Assembly: GCA_036518395.1 (NCBI GenBank)
Contig: DATDNH010000094.1
Span: 7,366 to 71,365 of the forward strand
Length of the DNA stretch: 64,000 bases
Source: Candidatus Angelobacter sp.
GTDB lineage: Bacteria > Acidobacteriota > Terriglobia > Terriglobales > Acidobacteriaceae
Reading direction: 5' to 3'
Shown here: piece after piece, positions 1-64,000 of the stretch
Position numbering within the stretch: position 1 is the stretch's first letter
Layout: each line of letters starts with the position of its first letter
Notes under the pieces: generated by a model
Seen by the model: only the letters and a program-made list of their open reading frames with translations
The model's database searches: none
Told to the model about the DNA's origin: nothing
Translations under genes and position numbers: made by a program

Positions 1-1932
1 GTTACGCTTGAAACGCAGGTCAGCAATCCAGCCGCCCGCGACGCTCGCAAGACCGATTACCAGGACTATGCCCGGAGCGATGCCGTAAAGTGATATATCG
101 GTCCAAATCAAAACGCTTGCGCAAGTGAGAAAAGCAAAACTTATGACGAGCAACCAGTAAGCAGGCCTGGTCAGAAACGAGCGTGCGGCGCCGACATTTG
201 GTTGTTGCTGCTGAGAGGGACCTCTTGTTGCTACAAAAATGATGGCGGCAACTATGCCCGCCGGGATTGTCGCCATCCACCCTTGCTCAAACCCGAACAT
301 TTTATAAAGTGGATAGGCGATACTGGGCCCGAGCGCCAATGAAAGATAAAAGATGGAGAGTATGCGACCCCTCTTTTCGGCTGGAAACAAATCGCAGAGA
401 TGAGCCGGTCCAACCGCGCCGGGCACGAGCAGCACGCTGCCAAACAGCACGCTCGCATTGGAAAAGCGTTCTGGAAATTTGCGGTCTGCCAGATATCCAA
501 TTAGCGGAAGCACCAGTAAATACAAGATATAAATCGGGTCAGAAGACTGAAGATGATAGCGAGCGGCGATGGCCCCCCAATTTGAAATGGTGAAGCCGGT
601 CGCAAAATTAATGATAGTAAGCAATGTGAGTGACAGATAAGAGCGAGCTGCTCGCGGAGCGGCGACCACCGTTTGAGGACGAGGTGCAGCGATCTCGGCT
701 GGAGCGGGTTGTGCAATCGCGGGTTCAGGAGCGCTCTCCAGCTTTGCGGCGAAATCCGGCGTCCATGTGCCCTTCCGCGTTTCCGGCAGGGAAGGTGGTG
801 GCACAGGGGCGGGCGCTGGCGCTGCCGCTTGCGAGCCATATGAAGACTGGACAGGCGGAGATGCCGAAGATGCGGGCGGCTGCGACTCTTCCAAGACCGG
901 CGCTGCTTTGGACACGAAACGTTGTGGCGGCGCTGTGACTGGAGGTGGTTCCGCAATGGGCGGCTTTACCTCTTCAACAATTTCCGGCTGCGGTGGTTGA
1001 ACGACACTTGGGAGGGGAACTGGTGCAGGTGGCGGCGGTTCGGTGAGCGGTTTAGGAATTGCCCGGGCACTGGGCGCAAGCACCGTTGCCTGCATGGCGG
1101 CATCGGCAGCGGCCTCCGTGATCAACTCGGCGTGCTGCAATTCATCAAGCTCAGTCGCCATCTCCCGGGCTGAATACCGGTACTTGGGGTCCTTGGCCAA
1201 GCCTCTTGCCAATATCGCTTCTGCCTGCAACGGGCAGGGCTGCACAAACTGGCGCAACGGCGGCGGAGCGTCCATGAGAATTTTCTTGAGAATGGCAGCG
1301 GTATCTGCGCCCTCGAAGGGCAGATGATTCGACAAGAACTCGTAGAGCACGATGGCGCAGGAAAAAACGTCGCTGCGGCCATCGACGCGCGCTCCGTTCA
1401 ACTGCTCCGGAGACATGTAACTGACGGTGCCGACCATCAGTCCCGTTTTGGTCATAGTGTGGTCGGCAATGTGCGCCACGCCGAAATCAAGAATTTTGGG
1501 AGTGAGATCGGGAAGCAGAATGATGTTTGCCGGCTTTACATCGCGGTGCACAACACCTTGCTGGTGTGCGTAATCCAGGCCCCGGCACACGCCAGCCATG
1601 ATCTCGAGCTTTTTAGTGAAAACAATGGGACGGCGATCATGAATATATTTTTCCAGCGATTCTCCCGACAGGAATTCCATCACCAGGTAAGGGCTGCCCT
1701 GATGCTCGCCGGCGTCCACGACACTGACGATGTTCGGATGCTCAAGGCGGCCAACCACTTCAATTTCACGATGGAAACGCGAGACGAGGTCAGGACGGTC
1801 GGCAATCACCGAATTCATGAGCTTGAGCGCGAAAAGATGAGTTCGCCGGACGCGCATGTGACGCGCCTTGTACACCACGCCCATAGCGCCTGCGCCAATC
1901 TGCTCAACGATTTCGTAGTTGCCAATCTGCAT
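1..1932 (-). CDS. Hanks-type Ser/Thr protein kinase fused to an MFS-type transporter domain; C-terminus lies beyond the window start
   Basis: Not in the ORF track because there is no stop inside the window. My translation from ATG 1932 stays open to base 1 (644 codons), and no listed minus ORF here shares this frame. Kinase motifs GAGAMGVVYKA, HRDVKPANI, DFGVAH, SYMSPE. A roughly 150-aa Pro/Ala-rich linker follows. Then come TM helices with MFS motif-A-like GYLADRKFPER and PAEKRGRILSIFYLSLALG. Confidence 0.8.
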   Translation of the reverse strand, partial: MQIGNYEIVEQIGAGAMGVVYKARHMRVRRTHLFALKLMNSVIADRPDLVSRFHREIEVVGRLEHPNIVSVVDAGEHQGSPYLVMEFLSGESLEKYIHDRRPIVFTKKLEIMAGVCRGLDYAHQQGVVHRDVKPANIILLPDLTPKILDFGVAHIADHTMTKTGLMVGTVSYMSPEQLNGARVDGRSDVFSCAIVLYEFLSNHLPFEGADTAAILKKILMDAPPPLRQFVQPCPLQAEAILARGLAKDPKYRYSAREMATELDELQHAELITEAAADAAMQATVLAPSARAIPKPLTEPPPPAPVPLPSVVQPPQPEIVEEVKPPIAEPPPVTAPPQRFVSKAAPVLEESQPPASSASPPVQSSYGSQAAAPAPAPVPPPSLPETRKGTWTPDFAAKLESAPEPAIAQPAPAEIAAPRPQTVVAAPRAARSYLSLTLLTIINFATGFTISNWGAIAARYHLQSSDPIYILYLLVLPLIGYLADRKFPERFSNASVLFGSVLLVPGAVGPAHLCDLFPAEKRGRILSIFYLSLALGPSIAYPLYKMFGFEQGWMATIPAGIVAAIIFVATRGPSQQQQPNVGAARSFLTRPAYWLLVISFAFLTCASVLIWTDISLYGIAPGIVLVIGLASVAGGWIADLRFKRN

Positions 1933-2065
1933 GTGTTTTCGTCCCCACCGCTGACTCCACCCATCACCCGCAAAAGCGGCGGGCGGTGGAGACCCGGTAC
2001 GCAGTGGGCTCAGTAAATTCCGCGCCTTCAGCGCTCGAGTATTAAGGTGCCGCTTCGTCCTGCTC

Positions 2066-3448
2066 TTATTTTTTCGCTACATATTTGTCCAGCTTCAGCA
2101 CCCGGGCCGCTTCGGGCCAGGCCACGCCGCTGCTTTCATCCTGAACAATGCCGATTACGCCTTCCGGAGCGATGATCGGCGAGCCGAATACAGAACTGTC
2201 CACCAACTCTCCCAACACGATGCGGTCGCCGCTTCGCTTCGCCGGAATCACAATGAGTTCGGGATCGGCGGAACTGCTGCGGGCACCGCCTCGAAAACGG
2301 AATAGTGCCACCGATTCCCATTCCGTAGCATCGCTATCGGCCACGCGCAAGGAAGCAAAATTACGGCTGGAGTTCGCCACCTGAAGCAGCGCCAGGTCAG
2401 ATGAGCTGTCGCGTTTCTCCACAGAAATCTTTCGCGTTTTCCCGGAATCTTCGAGAGCCATAATCTTGCGTTCATCGCGATCCGGAGTCTTAAGCACCGC
2501 GAATTGTTTCCTGCTCAAGCGCAATGCTGTATCGGAATTCAACTCGTTCGATTTGAGCACAGAAGCCGAAGCCGGCCATAACCAAAGGTCGTAGCTGGCG
2601 GAATTCAACGAAAGGCGTTTGCTCTTGATGGCATCGGAGACATCGGGATTGAATTTCCAGGGCTCGAGTGCCTCTCTGGGAATCAAAACGAGATCAGGCG
2701 CAGTGGTAATGCCAACTCCAGACCATTGAACCGTAGTGCTCTTCCCCTGCCCGTCCCGCAATTCGTAGCGGGCGTATGCCAGCAGCAGTTGAGGCGTGTA
2801 CTGCTTCATGGTGTCATGGCGAAAACCGGAGGCCCAATTGCGGCCGCTGCTGACAGTAGAGCTGATCGCCTGAAGCGCTTTCTCCGCGCCATGCAAGACG
2901 GCCAGCGAGGCGCTCTTGGCCATCTCGCCGCCGGGGACGGTAAAGGGAAGAACATCCTCGTGCAGGTTGATTGCCACGTCGACATGATTTGACAGAAGCA
3001 GTACGGTGACGATCGGATTCACTCGCACCCTGGCGTAGGCCGTCCCGTCAATGGTTGTGTGACCATTTGCTATGGCCTGCTCGAGCGGGGAGATGGAATC
3101 GAGATCACGCAGGTAAACGGTAACGGGTAACGGATCAGGCAAAAGGGTTTTGTCGCCGGAGTGGATATCAAGCTTCTGTTGAACAGGCGCGGCATAGAGT
3201 GGCAGCCCGTTGATGCGCAACCCGGCGAGCACAATTTGCTCTACCGTGAGATCACGTTTGGCGCTGATGGACAAAGTAAGTCCCAGAACCAGCTTGCTTG
3301 TCGAATAACTCAGCAGTGTGGTCTTTACTACCTGGATTTGGACTTGCCCGGTGAGGTCGGGCTCGGCGTCATTCTGAAGGGGCTTTGCGAGCAGATTGCA
3401 GCAGAGGACAACAGCCAGGAACGCGATTAATTGCGATTTTACTACCAC
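2066..3448 (-). CDS. secreted hypothetical protein with a degenerate trypsin-like C-terminal region
   Basis: 460-aa ORF with a GTG start preceded by AAGGAG. Hydrophobic signal-like N-terminus (LIAFLAVVLCCNLLA). C-terminal DLALLQV and FGSPII resemble the Asp box and GxSGxP box of S1/HtrA proteases, but the catalytic Ser and His positions are not conserved. Confidence 0.65.
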   Translation of the reverse strand: MVVKSQLIAFLAVVLCCNLLAKPLQNDAEPDLTGQVQIQVVKTTLLSYSTSKLVLGLTLSISAKRDLTVEQIVLAGLRINGLPLYAAPVQQKLDIHSGDKTLLPDPLPVTVYLRDLDSISPLEQAIANGHTTIDGTAYARVRVNPIVTVLLLSNHVDVAINLHEDVLPFTVPGGEMAKSASLAVLHGAEKALQAISSTVSSGRNWASGFRHDTMKQYTPQLLLAYARYELRDGQGKSTTVQWSGVGITTAPDLVLIPREALEPWKFNPDVSDAIKSKRLSLNSASYDLWLWPASASVLKSNELNSDTALRLSRKQFAVLKTPDRDERKIMALEDSGKTRKISVEKRDSSSDLALLQVANSSRNFASLRVADSDATEWESVALFRFRGGARSSSADPELIVIPAKRSGDRIVLGELVDSSVFGSPIIAPEGVIGIVQDESSGVAWPEAARVLKLDKYVAKK

Positions 3449-3519
3449 AGATCTCCTTACTTACCCTTTGCCTCGTGGAAGACGCAGCCGAGGGCAGCTG
3501 CAGTCTGCTCCATTTGTTT

Positions 3520-4449
3520 TCATTTTTGATCGGGTTGAGGGATTTGTGGAGCTGCCGCGCTGAGTTCTTTTACCTTGCGATCGACATAGCGATCAAGCAT
3601 TTTGGGCAGCTCCTTGTTCATCCGGTTCATAAATTCGTCTTCGGCGGTTTTCATCTTTTCGTCCACCTGGTCGAGACGCTTATCGAATGAATTCAGCCTC
3701 TGGTCAAGCTGCGGCGTGAATTGCGCGACAGCGCTTTGCGCCTGACGGCGCATGTCATTCAGCTCGGCGCGGTTCTTATCAATCTGCTGGCTTTGGTAGA
3801 AGATTACGCCCAGCAGCACAGCCACCATAGCTACCAGCAGGTATACCAGGTTTCTAACAGAGTTGAGTTTTTGCTGAATCATTGCTTCATCCTCCCGGGC
3901 AGACAGGGCCGCAGTTGGTGGTTCATTGACGACGATGGGCGCAGTGGGCACTCCAGTTGTCGCCGGTTTTGGCTCGCTCTTATGGATTACTGTCTCTTTG
4001 TGGATCGCGGTCTCCGCCGAAGCTTGTTTTTCCTGCTCCGCGCGCGTAGCGATGCGGGTTGGAGCGTTAGCGGCCGCTGCGGCTGCCATTCCGCCCGGCA
4101 CAGTTGCAGCGTCGGGCGCGCTGAGCACCGTAGGAACACTGACGCTGGGCTGCTCAATGATTTGAAACTCGAATTCAGGACCATCCTTGCCCAGGCGGAA
4201 GCGATCGAGTTTGGTGAGCATGGCGTTGCTGACGCCGATTCCGTTTACGAACGTGCCGTTGGTGCTCTGATTGTCCGCCAGTCTCACGCGGTCGTTCTCA
4301 ATGGTCAGGATGGCGTGTTCGCGCGAGACCATGGGGTAGCGATCGGGAGGCAGAGTCACCTCGCAACCGGGATCGCGACCGATGCGGACGCGCGGTGTGG
4401 AGAGACGCCAGCGATTTTCAGTGCCGAGTAAATGCAATTCAACCAGCAT
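3520..4449 (-). CDS. FHA domain membrane protein (FHA - Ala/Pro linker - TM - extracytoplasmic coiled coil)
   Basis: N-terminal FHA signature RIGRDPGCEVTL...VSREHA...STNGTFVNG. One TM segment (LVYLLVAMVAVLLGVIFY). Charged helical C-terminus. Its start overlaps the upstream ABC gene by 11 nt. Confidence 0.85.
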   Translation of the reverse strand: MLVELHLLGTENRWRLSTPRVRIGRDPGCEVTLPPDRYPMVSREHAILTIENDRVRLADNQSTNGTFVNGIGVSNAMLTKLDRFRLGKDGPEFEFQIIEQPSVSVPTVLSAPDAATVPGGMAAAAAANAPTRIATRAEQEKQASAETAIHKETVIHKSEPKPATTGVPTAPIVVNEPPTAALSAREDEAMIQQKLNSVRNLVYLLVAMVAVLLGVIFYQSQQIDKNRAELNDMRRQAQSAVAQFTPQLDQRLNSFDKRLDQVDEKMKTAEDEFMNRMNKELPKMLDRYVDRKVKELSAAAPQIPQPDQK

Positions 4450-7267
4450 GCGAGGCTTTCTCCTTTCGCACCAGGGCTATAGCGATTGCCACACACATTA
4501 CCAGGGCAAAGATGCCCATGACTCCCAGATATTCAGGGAGAGCGGGCGATGAGTTGGGGGGACTTTCGTCGCCCGGTATCATACGCTTTTGCAGCGTCGT
4601 ACGCATAGTCACTGGATCGTCGGGATGGAAGGTGATGGAGACGCTGTTGAGCAGGGCATAGCTGTAAGGTTCACCATCGTGAATGTAGAGATCCGATAAG
4701 GATTCCAGGCCCCAGCGCGCGATCATCAACGGCGATAAACCGTCTCTGAAGGCGGGACTCATGGCGCGCTGCTGCAGTTCGCCAGGAAAGTCGACGATCC
4801 GGGGCGGGTTAGTCGCCGTGCTGACGTAAAAGGGATGGAGCACGGTAACGGGAATCAGCAGCCCGGCGAGCAGGAGCTGCGGGATCATGGTCAAGGGGAA
4901 GGCGTAGAGCGCTTTTTCGGCGCTGGAAGCGATGGCGGAAATCAGCAGTCCGATCAGGCCTCCCTGAAAACCCAGCAGCCATGTGATGCCCCAGGATGCC
5001 AGGAAATGATTTTCCTGTGTATCCATGATGGTCATCACGCCGACGAAGAGACCCGTCTGCAAACCCGTTACGACAGCCAGATATGCAAGTTTGGAGGCGA
5101 GATAGCTCGAGATCTTAAGTTCGCGCTGGCGCTCTCGCTTGTAGATGGCGGTCTCATCCACAATTTCTCGCACGGTTGCGGAACAGCCGAACCACAGCGC
5201 CACCAGAACCATCATGAAGAGAGATTTGGGTTCGTTTGGGCCATGCTTCATGAAACCCATGAGGATGGCGATTAGGGCCGGAGGAACCAGCAGCGCGGCC
5301 ACGTTTCCTTTGTCTTTTATTTTCAAAGTAAATTGCCGCGACAAAAGCGTGAAGAATTGGCGGATGGCAGAATGGCGAACTTTAACTTCTTTGGCCGGAG
5401 CTGCGGACGCTTTTGCCGTGATCTGCTGCGTCTCCTGCCCGATAGGATCGGTAATGTACTGCCTGCAGAGCGAAGAATCGCGATAGGCATTGGCCCAATG
5501 GTCCGGAGGTTGCTCATGCAGACGGTCAAAAACTTCGTGCGGCCGTTGTGCCTTGAAGTAGGGAAGCATCTCCTGACTGGGGCCGAAGAATGCCAGCTTG
5601 CCGCGCACCAGTACGGCCACTTTGTCGAGCAAGCTGAATGAGCCCAGCAGGTGAGTGTTGATCACGACTGTGGCGCCTTTGTTGGCGATTTCGCGGAAAA
5701 GCTCCATCAGCTTGGCTTCTGTGCGTGGGTCCTGGCCAGCCGTAGGTTCGTCGACAAATAAAATGCTGGGCTTGCTCAGCAACTCAATTCCCAGGCTCAC
5801 GCGTTTCCGCTGGCCGCCGCTGAGCTGGTAAATGCAGTTTTCCGCGCGCTCGCTCAGATCCAGGCTGCGCATGACATCGTTCACACGCACGCGGATCTCT
5901 TTGTCACTGTAATCGTCCGGCAGGCGAAGTTTGGCGGAGTAGAAGAGGCATTCGCGGACGGTCAGGCCACGATGCAGAATGTCATCCTGGGGCAGATATC
6001 CAATGAGGCTGCGCAAGACTGCCAGATATTCATACAAATTACGATCGTTGAGCAGCACCTTGCCCTGGCCGGCGGGACGAAAACCATTCAACGCATCCAT
6101 CAACGTGGACTTCCCCGCGCCCGAAGGTCCCAGCAGACCGACAAATTCGCAGGGATCAAGGATGAGTGAAATGTCGTCCAGAAGGCGCAGCGTTCGCCCG
6201 GTCTGAGAATCAGACACCTCGGCCCGCAGTTGTTGAGCAATCAGGCGAATGCGGGTGCCGTCCGCTGCCTGCTCGAACTGCTGCCCGTTAAAAACGAATT
6301 GCATTGCGCCCAGGCTGATGTGATCGCGCGTCTGCAGCACTTTGCGCGTAATGCGGACCCCGTTGACGAAGGTTCCGTTGCTGGAGTCCAAGTCAATCAG
6401 CTCAAATGTGCCGTTGCTCTTGTGGATTTCGGCGTGAAATGCCGAGACGGTCGGATGCTCCAGATGAATGGTGTTGGAAGGATTGCGTCCCAGCTTGATG
6501 ACCGGCTGATTCAGCTCGATTTCACTCAGCTTCAGGGTTCGCGGACGCGAATCGCGGAAGAGCAGAAGATAGCTCTCGCATGCGCCAAGCTGGACCAGAT
6601 CACCCTCTTCCAGCACCTTTGAAGTAATTCGCTCGCCATTGACGAAGGTTCCATTAAGCGATTTAAGATCTCGCAGGGTGGCGCGTCCATCGCTGTCAAG
6701 AGTCACTTCAGCGTGTTTTTCTGACACGGAAGAATGGTCAATGGCAAACACGCCTTCGCCAGGGGTTCTTCCCAAAATCAGGCAATCGTTTTCAAGAGGA
6801 ATGTCCTGCACAGCGTATTTGTCCAGGACAAGCTGAAAGCGGCAAGTTTGTGCCGGCAACTCTTCAGCGGGAGCAACGACGGTTTGTTTGCGCCGCGCAG
6901 CAACTGCCTGCGCCAGCACAGTACCGTGGCTGATTTCCGCTTCTTTTTGCGGCGGGGCCTCGGCTTCAAAAGCAAAAGTGTTGGCCTGATTCAGGCCAAA
7001 GCGGATGTGGTCACCGGGGCGCAGAAGCGCCGTTTGCACGCGGTGTCCGTTTACGTAAGTGCCGTTGGCCGAGCTGTCCTGCAATCGAAACTCGCCCGTG
7101 GATGAGCCTTGAATCGTGGCATGAAAACGGGAAACCTCTGAATCGTCCAACACCACCTGGTTCTGACCGGGAATGCGGCCGATCTTGCAGCTTTCGCCAA
7201 TGGGGTATCGCTTGCCCTTGGCGGCTCCGGTTTCGCCAACCAGCCACGCCTTGTGATCATCAGCCAT
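4439..7267 (-). CDS. ABC exporter (fused NBD + ABC-2 type permease) with three N-terminal FHA domains
   Basis: Three GR...S(R/E/A)xH...(A/L/S)NGT(Y/F)VNG FHA units in the first ~335 aa. Walker A GPSGAGKST, signature LSGGQRKRVSLG, Walker B ILFVDEPTAGQD. About 6 C-terminal TM helices. The architecture resembles mycobacterial Rv1747, which has two FHA domains. Confidence 0.9.
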   Translation of the reverse strand: MADDHKAWLVGETGAAKGKRYPIGESCKIGRIPGQNQVVLDDSEVSRFHATIQGSSTGEFRLQDSSANGTYVNGHRVQTALLRPGDHIRFGLNQANTFAFEAEAPPQKEAEISHGTVLAQAVAARRKQTVVAPAEELPAQTCRFQLVLDKYAVQDIPLENDCLILGRTPGEGVFAIDHSSVSEKHAEVTLDSDGRATLRDLKSLNGTFVNGERITSKVLEEGDLVQLGACESYLLLFRDSRPRTLKLSEIELNQPVIKLGRNPSNTIHLEHPTVSAFHAEIHKSNGTFELIDLDSSNGTFVNGVRITRKVLQTRDHISLGAMQFVFNGQQFEQAADGTRIRLIAQQLRAEVSDSQTGRTLRLLDDISLILDPCEFVGLLGPSGAGKSTLMDALNGFRPAGQGKVLLNDRNLYEYLAVLRSLIGYLPQDDILHRGLTVRECLFYSAKLRLPDDYSDKEIRVRVNDVMRSLDLSERAENCIYQLSGGQRKRVSLGIELLSKPSILFVDEPTAGQDPRTEAKLMELFREIANKGATVVINTHLLGSFSLLDKVAVLVRGKLAFFGPSQEMLPYFKAQRPHEVFDRLHEQPPDHWANAYRDSSLCRQYITDPIGQETQQITAKASAAPAKEVKVRHSAIRQFFTLLSRQFTLKIKDKGNVAALLVPPALIAILMGFMKHGPNEPKSLFMMVLVALWFGCSATVREIVDETAIYKRERQRELKISSYLASKLAYLAVVTGLQTGLFVGVMTIMDTQENHFLASWGITWLLGFQGGLIGLLISAIASSAEKALYAFPLTMIPQLLLAGLLIPVTVLHPFYVSTATNPPRIVDFPGELQQRAMSPAFRDGLSPLMIARWGLESLSDLYIHDGEPYSYALLNSVSITFHPDDPVTMRTTLQKRMIPGDESPPNSSPALPEYLGVMGIFALVMCVAIAIALVRKEKASHAG

Positions 7268-7291
7268 TTTGAGGGTCCGTTCTGTTAGCAG

Positions 7292-8731
7292 CTACGGCTT
7301 TTTTGACGTAGCAATCGCTAACAACAACTCATCTGTTGCTCCGGCTTTGCGCAGACGAACTTCAGTGGAATTATCCAGCGCAAAATCCACGCCTTTCTGT
7401 TTCACGAGTTCGGTCGTGCGCTTCGGCGTAACGCCTCCCTGTAGCAGCTTTTCAACGTCAGCCACGCTGAGCTGAGTGGATACGGCTGGTTTTGGGGAGA
7501 CGAGCTCGCCCTTTCCCATGATGAACAGGAACGGCTGCGGTGTGTAGGCTGCCATCACACCAATAACATCGACCGTCGCTCCCACAGCCGGGGGGTGACT
7601 CATCTGGGTTGGGATAAAAATCCGCACGTCAGGCTGATTCGCATTTCGGCTTTCCTCGGTGATGGCCCCATAAATCATGTCTTTGGTTGCCGAGACTACC
7701 TTTATGGAAAGCTTCATTCTGGAGGCGCCGCCCGCCTGTTTGGCCTGAATGGCTTGCCATACTTTTTCAGCCGCGTCTGTGTTCTGAGGCGACGCATCGC
7801 GATACTTCAGAACCAGTTCCCAGTCGCTGAATGAGAGCGTTGCGGGATCGCTCTGCTCCACGACAGCAACGGCAAGTTGAGCGGGACTCGGTTCAATGCG
7901 CGAATTCTTATTGAAGTCTGCCGGCGGCGTACTCTCGCTCGACGCTTCTTTTACGATTGCGTCCCAGCCATCATCACTGCCGTGATATTTGCGGTACTTC
8001 TCTTTGCCGTAAGTCTCCATGCCTTGGCTGGCCTGAGGGTTGCCTTGGGTCTGCGCGAGGTTCATGGCCTTGGCAATGTACCAGAAGCCAATTGGATCAA
8101 CTGGATCGGTTTCCAGATCGGCGACGGCGAGTTGATAGGTGTTAACCATGTCGCCGGGATTGATTTGAAGCGCCTTCTGATAATCGTCGCGAGCCGTGGC
8201 ATAGTCTTTCTTTTGAAGTGCACAAGAACCAAGAGCACCGTAAAAAATCTGCGCCGTCTGCGCGCGCAGTTTGTGAAATTCTGGTTCAGAAATACCCTCA
8301 GGCCCTTCCCAAGAGCCCAGAGCCTGGAGCCCCTTTTGCGCGTTGGTGCAAGTCTCGGGTTGAAATTCGTTTCCTGAACGCTGAATGTAAGTCACAACTG
8401 CGAGGGCGCGGACGTTGTAGGGGTGCAGCGCCAGAATGTGTTTCGCAATGTCCTCAACTTTGGCAGTGTTGCCATTTTGCTGGTATGCGGCCATCGCATG
8501 TTCCAGGGCATCAATCTTGACGACGCTGTCCGGATAGTTGCGGACGAAGGCCTCCAGGGCCGCACCCTTCTGCGCCGCATCCCTCATGTTCACGGCAGTC
8601 ATGTAGGCGTTGTATTCCACTGGATCCTTGATGACCTTTCGATTGCCGGCGCCTCTCTGGGCTAGAGGCAATGCAAGCGCAGTGGCCGCAATTGCCAGCA
8701 CCAGTGCCGATAAAGTGAGCCTGCGAAACAC
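7292..8731 (-). CDS. secreted TPR-repeat protein
   Basis: Signal peptide MFRRLTLSALVLAIAATALALPLAQ. Several TPR-like A/Y/L repeat units in the first ~230 aa. The C-terminal half has no recognisable family. Confidence 0.7.
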   Translation of the reverse strand: MFRRLTLSALVLAIAATALALPLAQRGAGNRKVIKDPVEYNAYMTAVNMRDAAQKGAALEAFVRNYPDSVVKIDALEHAMAAYQQNGNTAKVEDIAKHILALHPYNVRALAVVTYIQRSGNEFQPETCTNAQKGLQALGSWEGPEGISEPEFHKLRAQTAQIFYGALGSCALQKKDYATARDDYQKALQINPGDMVNTYQLAVADLETDPVDPIGFWYIAKAMNLAQTQGNPQASQGMETYGKEKYRKYHGSDDGWDAIVKEASSESTPPADFNKNSRIEPSPAQLAVAVVEQSDPATLSFSDWELVLKYRDASPQNTDAAEKVWQAIQAKQAGGASRMKLSIKVVSATKDMIYGAITEESRNANQPDVRIFIPTQMSHPPAVGATVDVIGVMAAYTPQPFLFIMGKGELVSPKPAVSTQLSVADVEKLLQGGVTPKRTTELVKQKGVDFALDNSTEVRLRKAGATDELLLAIATSKKP

Positions 8732-8751
8732 TTTCGTCTTCCTGCCCTCTC

Positions 8752-10602
8752 CTATTTCTTTTCCAGCTCTTCCTCAGTCTTTTGGGCCCTGTGCGCCCGG
8801 TCCAAACCGGCGCGCGCCTCGGAATTATTGCGGTCCAGGCGCAAAGCGTGCTGGAAATCAGCGATGGCGGCCGCGTACTTGCCATCGTCCAGTTTCTGGT
8901 TTCCTAGCTTGATCAGGGTGTTTGCCTGGGATCGCGCTAGATTAACATTTGTTTGGCTCCTCGTAGCACCGGAATTCTTTACGCCGCCATTGCTCTTGGC
9001 TGAACTATCGGAGGCTTGAGGCATTGTGTTGTTGTGTGTTGAATCAACTGAACTGGTGGAATTCCCCGATGCGGGAGTTACAGTATTTGCCGTGGTTTCT
9101 GACACGACGATGTTGTTCTCTACGCTGGAAACTCCACTCACTGCGCGTGCTAGGTTTTCGGCCTCTTCTTTGTCTCCGGGCAGGGGAACGTTGCCGGAAA
9201 GAGTTACAGCATCAGAATTCACGGTTACAGTGATGTTCTGTGCTTTGCCTTGAAGCTGGGGCGAGGATTGCAGTTTTCCGGCGATCAAATCGTGAAGCGC
9301 CACATCATGTTCCTGCAGTGCGGCGTTGCGGCGCGCGTTCACTTTGAGCAGCATGTAGCCAATCGCGGCGCAAACAACCACCACGATCGTGACCATCGCG
9401 ATCCGGAGCCGCTTACCTTTGTCGTGAAGCGTGATAGGCGCGAAGGCCCCGGTGCGAATGGCTGGTGCGGGCGCTTCAACTGGTTTGGGTGATTCGATTT
9501 TTGCTGGCGCAGGCTTTGCAGGAGTAATCGCGGGCGAGCGTTGTGCCGCTGCCGCCGCGACACCGGACGCGAGCGCTGCAGTCGGCTGATCGTCAGTTCG
9601 GGCTGTGAATACCTTGGTGGCAGCAAAGGCACCGGTGCCATTTCCCGCGAAGGCAGCAGGATTGCGCAAGGCAGCGAGCATTTCATCGGCCGTCTGAAAT
9701 CGCCGCTCGCGGCGTTTCTCCAGCGCCTTCATCAATACGGCTGAGACCGCTTCCGGAATGCGCAAATCCGGCCGCAGCTCGTGCGGTGGCCGAGGCACAG
9801 TCTGCAAATGGTGCATACACATTCCCAGCGGAGTATCGGATTCGAACGGCAGTTTTCCCGTCAGCATCTCATACAGCACTATGCCCAGTGAGTAAATATC
9901 AGCGCGCCCGTCCAGGTTTTCGCTGAGATGGCCTTCTGCCTGCTCCGGCGACATATATTCAGGCGTACCAATGATCACGCCAGTCTTCGTGGCCGTATAC
10001 CCACCCTGAAGTACACCTTCCCTGGCTTTAGCTATGCCAAAGTCCAATACCTTGGCAGTTTCATTTCCGGAAGAATCTCGTGTGATGAAAATGTTGTCCG
10101 GCTTGATGTCGCGATGGACGATCCCAAGCTTGTGCGCCGCGCTCAGCGCGGAGGCTACCTGCGCGCCCAGCTTCAGCGAACGCTCGACTGAAAGCGGTCC
10201 CTGTTCCTTGATCAGCTTGCGCAGATCATCGCCTTCGAGAAATTCCATGGCGATAAACGGGCGCCCATCCTCGATCTCGTCCAGATCTTCAACCCAAACA
10301 GCGTTCTCATGGCGCAAGCGCCGGGCTATTGCCGCCTCATGGCGAAAGCGGCGAAGAAAATCCTCGTCGCGGGAAAACTTGGCAAAGACCACCTTGACGG
10401 CCCGCAACTCATCCAAAAGGCGGTGCCTGGCGCGATACACAGCCGCCATGCCGCCGGCTCCAATCCATTCCAGAATGATGTATTTGTTACCGACAATCAT
10501 TCCCGGTTCCAGTTCCCGAATCTGGCGCAATGGGGTAGTGTCGTTGGGACAAACCTGCAACTGGTCAGCAAAAAGATGCTGGCATGTGGTGCAGTGTTTC
10601 AC
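8752..10602 (-). CDS. Ser/Thr protein kinase with CxxC N-terminus, TM segment, BON domain and C-terminal TPR
   Basis: N-terminal CTTCQHLF..VCPND. Kinase motifs GAGGMAAVYRA, HRDIKPDNIF, DFGIAKA, PEYMSPEQ. TM segment IAMVTIVVVVCAAIGYMLL. BON-like ITVTVNSDAVTLSGNVPLPGDKEEAENLARAVSGVSSVENNIVV. TPR-like tail. Confidence 0.9.
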   Translation of the reverse strand: MKHCTTCQHLFADQLQVCPNDTTPLRQIRELEPGMIVGNKYIILEWIGAGGMAAVYRARHRLLDELRAVKVVFAKFSRDEDFLRRFRHEAAIARRLRHENAVWVEDLDEIEDGRPFIAMEFLEGDDLRKLIKEQGPLSVERSLKLGAQVASALSAAHKLGIVHRDIKPDNIFITRDSSGNETAKVLDFGIAKAREGVLQGGYTATKTGVIIGTPEYMSPEQAEGHLSENLDGRADIYSLGIVLYEMLTGKLPFESDTPLGMCMHHLQTVPRPPHELRPDLRIPEAVSAVLMKALEKRRERRFQTADEMLAALRNPAAFAGNGTGAFAATKVFTARTDDQPTAALASGVAAAAAQRSPAITPAKPAPAKIESPKPVEAPAPAIRTGAFAPITLHDKGKRLRIAMVTIVVVVCAAIGYMLLKVNARRNAALQEHDVALHDLIAGKLQSSPQLQGKAQNITVTVNSDAVTLSGNVPLPGDKEEAENLARAVSGVSSVENNIVVSETTANTVTPASGNSTSSVDSTHNNTMPQASDSSAKSNGGVKNSGATRSQTNVNLARSQANTLIKLGNQKLDDGKYAAAIADFQHALRLDRNNSEARAGLDRAHRAQKTEEELEKK

Positions 10603-10759
10603 CTGCCGCTCCAGCCGCCGTAGGGGTAGTTCTGCCTGATAGTTGATTTCACCGGGACAGCACTTATTGAGGTGCTTTGCTGGTCATAATACTTCGGAAA
10701 TGATGAGAAACAAAGGGCAAAGTGCGTTCAGCGAGCGGCAAAGAACGGCAAAAATCAAG

Positions 10760-10787
10760 GTACAGGCCACAGGCAACAGGCAACAGG
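10760..10787. repeat. heptamer tandem array (gtacagg ccacagg caacagg caacagg)
   Basis: Read directly from the sequence. Four contiguous 7-nt units in the kinase/DinB divergent spacer. Confidence 0.85.
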
Positions 10788-10877
10788 AAAACTCCAGCAC
10801 CACGCTTGCTGTTTTCGTTGAACCGACTCTCCCGCAAACCGATATAATTGCCGGGAAATCTTTAGAAGGTGATTCTA

Positions 10878-11417
10878 ATGACCCAGCCAATTCAACCCGA
10901 TCAAGCTAGTTTTCTGTTGCATACGATTCTGCCCCTGTTAGAGAGAGAACATCGCACTACCAAAGCGGTAGTCGAGGCGGTTCCTACTTCGAAGTGGGAT
11001 TACCGTTGCGACCCGAATTCCAGAACAGCCCTGGATCTCGCGTGGCATATCGTGGCCGCTGAGAAGCGTTTCCTGGAAGGCGTTGTCAACGGACAATTCA
11101 ACTTCGATCCCATTCACCGGCCCGAATCAGTCCAGACTTCAACGGATATAGGACGCTGGTATGAAGAGATGTTCCAGTCAGTTTTTGCTCGACTGCAAAA
11201 ACTCTCAGGTGAGCAACTGATCAGGTCCGTCGATTTTCGGGGAATGTTTCAACAACCGGCAGTGATGTATTGCCTGCTGGCGCTGAATCATACAATTCAT
11301 CACCGCGGCCAGCTTTCAACTTATCTGCGGCCCTGCGGCGCAAAGGTGCCCGCCATTTATGGCGAGAGCTACGACTCCGCGGAAGCGCGAAAAGCCCAGC
11401 AGGCAAAGAGTGCGTGA
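10878..11417 (+). CDS. DinB-family protein
   Basis: Motifs LDLAWHIVAAEKRF and LNHTIHHRGQLSTYLR are typical of the DinB/YfiT four-helix metal-binding family. I prefer ATG 10878 (GAAGG upstream) over GTG 10869. Confidence 0.8.
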   Translation: MTQPIQPDQASFLLHTILPLLEREHRTTKAVVEAVPTSKWDYRCDPNSRTALDLAWHIVAAEKRFLEGVVNGQFNFDPIHRPESVQTSTDIGRWYEEMFQSVFARLQKLSGEQLIRSVDFRGMFQQPAVMYCLLALNHTIHHRGQLSTYLRPCGAKVPAIYGESYDSAEARKAQQAKSA

Positions 11418-11419
11418 AA

Positions 11420-11447
11420 AACAGGGAATAGGGAACAGATAAGACCT
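11420..11447. repeat. degenerate heptamer array (aacaggg aataggg aacagat aagacct)
   Basis: Read directly from the sequence. Related to the CAACAGG unit. Lies just after the DinB stop. Confidence 0.6.
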
Positions 11448-11464
11448 TTAGCCTTTTGATCAGA

Positions 11465-11503
11465 AATCAAACCAAAAACCACACCCCGCGCCGCAGCGCG
11501 GGG
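11465..11503 (-). terminator. rho-independent terminator of the small K/D/Q-rich gene
   Basis: ccccgcgc-cgca-gcgcgggg 8-bp GC stem. On the minus strand it is followed by TGTGGTTTTTGGTTTGATTT. Confidence 0.8.
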
Positions 11504-11526
11504 CGCGTGTCGTCTAACCGGTGAAA

Positions 11527-11877
11527 CTATCCTTTCCTGTGCCCTCGGCGGTAGGCGCGGCGGTCGGACTTGATGTCCTTGCGGTCGTGCTTCAGGTCGG
11601 CCTTTTGCTTTTTCAGCTTTTCCCGATCTTGTTTAAGTTGGGCTTTGTCGGCCTGAATCTGCGCTTTGCTGGCATGGTTTGCGCGATCGGCGGCCAGCTT
11701 TTGCTTGTCCTGGTCAACGATCTGCTCCTGCTGTTTGATTTCCTGCCTGTCCTGCTGAATGTCCTGCTTGTCTTTCTGGATGTCATTCTGGCCAGTCGGG
11801 GTGTTGGTCGAACCAGTCTGGGCCAAAGCTGGCGAACAGACGAGCGCCGTCGCCAAAATCAAAGTAAGTTTGTGCAT
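11527..11877 (-). CDS. small secreted heptad-repeat K/D/Q-rich protein
   Basis: Signal peptide MHKLTLILATALVCSPALAQ, followed by about 11 consecutive 7-aa units, each containing D(K/R) (IQKDKQD IQQDRQE ... KHDRKDI). A good terminator lies downstream. Confidence 0.6.
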   Translation of the reverse strand: MHKLTLILATALVCSPALAQTGSTNTPTGQNDIQKDKQDIQQDRQEIKQQEQIVDQDKQKLAADRANHASKAQIQADKAQLKQDREKLKKQKADLKHDRKDIKSDRRAYRRGHRKG

Positions 11878-12030
11878 AGTTTTCCCGTTCCCCTGAAAGG
11901 GGCTCCTTCAGGGGAAGTGAACCCTGTATTTCCAGAATAGTTGCTGGCTAAAAACAGTATTTAGTACTTAGCAATACTCGGACCTGCGATTTATAGAATG
12001 ATGCAAGTTGGATAAAGTGCGAAACACAGC

Positions 12031-13914
12031 ATGAAATCCTGGCAAGACTTGATTATCGGGAGACCGCTGGCCAGCTCGCAGGAACGAGCTGAGCAGATTG
12101 GGCCGGTACATGGCATTCCCATCTTCGGGCTGGATGCGCTCAGCTCGGCTGGATACGGTCCAGAAGCGGCTTTGACCATCCTGATTCCGCTGGGGTTATT
12201 GGGACTTAACTATGCCGTGCCGATCACTGCCAGCATTGTGGTCCTGTTGGCAATTGTCTACTTCTCTTATCGGCAGACGATCGGCGCCTATCCCGGTGGC
12301 GGCGGATCTTACACTGTCGCCCGGGAAAATCTGGGTGAGTCGGCCAGCCTGCTCGCGGCAGCGGCCCTGATGATTGACTACATACTGACGGTAGCGGTTG
12401 GAATTTCAGCAGGCGTGGGTGCTCTGGTTTCGGCTTTTCCCGGACTGCAACCGCATACGCTGTCGCTGTGCCTGGGAATTCTGATATTGATTGCCCTGAT
12501 TAACCTTCGTGGGCTACGCGAAGCCGGCGCGATCTTTATGCTGCCAACGTTCCTGTTTGTGGGATCGTTGTTACTCACAATTATTTTGGGGCTGGTGAAA
12601 TCAGTCTTGCACGCAGGCCATCCATCACCGGTAGTTGCACCCCACCCTCTTCATGCCACCGTAGGCGCAGCAACGATTTGGCTGGTGCTGCAAAGCTTTT
12701 CCAGTGGCTGTACGGCCATGACAGGAGTGGAAGCAGTAAGCAACGGTGTACGCGCCTTCCGCGAGCCGCGAGTCAAAAACGCCAAAATCACTCTTACTGT
12801 AATTATCGTGATCCTCATGGTGCTGCTCCTGGGAATCGCAATTCTGGTCAAGGTCTATTCGATTGGCGCAACCGATCCCAACCAGCCCGGTTATGAAAGC
12901 GTGCTATCGCAATTGCTTGCGGCCGTGACCGGCAAAGGTATTTTTTATTACGTCTCCATTGCTTCGATTCTTCTGGTGCTGTCACTCTCGGCCAACACTG
13001 CCTTCGCCGACTTCCCACGGCTCTGCCAGACGATTGCCCGTAACGGCTATCTGCCTAAATCCTTCGCTTCACGTGGAAGGCGGCTGGTTTTTTCGCAGGG
13101 AATTTATGCGCTCACGTTTGTGGCCGGAGTGTTGTTGATTGTTTTCGGCGGCGTCACGGACCGGCTCATTCCTCTGTATGCCATCGGAGCATTTCTCGCT
13201 TTTACTTTGTCCCAGGCAGGCATGGTGGCGCACTGGAAGAGGACCAAAGGCCGCCATTACCTCAGCATGTTCCTTAATGGATTAGGCGCTCTCACGACCG
13301 CTATCACAGTCCTAGTCGTTCTGGTAGCGAAGTTTGTCGAAGGCGCCTGGATCACTCTGGCTATGATTCCCCTGCTCTTTTTCATCATGAAGGCGGTACA
13401 TCGGCAGTACCAGTGGATGGAAAAAGACATTGCGCTGAACAAGCCGCTGGACCTCACAAATCTGCACAAACCGATTGTGATTGTGCCGGTAGATGGATGG
13501 AGCCGCATCGTTCAAAAGGCGCTGCGCTTTGCTTTACTCATATCGTCTGAGGTGCAGGCCGTCCACATCCACACGGAAGAAAGTCCATCCCATCTTGCAG
13601 CGCAGTGGAAGGCGCTGGTAGAAGCACCGGCCAAAGCTGCTGGCTCGCCAGTTCCTGAACTCAAGGTTATAAATTCACCGTATCGCTACATTCTGAATCC
13701 TATTCTCGAATACGTCACGAAGGAGGCAAAAAAGCATCCAGAGTGTCATATCGCGGTCATTATCCCGGAAACGATCCTGAACCGCTGGTACAACTATTTT
13801 CTGCACAACCAGCGGGCAACATTGCTGAAGGCCATGCTTTACTTTGCGGACAACCCTCAGATTGTAGTCACCAATGTGCCATGGTATTTCGGAAAAGAGA
13901 AATCTCGTTACTGA
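12031..13914 (+). CDS. APC-superfamily permease with a C-terminal cytoplasmic domain
   Basis: 627 aa with about 12 TM helices. The N-terminus (GIPIFGLDALSSAGYGPEA) is typical of amino acid/polyamine/cation APC permeases. Soluble tail of about 170 aa. Confidence 0.8.
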   Translation: MKSWQDLIIGRPLASSQERAEQIGPVHGIPIFGLDALSSAGYGPEAALTILIPLGLLGLNYAVPITASIVVLLAIVYFSYRQTIGAYPGGGGSYTVARENLGESASLLAAAALMIDYILTVAVGISAGVGALVSAFPGLQPHTLSLCLGILILIALINLRGLREAGAIFMLPTFLFVGSLLLTIILGLVKSVLHAGHPSPVVAPHPLHATVGAATIWLVLQSFSSGCTAMTGVEAVSNGVRAFREPRVKNAKITLTVIIVILMVLLLGIAILVKVYSIGATDPNQPGYESVLSQLLAAVTGKGIFYYVSIASILLVLSLSANTAFADFPRLCQTIARNGYLPKSFASRGRRLVFSQGIYALTFVAGVLLIVFGGVTDRLIPLYAIGAFLAFTLSQAGMVAHWKRTKGRHYLSMFLNGLGALTTAITVLVVLVAKFVEGAWITLAMIPLLFFIMKAVHRQYQWMEKDIALNKPLDLTNLHKPIVIVPVDGWSRIVQKALRFALLISSEVQAVHIHTEESPSHLAAQWKALVEAPAKAAGSPVPELKVINSPYRYILNPILEYVTKEAKKHPECHIAVIIPETILNRWYNYFLHNQRATLLKAMLYFADNPQIVVTNVPWYFGKEKSRY

Positions 13915-13954
13915 ATGCCGCATGCCCTGACTGATCAATAAGGATAGGCGTCCC

Positions 13955-14722
13955 TCATCCCCTGGCAAAATGTAAGAGAGCAAAGATATAGATCCAGAGC
14001 ACGGCCATAAAATGCCAGTACCACCCGGTCACATCTACGGCAATGCGCTGGGATTCGAGCTTCATTCGCACCCAGCTTCCTAGAAGCGTGTAGACCAACG
14101 CCAGCAATCCTCCCAGGAGGTGCAGTGCGTGGAGTCCGGTAAGAAGATAAAAGAATGAACTGCTGGGATATGAAGCAATGTAGATACCTTGATGTCGGAG
14201 AGAGTTCCACACCAGCAACTGTCCCCCCAGAAAGCCAAAGCCAAGCAGCACCGTCAAACTGAGCCACGGCAGATCAGTGTGGAATTTGGGTGGAAGAATG
14301 CCGAGAGTGACGAACTCGGCTTTCCTCAGCAGGCCTCTGCGCGCCAGCTCAAGCGTGACGCTGCTCAGAACGAGCACGAAAGTATTGATGAACAGCAGCC
14401 GATAAGGAAGCGTGAGCGGATGCCAGTCTGCGATGGCCACATGGGTGTGAGGGTCCCAACGTCCCGTGCCCTGGCGCCAGATGTATACCACGCTCAAACC
14501 TGCGAACAGCATTGTTACCGAGATGATTCCGGCCATCATGCCAATGCGAAAACGGCGCAGGCGCTCCCGGCTGGAAAGAAAATCGTCGCGGCGAAATGGC
14601 TCTCCCTCGTCGCCGCCGCCGTAGCCACGCCGGAAGGGAATTTTTCCCGGCCCGCCGCCTCCAAGCTTCGGCTTCTTTTCCCGTTCAACGTGTTCAGTGA
14701 CTGGGGACATATCAGTACACAT
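13955..14722 (-). CDS. coxC: cytochrome c oxidase subunit III
   Basis: Motifs HALHLLGGLLAL and WYWHFMAVLWIYIFALL. Follows coxA on the same strand. Confidence 0.85.
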   Translation of the reverse strand: MCTDMSPVTEHVEREKKPKLGGGGPGKIPFRRGYGGGDEGEPFRRDDFLSSRERLRRFRIGMMAGIISVTMLFAGLSVVYIWRQGTGRWDPHTHVAIADWHPLTLPYRLLFINTFVLVLSSVTLELARRGLLRKAEFVTLGILPPKFHTDLPWLSLTVLLGFGFLGGQLLVWNSLRHQGIYIASYPSSSFFYLLTGLHALHLLGGLLALVYTLLGSWVRMKLESQRIAVDVTGWYWHFMAVLWIYIFALLHFARG

Positions 14723-14827
14723 CCTCCGACAAAGCGCTTTTACAGCCTGTCCTGAGATGGTCCCGCCCTGGCGGGAGAGTCGAAGTATGTTCGATGACCG
14801 GAGGCATAACTACTTTGATGATCGGGT

Positions 14828-16555
14828 TTAAGAAGTGGTCAAGCTGTCCTGCATGCGGAAATCGCTTTCAGCGCCGGGGACACTGTACTCGTAGGCTCCG
14901 CAGTTGACGACTGGCTGGTGGTCGCCGAAGCCGTATCGCGCGGCTGGAGACGCCAGCGTCCACTCAAGAGTCGTACATTGCCACGGATTTGCACCTGCCG
15001 CTGCTCCTTTAAACATACTCCAGAAGAAGTTCACAATAAAGATCAGTTGAGCGGAAATGGTGAGAATGGCCGCATAGGTAATAAACCTTTGCAGCGGGAG
15101 AAGCGCGGTCACGTAATGCACTCCAGTCAATTCTGAGTATCGTCGCGGATGGCCGGCAATCCCGAGCAGATGCATGGGCAGGAAGATGGCATAGGCCCCC
15201 AGAAAAGTGATCCAGAAGTGCAGCTTGCCCAGACGCTCGCTCATCATGCGGCCAAACATTTTAGGAAACCAGAAGTGCGTAGCGGCAAATACGGCAAAAA
15301 GTCCCGCCATCGCCATGATCAAGTGGAAATGCGCCACCACGAAATATGTGTCGTGCACGTAAATGTTCAGCGCTGGCTGGGCCAGAATCGGACCAGTCAG
15401 GCCGCCGGTGATGAAAAGTGAAACAAAGCCGATGGAGAACAGCAGTGGAGTATTAAAGCGCAGTCGCCCGCCCCAGATCGTGCCCAGCCAGTTGAATGTC
15501 TTGATGGCTGAAGGCACAGCGATGGCGGTGGTCAAAGCCGAGAAAGCAAAACCCGCGTAGGGGTCCATGCCGCTGACAAACATGTGATGCCCCCATACCA
15601 TGAATCCCAGCGCGCCGATCGCGATTGTCGCCGCGACCATGGCGCGATAGCCAAATACCGGTTTGCGCGAAAAAACAGATAGCAGATGCGAGGTGATTCC
15701 CATTCCGGGAAGGATGGCGATATAGACTTCCGGATGCCCAAAAAACCAGAAGAGATGCTGCCAGAGCAGAGGCGAGCCGCCGTTGCGTTCGACCGTTTGC
15801 CCGCTTACCACCAGCCCGCCAGGCACAAAGACGCTGGTTCCTGCATTGCGATCCAGCAGCAAAAGAATTACCGCGCCCAGGAGAATGCTGAATGCCAGCA
15901 GGCTCAGGCTGGCAGCCACAAACCACGTCCAGCAGGGAAGCGGCATTCGCATCCAGTGCATTCCCCCGGTGCGCAGCTTGATGGTGGTGGTTATGAAGTT
16001 AATCGCGCTGAGCACGGAGGCAATCGAGAACAGTCCAATGCTGCTGAGCCACAAGTCCGTCCCCATACCTTGACCGGGGCCGGCTGCCGGGATGGCACTG
16101 AGTGGAGCATACTGCGTCCAACCAGCCAGAGAGGCGCCCCCGGGCACGAAAAAGGCGGCGAGCAGGACCAAAAGAGCCAGCACCGTGATCCAGAAACCGA
16201 GCATGTTAAGGCGCGGAAAAGCCATCTCCGAAGCGCCCAGTTGTAAAGGAAGAAAGAAATTGCCAAAACCACTCAGTGGTACAGTGGAAAGCACAAAGAA
16301 AACCATCAATGTGCCGTGCATGGTGAGGTATTGCAGGTAAGTTTCAGGCTTGATCTGGCCGATGAAGGGAATTGTCAGGTTAGGCCATACCAGATGAATC
16401 CGCATTAACAGGGAAAGCAGGGTGCCGATCAGCACTGCGGCCAAAGACAGAAAAAAATACTGCAGCCCGATGACTTTGTGGTCGGTGCTGAAAATATACC
16501 GGCGCACCAGGCTTTCTACAGCAATCTGGGCCGTAATGGGAGAGCGTTGTTCCAT
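14828..16555 (-). CDS. coxA: cytochrome c oxidase subunit I
   Basis: Heme-copper oxidase motifs WFFGHPEVYIAILPGMG and HHMFVSG. 12+ TM helices. Confidence 0.95.
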   Translation of the reverse strand: MEQRSPITAQIAVESLVRRYIFSTDHKVIGLQYFFLSLAAVLIGTLLSLLMRIHLVWPNLTIPFIGQIKPETYLQYLTMHGTLMVFFVLSTVPLSGFGNFFLPLQLGASEMAFPRLNMLGFWITVLALLVLLAAFFVPGGASLAGWTQYAPLSAIPAAGPGQGMGTDLWLSSIGLFSIASVLSAINFITTTIKLRTGGMHWMRMPLPCWTWFVAASLSLLAFSILLGAVILLLLDRNAGTSVFVPGGLVVSGQTVERNGGSPLLWQHLFWFFGHPEVYIAILPGMGITSHLLSVFSRKPVFGYRAMVAATIAIGALGFMVWGHHMFVSGMDPYAGFAFSALTTAIAVPSAIKTFNWLGTIWGGRLRFNTPLLFSIGFVSLFITGGLTGPILAQPALNIYVHDTYFVVAHFHLIMAMAGLFAVFAATHFWFPKMFGRMMSERLGKLHFWITFLGAYAIFLPMHLLGIAGHPRRYSELTGVHYVTALLPLQRFITYAAILTISAQLIFIVNFFWSMFKGAAAGANPWQCTTLEWTLASPAARYGFGDHQPVVNCGAYEYSVPGAESDFRMQDSLTTS

Positions 16556-16560
16556 TCAGC

Positions 16561-17355
16561 TCATTCCGTAACGCTTTGGCGTAACTTCAACCATTCCTTG
16601 AACTCTTGCTCGCTCACAACTTTTACCGTTGCACGCATGCGGTAATGGCCCAGACCGCAGAGCTGCGAGCAGGCAATCTCAAATGTCCCTGTGTGTAACG
16701 GCCTGAGATAAGCATGGATAGACATACCGGGAACCGCATCCTGCTTGAAGCGCATCGCTGGGATGAAAACGCTGTGGATCACATCCTGCGCGCGCAAGGT
16801 CAGATCCACGTCACGATTCACGGGAAGCACCAGGGACGCAGAGACAATATCGTCCTTGCCTGCCGGATCATCGGGGTCAATTCCCAGGGGATTGCCTTCA
16901 TTTGGTTTGGCGAACTTCACTGCGTCCGTTCGCCCCCATCTGCCATCGGGGCCGGGATAGCGAAAATACCATTGAAACTGAGCGCCGGTCACCTCCACCT
17001 GAACAGGATCGGTTGCAGCAGGATGAATTTTAATTTCCGACCATACACGCTCGCCGGTAATGTTGAACCAGAAGAAAAGGCACGCAACTAAGACCGTCCA
17101 ACTGATCTCAAAGCGCCAGTTTCCCCGAGAGTAAATTACAGGGCGCTTTGATCGAGCGCGAAAGATGGAAAATGCCAGCAACAACTGACCGGCAACGAAG
17201 AGCCCGCCCAGCACCCACAGCGCAGTTGAAAATTGACGATCGAGAACAGCGCCATGCAGCGCCACAACAGCAGGGAACCACCATGGATGAACAAAAAAAA
17301 GATAAACACTGATGAGAGTGATCAGGAGCAGCGCAAGCAGGAGGGCGAGAGCCAT
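16561..17355 (-). CDS. coxB: cytochrome c oxidase subunit II (CuA type)
   Basis: Two N-terminal TM helices. CuA site CSQLCGLGHYRM. Confidence 0.9.
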   Translation of the reverse strand: MALALLLALLLITLISVYLFFVHPWWFPAVVALHGAVLDRQFSTALWVLGGLFVAGQLLLAFSIFRARSKRPVIYSRGNWRFEISWTVLVACLFFWFNITGERVWSEIKIHPAATDPVQVEVTGAQFQWYFRYPGPDGRWGRTDAVKFAKPNEGNPLGIDPDDPAGKDDIVSASLVLPVNRDVDLTLRAQDVIHSVFIPAMRFKQDAVPGMSIHAYLRPLHTGTFEIACSQLCGLGHYRMRATVKVVSEQEFKEWLKLRQSVTE

Positions 17356-17361
17356 TTTAGA

Positions 17362-17403
17362 TTTCTGATTGTTGATTCTTGACTTGTGATTTTACTCTGA
17401 TTA
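17362..17403. repeat. heptamer array (tttctga ttgttga ttcttga cttgtga + 2 degenerate units)
   Basis: Read directly from the sequence. Fills the pdxT-coxB spacer. Confidence 0.8.
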
Positions 17404-17410
17404 CCAGCGG

Positions 17411-17986
17411 CTATTTCTTATTTCCGTTCTCGATCAATTTGAGGAACTCCTGATGGACGCGCGTGTCGTTGGAAAGCTCCGGATGAAAAGTTGCTGCCAT
17501 GATCTTGCCCTGGCGCACCAGCACGGGATCACCGTGCTCAGTGGCAAGCACCTCGACATTCTTGCCGGTCGCTGTAATTTTGGGGGCGCGAATAAACACC
17601 ATCTCCAGGGGATCATCACCAAGCCTGGTTTGTGCCTCGCGGATTGAGCTGTCGATCTGGCGCCCGTAGGCGTTGCGTCGAATACGAATGTCCAGCGTTC
17701 CTAATGAGCGCTGCGGCGGATTCTCAACTTCTTTGGCCAGCAGAATAGCGCCGGCACAGGTGCCAAAGGTTGGCTTCGTTCTGACGAACTCGCGGAGCTT
17801 TTCCAGAAATCCGTGTTCGGCCAGAAAATTCAGAAATGTGCTGGATTCGCCTCCGGGAATCACGATGGCATCAATCGAGTCCAGATGCTCCGGCTTGCGC
17901 ACGAGCGCAACCTCCGCGCCCAGCCGCTCCAACACGGCCTTGTGCGCGTCATAATCGCCCTGAATGGCTAGCACTCCGATCTTCAT
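17411..17986 (-). CDS. pdxT: pyridoxal 5'-phosphate synthase glutaminase subunit
   Basis: Motifs MKIGVLAIQGDY, PGGESST, GTCAG, FHPE. Confidence 0.95.
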   Translation of the reverse strand: MKIGVLAIQGDYDAHKAVLERLGAEVALVRKPEHLDSIDAIVIPGGESSTFLNFLAEHGFLEKLREFVRTKPTFGTCAGAILLAKEVENPPQRSLGTLDIRIRRNAYGRQIDSSIREAQTRLGDDPLEMVFIRAPKITATGKNVEVLATEHGDPVLVRQGKIMAATFHPELSNDTRVHQEFLKLIENGNKK

Positions 17987-18003
17987 AGCAAAACCAAAAC
18001 CTT

Positions 18004-18138
18004 TGAAACACAGAGGAAAGGAGTCAGCAGAGGAACTTGGGTGATAATTATTCAGAGCTTCCCTTGAGAGGATAAACAGCGATTTTTGAAAGCTCCTCCG
18101 TTTCCTCTGTTCCTCTGCGTTTCAGAGGTGTTCAGAGG
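18004..18138. repeat. CAGAGG/CCTCTG repeat cluster with hairpin cctctg-cgttt-cagagg (18112-18128)
   Basis: Four direct CAGAGG copies and two inverted CCTCTG copies in the 154-nt pdxS-pdxT spacer. cagaggaaaggag (18011) is nearly complementary to ctccgtttcctctg (18096). Confidence 0.7.
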
Positions 18139-18140
18139 TT

Positions 18141-19067
18141 TCACCATCCCCGCGTCTGCATCATGTCTGCTTCGGTCATGGCTGCGACTGCCAGACCTTT
18201 CATCGCCCCGACCAGGTCTTCGCTGACTTCAAGTAATACTTTAGGGTCGTCAAAGTGGGTAGTGGCGCGGACGATGGCGCGGGCGCGCTTCTCCGCTTCG
18301 GCAGGTTCGCAGAAATTGATCGAATCAGCCATGAAGATTCCCGAGCCGACAAATACCGCTTCAGCCCCAAGCTGGCGCACAAGGGCAGCATCAGCCGGAG
18401 TAGCGATGCCTCCGGCAGAGAAATTTGGTACCGGCAGTTTGCCCGTCTTTGCCACCAGGCGCACGATCTCATAAGGGGCCTGGAGCTCCTTCGCCCTGGT
18501 ATAGAGTTCATCATCGCTCAGGACGGTGAGCAGGCGCATGTCCCGAGTAATGGCACGCAGGTGCTTGACTGCGTGGACCACATCACCGGTTCCGGCTTCT
18601 CCCTTGGTGCGGATCATCGCCGCGCCTTCTGCGATTCGCCGTAGCGCCTCGCCCAGATCGCGAGCGCCACAGACGAACGGAACTGTGAAGGCATGCTTAT
18701 CAACGTGGTGGGCTTCGTCAGCGGGTGTGAGCACCTCGGATTCGTCAACATAGTCAACGCCCAGTTCCTGGAGAATCTGCGCCTCAGCGAAATGGCCGAT
18801 CCGGCACTTGGCCATGACAGGAATAGAAACGGCGGCCATGATCTCGCGAATCTTTTTAGGAGCGGCCATGCGCGCCACTCCGCCCTGGGCGCGGATCTGC
18901 GCGGGAACACGCTCCAGCGCCATTACTGCTGCCGCGCCCGCCTTTTCCGCGATCTCCGACTGGGCTGCGTCGGTGACGTCCATAATGACGCCGCCTTTTA
19001 GCATTTCAGCCAGGCCTGTCTTGAGCCTCAATCCTGTGTTTCCATTGAATTCAGACATAGAAACCAC
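18141..19067 (-). CDS. pdxS: pyridoxal 5'-phosphate synthase lyase subunit
   Basis: Motifs [55 protein letters not shown]. The start could be ATG 19058 instead. Confidence 0.95.
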
Positions 19068-19240
19068 ACCTTCCGTGAATGTGCCTAGTTACATTCTACA
19101 TTCAAGAATGCAGGCATACTACCTGATGTCTGAGTGTTACGCCGGCTCTGTGACTTTGCAAGACACAGCCTCAAGCGCTTTAGAACGCCATCTGTGCCTG
19201 CTACAATCCTCCCGTTCTGACCACCGTATATGATTCTGCC

Positions 19241-19732
19241 ATGACCATTGAAAGGAAGCTGACGGCGGGCTCTGACGGAGATTTCTCCGACTCCTTGAAC
19301 GCGTCTTTAGGCGGTTGGAGTGAAGCCATGGGGCTGCATTTCCTGCGAGCGACGGCTGAGACCGTACAAGCCGAACTGGAAATTGGGCCTGAACACCTGC
19401 AGGCTTATGGGATCGTCCATGGTGGAGTGCATTCAGGAGTAATTGAGACCATCGCCTCAGTCGGCGCGGCGCTCACAGCGCTGCCGACTGGACAGGCAGT
19501 CGTCGGCGTAGAGAACCACACTTCATTCCTGCTCGCGGTACGGGAAGGGAAACTCCATGCCACGGCACGTCCGCTGATGCGCGGCCGCCGCACCCAGGTT
19601 TGGGAGGCCAGCATTGTTGACGACGCAGGTCGAACGGTGGCCTCCGGCCGCGTACGTTTCATTGTTCTTGAGAAGGATTCATCACTGGCAGGCGAAAAGG
19701 TAGGAATCACTCGTAGCGCAACGCCACAATAG
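19241..19732 (+). CDS. PaaI-family hotdog thioesterase
   Basis: Motif YGIVHGGVHSGVIETIASVGA, with hotdog-fold length. Its 3' end overlaps the convergent permease gene by 26 nt. Confidence 0.8.
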   Translation: MTIERKLTAGSDGDFSDSLNASLGGWSEAMGLHFLRATAETVQAELEIGPEHLQAYGIVHGGVHSGVIETIASVGAALTALPTGQAVVGVENHTSFLLAVREGKLHATARPLMRGRRTQVWEASIVDDAGRTVASGRVRFIVLEKDSSLAGEKVGITRSATPQ

Positions 19733-22430
19733 GATCCACTTTGGTAGCCCGTCGCGCAGGAAGATAAGCGGCCAGAATCGCCACCGTTACAAGCAGGAGA
19801 GCCACGCCTGCCAGAGTTACAGGATCGTTCGGACTGACCTGGAACAGCAGCGATTGCATAAAGCGCGTGAGAGTAAAGGAGCTCAGAAGTCCCACCGCTA
19901 CGCCGACCATTGTTGTTTTCAGCGCCTGCTTAAAGACGAGCCCAAGGACATTATTTGGAGTTGCTCCCAGAGCAATTCGCACGCCGATCTCCCGTGTGCG
20001 CCGGGCCACTGAATAAGCCAGTACTCCGAAAATTCCCGCCATTGCCAACAGCAGTGCTGCCCCAGCAAAGACTCCAATCAGCAGCAGATTGAAACGGCGA
20101 TTATTCAATGACGCAGACAGAATCTGGTCGAAGGTTTCAAACCTTGGAGGAACGGTGGGATCGAGTTCGTTCAAAATCCTGCGTGCGGCAGCAAAGACTG
20201 CCTGCGGATCAGAACCCGTTCTTACCACAACGCTGAAATCCTCAGTGGCTCTTGGCCGCTGTCGATAATTGACATAGATGGTTGGGCGTGGTTCTTTCTC
20301 GAGCGTTCGCATTCGTATATCGCCCACTACGCCAACAATGGCAAGCAGCCGCAGATCGCCGTCCATGTTGCCAAACTCGATGGTTTGGCCAAGTGGATCG
20401 CTGTCCGGCCATTTCTGCCGGGCAACCGACTCGCTGATAACCGCCACATGAGGTCTGTCCGGGCCGTCGGCTTCGTTGAACAGCCGGCCACGCAGCAGCG
20501 GAATGCCAAGGCTCTGAAAGTAACCCTCGTCGGCCACAATGTAATCCGCGTATCCGGTATTCGCGGGATTGCGAAAAAGTTCCTGGAAGAAGTTAACCAT
20601 GTCATTCGTGGAGCCAGGATCGGCGTTCTGCCAGGACTGGCGGGTGCTACGTTCAATCAAGTCGCGCTGCGCTGAAGAAAGTTGCTGCGGATTAACCAGC
20701 ACGAAGGCCCCATCATTTCCTGGCTCTTTCAGCGGAAGGCCGGTGGCGCCGCCGACCGACTGAATCCCGGGAAGCGACCGCAGGCGTGAAATAAGCTGCG
20801 CCAAAAATCGCGCCCGCTGCGGTCCCTCGCCATCTCTGACGCCGGGCAATCTTAGATTCAGGGTTGCTACGTGCTCGGTTCGGAATCCGGGATAGATCGA
20901 GAGCACGCGCAACATGCTGCGTCCCAGCAATCCTGCTCCAACCAATAGAGTCAGAGTGATGGCGACTTGTCCGGCCACAATCATTCGCCCAGTGCGCTGG
21001 CTGCGGGCGCCGCTTCCTTGTCCTCGGCCGCCTTCCGCCAGCCCCGTTCGTGCCTCGACTGACGTTGCCCGTAGGGCTGTAAATACACCCAGGCCGCCAG
21101 CCAGGAAGACAGAAAGACCGAGCGCGAACAACAGCACCGGTAAATTCACTGAGATTTCATCAAGACGCGGGATATTGGAAGGCGCCATGGCCAGCAGAAC
21201 TCGCACTCCAAAATGAGCTGCCAGCACTCCCAGGAAGCCGCCGATTGTGCACAGCAACAACGCTTCTGCTAAAAATTGCCGCACCAATCGCCAACGCGAT
21301 GCGCCCAGCGCGCTGCGTATTGCCAGTTCACCAGCGCGCGCAGAAGCCTGGGCCAGCGAAAGATTCATCACATTGGCGCAGGCAACCAGCAGCAGCAAAC
21401 CTGCTACCGCCAACAGAACCAGCAGAGCTGGTTTGACGTCTGTAGTCAGAGCATCCCGCAACGGCACGACAGCGGCGTCGACCATTCCATAATCCTCGGC
21501 CGGGCCAATTTGTTGCTGGATTCGTTTCGCAATTGTAGAAGCCTCGGCACGAGCTTCATCCAAAGACACGCCATATCGTAAGCGTGCCACCACTTTGGAG
21601 TTGTGTGCGGTCCGGCTGGATATCTGTTGAAAGAGTTCGTGCGGCAACCAGACTTGTGTCGCCTCCGGAAAATGAAACCCTGGTGGAAGCACTCCAACGA
21701 TGAACGCTGGTTTGTTGGCTACTGAGAACTTCACGGCGCTCAGATCACGGACTTCATGTAACTGCTGCTGCCAAAACGAATAACTCACCAGCGCAGCTTG
21801 AGTTGCGCCGACATGTTGCTCTTCGGGAACGAAAAGACGCCCGGTGACAGGGGATACACCCATTACCTCGAAAAAATCCCTGGAAACATAAGCCACACCG
21901 GTGCGCTCAGCCTGGCTGCCAACGGAGACCGTATCCTCCGCCCAATACATCTGCGCCATGCCTTGCAGGGACCGCGCCTGCCCGTGCATATCCGCAAAAT
22001 TTGGATCGGCAAACGCCATTTGATTGCCCTTATGACCAACTTCATACATTCGGACAATCTGTTCTGGTTTGTGATAGGGAAGTGAGCGCAGCAGCACGCC
22101 ATAGACCACGCTGAAAATCGCTGTACTGGCGCCAATGCCCAGCGCGAGCGTTAGAATAGAAACCAGCGCGTAAACAGGGTTCTTCCAAAGGACGCGCATG
22201 CCATAGCGGAGATCTTGTCGCAGTCGCTCAATGCCGGCAAAACCCCAGACTTCGCGAGTAGCTTCTTTGATCAGGCCTTGATTGCCCATCTCGCGTCGCG
22301 CCTCGGTTTCTGCATCCACCTGGCTTTTGCCGGATTCGATTCGGTCCTGAGTCGCCATCCGCAAGTGGCTCTGCAGTTCCTCATCCAGGTCCCTATCTTG
22401 CCGACCGTGCCGCCAGAATTTCCAGTTCAT
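19707..22430 (-). CDS. ADOP-family duplicated MacB/FtsX-type permease (no adjacent ATPase)
   Basis: 907 aa. N-terminal DRDLDEELQSHLRM leader. Two MacB_PCD + FtsX-like 4-TM halves. 4-nt overlap with the upstream PadR gene. Confidence 0.9.
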   Translation of the reverse strand: MNWKFWRHGRQDRDLDEELQSHLRMATQDRIESGKSQVDAETEARREMGNQGLIKEATREVWGFAGIERLRQDLRYGMRVLWKNPVYALVSILTLALGIGASTAIFSVVYGVLLRSLPYHKPEQIVRMYEVGHKGNQMAFADPNFADMHGQARSLQGMAQMYWAEDTVSVGSQAERTGVAYVSRDFFEVMGVSPVTGRLFVPEEQHVGATQAALVSYSFWQQQLHEVRDLSAVKFSVANKPAFIVGVLPPGFHFPEATQVWLPHELFQQISSRTAHNSKVVARLRYGVSLDEARAEASTIAKRIQQQIGPAEDYGMVDAAVVPLRDALTTDVKPALLVLLAVAGLLLLVACANVMNLSLAQASARAGELAIRSALGASRWRLVRQFLAEALLLCTIGGFLGVLAAHFGVRVLLAMAPSNIPRLDEISVNLPVLLFALGLSVFLAGGLGVFTALRATSVEARTGLAEGGRGQGSGARSQRTGRMIVAGQVAITLTLLVGAGLLGRSMLRVLSIYPGFRTEHVATLNLRLPGVRDGEGPQRARFLAQLISRLRSLPGIQSVGGATGLPLKEPGNDGAFVLVNPQQLSSAQRDLIERSTRQSWQNADPGSTNDMVNFFQELFRNPANTGYADYIVADEGYFQSLGIPLLRGRLFNEADGPDRPHVAVISESVARQKWPDSDPLGQTIEFGNMDGDLRLLAIVGVVGDIRMRTLEKEPRPTIYVNYRQRPRATEDFSVVVRTGSDPQAVFAAARRILNELDPTVPPRFETFDQILSASLNNRRFNLLLIGVFAGAALLLAMAGIFGVLAYSVARRTREIGVRIALGATPNNVLGLVFKQALKTTMVGVAVGLLSSFTLTRFMQSLLFQVSPNDPVTLAGVALLLVTVAILAAYLPARRATKVDPIVALRYE

Positions 22431-22789
22431 ACTTCACTCTTTGTTGCAGGGTTAAGGATGCCGGCGATCGCATGCGAGAGCTGCGACCAGCGGGAACGCT
22501 CGGCTGTAAGCTGCTTCTTCCCAGCATTCGTGAGACGGTAAACCTTTATCCGCTGCCGGTTTTCAGAGACCTTCCACTCGGAAGCCACCCACTTCTGCTT
22601 TTCCAGGCGGTGCAGCGCAGGATAAAGCGACCCTGTATCCACGTGCAGCCGTTCGCCCGAGTTCAGACGAATCGCCTGGCTGATGCCATAGCCATGTTTG
22701 GGCCCCCACAACAGTGTTTGCAGGATCAGCAGATCCAGCGTGCCTTGTAATAGTTCAATTCGATTCTGATATCGGTCCGAAGGAGGCAT
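22427..22789 (-). CDS. PadR-family transcriptional regulator
   Basis: Winged-helix region LLILQTLLWGPKHGYGISQAI...GSLYPALHRLEKQKWV. This is the known acidobacterial PadR-ADOP gene pairing. Confidence 0.9.
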   Translation of the reverse strand: MPPSDRYQNRIELLQGTLDLLILQTLLWGPKHGYGISQAIRLNSGERLHVDTGSLYPALHRLEKQKWVASEWKVSENRQRIKVYRLTNAGKKQLTAERSRWSQLSHAIAGILNPATKSEV

Positions 22790-22825
22790 GTAGATATCCT
22801 ACATGCATGGATGTAGACTGTCTAC
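22788..22825. promoter_or_regulatory. two inverted repeats abutting the padR start codon (ATGTAG-atatc-CTACAT and GTAGA-ctg-TCTAC)
   Basis: Read directly from the sequence. The first has the ATGT...ACAT half-sites known for PadR operators, but with a 9-nt rather than 8-nt spacer. Confidence 0.5.
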
Positions 22826-22861
22826 CTGCCAGAAGGTCACCAAAGCAAAATTTACTATTCG

Positions 22862-22907
22862 ACTGTAGAAAAGAAAGGACCACAAGCGCCTGCTTTGTGG
22901 TCCTTTC
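22862..22907 (-). terminator. rho-independent terminator (13-bp perfect stem)
   Basis: gaaaggaccacaa-gcgcctgct-ttgtggtcctttc. The minus-strand 3' side reads TTTTCTAC. It lies downstream of the thioesterase gene 23132-23644. Confidence 0.7.
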
Positions 22908-22926
22908 GAACTAGAGGTTTTTATGT

Positions 22927-22954
22927 CTTCTGACTTCTGGCTCCTGACTTCTGG
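22927..22954. repeat. heptamer array (cttctga cttctgg ctcctga cttctgg)
   Basis: Read directly from the sequence. Lies in the spacer between the thioesterase and padR. Confidence 0.85.
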
Positions 22955-23131
22955 GTTATCAGGGGCGGAGCCCTGGCTGGTTAAAGTAGGACTCATCTGC
23001 AGGAAAGTGTGTGTCTGTTATTCCGTACTATGGTGAATTTGTCAAGAAAGAAAGCGGGATTCACGTTTACATCTGATGGTCAAAGATACAAAATTTTGGA
23101 ATTACTCAAAAAGCTTTAATCCAGCAGGAAT

Positions 23132-23644
23132 TCACGAATTCTTGTTAAGTGAGAGCGGTGAATCCGGCGATTTCGAAAAGCGCGCGAAAACCTGGCTTAC
23201 GTCGACTGCGATGAAGGTTCCCGTGCTCCGCGCCAGCACCTGGCCGCCGTCATTGGTGATTTCTGCAATGTTAATATGCTGCCGGCCAACCACCTCGTGC
23301 TCGCGCCCAATGACTGTGAGCTTCACGTACAGCGGGACTGGCTTCAAATACTCCACCTCCATCTTTTTAGTCAGCGCTACCACGTTGCGGAATTTGTTCA
23401 CCTTGCCCATGGCTTCATCAAGGATGGTGGCAATGATGCCGCCATGTGCGTGCCCGGGTGGGCCTTCATAGCGTCGTGACAACTTGAAATGGCAGATGGT
23501 TCTCCGCGCCTCTTCGTCGCGATAAAACTTCAACTTCATCCCGTGCGGATTGTCAGTGCCACACGCGAAGCAATGGTTCTTCTTTGGCTTAGGCTGCGAA
23601 GGAATCGCGTGTCCGTCACTGCGTTTGGGTTTCGCCATGTCCAA
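23132..23644 (-). CDS. PaaI-like hotdog thioesterase with an N-terminal CxxC segment
   Basis: Motifs HCFACGTDNPHGMKLKF and PPGHAHGGIIATILDEAMG. Confidence 0.75.
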   Translation of the reverse strand: MDMAKPKRSDGHAIPSQPKPKKNHCFACGTDNPHGMKLKFYRDEEARRTICHFKLSRRYEGPPGHAHGGIIATILDEAMGKVNKFRNVVALTKKMEVEYLKPVPLYVKLTVIGREHEVVGRQHINIAEITNDGGQVLARSTGTFIAVDVSQVFARFSKSPDSPLSLNKNS

Positions 23645-23668
23645 GACCGCGATTCTAACACCCCAATA

Positions 23669-24247
23669 CTATCGTTCCTGAGTACCAGGTTTCCGCGCCG
23701 CCAACTCTGCAACGCCGCGTTCGCGCACAGTTTCGTGATAACGCAAAATCCGCAATGAAGAGAAGGCGCGCAGGAGTTCGTTCGGTTTGAGCAAATGCGT
23801 GGGATGGCTCGGACCGCCGGAAAAGCGCCGCTCCTCGAGCGTGTAGGTTTTATAAACCAACAGGCCCCCGGGCTTGAGAGCTTTGATAAGAGCAGGGAAG
23901 AGCGAGCGCTGAAGATAAAAGAAGACGATGACCAAGTCGTACTGCGCTCGACCCAGGCCGCGAGTTTTGTCGAGATCGCGAACTTCCAGTTCTACGGTTG
24001 AAGGCAAATTCTTTCTCGCCAGCTCAATTCCATTTTCAGAGATATCCACCAGCTTGACTTGCCAGCCGCGATCCGCAAGCCATAATGCGTGCCGTCCTAT
24101 ACCTCCAGCCACATCCAGAGCGGTTCCCGGAGCTGACCCTTCCAGGAACTCCGTACAGGCGCTCACCAGAAAAGAGTCCGGTTCCAGTGACATATGTGAG
24201 CGTTCACGATACTTCCGGTTCCAGAGCGTCTTTTCATCACGTTTCAT
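23669..24247 (-). CDS. class I SAM-dependent methyltransferase
   Basis: Motif I ALDVAGGIGRHALWLADRGWQVKLVDIS. Confidence 0.8.
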   Translation of the reverse strand: MKRDEKTLWNRKYRERSHMSLEPDSFLVSACTEFLEGSAPGTALDVAGGIGRHALWLADRGWQVKLVDISENGIELARKNLPSTVELEVRDLDKTRGLGRAQYDLVIVFFYLQRSLFPALIKALKPGGLLVYKTYTLEERRFSGGPSHPTHLLKPNELLRAFSSLRILRYHETVRERGVAELAARKPGTQER

Positions 24248-24305
24248 TGGAAACTGACGACCATTTTCTCGATTGTAAAAACGTTGTCTTCAGGTTTTGC
24301 TCCGG

Positions 24306-24340
24306 CTGTAACCTGTAACCGGTAACCTGTTCCCTATAAT
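24306..24340. repeat. heptamer array (ctgtaac ctgtaac cggtaac ctgttcc ctataat)
   Basis: Read directly from the sequence. Ends in a TATAAT hexamer 15 nt upstream of the miaB start. Confidence 0.8.
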
Positions 24341-24354
24341 TCGATATACTGGTT

Positions 24355-25686
24355 TTGGTGGCGCAGTCCCGGCAAAAAACGTTCTACATTGAAACCTTTG
24401 GCTGTCAGATGAACGTCCATGACTCAGAAAAAGTCATCGGAACCCTCATCCAGCAAGGCTACTCTCAGGTCGAGAGTGTTGAAGCGGCCGACCTGATTTT
24501 CTATAACACCTGCTCCATTCGCGATAAAGCCGAGCAAAAGGTCTTTCACCGCCTCAATGATTATAAGAAGCTGCAGGCGCAGGGAAAGAAGTTTGCCGTC
24601 CTGGGCTGCGTTGCCCAGCAGGAAGGCGAAAAAATCTTTGAGCGCGCGCCACATGTCTCTATGGTCGCAGGTTCGGCCTCCTATCGAAACCTGCCCCAGA
24701 TGCTGATTCAGATTGAGGCTGGCCACCATCGCGTAACCGGTTTGGACGACCGCCAGACTGACCTGACCTTTGAAACCGAGTTTACTGCTCGCAGCAATCC
24801 CCATCGTGGATACATCACCATCATTGAAGGCTGCGACAAATTTTGCGCCTACTGCGTGGTTCCATACACCCGCGGCAAGGAACGCAGCCGGACATCTGAC
24901 TCGGTGCTGGCGGAAGCGCGCAAGATGGCTGATCTTGGCTACACAGACGTTCAACTCCTTGGTCAAAACGTGAATGCCTACCGCGATCCGTTGAGTAAGA
25001 AAACCTTTGCCGAACTGCTGTACGCTGTGGGAGAGCTGCCGGGAATCCGGCGGGTGCGTTTCACTACCTCGCACCCCCGCCATTTCGGAAGAGATATTGT
25101 GGAAGTGATTGAGAATTCTCCAACATTGTGCGACCACATCCATCTTCCAGTCCAGAGCGGCTCATCGCGCGTGCTTAAGTCCATGAGCAGGGAATACACG
25201 CGCGAGATGTATCTGGAGAAGATTTCCTGGATCAAGGCCGCGAAACGGAAAATCGCCATCACAACAGATGTGATTGTCGGATTCCCAGGTGAAACCGAGA
25301 CTGATTTTGAAGAGACGATCACGCTGCTGCACGAGTGCCAATTCGATGGCGTATTCAGTTTCAAGTACTCGCCGCGTCCGAATACGCCGGCGTTAGGCAT
25401 GATTGACAGCATCGCCGACAGCGAGAAATCTCGCCGGCTCCAGATCCTTCAGGAACGTCAGCGCGAGATCCAAAGATATAACTACGAGAAGCGAGTAGGA
25501 AATATTCTTGAAGTGATGGTTGAAGGCAAGAACGAAGCCCGGGGGCAGATCATCGGGCGGACTTCACAGAACATCACGTTGAACTTCACGACAGCAAATT
25601 CTGGCGTTCCCGACATCGGCAGCTATGTTAATGTGCTGGTAACAAGGAGTTTTCCCAATAGCCTGATCGGCGAAATGGAGCAGTAG
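24355..25686 (+). CDS. miaB: tRNA-i6A37 methylthiotransferase
   Basis: UPF0004 N-domain (TFGCQMN, NTCSIRDKAEQK). Radical-SAM CDKFCAYCVVP. TRAM-like C-terminus. TTG start. Confidence 0.95.
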   Translation: MVAQSRQKTFYIETFGCQMNVHDSEKVIGTLIQQGYSQVESVEAADLIFYNTCSIRDKAEQKVFHRLNDYKKLQAQGKKFAVLGCVAQQEGEKIFERAPHVSMVAGSASYRNLPQMLIQIEAGHHRVTGLDDRQTDLTFETEFTARSNPHRGYITIIEGCDKFCAYCVVPYTRGKERSRTSDSVLAEARKMADLGYTDVQLLGQNVNAYRDPLSKKTFAELLYAVGELPGIRRVRFTTSHPRHFGRDIVEVIENSPTLCDHIHLPVQSGSSRVLKSMSREYTREMYLEKISWIKAAKRKIAITTDVIVGFPGETETDFEETITLLHECQFDGVFSFKYSPRPNTPALGMIDSIADSEKSRRLQILQERQREIQRYNYEKRVGNILEVMVEGKNEARGQIIGRTSQNITLNFTTANSGVPDIGSYVNVLVTRSFPNSLIGEMEQ

Positions 25687-25692
25687 GAGGGC

Positions 25693-26181
25693 ATGATGGA
25701 AGTGGAAATGAAAATTCGCGGACTGATGATGGATCCAGTGACAAACATGCCCATTGTCGTGCTCAAGGATGTTGGCAGTGAGGCCGTCCTGCCCATCTGG
25801 GTTGGGGTTTATGAAGCCAACGCCATCGCCCTAGAGATTGAAAAAGTCACCACACCTAGACCGATGACGCACGACCTTATCAAGAACCTGCTGCTCGGGC
25901 TGGATACTCATGTCCACAAAGTTGTGGTCAATGAGCTGCGCGATGACACCTTCTTTGCCGTGATCTGGATGGAGCGCGATGGCAAGATCATCAGCATCGA
26001 TTCGCGGCCATCGGATGCGCTCGCTCTGGCACTGCGGCTCGATTGCCCGATCTATGTAGATGAAGAAGTCCTGAAACACTCCAAGCAGGCCACTGCGTCA
26101 GCCGATCGCGTCTCCGCCGAGGAACTGCGAAAGTGGCTCGAAGGCCTGAACGACGAGGACCTTGGCCGCTACAAGATGTAG
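25693..26181 (+). CDS. bifunctional nuclease (BFN/DUF151) family protein
   Basis: Motifs PIVVLKD...LPIWVGVYEANAIALEIE...RPMTHDL and IDSRPSDALALALR. Confidence 0.85.
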   Translation: MMEVEMKIRGLMMDPVTNMPIVVLKDVGSEAVLPIWVGVYEANAIALEIEKVTTPRPMTHDLIKNLLLGLDTHVHKVVVNELRDDTFFAVIWMERDGKIISIDSRPSDALALALRLDCPIYVDEEVLKHSKQATASADRVSAEELRKWLEGLNDEDLGRYKM

Positions 26182-26266
26182 CTTTCACCCCGCAAAACAA
26201 TATGTTCGGCCGCGCGGCCCGGCTTGCGCGCCGCGGGGCCTGCAACAGGTGCACGTAAGTGTGCAG

Positions 26267-26632
26267 ATGAAAGAGGATCTTGAGCGGTTTGGAGCGAAGC
26301 GACAAATGAAAGATCCGGCCGAACAACTTCAGCAGCTCTACGCTGCCGGCTTTGACCTGCAAACCTTTGATCGCTTTCCCAAGGCGATCGGTGTGCTGCG
26401 CGATGGCTGCATCGCATTCTTGGTTCCTGGTCCTGACGGCCTCCAGATTCTTGGAAATGTGGGCTTGCGAATGGGTGAGAGCCTTGGCCCCCTGATCGAA
26501 CGCGGTGACCGAAAGGTATTCGTTCACAAAGAAGAAACCATGGAAGCAACGCCTGAGCGTGTTGCCACATTGGAGCGATTCAGGAACGACCTTGAATCTA
26601 TTCTGGCTGGGAAGAAAACCGATAGCGGTTAG
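26267..26632 (+). CDS. hypothetical protein
   Basis: Start placed at the internal ATG of ORF 26162..26632, because the upstream part overlaps the BFN gene. No family recognised. Confidence 0.4.
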   Translation: MKEDLERFGAKRQMKDPAEQLQQLYAAGFDLQTFDRFPKAIGVLRDGCIAFLVPGPDGLQILGNVGLRMGESLGPLIERGDRKVFVHKEETMEATPERVATLERFRNDLESILAGKKTDSG

Positions 26633-26688
26633 CCGTTATGCGACTTGAAACGTTGAAATTTTGTTCTCGTTAGCCAAGCCCTTTATAT

Positions 26689-26709
26689 CTCTTGACTCCT
26701 GACTTCTGG
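26689..26709. repeat. heptamer array (ctcttga ctcctga cttctgg)
   Basis: Same unit family as 22927-22954. Confidence 0.7.
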
Positions 26710-26736
26710 CGTGCCAGGGGGCGCCCCGCTCGCTTC

Positions 26737-27339
26737 TTAGCGTCTGCGTTCTTTCCATGGAAGATCCGGCCGGACAACAATCGGGCTCCTCAGGCAAGGC
26801 CCGGGATCGATAAACACATCCTGCCACTTTCCGTTGCGTCGCACCTCATAGCCCATGCCGAAGTGGAAGAACCGTCCGCCTTTGCGGAATGGGGCGGGCC
26901 GCCCAAGCGGTGTGCCGGCGCTGATCCTTTGGCCAGCCTCGACGAACACTTCTTCCAGATCTCCAAAGAACGTAAATCGCCGGCGGGCCGCGACTCGCGA
27001 GGAGTGCCGCAGGTTCATCGATGGGTAACCGTGTTCATCGGCACCGACCCAGGCCACAACACCCTCAACAGGGCTGCAGCAAATGATATGTCGATCCAAG
27101 AGATGGAGTCCGGACGTTCCTACCCATCCAATAATGTCCAGGCCATAGTGGACAGCTTCGCCCTCTGGATCATCGTCCACCCAGTTTCCCGTATTCCATC
27201 CATACCGGCCCTGTCGATGAACCACGAGTCCGGTCACTTGGTTGTTCGGTAACGTCGCAATGGGAAGTAAAGGACTCAAACGCCGCCAGGGAAGCAGTTT
27301 GTTCCACCACAAAGGTTTTTCCATGCTCACTTGATTCAT
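26737..27339 (-). CDS. M23/LytM-like domain protein (second metal motif degenerate)
   Basis: HYGLDI matches HxxxD. VEGVVAWVG and VFVEAGQRISAGTPLG are typical M23 strands. The HxH position reads HFG. Confidence 0.45.
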   Translation of the reverse strand: MNQVSMEKPLWWNKLLPWRRLSPLLPIATLPNNQVTGLVVHRQGRYGWNTGNWVDDDPEGEAVHYGLDIIGWVGTSGLHLLDRHIICCSPVEGVVAWVGADEHGYPSMNLRHSSRVAARRRFTFFGDLEEVFVEAGQRISAGTPLGRPAPFRKGGRFFHFGMGYEVRRNGKWQDVFIDPGPCLRSPIVVRPDLPWKERRR

Positions 27340-27403
27340 TCAGATTCCGGGCTAATGTCATGAATAATAACGCAGTTCATTCGCAGCCCCTGTGTGGAAA
27401 AAC

Positions 27404-28357
27404 TCACATCAGGACGACCTTGGGATGAAACAAGGTTCCAGCGATCCTGCGGGCAATTGCAACCAGGCGCTCCTGGTTCTCAAAAACTCGAACATAGAAA
27501 GTCGAATTAGCCTTGGCCGATGAGGTGGAACCATAAAACGGCAGGTTCACTGCCGCTCCATGGCGAACTTTGGCTAACGCCTCAGGCGGAGCCGTGACCG
27601 CAGGGAACTCGGGCAAAATGAGTCGGGGATGAAGAAAGAACCGCTTGAACTCACCAACTGCCGTTTGATCTAACGTCTGATAAGAAGTATTATGTAAAAT
27701 ATCAGACAACCTGCGCCCAGCGTGCTCCAGATCCACTAGCCTGTGTGCTTTTTCCAGTGTAAATTCCCTGACCGCTGTCCGGGTGAGTTCCCCCAAATGT
27801 GCTCCGCATCCCAAAACCCGGCCCAGATCGTGTGCCAGCGATCGCATATAAGTCCCTGAACTGACCCAGGCCTTAAATCGCGCTCGATCTCCATCGAACT
27901 CCAGGATTTCCAGTTCCTTGATCTCTACTTCTTTGGATTTCAGTTCTACATCCTGCTTTTTGCGCGCGAGTTTGTAAGCCGGGACTCCGGCAATCTTCTT
28001 GGCCGAAAACGGCGGAGGCGTCTGCTGAATTTTTCCAACGAATTTGGCCGCGGCATTCCGGAGTTGCTCCAGGGTGAAGCTGGACTTCTGGAGTGACCCC
28101 AGCGGCTCGCCTTCAGCGTCATAGGTATCTGTGGCTACGCCAAAGTGGATCACCCCTTCATATCGCTTGTCAGCCTCCGAATAGAAGGCGGCCAGACGCG
28201 TAAATCGGCCAACAACCAGCGGCAAAACTCCGGTTGCCGAAGGATCAAGGGTGCCCAGATGCCCCACGGACTTCTCATTCAGGATGCGGCGCATGTGCGC
28301 CACAACGTCGTGTGACGTCATGCCAGCCGGCTTATTAACAATCAGAACACCATCCAC
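27404..28357 (-). CDS. truB: tRNA pseudouridine(55) synthase
   Basis: Motif GVLIVNKPAGMTSHDVV...GHLGTLDPSATGVLPL. Confidence 0.95.
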   Translation of the reverse strand: MDGVLIVNKPAGMTSHDVVAHMRRILNEKSVGHLGTLDPSATGVLPLVVGRFTRLAAFYSEADKRYEGVIHFGVATDTYDAEGEPLGSLQKSSFTLEQLRNAAAKFVGKIQQTPPPFSAKKIAGVPAYKLARKKQDVELKSKEVEIKELEILEFDGDRARFKAWVSSGTYMRSLAHDLGRVLGCGAHLGELTRTAVREFTLEKAHRLVDLEHAGRRLSDILHNTSYQTLDQTAVGEFKRFFLHPRLILPEFPAVTAPPEALAKVRHGAAVNLPFYGSTSSAKANSTFYVRVFENQERLVAIARRIAGTLFHPKVVLM

Positions 28358-28408
28358 TTGAGTAACTCCGATTTATCTAGCATCATAATCAAAGCCGGCT
28401 CGAACAAA

Positions 28409-29107
28409 ATGTTCCCGATCAGTGACGACGCTCCGCGTTCCACCACGCCCTATGTAAATTATTTCCTCATCGCCCTCAATGTCGGCGTCTTCCTCTTCGA
28501 ATCGACCCTGACTCCGCGCCAGGATGCCGCCTTCATCGCCCAGTACGCCTTTGTTCCCAGTCATATAAATCAATGGCTCTCTGGCTCCTTGCCCGCCGAC
28601 GTTGCCATTGTTCCATTCTTCAGTTCCATGTTTATGCATGCCAACTGGCTGCACATACTCCTCAATATGTGGGGTCTGGCAATTTTTGGAGACAACGTGG
28701 AAGACCGCCTGGGCCACTTTCGTTATCTGCTCTTTTACCTGGTATGCGGACTGGGCGCCGACGTGACTCATTATCTTTTTAATTTCAACTCATCGGTCCC
28801 CAGTGTCGGCGCCAGTGGCGCTATTGCTGGCGTGATGGGAGCTTACTTCGTTCTGTATCCCAAGGCGCGAGTTCTGACGTGGGTCTTCTTCATTTTCTTT
28901 ATTCATCTGCCGGCGTGGCTGGTGTTGGGCTACTGGTTTGTCCTGCAATTCCTGGCTGGCGCGGCGGCCGCCATGAGCTATTCGCGCCAAACGACTGGCG
29001 GCGTCGCAGTGTGGGCCCACGTCGGCGGATTCATTACCGGGGTGGTCTTGATCAAAGTTCTGCCCGCGCGTAAACATTACCTTTCTTATGAAGGGTACTA
29101 CCAATGA
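28409..29107 (+). CDS. rhomboid-family intramembrane serine protease
   Basis: Motifs HANWLHILLNMW, GASGAIAGVMGAY, HVGGFITG. I prefer ATG 28409 over the track start 28358. Confidence 0.85.
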   Translation: MFPISDDAPRSTTPYVNYFLIALNVGVFLFESTLTPRQDAAFIAQYAFVPSHINQWLSGSLPADVAIVPFFSSMFMHANWLHILLNMWGLAIFGDNVEDRLGHFRYLLFYLVCGLGADVTHYLFNFNSSVPSVGASGAIAGVMGAYFVLYPKARVLTWVFFIFFIHLPAWLVLGYWFVLQFLAGAAAAMSYSRQTTGGVAVWAHVGGFITGVVLIKVLPARKHYLSYEGYYQ

Positions 29108-29829
29108 CAGATACGAATTCCCTGGCTGGAAAGGTTGCGGTGATTACAGGGGGCAGCCGTGGAATCGGTTTTGCCATCGCCCAGGCGTTTACCAGCCGGG
29201 GCTGCGAAGTGGTTATCACGGGACGTAACGCCACCACCTTGAATTCGGCCATCGCGAACCTGAAAGAGAGTAACGCTAAAGTTCTGGGACTTCCCTGCAA
29301 CGTGGTCGATCCGGCCCAGGTAGAAAGACTCTTCGCCCAGGTCAAGCAGGCACATTCGAAAATCGACATCCTTGTTAACAATGCGGGAATTTCCCATGCG
29401 CTCGCTCCTGTGGAACAGCTTCCCATTGAAAGCTGGAGGAGCGCGATTGACGTGAACCTGAGCGGAATGTTCTTTTGCACGCAACAAGCCCTGCCGCTAA
29501 TGTCCTCTGGCGGCACCATCGTCAACAATCTTTCGATTGCAGCCGTCCATTCATTTCCCGGAATGGCTGCTTACAATGCCTCCAAAGCCGGGGCTTTGGG
29601 ATTTACCAATGTTTTGCGCGAAGAATTGCGGAAGCGCGGCATCCGAGTGGTGGCTTTGATTGTCGGCGCAACAGCCACAGAAATATGGGACCAATTCTGG
29701 CCGGAAGCGCCGAAAGACAAGATGGTTTTGCCAACCACCGTCGCGGACGCGGTCTTGCAAGCAGTTACCCTGCCCGAGACCGCCGCTATTGAGGAAATAA
29801 GATTGGGACCTACTGCAGGCGCTTTGTAA
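29104..29829 (+). CDS. SDR-family oxidoreductase
   Basis: Motifs TGGSRGIG, NNAG, YNASK. 4-nt overlap with the rhomboid gene. Confidence 0.9.
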   Translation: MTDTNSLAGKVAVITGGSRGIGFAIAQAFTSRGCEVVITGRNATTLNSAIANLKESNAKVLGLPCNVVDPAQVERLFAQVKQAHSKIDILVNNAGISHALAPVEQLPIESWRSAIDVNLSGMFFCTQQALPLMSSGGTIVNNLSIAAVHSFPGMAAYNASKAGALGFTNVLREELRKRGIRVVALIVGATATEIWDQFWPEAPKDKMVLPTTVADAVLQAVTLPETAAIEEIRLGPTAGAL

Positions 29830-29880
29830 ACGTCGGTTTAAGTCTGTGTTTGCTTAGGCACAAACAGGCGGGGTTTAAAA

Positions 29881-29910
29881 CGATCACGGGCGATCAGTCG
29901 CCGCATCACG
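29881..29910. repeat. decamer array (cgatcacggg cgatcagtcg ccgcatcacg)
   Basis: Read directly from the sequence. Same CGATCAC core as 63321-63350. Lies just 3' of folE. Confidence 0.6.
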
Positions 29911-29920
29911 ATCTCGGCGA

Positions 29921-30526
29921 TTAAAACGAGTTTCCGTTTTTGCCGTTGCGAATGAGCGACAAAAATTCGTCCCGTGTATTCTGCAACGTACGGAAGGTGC
30001 CCAACATATGTGACGTCACCGCTGACGAATGCTGTTTCTCCACCCCACGCATCATCACGCACAGGTGACGTGCCTCAATCACCACACCCACTCCCTGCGG
30101 CTCGATGGCTCGCTGGATCGTCTCAGCAATCTGGACGGTCATGCGCTCCTGCACCTGCAGGCGCCGGGCAAAAATATCGACAATGCGCGGGATTTTGCTC
30201 AAACCGATGACCTTCCCATTCGGGATGTACGCGACATGCACTTTTCCGAAGAAAGGCAGCATGTGATGCTCGCAGAGACTGAACATCTCAATGTCTTTAA
30301 CAATCACCATTTCGTCATAGCTGACTTCGAACATGGCGCCTCGGAGTATCTCATCAGGATTCTTGCTATACCCCTGGGTCAGGTACTCGTACGCCTTTTG
30401 CATGCGCTCCGGTGTTCTGATCAGTCCATCGCGCTGCGGATCTTCACCGATTCTGACCAGCAGTTCGCGCAGCAGCTCCGCAGTTGTAGCTGAAGTCAAC
30501 GTGATTTGTTCATCGAGTTTCTTCAA
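29921..30526 (-). CDS. folE: GTP cyclohydrolase I (type 1)
   Basis: Motifs [26 protein letters not shown]. Confidence 0.95.
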
Positions 30527-30945
30527 TGCCTGAGTTCCCTTCCTCCCGCGTATTCAAAGGAATTCAACATGGTCTCTTCCATCCTGACTTTCTCAATGCG
30601 TGCCGGCCGAAACCCCTGTTCCAGGATCCGGTAAATCAGAATGCACAGGTTCTCCGTTGTCGGCACTAAATTCCTGAATTCCTCTAATGTATTGAGATTT
30701 TCGTGGACAAAACGTTGCAGAATTTTTTCATGCACAAACTGGTCCAGGTCGGCCAGGTTGCATACCATTCCGGTTTTCGGGTCTACCTGTCCGGCGACGG
30801 TAACTTCCAGCGAGTAATTGTGCCCGTGGCCGTAAGGGTTATTGCATTTGCCATAGACGCGCTGGTTCTCCTCCGCGGACATGGAATCGTTATGCAGCCG
30901 ATGCGAGGCCGAAAACCAGTAACGCCGGCTCAAATAGGCCTTCAC
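30523..30945 (-). CDS. 6-pyruvoyl-tetrahydropterin synthase family protein (PTPS/QueD), paralog 2
   Basis: FSASHRLHN...[14 protein letters not shown]...TTENL closely follows the animal/cyanobacterial PTPS active-site pattern. 4-nt overlaps on both sides. Confidence 0.9.
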
Positions 30946-31352
30946 GCTTCACCGTAATAATCGACGAACAGGTCTGGCGTCTCATACAGGCGCACGCGGT
31001 GCAACTGCGCGACCTTCAATTTCGGGCGCAGCCAGTTCCAGATCGTGATTGCAAGGTTTTCCGTGGTCGGAATTTTGTCGTGAAATTCCCGCACCTCCTG
31101 GTTGAGGAACCTGTGGTCGACGGCATCGAGTACTTCCCTGTTCATGATCTCTTTGAGTTCTTTGAGATCAACCACGAATCCCGATTTCTGGTCCACGTCT
31201 CCTTTTACGGTAACCTCCAGCGTGTAGTTATGGCCATGACCGTGGGGATTATTGCATTTGCCGAAAATGCGCCGGTTCTCTTCGGGGGTAAATTCCGGGT
31301 TGTGATAGTAATGCGACGCGGAAAATTCGGCCTTTCTTGTCAGATAAACCAT
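30942..31352 (-). CDS. 6-pyruvoyl-tetrahydropterin synthase family protein (PTPS/QueD), paralog 1
   Basis: Motifs FSASHYYHN...FGKCNNPHGHGHNY...TTENL...YETPDLFVDYYGE. Confidence 0.9.
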   Translation of the reverse strand: MVYLTRKAEFSASHYYHNPEFTPEENRRIFGKCNNPHGHGHNYTLEVTVKGDVDQKSGFVVDLKELKEIMNREVLDAVDHRFLNQEVREFHDKIPTTENLAITIWNWLRPKLKVAQLHRVRLYETPDLFVDYYGEA

Positions 31353-31367
31353 TCACATTCCTTGTAC

Positions 31368-32435
31368 TCAATCTCTTACTTTAATAGATGAGCTTGAACC
31401 CGCATGAGTTTCTGAACGGGTATAAACGCGACCTTTCCAGCGTACCGTGCCCCGCACGCGCGTATGAAAATAAGAACGCAACAGCAGAAAAGAAAACAGC
31501 GGCAGACCAAATATCGCCAGGGCGTTTGCCTTCCAGGGGAAGTGAGCAACAAGAGTTCTCCTTAGGAAATTGAGATAAATAATTGTGCCCAGGATAAGTA
31601 AAACGTCCATCTCTGTAGATTGACCGTGCGGCAAGATCAGCAGGTCCGCATAGCCACAGACTGTAAGGACTATGGTGAAAAACTCCACGGCACGAATTGC
31701 CGCCAGCCGAATCGGATTTGGGAAGAGCAGGGCCAGATTCTTTGTCCAACCTTCGACCAGGCTGGAAAAAGTCCTGTACATGCGCGTTTTTACCAGGCCC
31801 GCACCCTGACGAAACCATATGTTCCGTCCCACACTCTTGAACAAGCGAGCAAGCTCCACGTCTTCCAAAACTTTGCTGGCCACAGCGGGGTGTCCCCCTA
31901 ACTCCTCGTAAGTTGTTCGACGCACCAGGATGTATTGCCCATTGGCAGCCGCAACGGGATCTGCCGGATCATTGACGCGCGCTGGTGGATACTGCCGGGC
32001 CAGTTCGGCAAATACGACCGGCATCAGGATCTGCTCACTCCAGGAGACTACTTCCTGCTCCGGCGAATATGACAGCAGATCGACTCCTCGCTCCTGCGCC
32101 TCTTTCACCGCTGCCGCCAGTGAGCCGGGATAGTGGACCGTGTCCGCATCGGTGAACAACAGCCACTCGGCATTCGCTTGCCGCGCGCCACAGACCAGCG
32201 CATTGCATTTCCCCGTCGCGCCGTTGACGGCTTCAAAGGCGCGAATCACGTGAACCCCGGGGAACGACTCGGCGATCGCGAGTGTCTGGTCCGTAGAACC
32301 GTCGTCCACTACGGTGATTTGAAAGTCAATTCCCTGCTGCCGAACCAATGATTCCACACAGGCGCCAATGCAGTCCTGCTCATTGCGCGCAGGCACAATC
32401 ACCTGGACATCTGCCTGCTTTTGCGTCAATCCCAT
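31368..32435 (-). CDS. membrane-anchored family 2 glycosyltransferase
   Basis: GT-A motifs VIVPARNE, VVDDGSTD, FTDADT. About 4 C-terminal TM helices. Start placed at MGLTQKQ (32435), so the track start 32513 is probably an over-extension. Confidence 0.8.
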   Translation of the reverse strand: MGLTQKQADVQVIVPARNEQDCIGACVESLVRQQGIDFQITVVDDGSTDQTLAIAESFPGVHVIRAFEAVNGATGKCNALVCGARQANAEWLLFTDADTVHYPGSLAAAVKEAQERGVDLLSYSPEQEVVSWSEQILMPVVFAELARQYPPARVNDPADPVAAANGQYILVRRTTYEELGGHPAVASKVLEDVELARLFKSVGRNIWFRQGAGLVKTRMYRTFSSLVEGWTKNLALLFPNPIRLAAIRAVEFFTIVLTVCGYADLLILPHGQSTEMDVLLILGTIIYLNFLRRTLVAHFPWKANALAIFGLPLFSFLLLRSYFHTRVRGTVRWKGRVYTRSETHAGSSSSIKVRD

Positions 32436-32461
32436 GGAAACAGATTTATTATACTGGGGTG

Positions 32462-32941
32462 ATGAGAGTCCCTGGCCCTGCCATCCTGGTAGTGACGCTG
32501 CTGTTAGCAGCATGCAATCCGCAACCGCGCATGATCGGTTCGCCTGCGCCTGATTTCACCGTTCGCGACTCGGAGCGAACGGTTTCTCTTCACGATTTGA
32601 AGGGAAAACCAATTATCTTGAATTTCTGGGCATCATATTGCGCCCCTTGCATCAAGGAGATGCCTTCGCTCACAAAATTGCAGGAGCAGATGGGAGCGAA
32701 GCTCACGGTGCTGGCTGTTAGCGTGGACGAAGAAGAAGCCAAGTACCACAAGTTCTTGAGGGATCATAACATTCATCTTCTCACTGTGTGGGATGCGCAG
32801 AAAAAAAGCATGGAGCTTTACGGAACGGTGCTGATTCCAGAGACTTACATCATTGACGCCGCTGGACGCGTGCGGCGCAAGCTTGTCAGCAACGCGGACT
32901 TCACCAACCCCGAGCTAATTGAGTACTTGAACAAACTGTGA
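32462..32941 (+). CDS. TlpA-like thiol:disulfide oxidoreductase lipoprotein
   Basis: Lipobox LLLAAC. Redoxin motif NFWASYCAPCIKEMP. Start placed at MRVPGP. Confidence 0.85.
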   Translation: MRVPGPAILVVTLLLAACNPQPRMIGSPAPDFTVRDSERTVSLHDLKGKPIILNFWASYCAPCIKEMPSLTKLQEQMGAKLTVLAVSVDEEEAKYHKFLRDHNIHLLTVWDAQKKSMELYGTVLIPETYIIDAAGRVRRKLVSNADFTNPELIEYLNKL

Positions 32942-32944
32942 TCA

Positions 32945-33667
32945 ATGCGGGTGGCAATCGTATCTGACATTCATGGCAATCGGACCGCTCTGGATGCAGT
33001 GTTGGCCGACCTTAAGCAGGTTTCGCCTGATTTCATCATTCATGGCGGCGACCTTGCGGCCAGCGGCTCTCACGATGCAGAAGTTGTCGACCGCATTAGA
33101 TCTTTCGGTTGGCCCGGAGTGGTGGGAAACACCGACGAGATGCTGTGGGCCTCTGACCGGCTTGAGTCCCTGGGCTCACAGAGCCCGGCACTCAAGAAGC
33201 TGCTCGCAACCCTGGCCGAAATGATTCCGAGAATGTCCGCGTCACTGGGAGAAGAACGCATCCAGTGGATGAAGTCCCTTCCGAAAAGATACTCTCATCA
33301 ATTCTTGACTGTAGTTCATGCGAGCCCAGATGATTGTTGGAAATCACCAATGCTGGAAGCGACAGACGAGGAGTTGGAGTCAGTTTACGCTCCGCTGAAC
33401 GCACGCGTCGTGGTTTACGGACACATTCATCGCCCGTTTGTGCGAAGGCTGAAAGGTTTCACCGTGGCCAATTCAGGCAGCGCGAGTTTGTCTTATGACG
33501 GCGACACCCGCGCTTCGTATGCCCTGATTGATAATGGCAACGTGAGCATCCGGCGCGTCGAATATGATCTGGATAAAGCCTGTGACGATCTGATGAATTC
33601 AGGCCTGCCTTATGCGTCGTGGCTGGTGAAGGTCCTCCGCGCAGGACGATACGTTCCACCAGAGTAG
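32945..33667 (+). CDS. metallophosphoesterase family protein
   Basis: Motifs SDIHGN, GGDL, GNTDE, VVYGHIHRPF. Confidence 0.85.
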   Translation: MRVAIVSDIHGNRTALDAVLADLKQVSPDFIIHGGDLAASGSHDAEVVDRIRSFGWPGVVGNTDEMLWASDRLESLGSQSPALKKLLATLAEMIPRMSASLGEERIQWMKSLPKRYSHQFLTVVHASPDDCWKSPMLEATDEELESVYAPLNARVVVYGHIHRPFVRRLKGFTVANSGSASLSYDGDTRASYALIDNGNVSIRRVEYDLDKACDDLMNSGLPYASWLVKVLRAGRYVPPE

Positions 33668-33672
33668 AAAGA

Positions 33673-33918
33673 TTACTCCATCGCGGTGTCTATGTCTTCG
33701 GTTGGTGATTCCAGGATCTCTCGTGCTGCCGCTGCGTCTTCCTCTCGGACCAGAATCCTGAATCCTGCACCCGACCATGCAATGTGAGTCCGCATGTGGC
33801 CAGCGGTGTCGGCTTGTATCATAGCGTCAATGCCAGCGGCTTCGAGTGCGCTCTTGGCTACTTCCGCCTCCGGTTCATTGCTGAAATCCCGAACAATTAC
33901 AAGCTTCGCTTCATCCAT
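33673..33918 (-). CDS. DUF2007-like small protein
   Basis: 81 aa. AEVAKSALEAAGIDAMI resembles the putative signal-transducing DUF2007 fold. Confidence 0.55.
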   Translation of the reverse strand: MDEAKLVIVRDFSNEPEAEVAKSALEAAGIDAMIQADTAGHMRTHIAWSGAGFRILVREEDAAAAREILESPTEDIDTAME

Positions 33919-34017
33919 GGCTACACCTGATTTTAGCTTATCTCCTCGTGTGAGCTAGAATGAGGCGCTTCTCAAGGCAGTTCTCCTCTTCAATCGAACT
34001 GCGAGGTAACAAGCAAG

Positions 34018-34515
34018 GTGCCGAAACGAAATATCAGTCTCATTCTTCTTGCCGCCACTGCGCTGCTTTCTGTTTCGCAGATTGGGCGTGCGCAGAGTCA
34101 ACCTTTGCTCCCAGCCGACGTGATTGCCGCAAACCAGGAACTCGATCGACGCCTGCTTGAGGCGCACGCGCAGAAGGACACAAACGCGGTTCTTAGGCTA
34201 TTTTCCATCCACGCCGATGTGTTCTTCATCACGCCGAATGGCACGATCAATAAAGGCCTGGAAAGCATGCGTCATTCTTTTGACCGTTTCTTTTCTTCGC
34301 TGGAAGGTATTAGCGCTGAAATCAAGGAAGTTTCGTATCTGCCAGCAGGCGACTGCGTAATCGGGGTCGGCACGGTCGTTTTTCATCGACACCTGAAGTC
34401 AGGTCAAACCGACGAACGAACCGTCGTCTGGACCGACTTACGGCGAAAGGAAAACGGCAAGTGGCTTTTTGTTTTCCGTCATGCCCACTGGCCGGTGGCT
34501 TCGGATGCTCGGTAG
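34018..34515 (+). CDS. secreted SnoaL/DUF4440-like (NTF2 fold) protein
   Basis: Signal peptide. Length and the WTDLRRKENGKWLFVFRHAHW tail are typical of DUF4440. Confidence 0.65.
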   Translation: MPKRNISLILLAATALLSVSQIGRAQSQPLLPADVIAANQELDRRLLEAHAQKDTNAVLRLFSIHADVFFITPNGTINKGLESMRHSFDRFFSSLEGISAEIKEVSYLPAGDCVIGVGTVVFHRHLKSGQTDERTVVWTDLRRKENGKWLFVFRHAHWPVASDAR

Positions 34516-34517
34516 CT

Positions 34518-35540
34518 CTATTTCATCGGATTGACCTTAGCTGGCAAAAACTTCTTATTAATCTTCGCCACAATTACGTAATTGGGATCGACCATCTCAT
34601 TCAGGTGAATCTCCGCGACTTTTGAGAGCAGCTCGTAGGCATCGAGTTCTGACAGCCCGTAATCATTGTGTATCCAGCCAACGAGTTCAGTGAATGCAAT
34701 GCGCAACGCATCGTCCAACGGGCGGTAAGCGCCTACGGTCATGATGTAGTCGTCATTCTCGAATCGTGGCCAGTTGATCTTCCTGCCTTTAATCACCTGC
34801 ACCTGCAAGCGACCGCGTAATGGGACTTCAATGGCGGTTCCGGCGATTTCGCCATCGCCCATGGCGGCATGCCCATCGCCCAGAAACAGCATCGCTCCGG
34901 AAACGTTTACCGGAAAATAAACCGTATTCCCGACACTGGCCTCGGGCGAGTCCATGTTGCCGCCGAATTCCGCCGGCACAATCGAACTGCGCGCCTCGCC
35001 GCCTGCGGGCGCCACACCAATGCAACCGAAGAACGGATGCAGTGGAATCTTCACGCTGAACTTGGAATCCAGCGTCTTGAATGTTGCTGTGTTGCTCTTG
35101 TGATCGATGGGATAAAACCAGATTTTTTCCGGAATTGGCGGATTGATCATCGGCGTGTAGCCCGTGCTGTTGATCGCGCCAAATCCCGGCGCCAGCGCGC
35201 CGATGCCCTGATCGCCGTCGACTTCGAGATCAAGGATTTTCACGGCCAGCATGTCTCCGGGCTCCGCGCCATCGACATAAAACGGTCCTGTAAGCGGATT
35301 GTCGCCGGTTGCCATGCTGAGCGTGTCCCCCGGCTTCTTGATGGCATTGCCGAAGCAGTCGACCGTATTGGTTTCCAGAATGTTGCCGGACTTCAAGTGC
35401 GCCACGGGAGCATAAGAGGCCGAATACGTGTACTTCAGCTCCTTGGGATTCAGCTGATAACGTACAACTCTTCCCTGCTCACTTTGGTTCTGCGCGCAGG
35501 CTATTGCGGCCAAAATGACGACAGCAAGAAACGATTTCAT
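34518..35540 (-). CDS. acetamidase/formamidase family protein (secreted)
   Basis: Motifs NPLTGPFYVDGAEPGD, GGNMD, LGDGHAAMGDGE. Confidence 0.85.
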   Translation of the reverse strand: MKSFLAVVILAAIACAQNQSEQGRVVRYQLNPKELKYTYSASYAPVAHLKSGNILETNTVDCFGNAIKKPGDTLSMATGDNPLTGPFYVDGAEPGDMLAVKILDLEVDGDQGIGALAPGFGAINSTGYTPMINPPIPEKIWFYPIDHKSNTATFKTLDSKFSVKIPLHPFFGCIGVAPAGGEARSSIVPAEFGGNMDSPEASVGNTVYFPVNVSGAMLFLGDGHAAMGDGEIAGTAIEVPLRGRLQVQVIKGRKINWPRFENDDYIMTVGAYRPLDDALRIAFTELVGWIHNDYGLSELDAYELLSKVAEIHLNEMVDPNYVIVAKINKKFLPAKVNPMK

Positions 35541-35736
35541 AGACGATCACCTTCGAAGGCTGGATTATAACGTTTTCATTCGGCTATTCATTTGCGATTT
35601 GATTGTGGTACTATCGGTTTTTCTGAAAGTAGCTTGCCTATGCGTTTCTCCAATTAATCCGCTCTGTCCCTCGAAGTAGCCGTTTGCATCGGCTGACTTC
35701 GCCCTCTCACCTTTTTGTCTGAATGGAGAAACTGCT

Positions 35737-37182
35737 TTGAGTTCACCTGTAACCAGTTCTGTAGAACCGACTATTCCCCTATCTTCCCCACAGGAGCCGG
35801 AAAGCTGGCTTACTCTGGTCAAAGAAGCCATTCTCGGCTCGAAGAAGGACTTCACCGCCATTTCCCTCGATCGTGCCATTTTCCTGCTGGCAGTTCCCAT
35901 GGTTTTGGAAATGGCAATGGAAGCTCTGTTCGCCATCGTGGACACGTTTTTTGTCGCACATCTTGGCGCCGATGCCACAGCGACAGTCGGAATCACCGAG
36001 GGCATGCTGACGATGATCTATGCGATCGCCGTTGGCCTGGGCATGGGAACAACCGCCGTGGTGGCGCGGCGCACCGGGGAAAAGGATGGTTCGGGAGCGG
36101 CCCAGGCGGCGGTGCAATCGATCATTCTTGGCCTCAGCATAACGGCCTTGATCTTTGCCTTCTGCTTTCCGTTTGCGCCCAAACTGCTGGCCTTGATGGG
36201 AGCAACTCCCGGCATTCTGCAGGTGGGATCCCTCTACACTCGCATCATGCTGAGCGGATCAGGCGTGATCCTGATGCTGTTCCTGATCAACGCCATCTTT
36301 CGCGGCGCCGGCGATGCCGCCGTTGCCATGCGGGTGCTGTGGCTGGCCAACGGCATCAATCTGTTCCTTGATCCCTGTTTGATACGCGGACTCGGGCCAT
36401 TTCCGCGGCTGGGCGTAACTGGAGCCGCCATAGCCACGACTACGGGCCGCAGCATCGGCATACTTTTTCAGTTGTACATCCTGTGGAGAGGACGCGGGCG
36501 CATTGAAATTCTCCGCGAACACCTGCGGATCAATTTCAAAGTGATGGCAAACATCCTGCGCATCGCCGGCACCAGCGTGCTGCAATTCATGATCGCCACC
36601 GCAAGCTGGATGTTGATGGTGCGAATGATTCAGTCATTCGGAAGCGTCGCCACGGCAGGCTATACTGTTGCACTCCGCATCATTTACTTTTCCATTCTGC
36701 CCTCGTGGGGACTGGGTTCGGCCGCAGCAACACTCGTAGGACAAAACCTTGGCGCCAAACAGCCGGAACGCGCAGAGCAATCCGTGTGGCGTGCCTCATT
36801 CTTCAACATGATCTTCCTTGGTGCGCTGTCGCTGGTGTTTCTGGCGTTTGCTCCCCAGTTGATTGGGATTTTCAGTCGTGATCCGGGAGTGATCGCAATT
36901 GGGGCGAGCTGTTTGCGCATCATCAGCGCCTGCTACGTTCTTTTCGCTTACGGGATGGTGATAGTGCAGGCATTCAACGGCGCCGGCGACACTTTCACGC
37001 CTACCGTTATCAATCTTGCGTGCTATTGGGTCATCCAGCTTCCATTGGCATTCCTGCTGAGCCGCCATTTTCAGCTTGGGCCCAATGGAATTTTCTGGGC
37101 GATCCTGATCACTGAAAACCTGCTCGCAGCAGTGTCGATATTCGTGTTCCGTCTGGGAAGGTGGAAGATGAAGAAGGTATAA
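35737..37182 (+). CDS. MATE-family efflux transporter
   Basis: 481 aa with 12 TM helices. N-terminal LAVPMVLEMAMEALFAIVDTFFVAHLG is typical of NorM/DinF-like MATE proteins. Confidence 0.9.
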   Translation: MSSPVTSSVEPTIPLSSPQEPESWLTLVKEAILGSKKDFTAISLDRAIFLLAVPMVLEMAMEALFAIVDTFFVAHLGADATATVGITEGMLTMIYAIAVGLGMGTTAVVARRTGEKDGSGAAQAAVQSIILGLSITALIFAFCFPFAPKLLALMGATPGILQVGSLYTRIMLSGSGVILMLFLINAIFRGAGDAAVAMRVLWLANGINLFLDPCLIRGLGPFPRLGVTGAAIATTTGRSIGILFQLYILWRGRGRIEILREHLRINFKVMANILRIAGTSVLQFMIATASWMLMVRMIQSFGSVATAGYTVALRIIYFSILPSWGLGSAAATLVGQNLGAKQPERAEQSVWRASFFNMIFLGALSLVFLAFAPQLIGIFSRDPGVIAIGASCLRIISACYVLFAYGMVIVQAFNGAGDTFTPTVINLACYWVIQLPLAFLLSRHFQLGPNGIFWAILITENLLAAVSIFVFRLGRWKMKKV

Positions 37183-37242
37183 AAGCAGCTCTTGGTTTTT
37201 GGCTTTGACCTTCAACTATTGGTTATTCGCGTTAATTCGCGC

Positions 37243-39591
37243 CTAGAGCCTGGCTTTTCTCAGCCTCAGCGCGTTTGCGATCACTGATACCGAGCTGAAA
37301 CTCATGGCTGCTGCCGCGAATACCGGTTGCAGCAGCAATCCAAAAAAGGGATACAGCACACCTGCCGCAATCGGCACGCCCAGCAGGTTGTAGATAAAGG
37401 CAAAGAACAGGTTCTGCCGGATGTTGCGCATGGTGCTCTTGCTGAGCCGCCGCGCGCGCACAATGCCCATCAAGTCGCCTTTAACCAGGGTGATATCGGC
37501 GCTCTCCATCGCGATATCTGTGCCGGTTGCCATGGCAATTCCCACGTCCGCCTGGGCCAGCGCAGGCGCATCATTGATGCCGTCGCCGGCCATGGCCACC
37601 CTGTGCCCTTCACTTTGAAGAGCTTTGATCACCTCTGATTTTTTATCCGGCAAAATTCCGGCGCGATACTCATCAATTCCAAGTTCGGCTGCAATCGCCT
37701 GTGCTGTCGTGCTGCTGTCACCTGTCAGCATGATCAGCCGCAAACCGTTTCGGCGCAACAGTGGCACCGCCTGTCGCGCAGACGGTTTGACTGGATCAGC
37801 CACGGCAATCAGCCCGGCAGCTTTGCCCTGGACAGCAACCAGGATCACCGTCTGTCCTTTCTTTTGCAGTTCTTCCGCAGAATGGACCAACTCTCCAGGA
37901 TTGGTCTCTCGATCTTTGAACAAGGACAGGTTGCCAACCGCCACTTCCTTTCCATCTACCTGACCTGCTATGCCTTTGCCGGTGATGGAATTGAATTGTG
38001 CAGCGTTTCCCAACTTCAGATTTCGCTCAGCGGCGGCCTGCAAGATGGCTGCTCCGAGCGGATGCTCGCTGGCCCGTTCCAGCGTAGCTGCCAGGCGCAG
38101 CAATTCCGCTTGAGTAAATCCCGGACCAGCGCTGATTCCCACCACTCGCGGCTTCCCTTCTGTGAGGGTTCCGGTTTTGTCCAGCACCAGGACGTCGACT
38201 TTTTCCAGGCTCTCAAGCGCTTCAGCGTTCTTGATCAGAACACCAGCGCGTGCGCCACGTCCTGTGCTCACCATGATGGCCATTGGCGTTGCTAAACCCA
38301 GCGCACATGGGCAGGCGATGATCAGAACCGCCACTGCATTCACCAGAGCGTAAGCCAGGCGCGGCTCCGGCCCCCAAATCAGCCAGCCTATGAATGTAAG
38401 CACTGCTACCAGAACTACGGCGGGCACAAAATACCCGGACACTTTGTCGGCAAGGGATTGAATCGGCGCTCGTGTTCGCTGCGCTTCCGCCACCATTCGT
38501 ACGATTTGAGCAAGCAGGGTTTCCGAGCCCAATCTTTCCGCTCGCATCACGAACGAGCCGGTCTGGTTCAGAGTGCCGCCAATCACCTGCGCTCCCGGAA
38601 TTTTCTCGACCGGGATGGGCTCGCCCGTAATCATGGATTCGTCCACCGCGCTGCCTCCATCTTCGACAACGCCATCAACCGGCACACGGTCCCCGGGACG
38701 CACACGCAGCCGGTCACCTTTGTGCACGTGGTCCAGAGGAATCTCTTCATCAGCGCCATCTGGCCGGACACGCCGGGCAATCTTCGGAGTAAGGTCGAGC
38801 AGCGAGCGAATTGCGCTGCTCGTTCTTTGGCGCGCACGCAATTCCAGCACCTGGCCCAGCAACACCAGCGTTACGATGAATGCACTGACTTCAAAATAAA
38901 CTTCCGGGTGCCCGTGTGCGCCCCGTATTGAAGTCGGAAAAATACCGGGCGCAATCGTCGCCAGCAGGCTGTAGACGTAAGCCACTCCAGTGCCCAGCGC
39001 GATAAGAGTGAACATGTTCAGGCTGCGATTGACCAGAGACGCCCATCCACGCTCGAAAAATGGCCATCCGCCCCAGAGCACGACCGGAGTAGCCAGCGCG
39101 AGTTGCAGCCATTGCAGCATTGTGGGCGAGAGATGCCGTAGCGGACTTCCCTCTGCCATGGCTCCCATCGAGAGCACGAGTAAGGGAATGCTGAGCGCCG
39201 CGCCTACCCAGAACCGCCGCTGCATGGAACGCAGCTCGGAGTCATCTTCTTCATGAGCGCCTGTAATCGTCCGTGGTTCCAGGGCCATGCCGCAGATCGG
39301 GCAACTACCTGGCTTGTCGCTCACGATTTCCGGATGCATGGGACAGGTGTACTCCGTGGCCTCTGCTGGCGCGACCGCAGGTTCGCGGACCTCGCTTTCG
39401 GGCGCCAGGTATTTCTCCGGCTCCGCTTGAAACCGCTCAGCACATCGCGGATTGCAGAAGTAATACTTCTTGCCCTGATACTCCACCGATCCACGGGCAG
39501 TCTGCGGATTGACCGTCATGCCGCAGACCGGATCAATCACAGTAGCGGGTGGGGCTGCGGAGATACCGATTCGTTGTTCCTCGTGTCCCAT
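37243..39591 (-). CDS. copA: copper-translocating P1B-type ATPase
   Basis: Motifs CPC ([12 protein letters not shown]), [26 protein letters not shown]. The N-terminus has a TRASH/YHS-like VCGM...[12 protein letters not shown] plus YTCPMHPE...CPICGM instead of a GMxCxxC HMA domain. Confidence 0.95.
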
Positions 39592-39662
39592 GGTTCTTAT
39601 CTATCTTAAATTCGACTATATTAGAGCGTTCCACGATTCAACGACTGTGAGGAAGATCACAA

Positions 39663-39890
39663 ATGACTTTGCTGGATGTCGTATTCAGATACGGCACACC
39701 ACCGGGCGAGCGGGAGATGTGGGCGCTCAACAACGCCTGGGAAGTCTATGGCGTGCGCAAAATCAAGTTCGATGAGAAGCAGCAGACCATCCGAGTGGAA
39801 TACGACGCCACGCGGCTAAACGACGGCGAAGTTGCCGCCATCCTGCGTCGAGCGGGCATCGACCTGCGGGAAAAAGTGCAATTGGTGTGA
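39663..39890 (+). CDS. small hypothetical protein divergent from copA
   Basis: 75-aa ORF with an ATG start. No motif recognised and no Cys residues. Confidence 0.4.
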   Translation: MTLLDVVFRYGTPPGEREMWALNNAWEVYGVRKIKFDEKQQTIRVEYDATRLNDGEVAAILRRAGIDLREKVQLV

Positions 39891-39929
39891 GAGAACGGCT
39901 TTTGGCCTTTGTGTTGTGAATGGGTTTGG

Positions 39930-40262
39930 ATGGTGAACTTTAGCTTCCAGGTGTTGGGTGACCCTGACGTCCTACTCGCGGAGCTATGCCCAAATGATCA
40001 AGATGGGCATGTGGACTTCGGATCCGCTGGACGCAGCCGGGCGCCGACCAATTACAAGCACTTGTTTGAAGGTCAGGTCGAATTTCGTGTCTACGTGCTA
40101 GAAGGGTTTGTCACCTATACGTTGTCGCTGAAACGCACGGCCGAGGGCTTGCGGTTTATCGGTAGCACGACTGGCGACAGTATGCGACATCAAGCGATCG
40201 GCGGGTGCTTGAAGCACTATCTGATATCCCGCGGAGTCACGGTCTCGGCGTCTGCCATTTAA
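39930..40262 (+). CDS. hypothetical protein (weak call)
   Basis: ORF in a visibly more AT-rich stretch. No family recognised. Confidence 0.25.
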   Translation: MVNFSFQVLGDPDVLLAELCPNDQDGHVDFGSAGRSRAPTNYKHLFEGQVEFRVYVLEGFVTYTLSLKRTAEGLRFIGSTTGDSMRHQAIGGCLKHYLISRGVTVSASAI

Positions 40263-40278
40263 AACATCTGAAAGAAAG

Positions 40279-40302
40279 AAAAATGCAGCGGGGCACTTTC
40301 GA
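40279..40302. repeat. 24-nt motif AAAAATGCAGCGGGGCACTTTCGA, copy 1
   Basis: Differs from copy 2 at 40455-40478 by a single base. Confidence 0.8.
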
Positions 40303-40454
40303 CCGCAAAATGAGTTCGCGCCCGCGGACCGTTGTGCGGAGTGTTAGCGTCTAGCGGCTCGCTTGCGAGTCGCGGGCGTTGAGGCAGACTGGTGAGCGAA
40401 GCGAATTAAGCACTGGTATTCCACAACATTGTCGTATGGGGAGAGGGACTTCTC

Positions 40455-40521
40455 AAAAATGCAACGGGGCACTTTCGAAGGATCTCTGGCCGTTAGATCC
40501 AATTCGAAAGCGCCCCGATGC
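40455..40521. other. motif copy 2 plus an inverted degenerate copy, forming a long imperfect hairpin (stem 40461-40485 / 40495-40521, loop ctggccgtt)
   Basis: Paired by hand: 25 stem positions with 2 mismatches and a 2-nt bulge. Non-coding, AT-richer gap. Confidence 0.7.
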
Positions 40522-41050
40522 GCGCCACTTCGTCTGCCCTTCTCAATTGCACCCCCTGTGCCATTTGTGGCGTATTGAAAATAAAGCACTTAGCCCGGCA
40601 ACGGGAGACGAAGCAAGGTAGTAATTCCATGCACCTGCAAATTTTTCCCTAGATCAGTTTTTCAAGATGTAACGTTTGCTGCCTTCAACCCAGTTATAGA
40701 TGAGGTGAGATTCTGGGGTTCTGAAAGTCGAAAGTGGCATCAATTGCCGGGGGCTTTCCGGTCTCTCAGTATCCGCCTTGGAATACAGATGGGGCTCGGT
40801 TGGTACCGTTGGAGGAACCATCGAGCCTCCATCCGTACCTATTTTCAATGGCTTATCGCCACAATCTAAACAATTTCTAAAGAACTGGACGATTTGTACA
40901 AAGCGCAAATCACGCCCGGATCAGTGCTCACCGCTTCGCCAGCGAGCGCACGCGTGAGATCGCCGCGCGGAGGTCGGAAGCCACGTTCCGCAGATTCTGA
41001 AACATTTCATCAAGGTATGCTCACTAATTGATGGTGTTCTCCCAACAGTT

Positions 41051-41725
41051 CTAGTGGGCACAGTCGCATGCTGCCTTGCCCTTCAGCGCCTCCCCGCCTT
41101 CTCGCACAACAATGGGCAGGAGGCACATCGCTGCGACCGGGTCAGCCCAGGTCAATTTGAAAACGGCATTTAAGACCAACCCACCCAACGCGATCCAAGC
41201 CAGATATGCACATGTTGAGCTTTGGACGGCGTCAGCTTTCAACGAGCCGCTCTTTGTCTTTGCGGATAATGCTCTCTTTCGGCGTGCGAGCGAAGGCATC
41301 GCAAGGGCGGCTGCAATCAGCAACGCAATCCCCAAATAGCTTGGCGCCGGTTGGAAGCGTGAGCTTGTGAGAGCCAAGATGGAGCTTGCTGTGATAAACA
41401 CCGCAAGAATAAAGAGGAGGATACCCGCAATTCGACTCGCTGCTCTCTCGTTTAAATGCGAGTCCTTATTGAAGCGCATCAGCACGACAATTGCCGACGC
41501 GAGCTCGATTACACTGTCCAAGCCAAAACCCAACAATGCGACGCTCTGCGCCCGGACAGCAGCAAACACCGCAACGGCTGCCTCTATACACATCCACACG
41601 ACGGTGATGATCTGAAGCAAAACGATCTGCCTCTGATAAGCTGTAGCGCCTTGTTCGACGTGCTGGATTCGTGTGTCCAACAACGGAATTCTAGCAATGC
41701 AGAAGCACAATTCACTCTCTGGCAA
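41051..41725 (-). CDS. cation-efflux (CDF-like) membrane protein lacking the cytoplasmic C-terminal domain
   Basis: About 6 TM helices. LLGFGLDSVIELAS resembles the CDF TM2 DxxxD/E site. C-terminal Cys/His tail KAACDCAH. The ORF overlaps the cusA stop by 14 nt. Start uncertain. Confidence 0.6.
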   Translation of the reverse strand: MPESELCFCIARIPLLDTRIQHVEQGATAYQRQIVLLQIITVVWMCIEAAVAVFAAVRAQSVALLGFGLDSVIELASAIVVLMRFNKDSHLNERAASRIAGILLFILAVFITASSILALTSSRFQPAPSYLGIALLIAAALAMPSLARRKRALSAKTKSGSLKADAVQSSTCAYLAWIALGGLVLNAVFKLTWADPVAAMCLLPIVVREGGEALKGKAACDCAH

Positions 41726-44700
41726 GAGTACCTTGGTGGAGAGCCCGTTCCTTCATCATCACGAAAAATACCGGAACCAGGATCAGGACGTGGACAGTGG
41801 AAGTAATCATGCCGCCGACGATAGGCGCCGCAATGGGTTTCATTACGTCTGAGCCGATTCCGCTCTCCCACAAAATGGGGATAAGACTGGCCAGAACCGC
41901 CGTGACAGTCATCAATTTAGGTCGCAGGCGCTGGACTGCGCCCTCGATGGCCGCGTCTTCAATTTCTTCTGCCGTCAACGCCCTGCCTTCCGACAAACGG
42001 CGATCGAGTGCCTCATGAAGATAGATCACCATGACCACTCCCGTTTCAACGGCGATTCCAAACAGCGCGATATAACCCACCCACACAGCAACGCTGAAGT
42101 TGTATCCCATGATCCATTGGAGGAGTAGGCCACCGGTCATAGCGTAGAAGGTAGGAAAAATCAGCACCGTTGCTTCCGCGACGGAGTGAAAAATCATGTA
42201 TAGCAAAAAGAAGATTGCGGCGAAAACGATTGGCAGAATCATTTTTAGCCGCTGCCTGGCCCGCAATTCGAACTCGTATTCGCCCGACCAGTGAAAGGTA
42301 TATCCAGACTGCAATTGAAGCTGATCGTGCAGGAGCTTACTGGCCTGATCCACGAATCCGCCATAATCCTTGGTATTCAGGTCAATGTAGACGTAGCCGG
42401 TGAGTTGACCTTCTTCATCTCGGACCATGGCCGGCCCACGCGAGTAGGAGATCTTCGCCACCTGCTCGATGGGAATTTGCGCGCCCGAGGGGGTTGCAAG
42501 CAACACTCGTTGCAGGGCGGTGACGTCGTCGCGGAACTCGCGTTCGTAGCGAACGCTGATGGGATAGCGTTCACGTCCTTCGACGTTTTCGGCCACGTTC
42601 ATGCCGCCGACCCCGGATGCAACGGCCTGCTGCACGTCGGCAACGGTCAGGCCATAACGCGCAGCTTCGGGACGATTCACCTCTATATTGACGTAAAAAC
42701 CCTGAGACACGTGCTCGGCAAAGACGGAACGCACTTGCGACATGGTAGAGAGTATCTGCTGAATCCGCGCGCCCGCCTGCTGGATGCCTTCCAGGGATGG
42801 GCCCTGAATCTTCATGCCGACGGGAGTCTTGATTCCGGTGAGGGACATGTCCAGCCGGTTCTGCACCGGCATGGTCCATGTATTGGACAATCCTGGGAAT
42901 TGCAGTTTCTGGTCCATTTCCTGGATCAGTTTTTCGTAGGTCATGCCGGGACGCCACTGCTCACGCGGCTTGAGCATGATGGTGGTGTCGTACATATCGA
43001 GAGGAGCATTATCGGTAGAGCTGTCAGATCGCCCAACGGCGCCGAAAACGGTCTCCACTTCGGGAAAAGAACGGATGATACGGTCCTGCTCCTGAAGCAG
43101 TTGTGTAGCTTCAGTAATTGCGATTCCCGGGAGAGCAGTAGGCATGTACAACGACGAACCTTCATAGAGCGCGGGCATGAACTGACTGCCGAGCCGCCAT
43201 GCCAGGGGAAATGTCAATAAAAGAAACAGAAGATTCAAGAGAATCGTGGTCTTACGGTACTTAAGGCAGAAGCGCAATACGGGCAAGTAGAGCCGTTTGG
43301 TGAAAACCGCAGCCGGATTTTTTGATTCCGCATGCAATTTGCCGCGGATGAAAAGAATCATCAGTACGGGAACGAGTGTGATGGCGAGCAGGGAGGAAAA
43401 CGCGACGGCCAGAGTTTTTGTCCAGGCCAGCGGCCGGAACATGCGGCCTTCCTGGGCTTCGAGCAGAAAAACCGGAAGGAAGGAGACCACGATAATGATG
43501 AGTGAAAAGAAGAGAGCTGGCCCTACCTGACGGGCAGCGCCAATCAGGATGCGACGGCGCTCCGGTTCTTCCGGCGGACCGGCTACACTGCGCTCGGAGA
43601 GATGGCGGTAGCCGTTCTCAACCATGACAATAGCGGCATCCACTAATACGCCGATAGCCAGCGCCAGCCCTCCGAGTGACATGATGTTGGAGCTCACGTG
43701 CAGGTAGTACATGGGAATGAACGAGGCGATGACGGCAATGGGAAGGCTGATGATGGGTATCAGCGCTGAACGGAAATGGAACAGGAAACCCAGGCAGACG
43801 ACGCTCACGATAATGGCTTCCAGCAGGAGGTCACGCTGGAGGGTCCGGATGGAGTCGCGAATCAATCCGGAGCGGTCGTAGCCAGAGACGATCTCGACAC
43901 CGGATGGGAGCGTGGACTGGACTTCTGCGAGTTTTCTTTTTACTCCATTGATCACGTTCAACGCATTGAGTCCGTAGCGCATCACCACGATCCCGCCCAC
44001 CGTCTCGCCTTCACCCTGCCACTCTGCGACGCCTTCGCGAATGTCCGGCCCGAATGACACGCTTCCCAGATCTTTGATAAGCACTGGCGTGCCATTCCTG
44101 GCCGATACAGGAACATTCTCCAGATCGGAAAGCGAGCGCAGATAACCGAGACCGCGGACCATATAGCGCGTGCCCGAGAGTTCCAGAACCCGCCCTCCTA
44201 CCTCATTAGTACTGGCCTTGACCCGGTCCATCACCACAGAAAGAGGGATTCCGTAGGCAAGCAGCTTATTGGGATCGAGCCGCACCTGGTATTGGCGGAT
44301 GAAGCCACCGATAGTGGCAACTTCAGCCACGCCGGGCACGGTTGCCAGATCGTAGCGCAGACGCCAATCCTGCAGGCTGCGCAGATCTGCCAAACTGTAT
44401 TTCTTTGTGTGATCCACCAGGACATACTCGTAGATCCAACCTGCGCCGGTGGCATCGGGGCCGATCATCGGGCTTACCGCTGTCGGCAGGCGGCCGCGAA
44501 TCTGCTGCATGTATTCCAGTACGCGCGAGCGCGCCCAATACATGTCTGTGCCGTCTTCGAAGATTACATAAACATAAGAATCGTTGAACATGGTCTGCCC
44601 GCGCACTGCTTTTACCTTCGGCGCAGCCAGCAGCGCGGTCACGATTGGATATGTGACCTGGTCTTCAATGATGCCGGGCGGTTGGCCCTCCCAATTAGAG

Positions 44701-44849
44701 TGAATGATTACCTGCACGTCGGAGATATCAGGCAGGGCATCCAGAGGAATGTTGCTGATGGCCCAGATTCCGGCCAGCACCAGCGCAACCGTACCGGCAA
44801 AAACCAGAAAACGATTCTCAGCGCACCATTCAATGATTCGGGAGATCAT
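41712..44849 (-). CDS. cusA: heavy-metal efflux RND pump, CusA/CzcA family
   Basis: 1045 aa with 12-TM RND architecture. The N-terminus MISRIIEWCAENRFLV is typical of the HME-RND family. Lies in an operon with an adaptor and an OMF. Confidence 0.9.
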   Translation of the reverse strand: MISRIIEWCAENRFLVFAGTVALVLAGIWAISNIPLDALPDISDVQVIIHSNWEGQPPGIIEDQVTYPIVTALLAAPKVKAVRGQTMFNDSYVYVIFEDGTDMYWARSRVLEYMQQIRGRLPTAVSPMIGPDATGAGWIYEYVLVDHTKKYSLADLRSLQDWRLRYDLATVPGVAEVATIGGFIRQYQVRLDPNKLLAYGIPLSVVMDRVKASTNEVGGRVLELSGTRYMVRGLGYLRSLSDLENVPVSARNGTPVLIKDLGSVSFGPDIREGVAEWQGEGETVGGIVVMRYGLNALNVINGVKRKLAEVQSTLPSGVEIVSGYDRSGLIRDSIRTLQRDLLLEAIIVSVVCLGFLFHFRSALIPIISLPIAVIASFIPMYYLHVSSNIMSLGGLALAIGVLVDAAIVMVENGYRHLSERSVAGPPEEPERRRILIGAARQVGPALFFSLIIIVVSFLPVFLLEAQEGRMFRPLAWTKTLAVAFSSLLAITLVPVLMILFIRGKLHAESKNPAAVFTKRLYLPVLRFCLKYRKTTILLNLLFLLLTFPLAWRLGSQFMPALYEGSSLYMPTALPGIAITEATQLLQEQDRIIRSFPEVETVFGAVGRSDSSTDNAPLDMYDTTIMLKPREQWRPGMTYEKLIQEMDQKLQFPGLSNTWTMPVQNRLDMSLTGIKTPVGMKIQGPSLEGIQQAGARIQQILSTMSQVRSVFAEHVSQGFYVNIEVNRPEAARYGLTVADVQQAVASGVGGMNVAENVEGRERYPISVRYEREFRDDVTALQRVLLATPSGAQIPIEQVAKISYSRGPAMVRDEEGQLTGYVYIDLNTKDYGGFVDQASKLLHDQLQLQSGYTFHWSGEYEFELRARQRLKMILPIVFAAIFFLLYMIFHSVAEATVLIFPTFYAMTGGLLLQWIMGYNFSVAVWVGYIALFGIAVETGVVMVIYLHEALDRRLSEGRALTAEEIEDAAIEGAVQRLRPKLMTVTAVLASLIPILWESGIGSDVMKPIAAPIVGGMITSTVHVLILVPVFFVMMKERALHQGTLARE

Positions 44850-44851
44850 GG

Positions 44852-46414
44852 CTACATACCTCCCTCAGCGTTTACAGAGAGCTGTTTGGTGGCGAGGGTG
44901 CGTCCATTCTGCTGCGCGGTGATCGTGACCTGCCATGTGCCTCCCGATCCAAGATCGCCGGTACCTTCGTAGATTCCACTTCCCTTCTCTGCGCACGTGA
45001 CTGTAGTTTTCATGGCGCTCATGCCCATTGCAGGCATCGCAGGCATATAAAAAGTCACGATGACCTGCGCTCCGCTTACAGGAGTTCCGCCGGTTGAGGT
45101 GAGTTGGACACGAAAGAGATTGTTGCCTTTTTGGGGCGGCGAAGGCTGACTGGTCAATTCAACGTTAACGGCTGAAGTATTCATGGCGGCCGCTGCTCCC
45201 GCGCCCGGGGGTGGAGGAGTAAATGCGCCGGCAGCGGCCTGTAACTGGCTTTCTGAATCAATCAGGAAGTTGGCTGAGACGGCGATGGATTCACCGGCGT
45301 GAAGACCTTTCAGAACAATGGTTTCGTCACCGAGCTGTGGCCCAGTATCAACCTCTCGAGGCTCAAACTGGCCGTCTCCATGGTTGACGAATACCAACTG
45401 CCGTGTTCCAGAATGAAAAACCGCTGACGCAGGAACCACAAGCTGCCGTCCCAGCGAACTCTTGAGCACGACATTGACGTACATTCCCGGCGCAAGTTTG
45501 AGTCCGGGATTGGGAAACGCCAGGCGGGCACGCGCAGTGCGCGTATTCATATCTACCTGCGGCAGGATACTGTCAACGCGCCCGTGAAAAACTTTTCCGG
45601 GATAAGCGTCCACGGTAATATCAGCGGCATTTCCAGGGCGGACTTTGCCTAAATCCGTTTGAAAGACCTGCGCATAGACCCAAACGGTGGATAAATCGGC
45701 CACCGTGTACAGCCGAGTCTCGGGCTGCACGTACATGTTGGGCAGCGCATTCTTTTCCGTGATGTATCCAGAAACAGGCGAGTTGAATGTGAGATCGGTT
45801 ATCACCATTCCCGTGCTTTCCAGCTTCTCGATTTCGGCGGCCGGGACTTCCCACTGCGCCAGCCGTTCTTTGGCGGCAGAAAGTAATGTGTCTGCGCCTG
45901 CTGCCACGCCGGTTACGGTGCTGGCCCGCAGGGACTCGGAGTTTTTCTTTGCCAGCAGATATTCCTGTTCTGTGGTGACCAGGTCAGGGCTGTAAATGGT
46001 AAAGAGAGGCTGACCTTTGCGGATGTACTGGTAGGTGGCATTGGCGTAAACCTTGCGGATCCATCCGGGGAAACGGGTCTGCACGTAAGCAATGCGACGC
46101 TCGTCTGCGTCCACGGTGCCGGTTAACCGCAACTCAGACTCCACTTGCTTCAGTTGGACTGCGCCGAGTTTGACGCCAATGTTTTGCATGCGTTGGGGCG
46201 TCAACAGTACCGGCGCAAGAGGCGTCTCAGCCGCCGGCGGGTTTGGGTTCATTGCGCCAGCAGTCGTATCTGGCTGCGGATTGACAGTCGCGGGTTTCGC
46301 CCCACGGTGCTGCAACCGCCACCATAAAATTCCTGCTGCCGCCAGGAGCACCAGATTCAGAATCAAGGTGAAGGTAAATGCCTTGCGGTAATCCCGGGTT
46401 CCAGTTGTGTTCAT
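44852..46414 (-). CDS. cusB: RND periplasmic adaptor (CusB-like) with an extra C-terminal Met-rich beta domain
   Basis: HlyD/MFP core (QPLFTIYSPDL, beta-barrel segments). The last ~110 aa form a YtkA/FixH-like extension containing MPAMPAMGMSAM. Confidence 0.85.
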   Translation of the reverse strand: MNTTGTRDYRKAFTFTLILNLVLLAAAGILWWRLQHRGAKPATVNPQPDTTAGAMNPNPPAAETPLAPVLLTPQRMQNIGVKLGAVQLKQVESELRLTGTVDADERRIAYVQTRFPGWIRKVYANATYQYIRKGQPLFTIYSPDLVTTEQEYLLAKKNSESLRASTVTGVAAGADTLLSAAKERLAQWEVPAAEIEKLESTGMVITDLTFNSPVSGYITEKNALPNMYVQPETRLYTVADLSTVWVYAQVFQTDLGKVRPGNAADITVDAYPGKVFHGRVDSILPQVDMNTRTARARLAFPNPGLKLAPGMYVNVVLKSSLGRQLVVPASAVFHSGTRQLVFVNHGDGQFEPREVDTGPQLGDETIVLKGLHAGESIAVSANFLIDSESQLQAAAGAFTPPPPGAGAAAAMNTSAVNVELTSQPSPPQKGNNLFRVQLTSTGGTPVSGAQVIVTFYMPAMPAMGMSAMKTTVTCAEKGSGIYEGTGDLGSGGTWQVTITAQQNGRTLATKQLSVNAEGGM

Positions 46415-47697
46415 GGCAGTGTGACTCCTGTAAGCGCCTCAATGCGCGCCAGCGCTGATTCGTGTTGCGCCAGTTCTTTCTGATATTGGAGATCAAGGTC
46501 GAGCACATCGAGAAAAGATGAGAGCAGGGTTTGGAAGTCCTGGCGGTTGTTTTCATAGGCGGCGAGCGCGGAACGGAAGGTTGCCGCGGCCTGAGGGATA
46601 AGCCCTTCCTTGTAGATTTTCAGTTGCTCCGTGGATGTCTGGACCAATACGACCTGGTTCTGTATCTCAGCCAATTGGCGCTGAATCTCAGCCTGCAATT
46701 CCTGGCTGGCCCGCTCCTGCTTCTCCCGGCTTTCGGCCAGTTCGGCACGGCGTCGTCCCCGGTTGGGAAGTGTGATTCCGAAGGTGAGCAAGTAATAGTC
46801 GCGAAATTTGCGGTCGGTATTTTGATACATGTATTGCAGATTGAAATCCGGGCGGAATTCCTTCTGTGCCAGAGCGACCTGCGATTCTGACTGTTTCAGC
46901 ATGGCCTGCTGCGACAGAATGTCCGGGTTCTGATTACGCGCCATCTGCAACAGTTGAGAAGAGCTGTAGGGGAGCGTTTGCGGCGTCAGCGCCTCGACAA
47001 TAATGTCCGGCGAATCCTGGTCACGACCCAGCAACTGTTTGATTTCCGATTGGAGTTGTCCTTCCTCACGTTTGTTCATGGTGATTTCCTGCAGGATTTT
47101 TGTGTGTTGGAGCTGTGCTTTCAGGACCTCCTGCTGCTGGCCCTTGCCGGCGCTGTAATGCGCGCTGGCAATCTGCTCCATCTGAGAGAGCACGCTGTCG
47201 TGGTGCTGAAGGACGGCAATGGCCTCCTGCACGTAGGCCAGACGAAAATACGCAATCTTCAGACTCGCGGTGATTTGACGCGCTGCCGATTCGCTCTGCG
47301 CCTGAAGTGAATCTGCCTCCCGCGCTGCGACCTCGGCTCGGAGCTTTCTCTTGCCGGGATAGGGGAATTCCTGCGACGCACCGATCCCGATATAGGCGAA
47401 GTCACTGTTGGTATATCCGGCGAAGGGGCGTGGGCTGCCAACGGACAGATGCTGGATCATCACTTGTGTATCCGGCAGAGCTTGAGCCTGCTCGGGCGCG
47501 TGACCCGCGGCTCTGTAGGCATGGACGGCGGCAAGGATGCGCGGATTTCTTGCCTTGGCTTCTTCGACGAGCACAGCCAGCGAAGTGGCGCCGGAGGCAC
47601 GGTGCTGCATTTCTCCGGGCTGCTGTGCCCGGGAAAATCCCACAGCCACCAGAGCAAAACTTGATACAAGAATTCTCAAAATGGGAAACGCTTTCAT
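46411..47697 (-). CDS. cusC: TolC-family outer membrane efflux protein
   Basis: Signal peptide and two OEP repeats. 4-nt overlap with the adaptor gene. Confidence 0.85.
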   Translation of the reverse strand: MKAFPILRILVSSFALVAVGFSRAQQPGEMQHRASGATSLAVLVEEAKARNPRILAAVHAYRAAGHAPEQAQALPDTQVMIQHLSVGSPRPFAGYTNSDFAYIGIGASQEFPYPGKRKLRAEVAAREADSLQAQSESAARQITASLKIAYFRLAYVQEAIAVLQHHDSVLSQMEQIASAHYSAGKGQQQEVLKAQLQHTKILQEITMNKREEGQLQSEIKQLLGRDQDSPDIIVEALTPQTLPYSSSQLLQMARNQNPDILSQQAMLKQSESQVALAQKEFRPDFNLQYMYQNTDRKFRDYYLLTFGITLPNRGRRRAELAESREKQERASQELQAEIQRQLAEIQNQVVLVQTSTEQLKIYKEGLIPQAAATFRSALAAYENNRQDFQTLLSSFLDVLDLDLQYQKELAQHESALARIEALTGVTLP

Positions 47698-47732
47698 GAA
47701 ATCCTCCCAAAAACGCGGACGAATTGCTTCGA

Positions 47733-47750
47733 AGACACACGAATGTGTCT
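47733..47750. other. hairpin agacaca-cgaa-tgtgtct between the Cys-rich ORF and cusC
   Basis: 7-bp perfect inverted repeat in the 75-nt intercistronic spacer. Confidence 0.5.
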
Positions 47751-47772
47751 GCTGGAGGCAATGAAAGCTGGT

Positions 47773-48144
47773 TTAGATCCTCAGAACAGAAATGGTCTTC
47801 GGCGGAGAGACAGGCGGTGAATGAACCAGCGTCCAGGGAAAGGCGAGGGTAAGGCTGGCGGCTGAAGTGATTTTTTGCGGAACCACCAGAACCGCCGCCG
47901 GTGGTGAATGATCCCCTGCAAAACAGGCTTTGACGAGATACGGCCCAGTATCCTGGACAGTGGTGGTGCAGCAGGAATGTGAGGCGGGCATGTCCATATC
48001 GCCACAGTCACCAGCCATGGCGATGCAACATTCGCGCTCTTCGAGCGTCAATACCGCACCCGGGAGCATGCACGCTATCAAGGGCGAAGCCCAGATCGAT
48101 AGCGCCAATGCCAGGATCGCGAGTTTGCCGGTCCACCTCATCAT
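47773..48144 (-). CDS. small secreted Cys/Met/His-rich protein, first gene of the cus-like operon
   Basis: Start placed at the ATGATG at 48144. Signal-like LAILALALSIWASPLIAC, then ERECCIAMAGDCGDMDMPASHSCCTT and KACFAGDH. Confidence 0.55.
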   Translation of the reverse strand: MMRWTGKLAILALALSIWASPLIACMLPGAVLTLEERECCIAMAGDCGDMDMPASHSCCTTTVQDTGPYLVKACFAGDHSPPAAVLVVPQKITSAASLTLAFPWTLVHSPPVSPPKTISVLRI

Positions 48145-48353
48145 GGTAAGTCTAATTTCCGCTGCTTCTATGCGCAATGTTGCCTGATTGCGGCACTTCG
48201 CAGGTTATCTCGTGCGGGTGCCACTGTCTGTGATGGAGATCACGCAAGATTAATGCCATGACCGGGCAAAAGGAGAGAGACGATAGCAATGCTACCTCTC
48301 GATCGGAGTGCACTGGAGGCGCTTTGAGTGTGTATCGTGTTTCGCTGCTTGGC

Positions 48354-49169
48354 TTATGCCCGGATGAGTGTTCCCACCGCCTCGCCTGCCAGCGCGCGAG
48401 TCAAGTTGCCGCGCGTGAGGCCATTCACGATGCGTATGCTTTTCGCCAGCCGGGCATGCGTCATCAGATCCAGGACAGCAGGTTCAATAGGCAGCGTGGG
48501 AATCTCTTTGCGCCGCAACTCATCTGCAGTGATTTCAGGGATCAACTCAGCCTGTGGATTGTTTTTCGGGTCGCTCGTGTAAACGCCATCCACATCTTTC
48601 AGGAAGATGAGGCTGCGTGCCCCGAAAACCTCGGCGACCAGATAGGATCCTGCATCACTCCCGTGAGGCGGCAACTTGCCCACTGCCGGTGGGTGCTCCC
48701 ATAGTGCATACGGAGGGATGCCGTTGAAAACTGCGCCGCGCGCTGCCGCCAGCATCGCAGGGAGCAGTTGCACAACAAAAGGCGCTTCCAGATAAACAAA
48801 CCCGTGCTGCGCCAGCAGACAGGAAACCATGTAGGCGTTCTGTGCGGAGTCCTTGGCGCTCAGCGTAGCCAAAGCGCCGGTGGGCAACCCCAGATCCAGG
48901 CCGACAGAATAGATGTGCCGCGAACGCACTCCGGAACCGACGCCAATGACCATCCGATGTTTGGACTGGTTGGCCACAACCTCATCCAGCAGCGGCTTCA
49001 ACACCGCTCCACCGCGATCAATGATCGAGCGGCCGCCAATCTGAATCACATTGACGTCAGGCAGGATGGGAACAACCTGCGACTCCGTGCGGGCAATCAC
49101 GTTCTTATCGACCAGCGACTCCCGCATCAATTTTGATGGCACATGTTGTGCTCCGCCATGAGTACTCAT
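48354..49169 (-). CDS. mosA: molybdenum storage protein subunit alpha-like (amino acid kinase fold)
   Basis: Motifs VIQIGGRSIIDRG, GVGSGVRSRHIYSVGLDLGLPTG, PPHGSDAGSYLVAE, VNGLTRGNLTRALAGEAVGTLIRA. These closely parallel my recollection of A. vinelandii MosA. ATGA overlap with the upstream gene. Confidence 0.7.
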   Translation of the reverse strand: MSTHGGAQHVPSKLMRESLVDKNVIARTESQVVPILPDVNVIQIGGRSIIDRGGAVLKPLLDEVVANQSKHRMVIGVGSGVRSRHIYSVGLDLGLPTGALATLSAKDSAQNAYMVSCLLAQHGFVYLEAPFVVQLLPAMLAAARGAVFNGIPPYALWEHPPAVGKLPPHGSDAGSYLVAEVFGARSLIFLKDVDGVYTSDPKNNPQAELIPEITADELRRKEIPTLPIEPAVLDLMTHARLAKSIRIVNGLTRGNLTRALAGEAVGTLIRA

Positions 49170-50005
49170 CTCGGGCCTCCGTTTCGATAAATAATGGTGC
49201 CAACCGGTTCGCCATTCAGCGCGGCAGTAAGCTGGCCGGGCTTGAGGCCGTTCACGAATTGGATTTCTTTCATGTGCCGCGCCCGCGCCAGAAACTCCAG
49301 CACCGCGCGCTCCACAATCAGGTCGTCCAGATCGCGCTTCAGCAACTCCTCCACGCTGATGCGCGGGATGTACTTTGCCTTAGGGTCTTTCTTGGGATCG
49401 GCCGTATGCAGGCCGTCCTCGTCTTTCACAAAAATCATCTTGCGCGCGGCGAACACTTCCGCGATCAGGAAGCATCCGGTATCGGTGCGCTGCGGAGGAA
49501 TTCGTCCCTTATCCGGATTCTGCTCCCACAACTTGTACGGCGGCATGCCCTGGCAGATCACAGCACTGCGTTCCATGAGGTAATGCGGCATGGTATTGAA
49601 TCCCTCCGGCTCGATGAACGGGATTCCGTACTGTGCCAAGAGATAATGGAGCATCTGCGCATTCTGCCACGCCACTGCGGTTCCCAGCACGGTCAATACG
49701 CCGGTAGGAAGGCCAAGATCAATCGCCAGGCTGTAGATATGGCGCGCGCGTGTGCCGGCGCCAGTGCCCAGGATCATCTTGTGCTTCCCCAGATTGGCAA
49801 CGATCTCTTCCACCAGCGGGTACACGGCGCCGCGTCCGCGGTCCATGATGCTCTGGCCGCCTATCTTCACTACGTTGACCCAGGGCAAAATGCTGAAATC
49901 GGGTGTAGCCTCTGTCGCCTGCATGACTGCAGAATCGCTGAGAGACCCCGAGACGAGCCGTTTGCCCAGCGACGTAAGCAGCGGGTTGTGATCAATGTTC
50001 GACAT
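49166..50005 (-). CDS. mosB: molybdenum storage protein subunit beta-like (amino acid kinase fold)
   Basis: Motifs VVKIGGQSIMDRGRGAVYPLVEEIV, GTGAGTRARHIYS, GMPPYKLW, RTDTGCFLIAE, MIFVKDEDGLHTADPKK, RISVEEL. These closely parallel recalled MosB. I prefer ATG 50005 (GGGAG 8 nt upstream) over TTG 50131. Confidence 0.7.
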   Translation of the reverse strand: MSNIDHNPLLTSLGKRLVSGSLSDSAVMQATEATPDFSILPWVNVVKIGGQSIMDRGRGAVYPLVEEIVANLGKHKMILGTGAGTRARHIYSLAIDLGLPTGVLTVLGTAVAWQNAQMLHYLLAQYGIPFIEPEGFNTMPHYLMERSAVICQGMPPYKLWEQNPDKGRIPPQRTDTGCFLIAEVFAARKMIFVKDEDGLHTADPKKDPKAKYIPRISVEELLKRDLDDLIVERAVLEFLARARHMKEIQFVNGLKPGQLTAALNGEPVGTIIYRNGGPR

Positions 50006-50124
50006 TGTCTTTACTCCCTGAAATTCGAATTCGCGTTCGTTCGCGCCTAAATCTCCTGGTTTTGCTGTTGCAGCTGCTTTTGAGCCAAGGGCCAAAGGCT
50101 TTCTTAGTAGCTTCTTCTGCGGTT

Positions 50125-50159
50125 TTGCCAATTGCCAATTGCCAATTGCTAGTTGCCTA
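50125..50159. repeat. heptamer array (ttgccaa x3, ttgctag, ttgccta)
   Basis: Read directly from the sequence. Spans the methyltransferase stop codon and the spacer before mosB. Confidence 0.9.
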
Positions 50160-50919
50160 TCTTGAATACATGCAGCTCAAAGTTATGTTTCTCTGTAAAA
50201 ACCTTATCCAGCGATCCCCAGGTTTTTCTGGCCCAGGCACTCATTTTTTGCAGCGCTTCTTCCTGTGCCGCAGCCGGCAGAGAGGAGAACCGTGCTGCGC
50301 TGTGGTGTCGCTCCAGAAATTCTTGCGGCGTGCGCAAGGCCGTCCACGATGCCGCTATCACCTGCATTCTTTGACTGGATCCTGTCCGCAACCATTCCAG
50401 CGATTCATCGCGTGACTTCTTCGAGTCATGTTTGGCGACGCCCATTTCCTTCAAGATCACGGAGAGCTGCCTTTTCATTTGCGCATCCACTCCCGCCTGC
50501 GGAGTTACCGTCTGTCCCACCACCACAAATCCGCCCGGCACGATCACGCGTGCCGTCTCGCACAGCAGATTGCGCCAGTTATGCGTGCCGCTCAGTACCT
50601 GCATGAGCAGCACCAGCTCAAAAGAGCCATCTGCGAAAGGCAGGCGGCCTCCGTCTGCCTGGAGCAGGAAAGCGGCCGAATGCCTGGCATGGAACTCACG
50701 CAGCATCGGCAATGAAAAATCCACCCCCACATAAGCATCCCCGGCCTGCACAAACACTCTGCCGATGCGTCCGCTTCCCGCGCCCAAGTCGAGCACCATT
50801 GCGGAGCGCCGCCCTCCGGTGCTCTCCCAGATCGCCTTCCGGATCGCTTCCGGGACGCCTACAGGCAAGGTCCTGTATTGCTCAAAGTTCGCGGCGGTAA
50901 CGTCAAACGTGGAGCTCAC
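50149..50919 (-). CDS. class I SAM-dependent methyltransferase
   Basis: Motif VLDLGAGSGRIGRVF...VGVDFS. I prefer GTG 50919, which has GGTGAGG upstream and sits just after the ABC stop, over the overlapping track start 51039. Confidence 0.7.
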   Translation of the reverse strand: MSSTFDVTAANFEQYRTLPVGVPEAIRKAIWESTGGRRSAMVLDLGAGSGRIGRVFVQAGDAYVGVDFSLPMLREFHARHSAAFLLQADGGRLPFADGSFELVLLMQVLSGTHNWRNLLCETARVIVPGGFVVVGQTVTPQAGVDAQMKRQLSVILKEMGVAKHDSKKSRDESLEWLRTGSSQRMQVIAASWTALRTPQEFLERHHSAARFSSLPAAAQEEALQKMSAWARKTWGSLDKVFTEKHNFELHVFKIGN

Positions 50920-50926
50920 AGTTGCC

Positions 50927-52927
50927 TCACCGATACCCTTCTGCCTGGAGCTGAAAAAGCTCGGCGTAGATGCCATTCCGCGCCACCAGTTGATCGTGCG
51001 TTCCCTCTTCCCGCACCTCGCCTTTCTCCAGCACCACAATGTGGTCCGCCATGCGAACGGTGGAAAAGCGGTGCGAGATCAACAGCACCATCTGCCCGGA
51101 AGCCAGTTCGGAAAAGCGCTTGAATGTCTCATATTCGGAACGGGCGTCGAGTGCGGCCGTGGGTTCATCCAGAATCATCATTTGCGATTTGCGGATGTAG
51201 GCCCGGGCCAGCGCGATCTTTTGCCACTCCCCTCCGGAAAGGTCAATGCCACCTTCAAAACGCCGGCCAAGCATTTGCCGGTAGCCATAAGGAAGGCGAC
51301 TGACCAGTGAGTCCGCGTGAGACTTGGCCGCCGCACTCATGATTGCCGGATCGCTGGCATACTTGTCCATTCCATTTGTGGGTTCGAGCGCGTGCTGATT
51401 CAGGTAGTCGCGTACCGCGGTGATTTCTCCCACGCCGATGTTTTCATCCAGCAGCAGATCGTAGTGAACAAAATCCTGGAAGATGACGCCAAAGGCGCGG
51501 CGCACGGACTCCACATCGTATTCACGCAGATCCACTCCATCCAGCAGGATGCGTCCTTCGGTGGGATCATAGAGACGTGTGAGGAGCTTCGAGAGCGTTG
51601 TCTTGCCTGCGCCATTCTCTCCTACGAGCGCCACTTTCTCTCCCGGCAGGATGCGCAAGTTCACATGCCTCACTGCCCACGTGTCGCTTCCCGGATACTG
51701 AAAACCCAGGTTTTCGAAAATCACGCCCTGGCTGATTGGCGTTGGGACGGCACGGGCGCCGGGCGCTGACACGATCGTGGGCTGCAAATCAAAAAAATCC
51801 AGCAGGTCTTGGATGTAGAGGCATTGCTCGTAGATGTTGCCGGCGCTGGCGAGCATGCGCTCGGTTACTGTCCGGCTGCGCAGAAACGATGCCGCCAGAA
51901 AAGTCAGCGTGCCAACGCTGATTACGCCATAAAACCCACGCCTCAGGATGACCACGTAGGCTGCGTAGTACCCCAGGATTCCCAGCAGAGCCAATCCAGT
52001 AGCAGCAAAACCTTTGCGGACGGCGAGGCGCTTGTTCGCTCTATAAAATCGGTCTGCCAGGATGCGATAGCGAGCCACAAGCCAGTCAGACAACCCGAAC
52101 ATCTGCACTTCCTTGGCCGTCTTGTCGCTGGCGCTGAGAAAGCGGAGATAGTCCAATTGCCGCCGTTCGGGCGTCATGCGATGCAGCAATGAATATTCGA
52201 GCGAACTGAAATGGGTTTCACCAAAGAAGCCGGGCAGAACAGCCACCAGCAGGAGGGCCAGCAGCCAGGGCCCATAAATAAAGACTGCCGCGGCGAGTGA
52301 AGCCAGAGTGACAAAGTCCTGGGTCACAGAGAGCAATTGTGTGAGCAGACCGATGCGTCCTGTGGTCTGGCGCTGCGCGCGCTCCAGGCGGTCATAAAAT
52401 GCAGGGTCCTCAAAGTGGCGCAGATCGAGCTGCGCGGCATGGCTGATCAGCTTTTCGCTGATGTGATGGGAGCAAAGGTCGCCAAATAATCCTTCGACCG
52501 CGGTTGACGCCTTGTCCAATGCTTCGCCAACGCAGACAATGAGCAACTCCAGCCCGACGAGCAACCACAGCCGGGAAGGATTCGCTCGCCCCATACGGGC
52601 TGAAACAATGGTGTCAATGATCAGTTTTGCCACCCAGAGGGTTGCGATAGGAACAACTGCGCGCAGCAGACGCAGCGCGATGGTCGCCAGGGTGTAGCAA
52701 CGATGAGTCTCCCATACCAACCGCAGAAATGCCGGAATGGAACGCAATGCGCGAAAGCGCTCGCCCCACTGCAACGCGCTTGAGGCGCCATCTTTTGGAG
52801 GGAGTTTTGGCAGCTTTGCAACCGTGGGGTCCAAGGTGCCTGTATTGTAACCCCCATTCGGCGACAGTCTTAAGAAACAAGCGCCGGGAACCACGCATGT
52901 TCTGCCGAAATGGGGGAGCCACGACAT
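50927..52927 (-). CDS. ABC exporter, fused permease/ATPase (type I exporter fold)
   Basis: 6-TM N-domain. Walker A GENGAGKTTL, signature LSGGEWQKIALARA, Walker B ILDEPTAALD. Start uncertain, as the first ~40 aa look non-native. Confidence 0.85.
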   Translation of the reverse strand: MSWLPHFGRTCVVPGACFLRLSPNGGYNTGTLDPTVAKLPKLPPKDGASSALQWGERFRALRSIPAFLRLVWETHRCYTLATIALRLLRAVVPIATLWVAKLIIDTIVSARMGRANPSRLWLLVGLELLIVCVGEALDKASTAVEGLFGDLCSHHISEKLISHAAQLDLRHFEDPAFYDRLERAQRQTTGRIGLLTQLLSVTQDFVTLASLAAAVFIYGPWLLALLLVAVLPGFFGETHFSSLEYSLLHRMTPERRQLDYLRFLSASDKTAKEVQMFGLSDWLVARYRILADRFYRANKRLAVRKGFAATGLALLGILGYYAAYVVILRRGFYGVISVGTLTFLAASFLRSRTVTERMLASAGNIYEQCLYIQDLLDFFDLQPTIVSAPGARAVPTPISQGVIFENLGFQYPGSDTWAVRHVNLRILPGEKVALVGENGAGKTTLSKLLTRLYDPTEGRILLDGVDLREYDVESVRRAFGVIFQDFVHYDLLLDENIGVGEITAVRDYLNQHALEPTNGMDKYASDPAIMSAAAKSHADSLVSRLPYGYRQMLGRRFEGGIDLSGGEWQKIALARAYIRKSQMMILDEPTAALDARSEYETFKRFSELASGQMVLLISHRFSTVRMADHIVVLEKGEVREEGTHDQLVARNGIYAELFQLQAEGYR

Positions 52928-52972
52928 TTGGTAATTGGTTTATTGAAGAGGGAGCAGCTTCTCTTCATGGTT

Positions 52973-53007
52973 TTGCTAATTGCCAATTGCTATTTGCTAA
53001 TTGCTCT
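52973..53007. repeat. heptamer array (ttgctaa ttgccaa ttgctat ttgctaa ttgctct)
   Basis: Same TTGCYAA family. Lies in the spacer between modC and the ABC exporter gene. Confidence 0.9.
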
Positions 53008-53010
53008 TTC

Positions 53011-53709
53011 TCACGCGCTTGCCGCCAGACCATTGCCAATTGCTTCCTGCACCGCGCCTTCTCCGGCGATCTGGCCGCTCTTCAGCAGCAATACTCTGTC
53101 GCCCAGGGCGCGTGCTTCTTCGCGATCATGTGTGACGAACAGAGCTGGCACAGAGTTCTCCGTGAGCCACTGCTTGAGATCGGCAATAATGCCTTGCTTC
53201 AATTCATCATCCAGGGCAGAAAAGGGTTCATCCAGCAGGAGCAAACGCGGCTGGATCACCAGGGCGCGCGCCAAGGCCACTCGCTGCCTTTCTCCGCCGG
53301 AGATTTCTGCGGGACGATGATTGGCCAGGGCAGCAATCCGGAATTTTTCCAGCGCCTCGCGCACCATCTGTTGTTTTTGCGTCCCATTCACGCGAATACC
53401 AAAGCCGATGTTTTCTGCCGCTGTCATGTGCGGGAAAAGGGCCAGGTCCTGAAAAACGTAGCCCACGCGGCGATGCTGTGCTGGGATATCCAGACTGCAA
53501 GATGCGTCAAAAAGATTTTCCCCGGCTACGGAGATCGTGCCGTAATCAGGAGCTACCAATCCGGCAATGCACTGCAGGATCGTTGTCTTTCCGGCGCCCG
53601 ACGGCCCAAAGATTACCGTCACACCGGCCGGGCTGGAGAATTGCACATCCAGGCTAAAGTGCTGGTGTTTGTTCGAAGCAAATGTTCTCTTTACGTGAAC
53701 TTTGATCAT
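53011..53709 (-). CDS. modC: molybdate ABC transporter ATP-binding protein, short form without a TOBE domain
   Basis: Motifs GPSGAGKTT, ISGGERQRVALARAL, LLLDEPFSALD. ATGA overlap with modB places the start at 53709 (232 aa). Confidence 0.85.
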   Translation of the reverse strand: MIKVHVKRTFASNKHQHFSLDVQFSSPAGVTVIFGPSGAGKTTILQCIAGLVAPDYGTISVAGENLFDASCSLDIPAQHRRVGYVFQDLALFPHMTAAENIGFGIRVNGTQKQQMVREALEKFRIAALANHRPAEISGGERQRVALARALVIQPRLLLLDEPFSALDDELKQGIIADLKQWLTENSVPALFVTHDREEARALGDRVLLLKSGQIAGEGAVQEAIGNGLAASA

Positions 53710-54377
53710 CGGGCTCCCCACAGCACCAGCTTCTGGTTCAGTGCGTAGACAATGCACAGCAATAGATAAGAAAAGATCAGCAGCGCCAGCGCCGTTGTAT
53801 TGGCTGAGTGGTAGTTCAGTGCTTCTACCTGATCGTAAATATCGATGGAGAGTGTGCGCGTCACCCCGGGAATATTGCCGCCGACCATCAATACCACGCC
53901 AAATTCGCCTACGGTGTGAGCAAAACTCAGCACCAGTCCGGTCAGCAGAGACGGCCAGGCCAGCGGCAACACGATCCTGGAATAGATTTTGAATTTATGA
54001 GCGCCCAGTGTGCGCGCAGCCGCAATCAACTTCGGATCTACTGCGCGGAAGCCGCTAACCATGGGATGAACGGCAAATGGAAGGCTATACAGCACTGAAG
54101 CGACCACCAGACCTTCAAAGGTAAATGCCAGCGTGCTGCCGGTCAGGTGCTGGTACCAGCGCCCAACCGGGCTGTCTGCCCCGAAAGCAACCAACAGGTA
54201 AAAGCCCAGTACTGTTGGCGGAAGAACGATGGGCAGGGCAACGACGGATTCAGCCAGGAATTTCCAGCGCCGCCGTGAGAACGCTACCCACAGCGCGACC
54301 GGAATGCCTATAAACATCAAAATGAGGGAGGTCAGTGACGCCAGCTCGGCGGTCAGCCTCAGTGCCTGCCAGTTCAA
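53706..54377 (-). CDS. modB: molybdate ABC transporter permease
   Basis: CysTW/ModB-type EAA region and EFGVVLMVGGNIPGVTRTLSIDIY. Confidence 0.9.
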   Translation of the reverse strand: MNWQALRLTAELASLTSLILMFIGIPVALWVAFSRRRWKFLAESVVALPIVLPPTVLGFYLLVAFGADSPVGRWYQHLTGSTLAFTFEGLVVASVLYSLPFAVHPMVSGFRAVDPKLIAAARTLGAHKFKIYSRIVLPLAWPSLLTGLVLSFAHTVGEFGVVLMVGGNIPGVTRTLSIDIYDQVEALNYHSANTTALALLIFSYLLLCIVYALNQKLVLWGAR

Positions 54378-54391
54378 TCAACGCCTTCAAT

Positions 54392-55168
54392 TCACTTTTG
54401 AGCTCGCAACCCGTGAGTCTCAAAACCGTACTCATTCAGGATCTTCTGTGCCGCCGGCGATTGTAGAAACTCCACAAATCGGTGCGCATTCTGTTTGTTT
54501 TGTGATGAACGTATGACCACTGCAGACTGGTCCAGGTTGGGATAGCTGTCCGGCGGCACCAAAGCATAGCGTCCGCTGTTCTTCAGCGTGTCTGAAAGCG
54601 CCTGCGCCAGCGAAATCAGTGCCACGTCAGCATTGCCGGACTGAGCAAACTGCGCAGTCTGTGACACGTTTTCCCCCAGCACCAGTTTGAATTTGACCTG
54701 ATCGTAGACTTTGAAATGGACCATGGCCGCGACAGCAGCGCGGCCATAAGGCGCGTGCTCAGGATTCGCAATGGCGATCTTTTTTACGTTAGAATTCGTC
54801 AGGAATTTCAGGTTGTCAGCCGAAGGCTCAATCCCCAGCCGGTTGGGCACCCACACCACCAGCTTTCCTCGCGCGTAAATTGCGGTTGACTCGTCCGCCT
54901 TCCCCGTTTGCTCCAGTGTCTCTGGATAGGAGCGGTCAGCCGACAAAAATACGTCAAAAGGCGCTCCGTTCCGGATCTCGGCAAAGAAGTTGCCGGAGGA
55001 GCCGAAAGAAACCTTAAGTTGAACCCCGGTTTGTTTACTAAATGCTGCCTGCAGTTTCGGCATAGCCGGACTCAGGTCCGCGGCGGCAGCAATCTTGAGT
55101 TCCTGGGCATAAAGCCCAGTCGTCAGGATCAGGCTAAGGAAGCCGAAAACAAGCTTACGTGTGAACAA
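54392..55168 (-). CDS. modA: molybdate-binding periplasmic protein
   Basis: Signal peptide. Motifs FGSSGNFFAEIRNGAPFDVFLSAD and IANPEHAPYG. TTG start 7 nt after GGAGG. Confidence 0.9.
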   Translation of the reverse strand: MFTRKLVFGFLSLILTTGLYAQELKIAAAADLSPAMPKLQAAFSKQTGVQLKVSFGSSGNFFAEIRNGAPFDVFLSADRSYPETLEQTGKADESTAIYARGKLVVWVPNRLGIEPSADNLKFLTNSNVKKIAIANPEHAPYGRAAVAAMVHFKVYDQVKFKLVLGENVSQTAQFAQSGNADVALISLAQALSDTLKNSGRYALVPPDSYPNLDQSAVVIRSSQNKQNAHRFVEFLQSPAAQKILNEYGFETHGLRAQK

Positions 55169-55522
55169 TCAATCACCTCCGAAGAATTTTTGATGTTCTG
55201 TTTGGGCAGGATTGAAGTGCGTCAGGAAAACGGTCGTGTCAGCCAGCAGGGCGGAATCTTTCCCTTGGACGCGAGTGCGTTCCAGCAGCGCCGTCGTATG
55301 GATCGCTCCTGATGGATCCATGATCGAGTCTCCGATGTCGCCAATAGTCGACCTTACACCACACCTTGGGCACAACGTGGCCGCGTTCCTAAAATCAAAG
55401 AAAAGCGATTCTCGCACTCTGCCATTAGCATTTTGCGATGTCAACATATTTTCACAATTGTTCCGAAAACGGAACAAAAATGGTAATTTCCCAATGATTT
55501 GAACGAGCTGCGTACCGGACAT
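55169..55522 (-). CDS. unresolved: either a small ORF (weak TOBE/Mop-like resemblance) or the untranslated modA leader
   Basis: 117-codon open frame ending between the modA SD and start. FRNAA...SGAIHTTALLE...VQGKDSALLADTTVFL only loosely fits the SARN...G.eV.a.iKa TOBE pattern. The region is AT-richer than its neighbours. Confidence 0.3.
   Translation of the reverse strand: MSGTQLVQIIGKLPFLFRFRNNCENMLTSQNANGRVRESLFFDFRNAATLCPRCGVRSTIGDIGDSIMDPSGAIHTTALLERTRVQGKDSALLADTTVFLTHFNPAQTEHQKFFGGD
55460..55475. promoter_or_regulatory. perfect palindrome GTTCCG-AAAA-CGGAAC upstream of modA
   Basis: Read directly from the sequence. Lies about 290 nt upstream of the modA start, inside the questionable ORF. 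Function unknown. Confidence 0.4.
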
Positions 55523-55663
55523 TAGAGTTTTTTAATAGCAATCTTTTCTGAAAACAGGACAGGTTTTAAGCGGCATGAGCCAGAGCGAGCGGCCGGACAC
55601 GTTGGTACATGACCTTCCGGACATGATCATGCTTGTGATCGGAGACCCTTCGATGGGGAGCCC

Positions 55664-56002
55664 CTAAAATCGGACAAGAATCAAAAAAAGGGCAATCGCC
55701 ATCAGCGCAAACCCCGCATATTGCGACCAGCTCAGGTTCTCTCCCAGATGCAGTTTCGCAATCAATGTTACAAACAATACGCCCGAACCGAGGTGCATAG
55801 CGGCCATTTGCGCCCCGGAGAAGACGTCACGCCCCCAACGCACCGAGAAGACGTTCAGGAGATACTCCGGCAGCACCAGGAACCAACTCACCGCCAGGGC
55901 GACAAGAAAACTCCAGGACCTGAACCTGAGATGCCCGATCCAGGCAAAAGACATGAGGAGTCCGGCGGCAAGCAGCATGAGGGGGACAAAAACGGTTTTC
56001 AT
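55664..56002 (-). CDS. DMT-superfamily small membrane protein (DUF486-like)
   Basis: 112 aa with 4 TM helices. WIGHLRF and PEYLL motifs typical of DUF486. Confidence 0.75.
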   Translation of the reverse strand: MKTVFVPLMLLAAGLLMSFAWIGHLRFRSWSFLVALAVSWFLVLPEYLLNVFSVRWGRDVFSGAQMAAMHLGSGVLFVTLIAKLHLGENLSWSQYAGFALMAIALFLILVRF

Positions 56003-56217
56003 GCGCTCACATGTAGCACCATTTTGGGATGGGGCAGCAACTGTGTTGCTAATTTACAAAAACCGGACAAGCGAAGCCCTGCGAGGGGGAATGAGAGATC
56101 AAGAAGCGGAGTTCGTGCTCAAGGCGACTGATCTCCTAAGCAGAGCACTAAAGACGGCTGCGGCCAAAGGAGATAAATTGAATCAGTGTTTCCTCAGCGG
56201 TAAGGTTCGATTTCCCG

Positions 56218-56547
56218 TCACTTAAACTCAAATTTCACTTCGATAAGGCTTTCGCGATCGGCAGGTTCGTAGCGCCATTTCTTCACCGCGTCTACTAATG
56301 CCGCCACCAGAACCGGATGGCCGCCCAACTCCTTCACCGTCACAACCCTGCCTTCGGGCGCAACGGTCAGCAAAACGCGGGCGATGCCGTGCAGGTTCAT
56401 TTTTTTCGCCAATTCCGGATAATCAGGCGGCGCGCTCAACTTGACTTTGCGGCTTGCGGTTTGCGTTTGGCCCGCCTGGAAGCAAGCGGCTGGGACCGCT
56501 GAGACGATGAGCAAAAGAGCAATGGCCGCCCTCACGCTCGCCATCAT
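56218..56547 (-). CDS. secreted TonB C-terminal domain protein
   Basis: Start placed at the ATGATG at 56547 (AGGAAGG upstream). Signal peptide, then PPDYPELAKKMNLHGIARVLLTVAPEGRV, typical of TonB_C. Confidence 0.7.
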   Translation of the reverse strand: MMASVRAAIALLLIVSAVPAACFQAGQTQTASRKVKLSAPPDYPELAKKMNLHGIARVLLTVAPEGRVVTVKELGGHPVLVAALVDAVKKWRYEPADRESLIEVKFEFK

Positions 56548-56686
56548 CCTTCCTATTTTGGGCCGTCTTTCCAAAGTTCCTCCCGGGAAACGGACTCCAT
56601 CGTACTCTCCGGGATACAGCAAAAAGAAGCTCACCAAAGGCCAGCATAATACTGGGCCGTTCGTCACCCGGCGCCTGTTGGATATT

Positions 56687-56730
56687 TCCCGATATCGGGA
56701 CCACAAATGGTCCTGTTTCGGAAAACAGGA
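56687..56730. promoter_or_regulatory. two adjacent perfect palindromes TCCCGATATCGGGA and TCCTGTTT-cgga-AAACAGGA
   Basis: Read directly from the sequence. Lie in the 400-nt divergent spacer between the TonB_C gene and the TonB-dependent receptor gene. Confidence 0.45.
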
Positions 56731-56948
56731 ATTTTCCCAAAACAGTAAGTGCTGGATACCTAAGTAACTTTGCGATGAACCAAGAGGTTGGCATAATCTC
56801 CTCGCTTGTCATTTGCTTTTGATCCGCCCATGGCGGCTCCCCATCGAACAAATCGCTTGCACAATTATCAGGATTGATTCGGCGTGTGCCTGCGCTGGCA
56901 AAAGAAGCTCATTGGAACGCCCACGCCGGTCGAGAAGGAAGTTACGCG

Positions 56949-59822
56949 ATGCCAACAAAATTGTTTTCTCAGGGGAGAGTTCTTTGGGCGGCAGTTTTAC
57001 TGCTCTGCCTGTCTGGGTATTTCGCTCACGCGCAATCCGATGCGGGCGCGGGCGCGCTGCGTGGAGTGGTGCACAGCGCGGATGGGCAACCCGTGGCGAA
57101 CGCCGCGGTCACTGTGCGGAATGCGGAAACTGGCTATGTCCGCGAACTACACAGCGACAGCGCCGGCCAGTTTGATGCCCAAGCTCTTCCTGTAGGCATG
57201 TACTTCGTCCGTGCAACGGCCGGGGAACTGAATACAGAAGAGGTCGCGGGCCTGGTAACCGTCGGGCGTACCCACATCATGGAATTGATTATCAAGCCGG
57301 GTGCGCTGACGAGCACGGCGGAATCTGCGCAGACTATCACCATGAGCATGACTACGGAGAGTCCGATCGATACGCGGGATGCTTCGACTTCGTCCAGTGT
57401 TTATCTCAGGGCCATCACCCAGGCGCCCATCCGTGGCCGCTCTTTTCCCGATTTTGTGCAGATGACTCCGGACATTTTTCAGGAGTCTGACAGAAATGGC
57501 CTCGTGATCTCCGGCCAGCGTTCCATCAATTCCTATGTTGCGCTGGACGGCGCAGATTTCAATGATCCCCTGCAGGGCAATCAGCGCGGCGGCAACGATC
57601 CCGTGTTTTTCTTTCCACTTTCGGCCGTGCGGGAATTTCAGGTGATTCGCAGCGGCGCCGACGCTGAAGTGGGCAGGACCAATGCAGGTTTTGTGAACGC
57701 CGTGACCAAGTCTGGAACCAACGATTGGCATGGAGATGCGTTTTACATGAACCGTAATTCATCCCTGACCTCGCCTGACGCCTTTGGCAATCTGGCCATG
57801 AATTCGCAGCACCAGTTCGGGGGTTCCCTGGGCGGACCCATCAGGAAAGACCGAACCTTCTTCTTCTTCGCGGGCGAACAGAATTTTCTCGACCTGCCGT
57901 TTACAGTGCAGTTCCAGCCGCAGCCGGCCGGAGTCACGCTGCCTGCGAGTCTAAGCAGCCTGCAAGGCGAGAAAGAGGGCACGAACGACACCACTTCCCT
58001 CTTCGCGCGCTTCGACCACTCTCTGACGGCCAAGCACATGATGAATGTTGACTTCCTCTACGCCGCAGTGGACGCAGAAAACTTCGGCTTGGTGCCGCGC
58101 ACGAATGACACCGCTGAGTCGGTCAACTTCGACCGCCAGGGATCAAGCGCAGCCATGAGGGCAAGCCTGGTATCGGCGTTCAGTTCTACTTTGCTCAACG
58201 AGCTTCGCGGACAGATCGCGACTGATCACAGATTTGAACAACCCAATGCAGTTTCGCCCATGATCGTCATAACGGGCGTAGGCACCATAGGAAGCGAAGT
58301 AACGCATCCCCGTCTTTTTGACAACATTCGCTATGAGCTGACAGACATTGTGAGCCTTACCAAAGGCCGCCACTCTCTTCGCTTCGGAGTAGACACGAAT
58401 GTGACGCCTTCAAGGCAGCAACGCGAGCAGCTCATGGCGGGACGGTACGATTTCAAATCACTGGCAGATTTTATTGCCGGCAAGATTTCCCGATACCGCG
58501 GCACAATCGATACCAGCGGCAATCCTGACAGTTTGATCTACGATGCCACGCAACAAGAGCTGGGATTGTTCGTGCAGGACAGATTCCTGCTGACAAAAAA
58601 CCTGATGGTCAATGCAGGCATGCGTTGGGACGGAGAGTGGAACCCGCAGCCTACCAGTCCTAATCCGGCGTTCCCGCAGACGCAAAGCATCCCCAACGAT
58701 CTGGCCATGTGGCAACCTCGCCTGGGCCTTTCCTGGGATCCCAGAGGACACGGAAACCTTGTAATCCGCGCTTCCGCCGGGCTCTACGATGCGCGCACTC
58801 CTGCCAACCTGTTCCAGCGCGCATTCACTGATAACGGACTGGTGACGCAGATACTCGACAGCAAATTCGATAAGAACGTTCTGAAGTTTGTAACTTTTCC
58901 CAATACCCTGACTTTCATTCCCACCGGGGTGAATCCGGCTCCGCAGAAAGTAGTGGGCTTTTCGCCTGACTTCCATAATCCGCGGTCGTTTCAGGCCAGC
59001 GCAAGTGTAGAAACCGTTTTTGCCGACTCCTGGACTTTTTCCGGCGGCTATACGCGAAACTCAACCTGGGGACTCCAGCGCCGGCTCGACCACAATCTTT
59101 TCCCGGCAACATTTGATGCCACCGGCATGCCGATCTTTCCGCTGGTGCGTCCTAATCCTTCCATTGGGCCGCTCTCGATCAATGACTCGGAAGCTCATTC
59201 AACCTACGACGCCTTTGATTTTGTGCTGAACAAGCGTTTGAGCCATCACCTGCAATTCCAGGCGGGCTATACGCTGGCATGGAACCGCGACGATGAATCC
59301 GGCGAACGCGTTTTCAATCGCGAACCCGCGCTCGATCCCCTGCTGCCTGAACTTGAGGCCGGTCCTTCCAAAAACGATGTCCGAAACAATTTCCGGTTCA
59401 GCGGCATTCTGGACCTGCCGCGTGGTTTCACCATCAGCGCGATTACCCTTCTGCGCTCTGCGGCCCCATTCACGCCGGTCATCGGCTTTGACACACAGAA
59501 CGACGGCAATGACGACAATGACCGCGCAATCATCAATGGGCAGGTGGCCGGCCGCAACAGCATGCGCGGAGCGGCATTCGGCGATCTGGATATGCGGATT
59601 TCCAAATCCTTCCATGTAAAAGAACGGGCGAGCCTGGAAACTTTCGCCGAGTTCTTTAACGTCACTCACAACAGCAACCGAGGCTACGGCCCAGACTCCG
59701 TGAGTTTGTTTGGGACCCCAACCGCTCCAAATCCGACGGCTGGCCAGGCACTCTTTGCGCCGCTCACCACCAGATTTGGCGGCCCGCGGCAAGTGCAGTT
59801 AGGAGCCCGCTTCGTATTCTAG
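56949..59822 (+). CDS. TonB-dependent receptor-like outer membrane protein with an N-terminal CarboxypepD_reg domain
   Basis: Signal peptide ending AHAQ. LRGVVHSADGQPVANAAVTVRNAETGY is the carboxypeptidase-regulatory fold. Long beta-barrel ending in GARFVF. Confidence 0.85.
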   Translation: MPTKLFSQGRVLWAAVLLLCLSGYFAHAQSDAGAGALRGVVHSADGQPVANAAVTVRNAETGYVRELHSDSAGQFDAQALPVGMYFVRATAGELNTEEVAGLVTVGRTHIMELIIKPGALTSTAESAQTITMSMTTESPIDTRDASTSSSVYLRAITQAPIRGRSFPDFVQMTPDIFQESDRNGLVISGQRSINSYVALDGADFNDPLQGNQRGGNDPVFFFPLSAVREFQVIRSGADAEVGRTNAGFVNAVTKSGTNDWHGDAFYMNRNSSLTSPDAFGNLAMNSQHQFGGSLGGPIRKDRTFFFFAGEQNFLDLPFTVQFQPQPAGVTLPASLSSLQGEKEGTNDTTSLFARFDHSLTAKHMMNVDFLYAAVDAENFGLVPRTNDTAESVNFDRQGSSAAMRASLVSAFSSTLLNELRGQIATDHRFEQPNAVSPMIVITGVGTIGSEVTHPRLFDNIRYELTDIVSLTKGRHSLRFGVDTNVTPSRQQREQLMAGRYDFKSLADFIAGKISRYRGTIDTSGNPDSLIYDATQQELGLFVQDRFLLTKNLMVNAGMRWDGEWNPQPTSPNPAFPQTQSIPNDLAMWQPRLGLSWDPRGHGNLVIRASAGLYDARTPANLFQRAFTDNGLVTQILDSKFDKNVLKFVTFPNTLTFIPTGVNPAPQKVVGFSPDFHNPRSFQASASVETVFADSWTFSGGYTRNSTWGLQRRLDHNLFPATFDATGMPIFPLVRPNPSIGPLSINDSEAHSTYDAFDFVLNKRLSHHLQFQAGYTLAWNRDDESGERVFNREPALDPLLPELEAGPSKNDVRNNFRFSGILDLPRGFTISAITLLRSAAPFTPVIGFDTQNDGNDDNDRAIINGQVAGRNSMRGAAFGDLDMRISKSFHVKERASLETFAEFFNVTHNSNRGYGPDSVSLFGTPTAPNPTAGQALFAPLTTRFGGPRQVQLGARFVF

Positions 59823-59905
59823 CTGGAGCTTTAAAAGCCAATATCTGATTTGCACAAGGAAATTCTTCGCATTGCCTGTGGCGGTGCGGACAAGGAGATG
59901 TTTTC

Positions 59906-61312
59906 ATGAGAACAAAAATGTCGTTCTTCACCGGAACAATTGCTATGACAATTATGCTTGTCCTGGCGGTCTCCGGGGTTTACGCGCAATCCGCAAATGT
60001 ATGGACAGCGGAGAGCGTTCCGTCCCAGTCACACATTACAGGCGGGCCCTGGACTCTGGAACAGACGGGCGCAAGCAACGCGGCGCCGTCCGCAGGTTAC
60101 TGTGTGAACGGCGTGCCACGCCCCAATCCCGGCACAGAACGCATGGCGCCGTATTACTTCCCGTTTGTTACCGGTTCGGGAAAGAACCTGCGAGGCATCT
60201 TCGATTATCGTCCACGCAGCAACAATGAAGCTGTGGTTGCCGCTTCTTCCACCGATGGAGGGCTGACGTGGCATTTCGAACAGGAAGCACTGGAACTTCA
60301 TCGCGGCATATGCCCGGCGAGCGATGCCGTAACGCTGGGCAATGATGCTGGCCTGGGTCACTCTTACGTGTTGAAAGTGAACGGGCAGACCTTCCTCTAC
60401 AATCTGGATCGCACTCCTGCGAACCTTGATGTGGCTGGATTTGTAGTTCACATATTGACGCCTCAACCGGGTGCTCCTCTCAATCCTGCTCCCGCAGATA
60501 TCGACGTTCCCCAGCGGACCACCGGCCTGCTAAACCCCGACGGTATTTTGGGCGAGGTCCCCGGCGTCTCTCCTAAAACCATTCTCTATGTACAGAAACA
60601 GTTGGGCGCGGACAACACTGATGGAACGGCTTTGCCGGCAGCGCAACAGTGCGGCAAGCCGGTAATATTCAAAGAGCCCGCTGCCAGCCATGACATTGTT
60701 CATATTCGCCTCGCCAGCACTGAGGATGGCATCAACTTCACCGACCTTGGCGCCGTGGAGGGACTGAACGACATCACGGGCGTTGCGCCGACAGACATCC
60801 GTTATATTGGCGCGCGCGGAACTGTTTTGCTTTTCCCCGACCATCGCTGGGGCCTGTTGTTTTCCGGCGGCAATTGCCTGGACGGCGATTCGGATGGATT
60901 TCATTTCATCGGCTATGCCGAATCTGATGACCTGCAACACTGGACCGTCATTAACGGAATTCAGAATCCCATCGCCTCGATCGCGCCACTGACGGTCACA
61001 TTCAATGGCTCTCCTGTCACGGTTCCCGCCACTCAGCCCATCGTCGGCAGCACGCAGGGCTGGTTTGAAGGCCGCGCATATGGTCCTTCGTTTACGCTGG
61101 ACGGGGATCATGGTGGCGTGATGAGTTTTGCCGGATATCATACGCCGCGTCCGCAGGATAATTTTGGCGATTACCGCAACATAGGGCGCGTGGTATTGCA
61201 CAGCTCACGTCCTATTCTCGGCGTCAGCAATGGAGGAGATGACGACGAGGACCAGGACGGTGATCATCAAGGTCGCGATGAGGAACGCGGCCACGATAAA
61301 GACAACCACTAA
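59906..61312 (+). CDS. secreted beta-propeller-like protein with an Asp-box and an acidic/His-rich tail
   Basis: Signal peptide ending VYAQ. SSTDGGLTWHF fits the SxDxGxTW Asp-box, and STEDGINF is a second weaker copy. Tail GGDDDEDQDGDHQGRDEERGHDKDNH. A terminator follows. Confidence 0.6.
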   Translation: MRTKMSFFTGTIAMTIMLVLAVSGVYAQSANVWTAESVPSQSHITGGPWTLEQTGASNAAPSAGYCVNGVPRPNPGTERMAPYYFPFVTGSGKNLRGIFDYRPRSNNEAVVAASSTDGGLTWHFEQEALELHRGICPASDAVTLGNDAGLGHSYVLKVNGQTFLYNLDRTPANLDVAGFVVHILTPQPGAPLNPAPADIDVPQRTTGLLNPDGILGEVPGVSPKTILYVQKQLGADNTDGTALPAAQQCGKPVIFKEPAASHDIVHIRLASTEDGINFTDLGAVEGLNDITGVAPTDIRYIGARGTVLLFPDHRWGLLFSGGNCLDGDSDGFHFIGYAESDDLQHWTVINGIQNPIASIAPLTVTFNGSPVTVPATQPIVGSTQGWFEGRAYGPSFTLDGDHGGVMSFAGYHTPRPQDNFGDYRNIGRVVLHSSRPILGVSNGGDDDEDQDGDHQGRDEERGHDKDNH

Positions 61313-61333
61313 TATACCTGTGCTGTTCCGAAC

Positions 61334-61365
61334 AGGGCCGGCACCGTCCCCGGCCCTATTTTCTT
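61334..61365 (+). terminator. rho-independent terminator of the beta-propeller gene
   Basis: agggccgg-caccgtcc-ccggccct followed by ATTTTCTT. Confidence 0.8.
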
Positions 61366-61398
61366 AGATCTTGAATTAAAGCTCCGTTGTACCCCGCA

Positions 61399-61944
61399 CT
61401 AGGGCTTGATTTGCACGCGTGTGCCTACCGGAACCAGACTCCAGATTTCTTCGATTTCGCTGTCTGTGACAGCGATGCATCCCCATGTCCAGTCGTACTG
61501 GCGGTGCAGCGCGCCCAGATACGCATATTCCGGCGGAAGGCCATGAATCATGACGTCACCGCCGGGGGAGACTCCGAGCTTGCGCGCGCGTGCGCGGTCC
61601 ACCGCATTGGGATAAGAGATGTGCAGCGCGAGATGGTAATGGCTGTGCGCATTTTTGGAGTCGATCACGTAATCACCCTCAGGAGTCTTGTGGTCACCGC
61701 GCTGCTTCTTCGCGCCCACGGGAGCGCTTCCCAATGCGATCTGGTAAGTCTTGAGAACCCGATCACCCTTCATAAGCATCATGGTGCGGCTGGATTTTGT
61801 GACCAGGATCCTGTCTGCCATTTCCGGAGCGGTGCTTTTGCGGTGCGTTGCCCCGGCTGCCGGCGAAGTCGTGGAAAACACGCATAGAGCGACGACTCCT
61901 ACGATGACATACATCTGTTTCAGCTTTTTTCTAATCATCCCCAC
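61399..61944 (-). CDS. L,D-transpeptidase (YkuD) family protein
   Basis: Signal peptide. Catalytic region HGLPPE...DWTWGCIAVTDSEIEEIW. Confidence 0.9.
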   Translation of the reverse strand: MGMIRKKLKQMYVIVGVVALCVFSTTSPAAGATHRKSTAPEMADRILVTKSSRTMMLMKGDRVLKTYQIALGSAPVGAKKQRGDHKTPEGDYVIDSKNAHSHYHLALHISYPNAVDRARARKLGVSPGGDVMIHGLPPEYAYLGALHRQYDWTWGCIAVTDSEIEEIWSLVPVGTRVQIKP

Positions 61945-62039
61945 CTCGCGAAAAGCAGTTACAAGCCAGAAATAAATCGAGGTTGAGAAACGGTTGTCAT
62001 GGACAGGTAAAAGGATTGTCAGAAAAATGTGACTTAAAA

Positions 62040-62067
62040 TCAGGAGCCAGAATCAGAAGTCAGAGGA
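62040..62067. repeat. heptamer array (tcaggag ccagaat cagaagt cagagga), inverted copy of the CTTCTGR family
   Basis: tcaggagccagaa is the exact reverse complement of part of 22927-22954. Confidence 0.75.
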
Positions 62068-62202
62068 AAGAGCAGATTCTTCTCCCGCCCGTTTTCCAAG
62101 CTTTCAATTCCGCCACATCGAACACAACGGGCGGGGACACGGAGTGACAATCGTGAAAAGGCCAGAGTCCGGTTTGGATTCTGGCCTGTTCTTTGTGAGC
62201 AG

Positions 62203-62237
62203 TTGCTAACTGCCAATTGCTAATTGCCAATTGCTGG
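62203..62237. repeat. heptamer array (ttgctaa ctgccaa ttgctaa ttgccaa ttgctgg)
   Basis: Third locus of the TTGCYAA family. Lies immediately 3' of the lipoprotein gene. Confidence 0.9.
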
Positions 62238-62239
62238 CT

Positions 62240-63055
62240 TTATTGTGGATTTGTGTTTGTGCTGGGCGCTGGAACAGTCGCAGTCATTGAAGGTTCCTGC
62301 TTGATCTTCACTGTCGCCATGATGCGCTCCAGCTTGTCGAAGACCTCCGGCTGCTCGAATGTTTTCGCGCTGACGTGCGAGTCTTCCACACCGAGAGCAA
62401 ACTCGTAGCAGGTGCCGCTCGTTCCATCACTGGCGGGCTCGAAGTGATGGTAATACTTAACGTCTTCCTGCTCAGTCGAGTTCTCCACCCTGGAGAAATC
62501 GACACCATGAATGCTGGTCTTGGATGGCATGGATCCGTCGTGCGAGTCCACCGGCGAGTTGCCTGCCATGTCGGAAGGGTCCGGCACTGAGAATTGCTGG
62601 CATTGCTGATAGCTCAGGCCCTTATGCGCGCTCACGTTAAAGAACGAACTTGATCCAGTGCCGGGCAACTCGAGTGTTGCCATAGTCACTCCACCGGGCT
62701 GGACAAAATTGGTGGGCACCGGCTCTGGAAAGATGGACTGCTCATCATCCCTGGACGTGATCAGGTTGAATTCGCTTGGGAAACGGAAGGAGACGCCGTA
62801 GGTGCTGCTGCTGTAAGCCACCGTGCGCGCTCTCCGGTTTACGGATTTCTTTTTGGCTGTCACCGCAGGCTTGTCGGTGGTTGTCACCGCCGAAGTTGTG
62901 GTTACCGGATCCTTGGGGATGCTGGAAGATTCCTGCTTCGCCTGGCTGCTCACTTTCTTGCCTTTGTCACCGGAGCATCCGGACAGACCGAGCATGGTGC
63001 CAACCAGCACCAGCACCGCAGTGATCGTGATTACCGTGATGCCGATGCTGCGCAT
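62240..63055 (-). CDS. hypothetical lipoprotein
   Basis: Start placed at MRSIGITV. Lipobox LGLSGC. Ser/Thr/Lys-rich linker. No family recognised. Confidence 0.55.
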   Translation of the reverse strand: MRSIGITVITITAVLVLVGTMLGLSGCSGDKGKKVSSQAKQESSSIPKDPVTTTSAVTTTDKPAVTAKKKSVNRRARTVAYSSSTYGVSFRFPSEFNLITSRDDEQSIFPEPVPTNFVQPGGVTMATLELPGTGSSSFFNVSAHKGLSYQQCQQFSVPDPSDMAGNSPVDSHDGSMPSKTSIHGVDFSRVENSTEQEDVKYYHHFEPASDGTSGTCYEFALGVEDSHVSAKTFEQPEVFDKLERIMATVKIKQEPSMTATVPAPSTNTNPQ

Positions 63056-63320
63056 GATCTCAAGCACACCAGAGCCCAGGGTCCTGCTGTTTGAATGGAT
63101 AGATTTCGTTTGCATGATTGATTCACCTCCGCTGCTTGTGCAGCACCATAACCAATGGCATGACAGAAGCCATTCGGAAGGATGTTGATTTTTCAGGACT
63201 TATGCAGCGGCTCAGATAACAACAACGTGGCATGCAGATGACACTGTGGACGCAAACACACAGAATTTACGCGAGTTGGGCAAATTAACCCTGAAGAAGA
63301 GGAGTAGCGCGTGTGGGTTT

Positions 63321-63350
63321 CAGATCACGGCGATCACGCGCGATCACGCC
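63321..63350. repeat. decamer array (cagatcacgg cgatcacgcg cgatcacgcc)
   Basis: Read directly from the sequence. Lies upstream of the beta-lactamase-family gene. Confidence 0.8.
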
Positions 63351-63404
63351 GATTCCTTGCGCCCTTCTGTTATCCTTTTTCGTCTTCCCAAAGGAACCGA
63401 ACCA

Positions 63405-64000
63405 GTGAAAATTGCTCATATCCTCCGAATACTTGTGCTTACAGTGGTTTGCTGCGCGTCTTTGCCGGCGCAGAAACCGAAAGCTACGTCGCCGCCACCG
63501 CAAACGCCGCCACAAACTACGCCTGCGCCGGAAGCCAAGGTTACGGAAACGCCGCATGAAATGACGGCGACAGATGTCGAGGCTTTTCTCGACGGATTTC
63601 TCCCCATGCAACTGGAGCGGGAGAACATTGCCGGCGCCGTGGTCTGCGTGGTGAAAGACGGAAAGGTCCTGTTCGCCAAAGGGTATGGCTACTCGGACGT
63701 CGAGAAGAAGAAACCGGTGTCCCCGGAGAACACCCTCTTTCGGCCCGGCTCCATCTCCAAGCTGTTTACCTGGACTGCCATCATGCAACTGGTGCAACAG
63801 GGCAAGCTCGATCTGGACCATGACGTCAACGAATATCTTGACTTCAAAATTCCCGACACCTACCCGCAGCCGATCACGCTGCGGAATGTCCTGACGCATA
63901 CCACAGGATTTGAGGAGACCATCAAACAATTGTTCGTTTCGGAAAAGACGCCGGTTCCGGCGCTCAAAGATTATCTGGTGCAGCACATGCCGAAGCGAAT
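63405..64000 (+). CDS. serine hydrolase / beta-lactamase-family protein, 3' end beyond the window
   Basis: Not in the ORF track because there is no stop. GTG 63405, signal peptide, Pro-rich linker, then KGYGYSD...FRPGSISKLFT (SxxK). Confidence 0.8.
   Translation, partial: MKIAHILRILVLTVVCCASLPAQKPKATSPPPQTPPQTTPAPEAKVTETPHEMTATDVEAFLDGFLPMQLERENIAGAVVCVVKDGKVLFAKGYGYSDVEKKKPVSPENTLFRPGSISKLFTWTAIMQLVQQGKLDLDHDVNEYLDFKIPDTYPQPITLRNVLTHTTGFEETIKQLFVSEKTPVPALKDYLVQHMPKR

Follow-up and report, generated by a model that had tools for sequence, protein, structure and literature searches.

Genes for Ser/Thr kinases, FHA-domain proteins and an ABC exporter lie side by side on one strand in the genome of a soil acidobacterium, and the question raised is whether they form a unit and what that unit would do. 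The window, meaning the whole 64-kb stretch of DNA that was analysed, comes from a Candidatus Angelobacter MAG (Acidobacteriaceae). Its ORF map confirmed five minus-strand ORFs and an open frame running into the left edge (Table 1), with successive gaps from g6 to g1 of 20, 24, -11, 71 and 133 nt, reproducing the coordinates and the spacing of -11 to 133 nt that a preliminary description had given for six minus-strand genes. A seventh co-directional gene, for a calpain-type peptidase, begins 23 nt past g1, outside the window. None of the gaps between the genes holds a terminator-like site on the minus strand; the tightly spaced genes form a predicted operon of at least seven genes. Its promoter region is presumed to be the intergenic region upstream of g6, which faces a divergent DinB-like gene; no sigma-70 consensus site was detected anywhere in positions 1-12500.

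The arrangement is not due to chance: two SRA assemblies, independent of each other, carry it with 100% identity, and relatives whose g2 homologues share 62-72% identity retain gene order and strand. In profile-HMM searches, all FHA, kinase and ABC segments scored above Pfam thresholds (Pkinase twice, FHA four times, ABC_tran and ABC2_membrane), as did BON.

Table 1. Positions of the cluster genes and neighbouring features in the window.
Feature	Position	Strand	Evidence
g1, second Hanks kinase, N-terminal 644 of 1130 aa	1..1932	-	Pkinase 2.4e-51
g2, secreted 460-aa putative pseudo-protease	2066..3448	-	AF2, Foldseek, family alignment
g3, FHA, disordered linker, single TM, periplasmic coiled coil, 309 aa	3520..4449	-	Pfam, TM
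g4, ABCG-type half-transporter, 942 aa, three N-terminal FHA	4439..7267	-	Pfam, AF2, Foldseek
FHA1-FHA2 linker of g4, aa 106-140	6848..6952	-	pLDDT below 50, disordered
Thr129 codon of g4, candidate phospho-acceptor	6881-6883	-	linker alignment
g5, secreted or periplasmic TPR protein, 479 aa	7292..8731	-	TPR_1, signal-peptide-like N-terminus
g6, Hanks-type Ser/Thr kinase, 616 aa	8752..10602	-	Pfam Pkinase 2e-42, BON 4e-12
Divergent intergenic region between g6 and DinB-like gene	10603..10868		266 nt, ORF map
DinB-like gene	10869-11417	+	ORF map

The product of g4 had been read as an ABC exporter with three FHA domains, and this reading held. Pfam matches cover the three FHA domains (5.6e-55), ABC_tran (3e-27) and ABC2_membrane (3e-18), and the protein matches TIGR00955 at 2e-59. 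FHA1 (about aa 7-102), FHA2 (142-239) and FHA3 (256-326) are followed by the NBD (342-570), with intact Walker A (aa 380), signature (482) and Walker B (502) motifs, and by the TMD (634-941). Foldseek best matches of the AF2 model (pLDDT 80) were complete ABCG half-transporters, namely ABCG2, ABCG1, ABCG25 and ABCG5/G8 (E 1e-28, TM 0.78, ~635 columns). The modelled fold is therefore type V ABCG, not MacB/FtsX, and g4 presumably works as a homodimer. Among g4 homologues, FHA1 and FHA3 always keep the Arg, Ser and Asn that bind pThr, and FHA2 is degenerate in about a third. In the Ala/Pro-rich linker between FHA1 and FHA2, which is otherwise variable, Thr129 is kept in 27 of 31 homologues, and Thr116 in 15 of the 18 that have that segment; both are candidate phospho-acceptors.

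The first 11 nt of g3 lie within the 3' end of g4, which suggests translational coupling; the overlap and the FHA-TM-coiled-coil composition both agree with the preliminary description. The FHA domain of g3 is clear (Pfam, 4.9e-15), and the C-terminal 120 aa gave coiled-coil-type noise and no Pfam family. A g3 homologue lies directly 3' of the FHA-ABC gene, overlapping it or at most 8 nt away, in seven further loci (L005, L010, L012, L052, L053, L055 and L056), suggesting that translation of the two genes is coupled in all relatives examined. Proteins of the FhaB/FipA (Rv0019c) and YscD types share with g3 the layout of a cytoplasmic FHA domain and, after it, one TM segment, and g3 matches NF049868 FhaB at 5.5e-8 and Yop-YscD_cpl at 1.5e-11, although these matches are to the FHA domain only and below the equivalog cut-off. 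The periplasmic part of g3 is a ~90-aa coiled coil, whereas YscD has ring-building domains, and its genomic partner is an ABC transporter rather than cell-division or T3SS genes.

Both kinases are membrane proteins of Hanks type. In g6, an N-terminal CxxC...C zinc-ribbon-like segment precedes the kinase domain (aa 43-308), which carries the HRDIKPDN, DFG and SPE motifs and activation-loop Thr residues; a TM at about aa 401-420 leads to a periplasmic BON domain (aa 435-501) and one weak TPR (aa 560-593). The kinase, CxxC, TM and BON parts thus stand as first described, but the TPR falls below the Pfam cut-off (TPR_1 19.9 bits vs 27.8). Because the N-terminus from residue 1 is 42-47% conserved in kinases of related loci, the GTG start of g6 is supported. 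The window holds the kinase domain of g1, a Pro-rich linker and the beginning of an MFS-like multi-TM domain before the left edge cuts the gene; the full-length sequence, taken from locus L001, continues with further TM segments and a C-terminal WD40 beta-propeller (4.8e-66). Calling g1 a kinase-MFS fusion was right as to the kinase and the MFS-like segments (a motif-A-like GYLADRKF, 12-13 hydrophobic segments), but MFS_1 is sub-threshold in the piece within the window (31.1 bits vs 33.4), the gene is incomplete there and the propeller had been missed. No homologue of the MFS or WD40 part was found in any other locus examined.

The closest known system is mycobacterial. According to PMC3138270, the exporter Rv1747 is phosphorylated at Thr-150 and Thr-208 by its operon partner PknF; g4 Thr129 and Thr116 parallel these residues. 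Common to both systems are an ABCG/White-type half-transporter with N-terminal FHA domains and a disordered linker bearing candidate phospho-acceptor Thr, and a Hanks kinase in the same operon; the close relative locus L010 even has a short tail-anchored kinase. The module differs in having three FHA domains in g4 rather than two, in its diderm host and in its additional parts, which are the coupled partner g3, the conserved pseudo-protease g2 of the periplasm, a secreted peptidase of calpain type that recurs among loci, a PP2C in relatives and two kinases with elaborate ectodomains. On balance, the locus probably encodes an ABCG-type exporter module that is under phospho-signalling control and is conserved in Acidobacteriaceae (Terriglobia). 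Our search of the open-access literature found no description of this gene combination, an absence of evidence that agrees with the preliminary description.

The g2 protein consists of a beta-sandwich (aa 36-166), a helical segment and a chymotrypsin/HtrA-fold domain (aa about 221-445). Its AF2 model (pLDDT 78.6, pTM 0.77) matched the IgA1-protease trypsin-like domain, HtrA1 and the RsgI9 S1C domain in Foldseek (3e-7 to 4e-6). Pfam, NCBIfam and PADLOC gave no family above threshold, the Trypsin_2 score being 22.5 bits vs a cut-off of 27.6. In the alignment of the g2 family, which comprises 383 clusters, no His is conserved, the Asp is not conserved and the position of the catalytic Ser is aromatic (Phe, Tyr or Trp), lying in an invariant FGSP motif with the aromatic residue at the nucleophile position. 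By model and alignment, g2 is an S1-protease-fold protein that lacks the catalytic triad, as the earlier reading of a catalytically dead, protease-like C-terminus had it. Its C-terminal half shares the double-barrel fold with HtrA/S1C proteases and with the non-catalytic S1C-like sensor domain of Clostridium thermocellum RsgI9 (PDB 7sjy), and like the latter it is placed outside the cytoplasm in a signalling context. Unlike the HtrA/S1C proteases, g2 has neither a PDZ domain nor the His/Asp/Ser triad; its N-terminal beta-sandwich is found in neither comparison, and it is a free secreted protein whereas the RsgI9 domain is part of an anti-sigma ectodomain.

Several accessory genes accompany these. 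The description of g5 as a secreted TPR protein is borne out by a signal-peptide-like N-terminus and by one TPR repeat barely above threshold (TPR_1 28.8 bits vs 27.8), and its C-terminal 280 aa (200-479) had no Pfam match even at E<=1. The gene 3' of g1 encodes a secreted calpain-type (C2) cysteine peptidase, apparently active, with full Cys/His/Asn motifs in its L005 orthologue. A PP2C phosphatase accompanies the module in relatives; the 64-kb window contains no PP2C gene. The original parts list was therefore incomplete, lacking the WD40 propeller, the calpain-like peptidase and the PP2C of relatives.

A pseudo-enzyme beside a hydrolase recalls FtsEX-EnvC, in which an ABC complex controls periplasmic hydrolases via a dead hydrolase-fold adaptor, a LytM regulator. 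The FHA-gated ATPase cycle might likewise act through the g3 coiled coil on g2, which would activate or restrain the C2 peptidase, so that the output would be regulated periplasmic proteolysis and not transport. The parts correspond, with an ABC ATPase complex, a TM segment and periplasmic coiled coil provided by g3, a protease fold without its triad and a co-encoded, apparently active secreted peptidase that is the second commonest neighbour (19 of 49 loci); RsgI9 adds the precedent of a protease-fold domain in an anti-sigma-factor ectodomain. We nevertheless regard this as unlikely. The ABC fold class is another one, g4 being modelled as type V ABCG and not MacB/FtsX, and known members of the ABCG fold transport lipids and small hydrophobic molecules. 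The pseudo-enzyme is of S1 protease rather than LytM type, the phospho-regulation layer is absent from FtsEX, and many loci with both the ABC gene and g2 lack a C2 peptidase within 10 kb.

How much of the cluster belongs to the proposed exporter module was assessed from gene linkage. Twenty loci, each representing a species, had at least 9 kb of sequence on either side of g2. Among them, the FHA-ABC gene was found in 14 (within about 4 kb of g2, including in the cultured Granulicella rosea), a kinase in 8 (within 10 kb) and the C2 peptidase likewise in 8; 7 had g3 and 5 had PP2C. Unbiased ORF clustering over 49 loci returned the same most recurrent neighbours: FHA-ABC 32, C2 peptidase 19, g3 14, kinases 12 and PP2C 10. 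When loci were anchored on the ABC gene, all 4 had g3 immediately downstream of it and 2 of the 4 had g2. In Granulicella rosea, the order is PP2C-ABC-FHA/TM-g2, with 4-nt overlaps between the last three. An ECF sigma gene recurs in 9 of the 49 loci, all closely syntenic Terracidiphilus loci. About a quarter of g2 homologues have no partner nearby. The neighbourhood is thus conserved in relatives, and the proposal of a unit does not fall on that ground; but conservation is graded, and the six-gene unit reduces to a stable core of the ABC and FHA/TM pair only, usually with g2. Kinases, PP2C and C2 peptidase recur but change position, g5 (four loci in total, homologues being confined to Angelobacter-clade loci L005, L011 and L012) and the BON/TPR tail of g6 are limited to the Angelobacter clade, and the MFS-WD40 part of g1 is specific to the source lineage; these clade-specific parts may lie outside the machine.

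Such gradation invites the view that the ABC and FHA/TM genes, with or without g2, are the only stable unit, and that kinases, TPR protein and peptidase are neighbours left by local genome history. The kinases would then act mainly on other targets, because Acidobacteria encode many Hanks kinases. The sparse linkage of the kinases, g5 and MFS-WD40 and the shuffled order and strand in Terracidiphilus fit this view, as does the report in PMC3138270 that deleting pknF leaves the growth of M. tuberculosis unchanged, other kinases taking its place. We hold it to be improbable. Two distinct kinase lineages, g6-like (L003, L008, L024, L035, L056) and g1-like (L006, L010, L026, L029), recur with the module even across genomes in which identity to the present g2 is down to about 30%, and in the distant locus L056 the ABC-FHA/TM pair is immediately followed by two kinases. 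Moreover, g6, g5 and g4 lie 20-24 nt apart, and the g6-to-g2 order survives in relatives with 62-67% identity in g2. The suggestion that two sensor kinases gate the exporter keeps its basis in the independent linkage of both kinase types to an Rv1747-like half-transporter with linker Thr, but as a kinase is near in only 8 of the 20 loci, kinase control may be in trans or facultative.

In the TagQRST-PpkA-PppA-Fha1 threonine-phosphorylation pathway of the Pseudomonas aeruginosa H1-T6SS, similar parts come together. There, too, a Hanks kinase sits in the membrane and has a domain in the periplasm, and it is joined by a PP2C, an FHA protein, periplasmic accessories and an ABC-type membrane complex. 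Here, too, the ABC and periplasmic proteins could sense upstream of the kinases, with the output elsewhere, for instance in the ECF sigma factor or another machine. This seems very doubtful, since no T6SS or other output machine occurs in any locus examined and the sigma gene recurs among syntenic loci only. The ABC fold is ABCG rather than LolCDE/MacB-like, the periplasmic proteins are unrelated to the Tag ones, and, as in Rv1747, the transporter itself carries the FHA domains, an arrangement that makes it the likely target. A cluster for maturing and exporting a peptide or bacteriocin, for which the one argument is an ABC exporter co-occurring with two protease-fold proteins that might process a small peptide, is disfavoured as extremely unlikely: there is no precursor-peptide ORF, intergenic gaps are <=133 nt, the fold is ABCG and not the peptidase-containing type IV exporter fold, g2 has a dead catalytic site, PADLOC gave only generic kinase and ABC-ATPase matches, and no NCBIfam bacteriocin-type family matched above its curated cut-off.

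The analysis establishes the domain content, the fold classes, the intact motifs for catalysis in the kinases and the ABC protein and for pThr binding in the FHA domains, the dead protease site of g2 and the linkage of the genes. For the phospho-controlled exporter that we favour, phosphorylation, the direction of its effect, the protein contacts and the cargo can be proposed by analogy with PknF/Rv1747. The core machine would be the g4 half-transporter with its three cytoplasmic FHA domains, its partner g3 and, in most Acidobacteriaceae, g2. Envelope cues would activate the membrane kinases, in the source genome g6 with its BON/TPR ectodomain and g1 with its MFS-like and WD40 parts, which would phosphorylate themselves and Thr129 and Thr116 of the g4 linker. 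The FHA domains of g4 and g3 would bind these phosphothreonines, and binding would activate or cluster the transporter for export or flop of a hydrophobic, lipid-like substrate. The system would be reset by a PP2C, whose gene belongs to the module in relatives; in the source genome that gene lies at another place or is missing. Outside the cytoplasm, g2 could serve as a non-catalytic binding or docking partner and g5 as a clade-specific TPR accessory; the envelope-spanning complex first envisaged is speculation, no outer-membrane component of the module having been found. Since the core recurs across related genomes, we regard the acidobacterial module as a real elaboration of the mycobacterial PknF/Rv1747 system.

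The ORF map of the window bore out exactly the arrangement read earlier from the sequence alone: six minus-strand genes with gaps of -11 to 133 nt. In the order of transcription, these genes are g6 (kinase with BON/TPR), g5 (secreted TPR protein), g4 (FHA-ABC half-transporter), g3 (FHA-TM-coiled coil), g2 (secreted protein with a protease fold), and g1 (kinase with MFS-like and WD40 parts), separated by 20, 24, -11, 71, and 133 nt; five are complete ORFs and one is an open frame, all within the first 10.6 kb. Because the DinB-like ORF upstream of g6 is on the plus strand, the cluster begins at a 266-nt divergent intergenic region. At the other end, a co-directional gene for a secreted calpain-type (C2) peptidase starts 23 nt after g1, and thus the unit consists of at least seven genes. 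None of the intergenic gaps of the cluster contained a terminator-like hairpin on the coding strand. A scan of window 1-12500 for the sigma-70 consensus, which is uninformative for Acidobacteria, gave 0 sites versus 5.5 ± 2.6 in shuffled sequences, a result consistent with non-canonical promoter usage in Acidobacteria or with depletion inside coding sequence.

No homologue of the PP2C, C2 peptidase, or other accessory families was found elsewhere in the 64-kb window, and tRNA and Rfam scans gave no tRNA genes or Rfam matches across its whole length. From a reading of translations, window 10869-26181 appears ordinary, encoding a DinB-like protein, an amino-acid-permease-like protein, MiaB, a PaaI-like thioesterase, cytochrome c oxidase subunits, PdxT/PdxS, and a 907-aa FtsX-like permease alongside a PadR regulator, as is typical of Acidobacteria.

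Coordinates of the genes and of related features (L-numbers denote related genomic loci)
Feature	Coordinates	Strand	Remark
g6	window 8752-10602	-	complete ORF
g5	window 7292-8731	-	complete ORF
g4	window 4439-7267	-	complete ORF
g3	window 3520-4449	-	complete ORF
g2	window 2066-3448	-	complete ORF
g1	window 1-1932	-	open frame running off window left edge
g1, continuation	L001:1874-5266		
Seventh gene, secreted Peptidase_C2	L001:5290-5520		just beyond window left edge
C2 peptidase orthologues	L005:11469-12470, L012:11139-12215, L010:6983-8173		
g1-kinase orthologue	L010:5897-6976		
g6 orthologue, split	L012:2529-4390		
g6 zinc-ribbon-like segment	window 10500-10602		
g2-family protein P0180	L050:850-4038		
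About-890-aa and about-415-aa families	L006:3371-6043, L006:1878-3062; also L005:1-2452, L008:19614-21338, L008:18069-19310		
DinB-like ORF	window 10869-11417	+	upstream of g6
Cytochrome c oxidase subunits III/I/II	window 13955-17355		translation reading
PdxT/PdxS	window 17411-19067		translation reading
PadR regulator and FtsX-like permease	window 19707-22789		translation reading

Classification as an ABCG/White-type transporter called for an NBD that precedes a six-helix TMD of the ABC2_membrane type, for intact Walker and signature motifs, and for a fold matching ABCG structures. By these features g4 is an ABCG/White-type (type V, ABC-2) half-transporter, with 96.4 bits for ABC_tran, 66.4 bits for ABC2_membrane, and Walker A (aa 380), signature (aa 482), and Walker B (aa 502) motifs that are all intact. 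Its match to TIGR00955 had an E value of 2.3e-59, though it fell under the subfamily cut-off. The AlphaFold2 model of g4 (pLDDT 80, built with 30 homologues) matched ABCG2, ABCG1, ABCG25, and ABCG5/G8, as entire half-transporters, in Foldseek over about 635 columns (E 1e-28, TM(target) 0.74-0.80).

FHA domains were accepted when the profile score exceeded the cut-off of 20.7 bits and the conserved phosphothreonine-contacting residues (Arg of GR, Ser of SxxH, and Asn of NGT) were in place. Pfam placed FHA sequence in three stretches of g4 (184.1 bits, 5.6e-55) and once in g3 (56.1 bits); all four domains have the three contact residues and are on this basis predicted to bind phosphothreonine. 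Across 31 homologues of g4, FHA1 and FHA3 retain these residues without exception; in roughly a third of the homologues, FHA2 is degenerate. The linker between FHA1 and FHA2 (aa 106-140) is variable in composition and predicted to be disordered (pLDDT below 50). Two of its conserved threonines, Thr129 (27/31 homologues) and Thr116 (15/18 of those with that segment), are candidate phospho-acceptors. Many FHA-ABC homologues carry an N-terminal CxxC...CxxC zinc ribbon that is absent from g4 (consensus of columns 1-20 in A3, the alignment of these homologues; PF13240 in the homologue P0237). The periplasmic part of g3, an FHA-TM protein, is a coiled coil of roughly 90 residues, in which Pfam found nothing except coiled-coil noise. 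In g5, a signal-peptide-like N-terminus is followed by one TPR repeat just above threshold, and no Pfam family matched the C-terminal 280 aa.

The closest known system is Rv1747, the FHA-domain ABC exporter of Mycobacterium tuberculosis, with its operon-encoded kinase PknF. The two share the transporter class, FHA domains N-terminal to the NBD, a linker (predicted to be disordered in g4) with candidate phospho-acceptor Thr, and Hanks kinases in the operon, with g6 two genes upstream and g1 two downstream of g4 on the same strand and with gaps of ≤133 nt. PknF is reported to phosphorylate two threonines of Rv1747, Thr-150 and Thr-208 (PMC3138270). Thr129 and Thr116 of g4 may be their counterparts, as candidates from conservation. 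In contrast to PknF/Rv1747, the module has a third FHA domain, a diderm host, a fixed FHA/TM partner, a pseudo-protease family, a calpain-type peptidase, PP2C in relatives, and two kinases with BON/TPR and MFS-like/WD40 extensions. As a general picture, we favor on balance the view that the module is a phospho-regulated ABCG-type exporter and an elaborated relative of PknF/Rv1747.

Hanks-type Ser/Thr kinases were recognized by a Pkinase score above the curated cut-off of 31.7 bits together with the Gly-rich loop, VAIK Lys, HRD-x-K-x-x-N, DFG, and APE/SPE. Both g6 and g1 are such kinases, scoring 145.8 bits (E 2e-42) and 175.1 bits (E 2e-51), respectively, and their motifs are intact (IGAGGMAAVY, AVKVV, HRDIKPDN, DFG, and MSPE in g6; IGAGAMGVVY, ALKLM, HRDVKPAN, DFG, and MSPE in g1). 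In g6, a BON domain was also found (E 4e-12). Of the domains named in the preliminary description, Pkinase, BON, FHA, ABC_tran, ABC2_membrane, and the TPR of g5 passed their thresholds, but the lone TPR of g6 and MFS_1 in the window fragment of g1 (31.1 bits versus a cut-off of 33.4) did not. Kinases of the g6 type, including the N-terminal CxxC segment, match at 42-47% in other module loci; those of the g1 type match at 44-45% and recur separately from the g6 type. The N-terminus of g6 is a CxxC...C zinc-ribbon-like segment, which is kept from residue 1 in related kinases. In an Angelobacter MAG (L012), the g6 orthologue is split into a 487-aa ORF and C-terminal homology in another frame, representing either a MAG frameshift error or a pseudogene.

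Because the window edge truncates g1, it had been described as a kinase-MFS fusion; the kinase stands, but the full-length protein, read from L001, has 1130 aa and comprises a kinase, a Pro-rich linker, an MFS-like multi-TM domain, one further TM, and a WD40 beta-propeller (WD40 4.8e-66). Membership of the MFS was judged by three features: an above-threshold MFS_1 score, a total of 12 transmembrane segments, and a motif A (GxLaDrxGrk) placed between TM2 and TM3. The full-length protein has a precomputed MFS_1 match, and its membrane part has a motif-A-like GYLADRKF and 12-13 hydrophobic segments of ambiguous topology, with hydropathy and the positive-inside rule tentatively favoring a periplasmic propeller. 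The best homologues of the MFS-like part were four weak Spinster-like MFS permeases (26% identity, E about 1e-5) in an insensitive search that missed the self-sequence and therefore leaves uniqueness unproven. Neither in 50 related loci nor in a metagenome scan, which gave one irrelevant WD40 match, did the MFS-WD40 part turn up again. Since the g1-kinase orthologue in the closest relative (L010; 74% identical, 359 aa, tail-anchored) is without the MFS and WD40 parts and relatives were not found, the MFS-WD40 portion appears to be a recent lineage-specific acquisition.

Conservation was assessed in a sample anchored on g2, with one genome per species (40 loci, all from Acidobacteriaceae MAGs of Angelobacter, Terracidiphilus, and unnamed genera), in which neighbors were counted by tblastn with the window proteins; 20 loci were fully flanked, i.e., by at least 9 kb on each side. 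An FHA-ABC gene lay about 2-4 kb from the g2 homologue in 14/20 fully flanked loci (24/40 of all loci). The corresponding counts were 8/20 (12/40) for a kinase, 8/20 (15/40) for the C2 peptidase, 7/20 (12/40) for g3, 5/20 (8/40) for a PP2C phosphatase, and 1/20 (2/40) for g5. Unbiased all-against-all ORF clustering of 49 loci gave a ranking that agreed: FHA-ABC came first (32 loci), followed by the C2 peptidase (19), g3 (14), kinases (12, +3), and PP2C (10), and an ECF sigma factor was present in 9 loci. Because FHA-ABC genes are few per genome, we infer, as a judgment and not as a computed statistic, that chance falls far short of explaining why 70% of species have one no more than about 4 kb from g2. 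Also recurrent are two further families that have neither a Pfam assignment nor a homologue in the window: proteins of about 890 aa occur in 7 loci, and proteins of about 415 aa, encoded beside the C2 peptidase, in 6.

Loci of the Angelobacter clade, whose g2 shares 62-72% identity, maintain on one strand the order g6-g5-g4-g3-g2-(kinase)-C2 peptidase. No gene lies between g2 and the C2 peptidase in L005 and L012, and the 359-aa kinase occupies this position in L010. Terracidiphilus-type loci (g2 about 30% identical) have the same families with order and strand shuffled. When loci were instead anchored on g4, the FHA/TM gene was directly downstream in 4/4, overlapping or with a gap of ≤5 nt, a translational coupling of the ABC and FHA/TM genes. 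In two of the four, g2 came next; one of these is the cultured Granulicella rosea, arranged as PP2C-ABC-FHA/TM-g2, where ABC overlaps FHA/TM and FHA/TM overlaps g2 by 4 nt each. In one g4-anchored locus the ABC-FHA/TM pair is followed by two g6-like kinases plus an M48 peptidase, and in another the pair stands alone. The module neighborhood is conserved in Acidobacteriaceae loci, but in layers. It is graded and not the fixed six-gene unit first proposed, of which two parts proved clade- or lineage-specific and from which a seventh gene had been missed. The analogy with Rv1747 and the functional linkage drawn at that stage hold for the ABC and FHA/TM core, usually with the pseudo-protease. The kinases recur with this core, and we think it unlikely that they and the accessory genes are mere neighbors.

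The AlphaFold2 model of g2 (pLDDT 78.6, pTM 0.77) consists of an N-terminal beta-sandwich, which no Pfam family matched, a helical segment, and a C-terminal domain of the chymotrypsin/HtrA fold. The double beta-barrel of this fold is evident from Foldseek matches to HtrA1, HtrA3, DegS, and DegP (TM(target) 0.6-0.68), and the best matches were a trypsin-like domain from an IgA1 protease, HtrA1 and HtrA3, and an S1C-like domain belonging to RsgI9, an anti-sigma factor. Despite this fold, the protein lacks the His-Asp-Ser triad with its GxSGxP nucleophile motif. Alignments of 18 and of 29 family members show neither an invariant His nor conservation of the Asp in 'DLALL', and the nucleophile position is Phe, Tyr, or Trp inside an invariant x-G-S-P motif. 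Because the triad is missing and Trypsin_2 is sub-threshold (22.5 bits versus a cut-off of 27.6), we class g2 as a pseudo-protease and reject an active protease; the dead C-terminus suspected from the sequence is thereby upheld. An exhaustive HMM search gave 383 clusters at 50% identity for this family, which has no model in Pfam, NCBIfam, or PADLOC. By alignment reading, g2 has no canonical lipobox, and relatives show signal-peptidase I type sites (Ala-x-Ala or Ala-Gln). The exact g2 protein is present in the Candidatus Angelobacter sp. MAG and in two independent SRA assemblies, one of them L001. Two distant members, P0180 and P0150, are on contigs that are too short to reveal their neighbors; the former, of 1062 aa, has a precomputed Trypsin_2 match, and its g2-like region spans residues 56-481, with about 580 additional residues after it.

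We know of essentially no function assigned to bacterial calpain-like peptidases. The start of the seventh gene, in L001, encodes a signal peptide and the motif GSLGSCYFHSAIAAIA; the first 77 aa available, which include the signal peptide and the Cys motif, are 74% identical to the L005 orthologue. The latter belongs to the Peptidase_C2 (calpain) family (59 bits versus a cut-off of 23.8), with Cys in GSCYFHS, His in SHAYT, and Asn in RNPWG. The recurrence of this peptidase across loci and the pseudo-enzyme character of g2 speak for the most interesting rival, an FtsEX-EnvC-like actuator in which the ABC cycle would act via g3 and the pseudo-protease to govern the calpain-type peptidase encoded with them. 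The ABCG fold of g4 and the many loci without a C2 peptidase argue against it, and we regard it as improbable. More improbable is its full form, in which the ABC-FHA/TM-pseudo-protease trio would be a phosphothreonine-gated transmembrane actuator and no transporter: the envelope would be sensed via BON/TPR/WD40 ectodomains, kinases would license ABCG-fold ATP hydrolysis, and the periplasmic coiled coil would relay the signal to a dead S1-protease adaptor that switches the secreted calpain on or off. If true, this would be FtsEX-EnvC-like logic from unrelated parts and the first role assigned to bacterial calpain-type peptidases.

In the phospho-regulated exporter that we favor, the kinases would phosphorylate the g4 linker, or themselves, and the FHA domains of g4 and g3 would dock on the phosphorylated sites, thereby activating or clustering the transporter. 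PP2C would reset the system, and g2 could serve as a non-catalytic periplasmic partner. The envelope-spanning complex of the preliminary description was not borne out. Because g4 has the ABCG fold, a class of lipid, sterol, and hydrophobic small-molecule exporters in which Rv1747 is also placed, and because the sensor kinase g6 has a BON domain, a type of domain that binds lipid, the substrate may be lipid-like.

A TagQRST/PpkA-like sensing cascade with its output elsewhere seems to us very unlikely. Membership of the T6SS threonine-phosphorylation pathway (TagQRST/PpkA/PppA/Fha1) would entail linkage to T6SS structural genes and a TagS/T (MacB-like) ABC complex. Because T6SS genes are absent from the window and from every related locus, and the ABC fold is ABCG, the wrong type, we reject this pathway and keep it as an analogy. 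That the module serves peptide maturation and export is the most far-fetched of the readings. An anti-phage defense system was also rejected, as the only PADLOC matches were to generic kinase (PD-T4-6, mad6) and ABC-ATPase profiles, with none for g2, g3, g5, or the C2 peptidase.

Full-text literature searches found no published description of this gene combination. The module is well-defined, testable, and uncharacterized, and its central logic is already known from mycobacteria. To our knowledge, PknF/Rv1747, which is needed for growth in vivo, is the only kinase/FHA-ABC pair to have been studied, with continuing debate over its substrate. Acidobacteriaceae rank with the most abundant bacteria of soils, yet we know of almost no characterized envelope biology for them. 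Our findings suggest that the regulatory design of PknF/Rv1747 also exists in diderm soil bacteria, where it has gained as fixed partners an FHA-TM protein and an unannotated periplasmic pseudo-protease family and, often, a secreted calpain-type peptidase together with PP2C and either one or two sensor kinases. The module gives two orphan protein families their first functional context. Because it occurs in cultured Granulicella rosea, genetics and biochemistry are feasible, and such work could reveal the cargo of FHA-ABCG transporters and how phosphothreonine signaling gates an ABC transporter.
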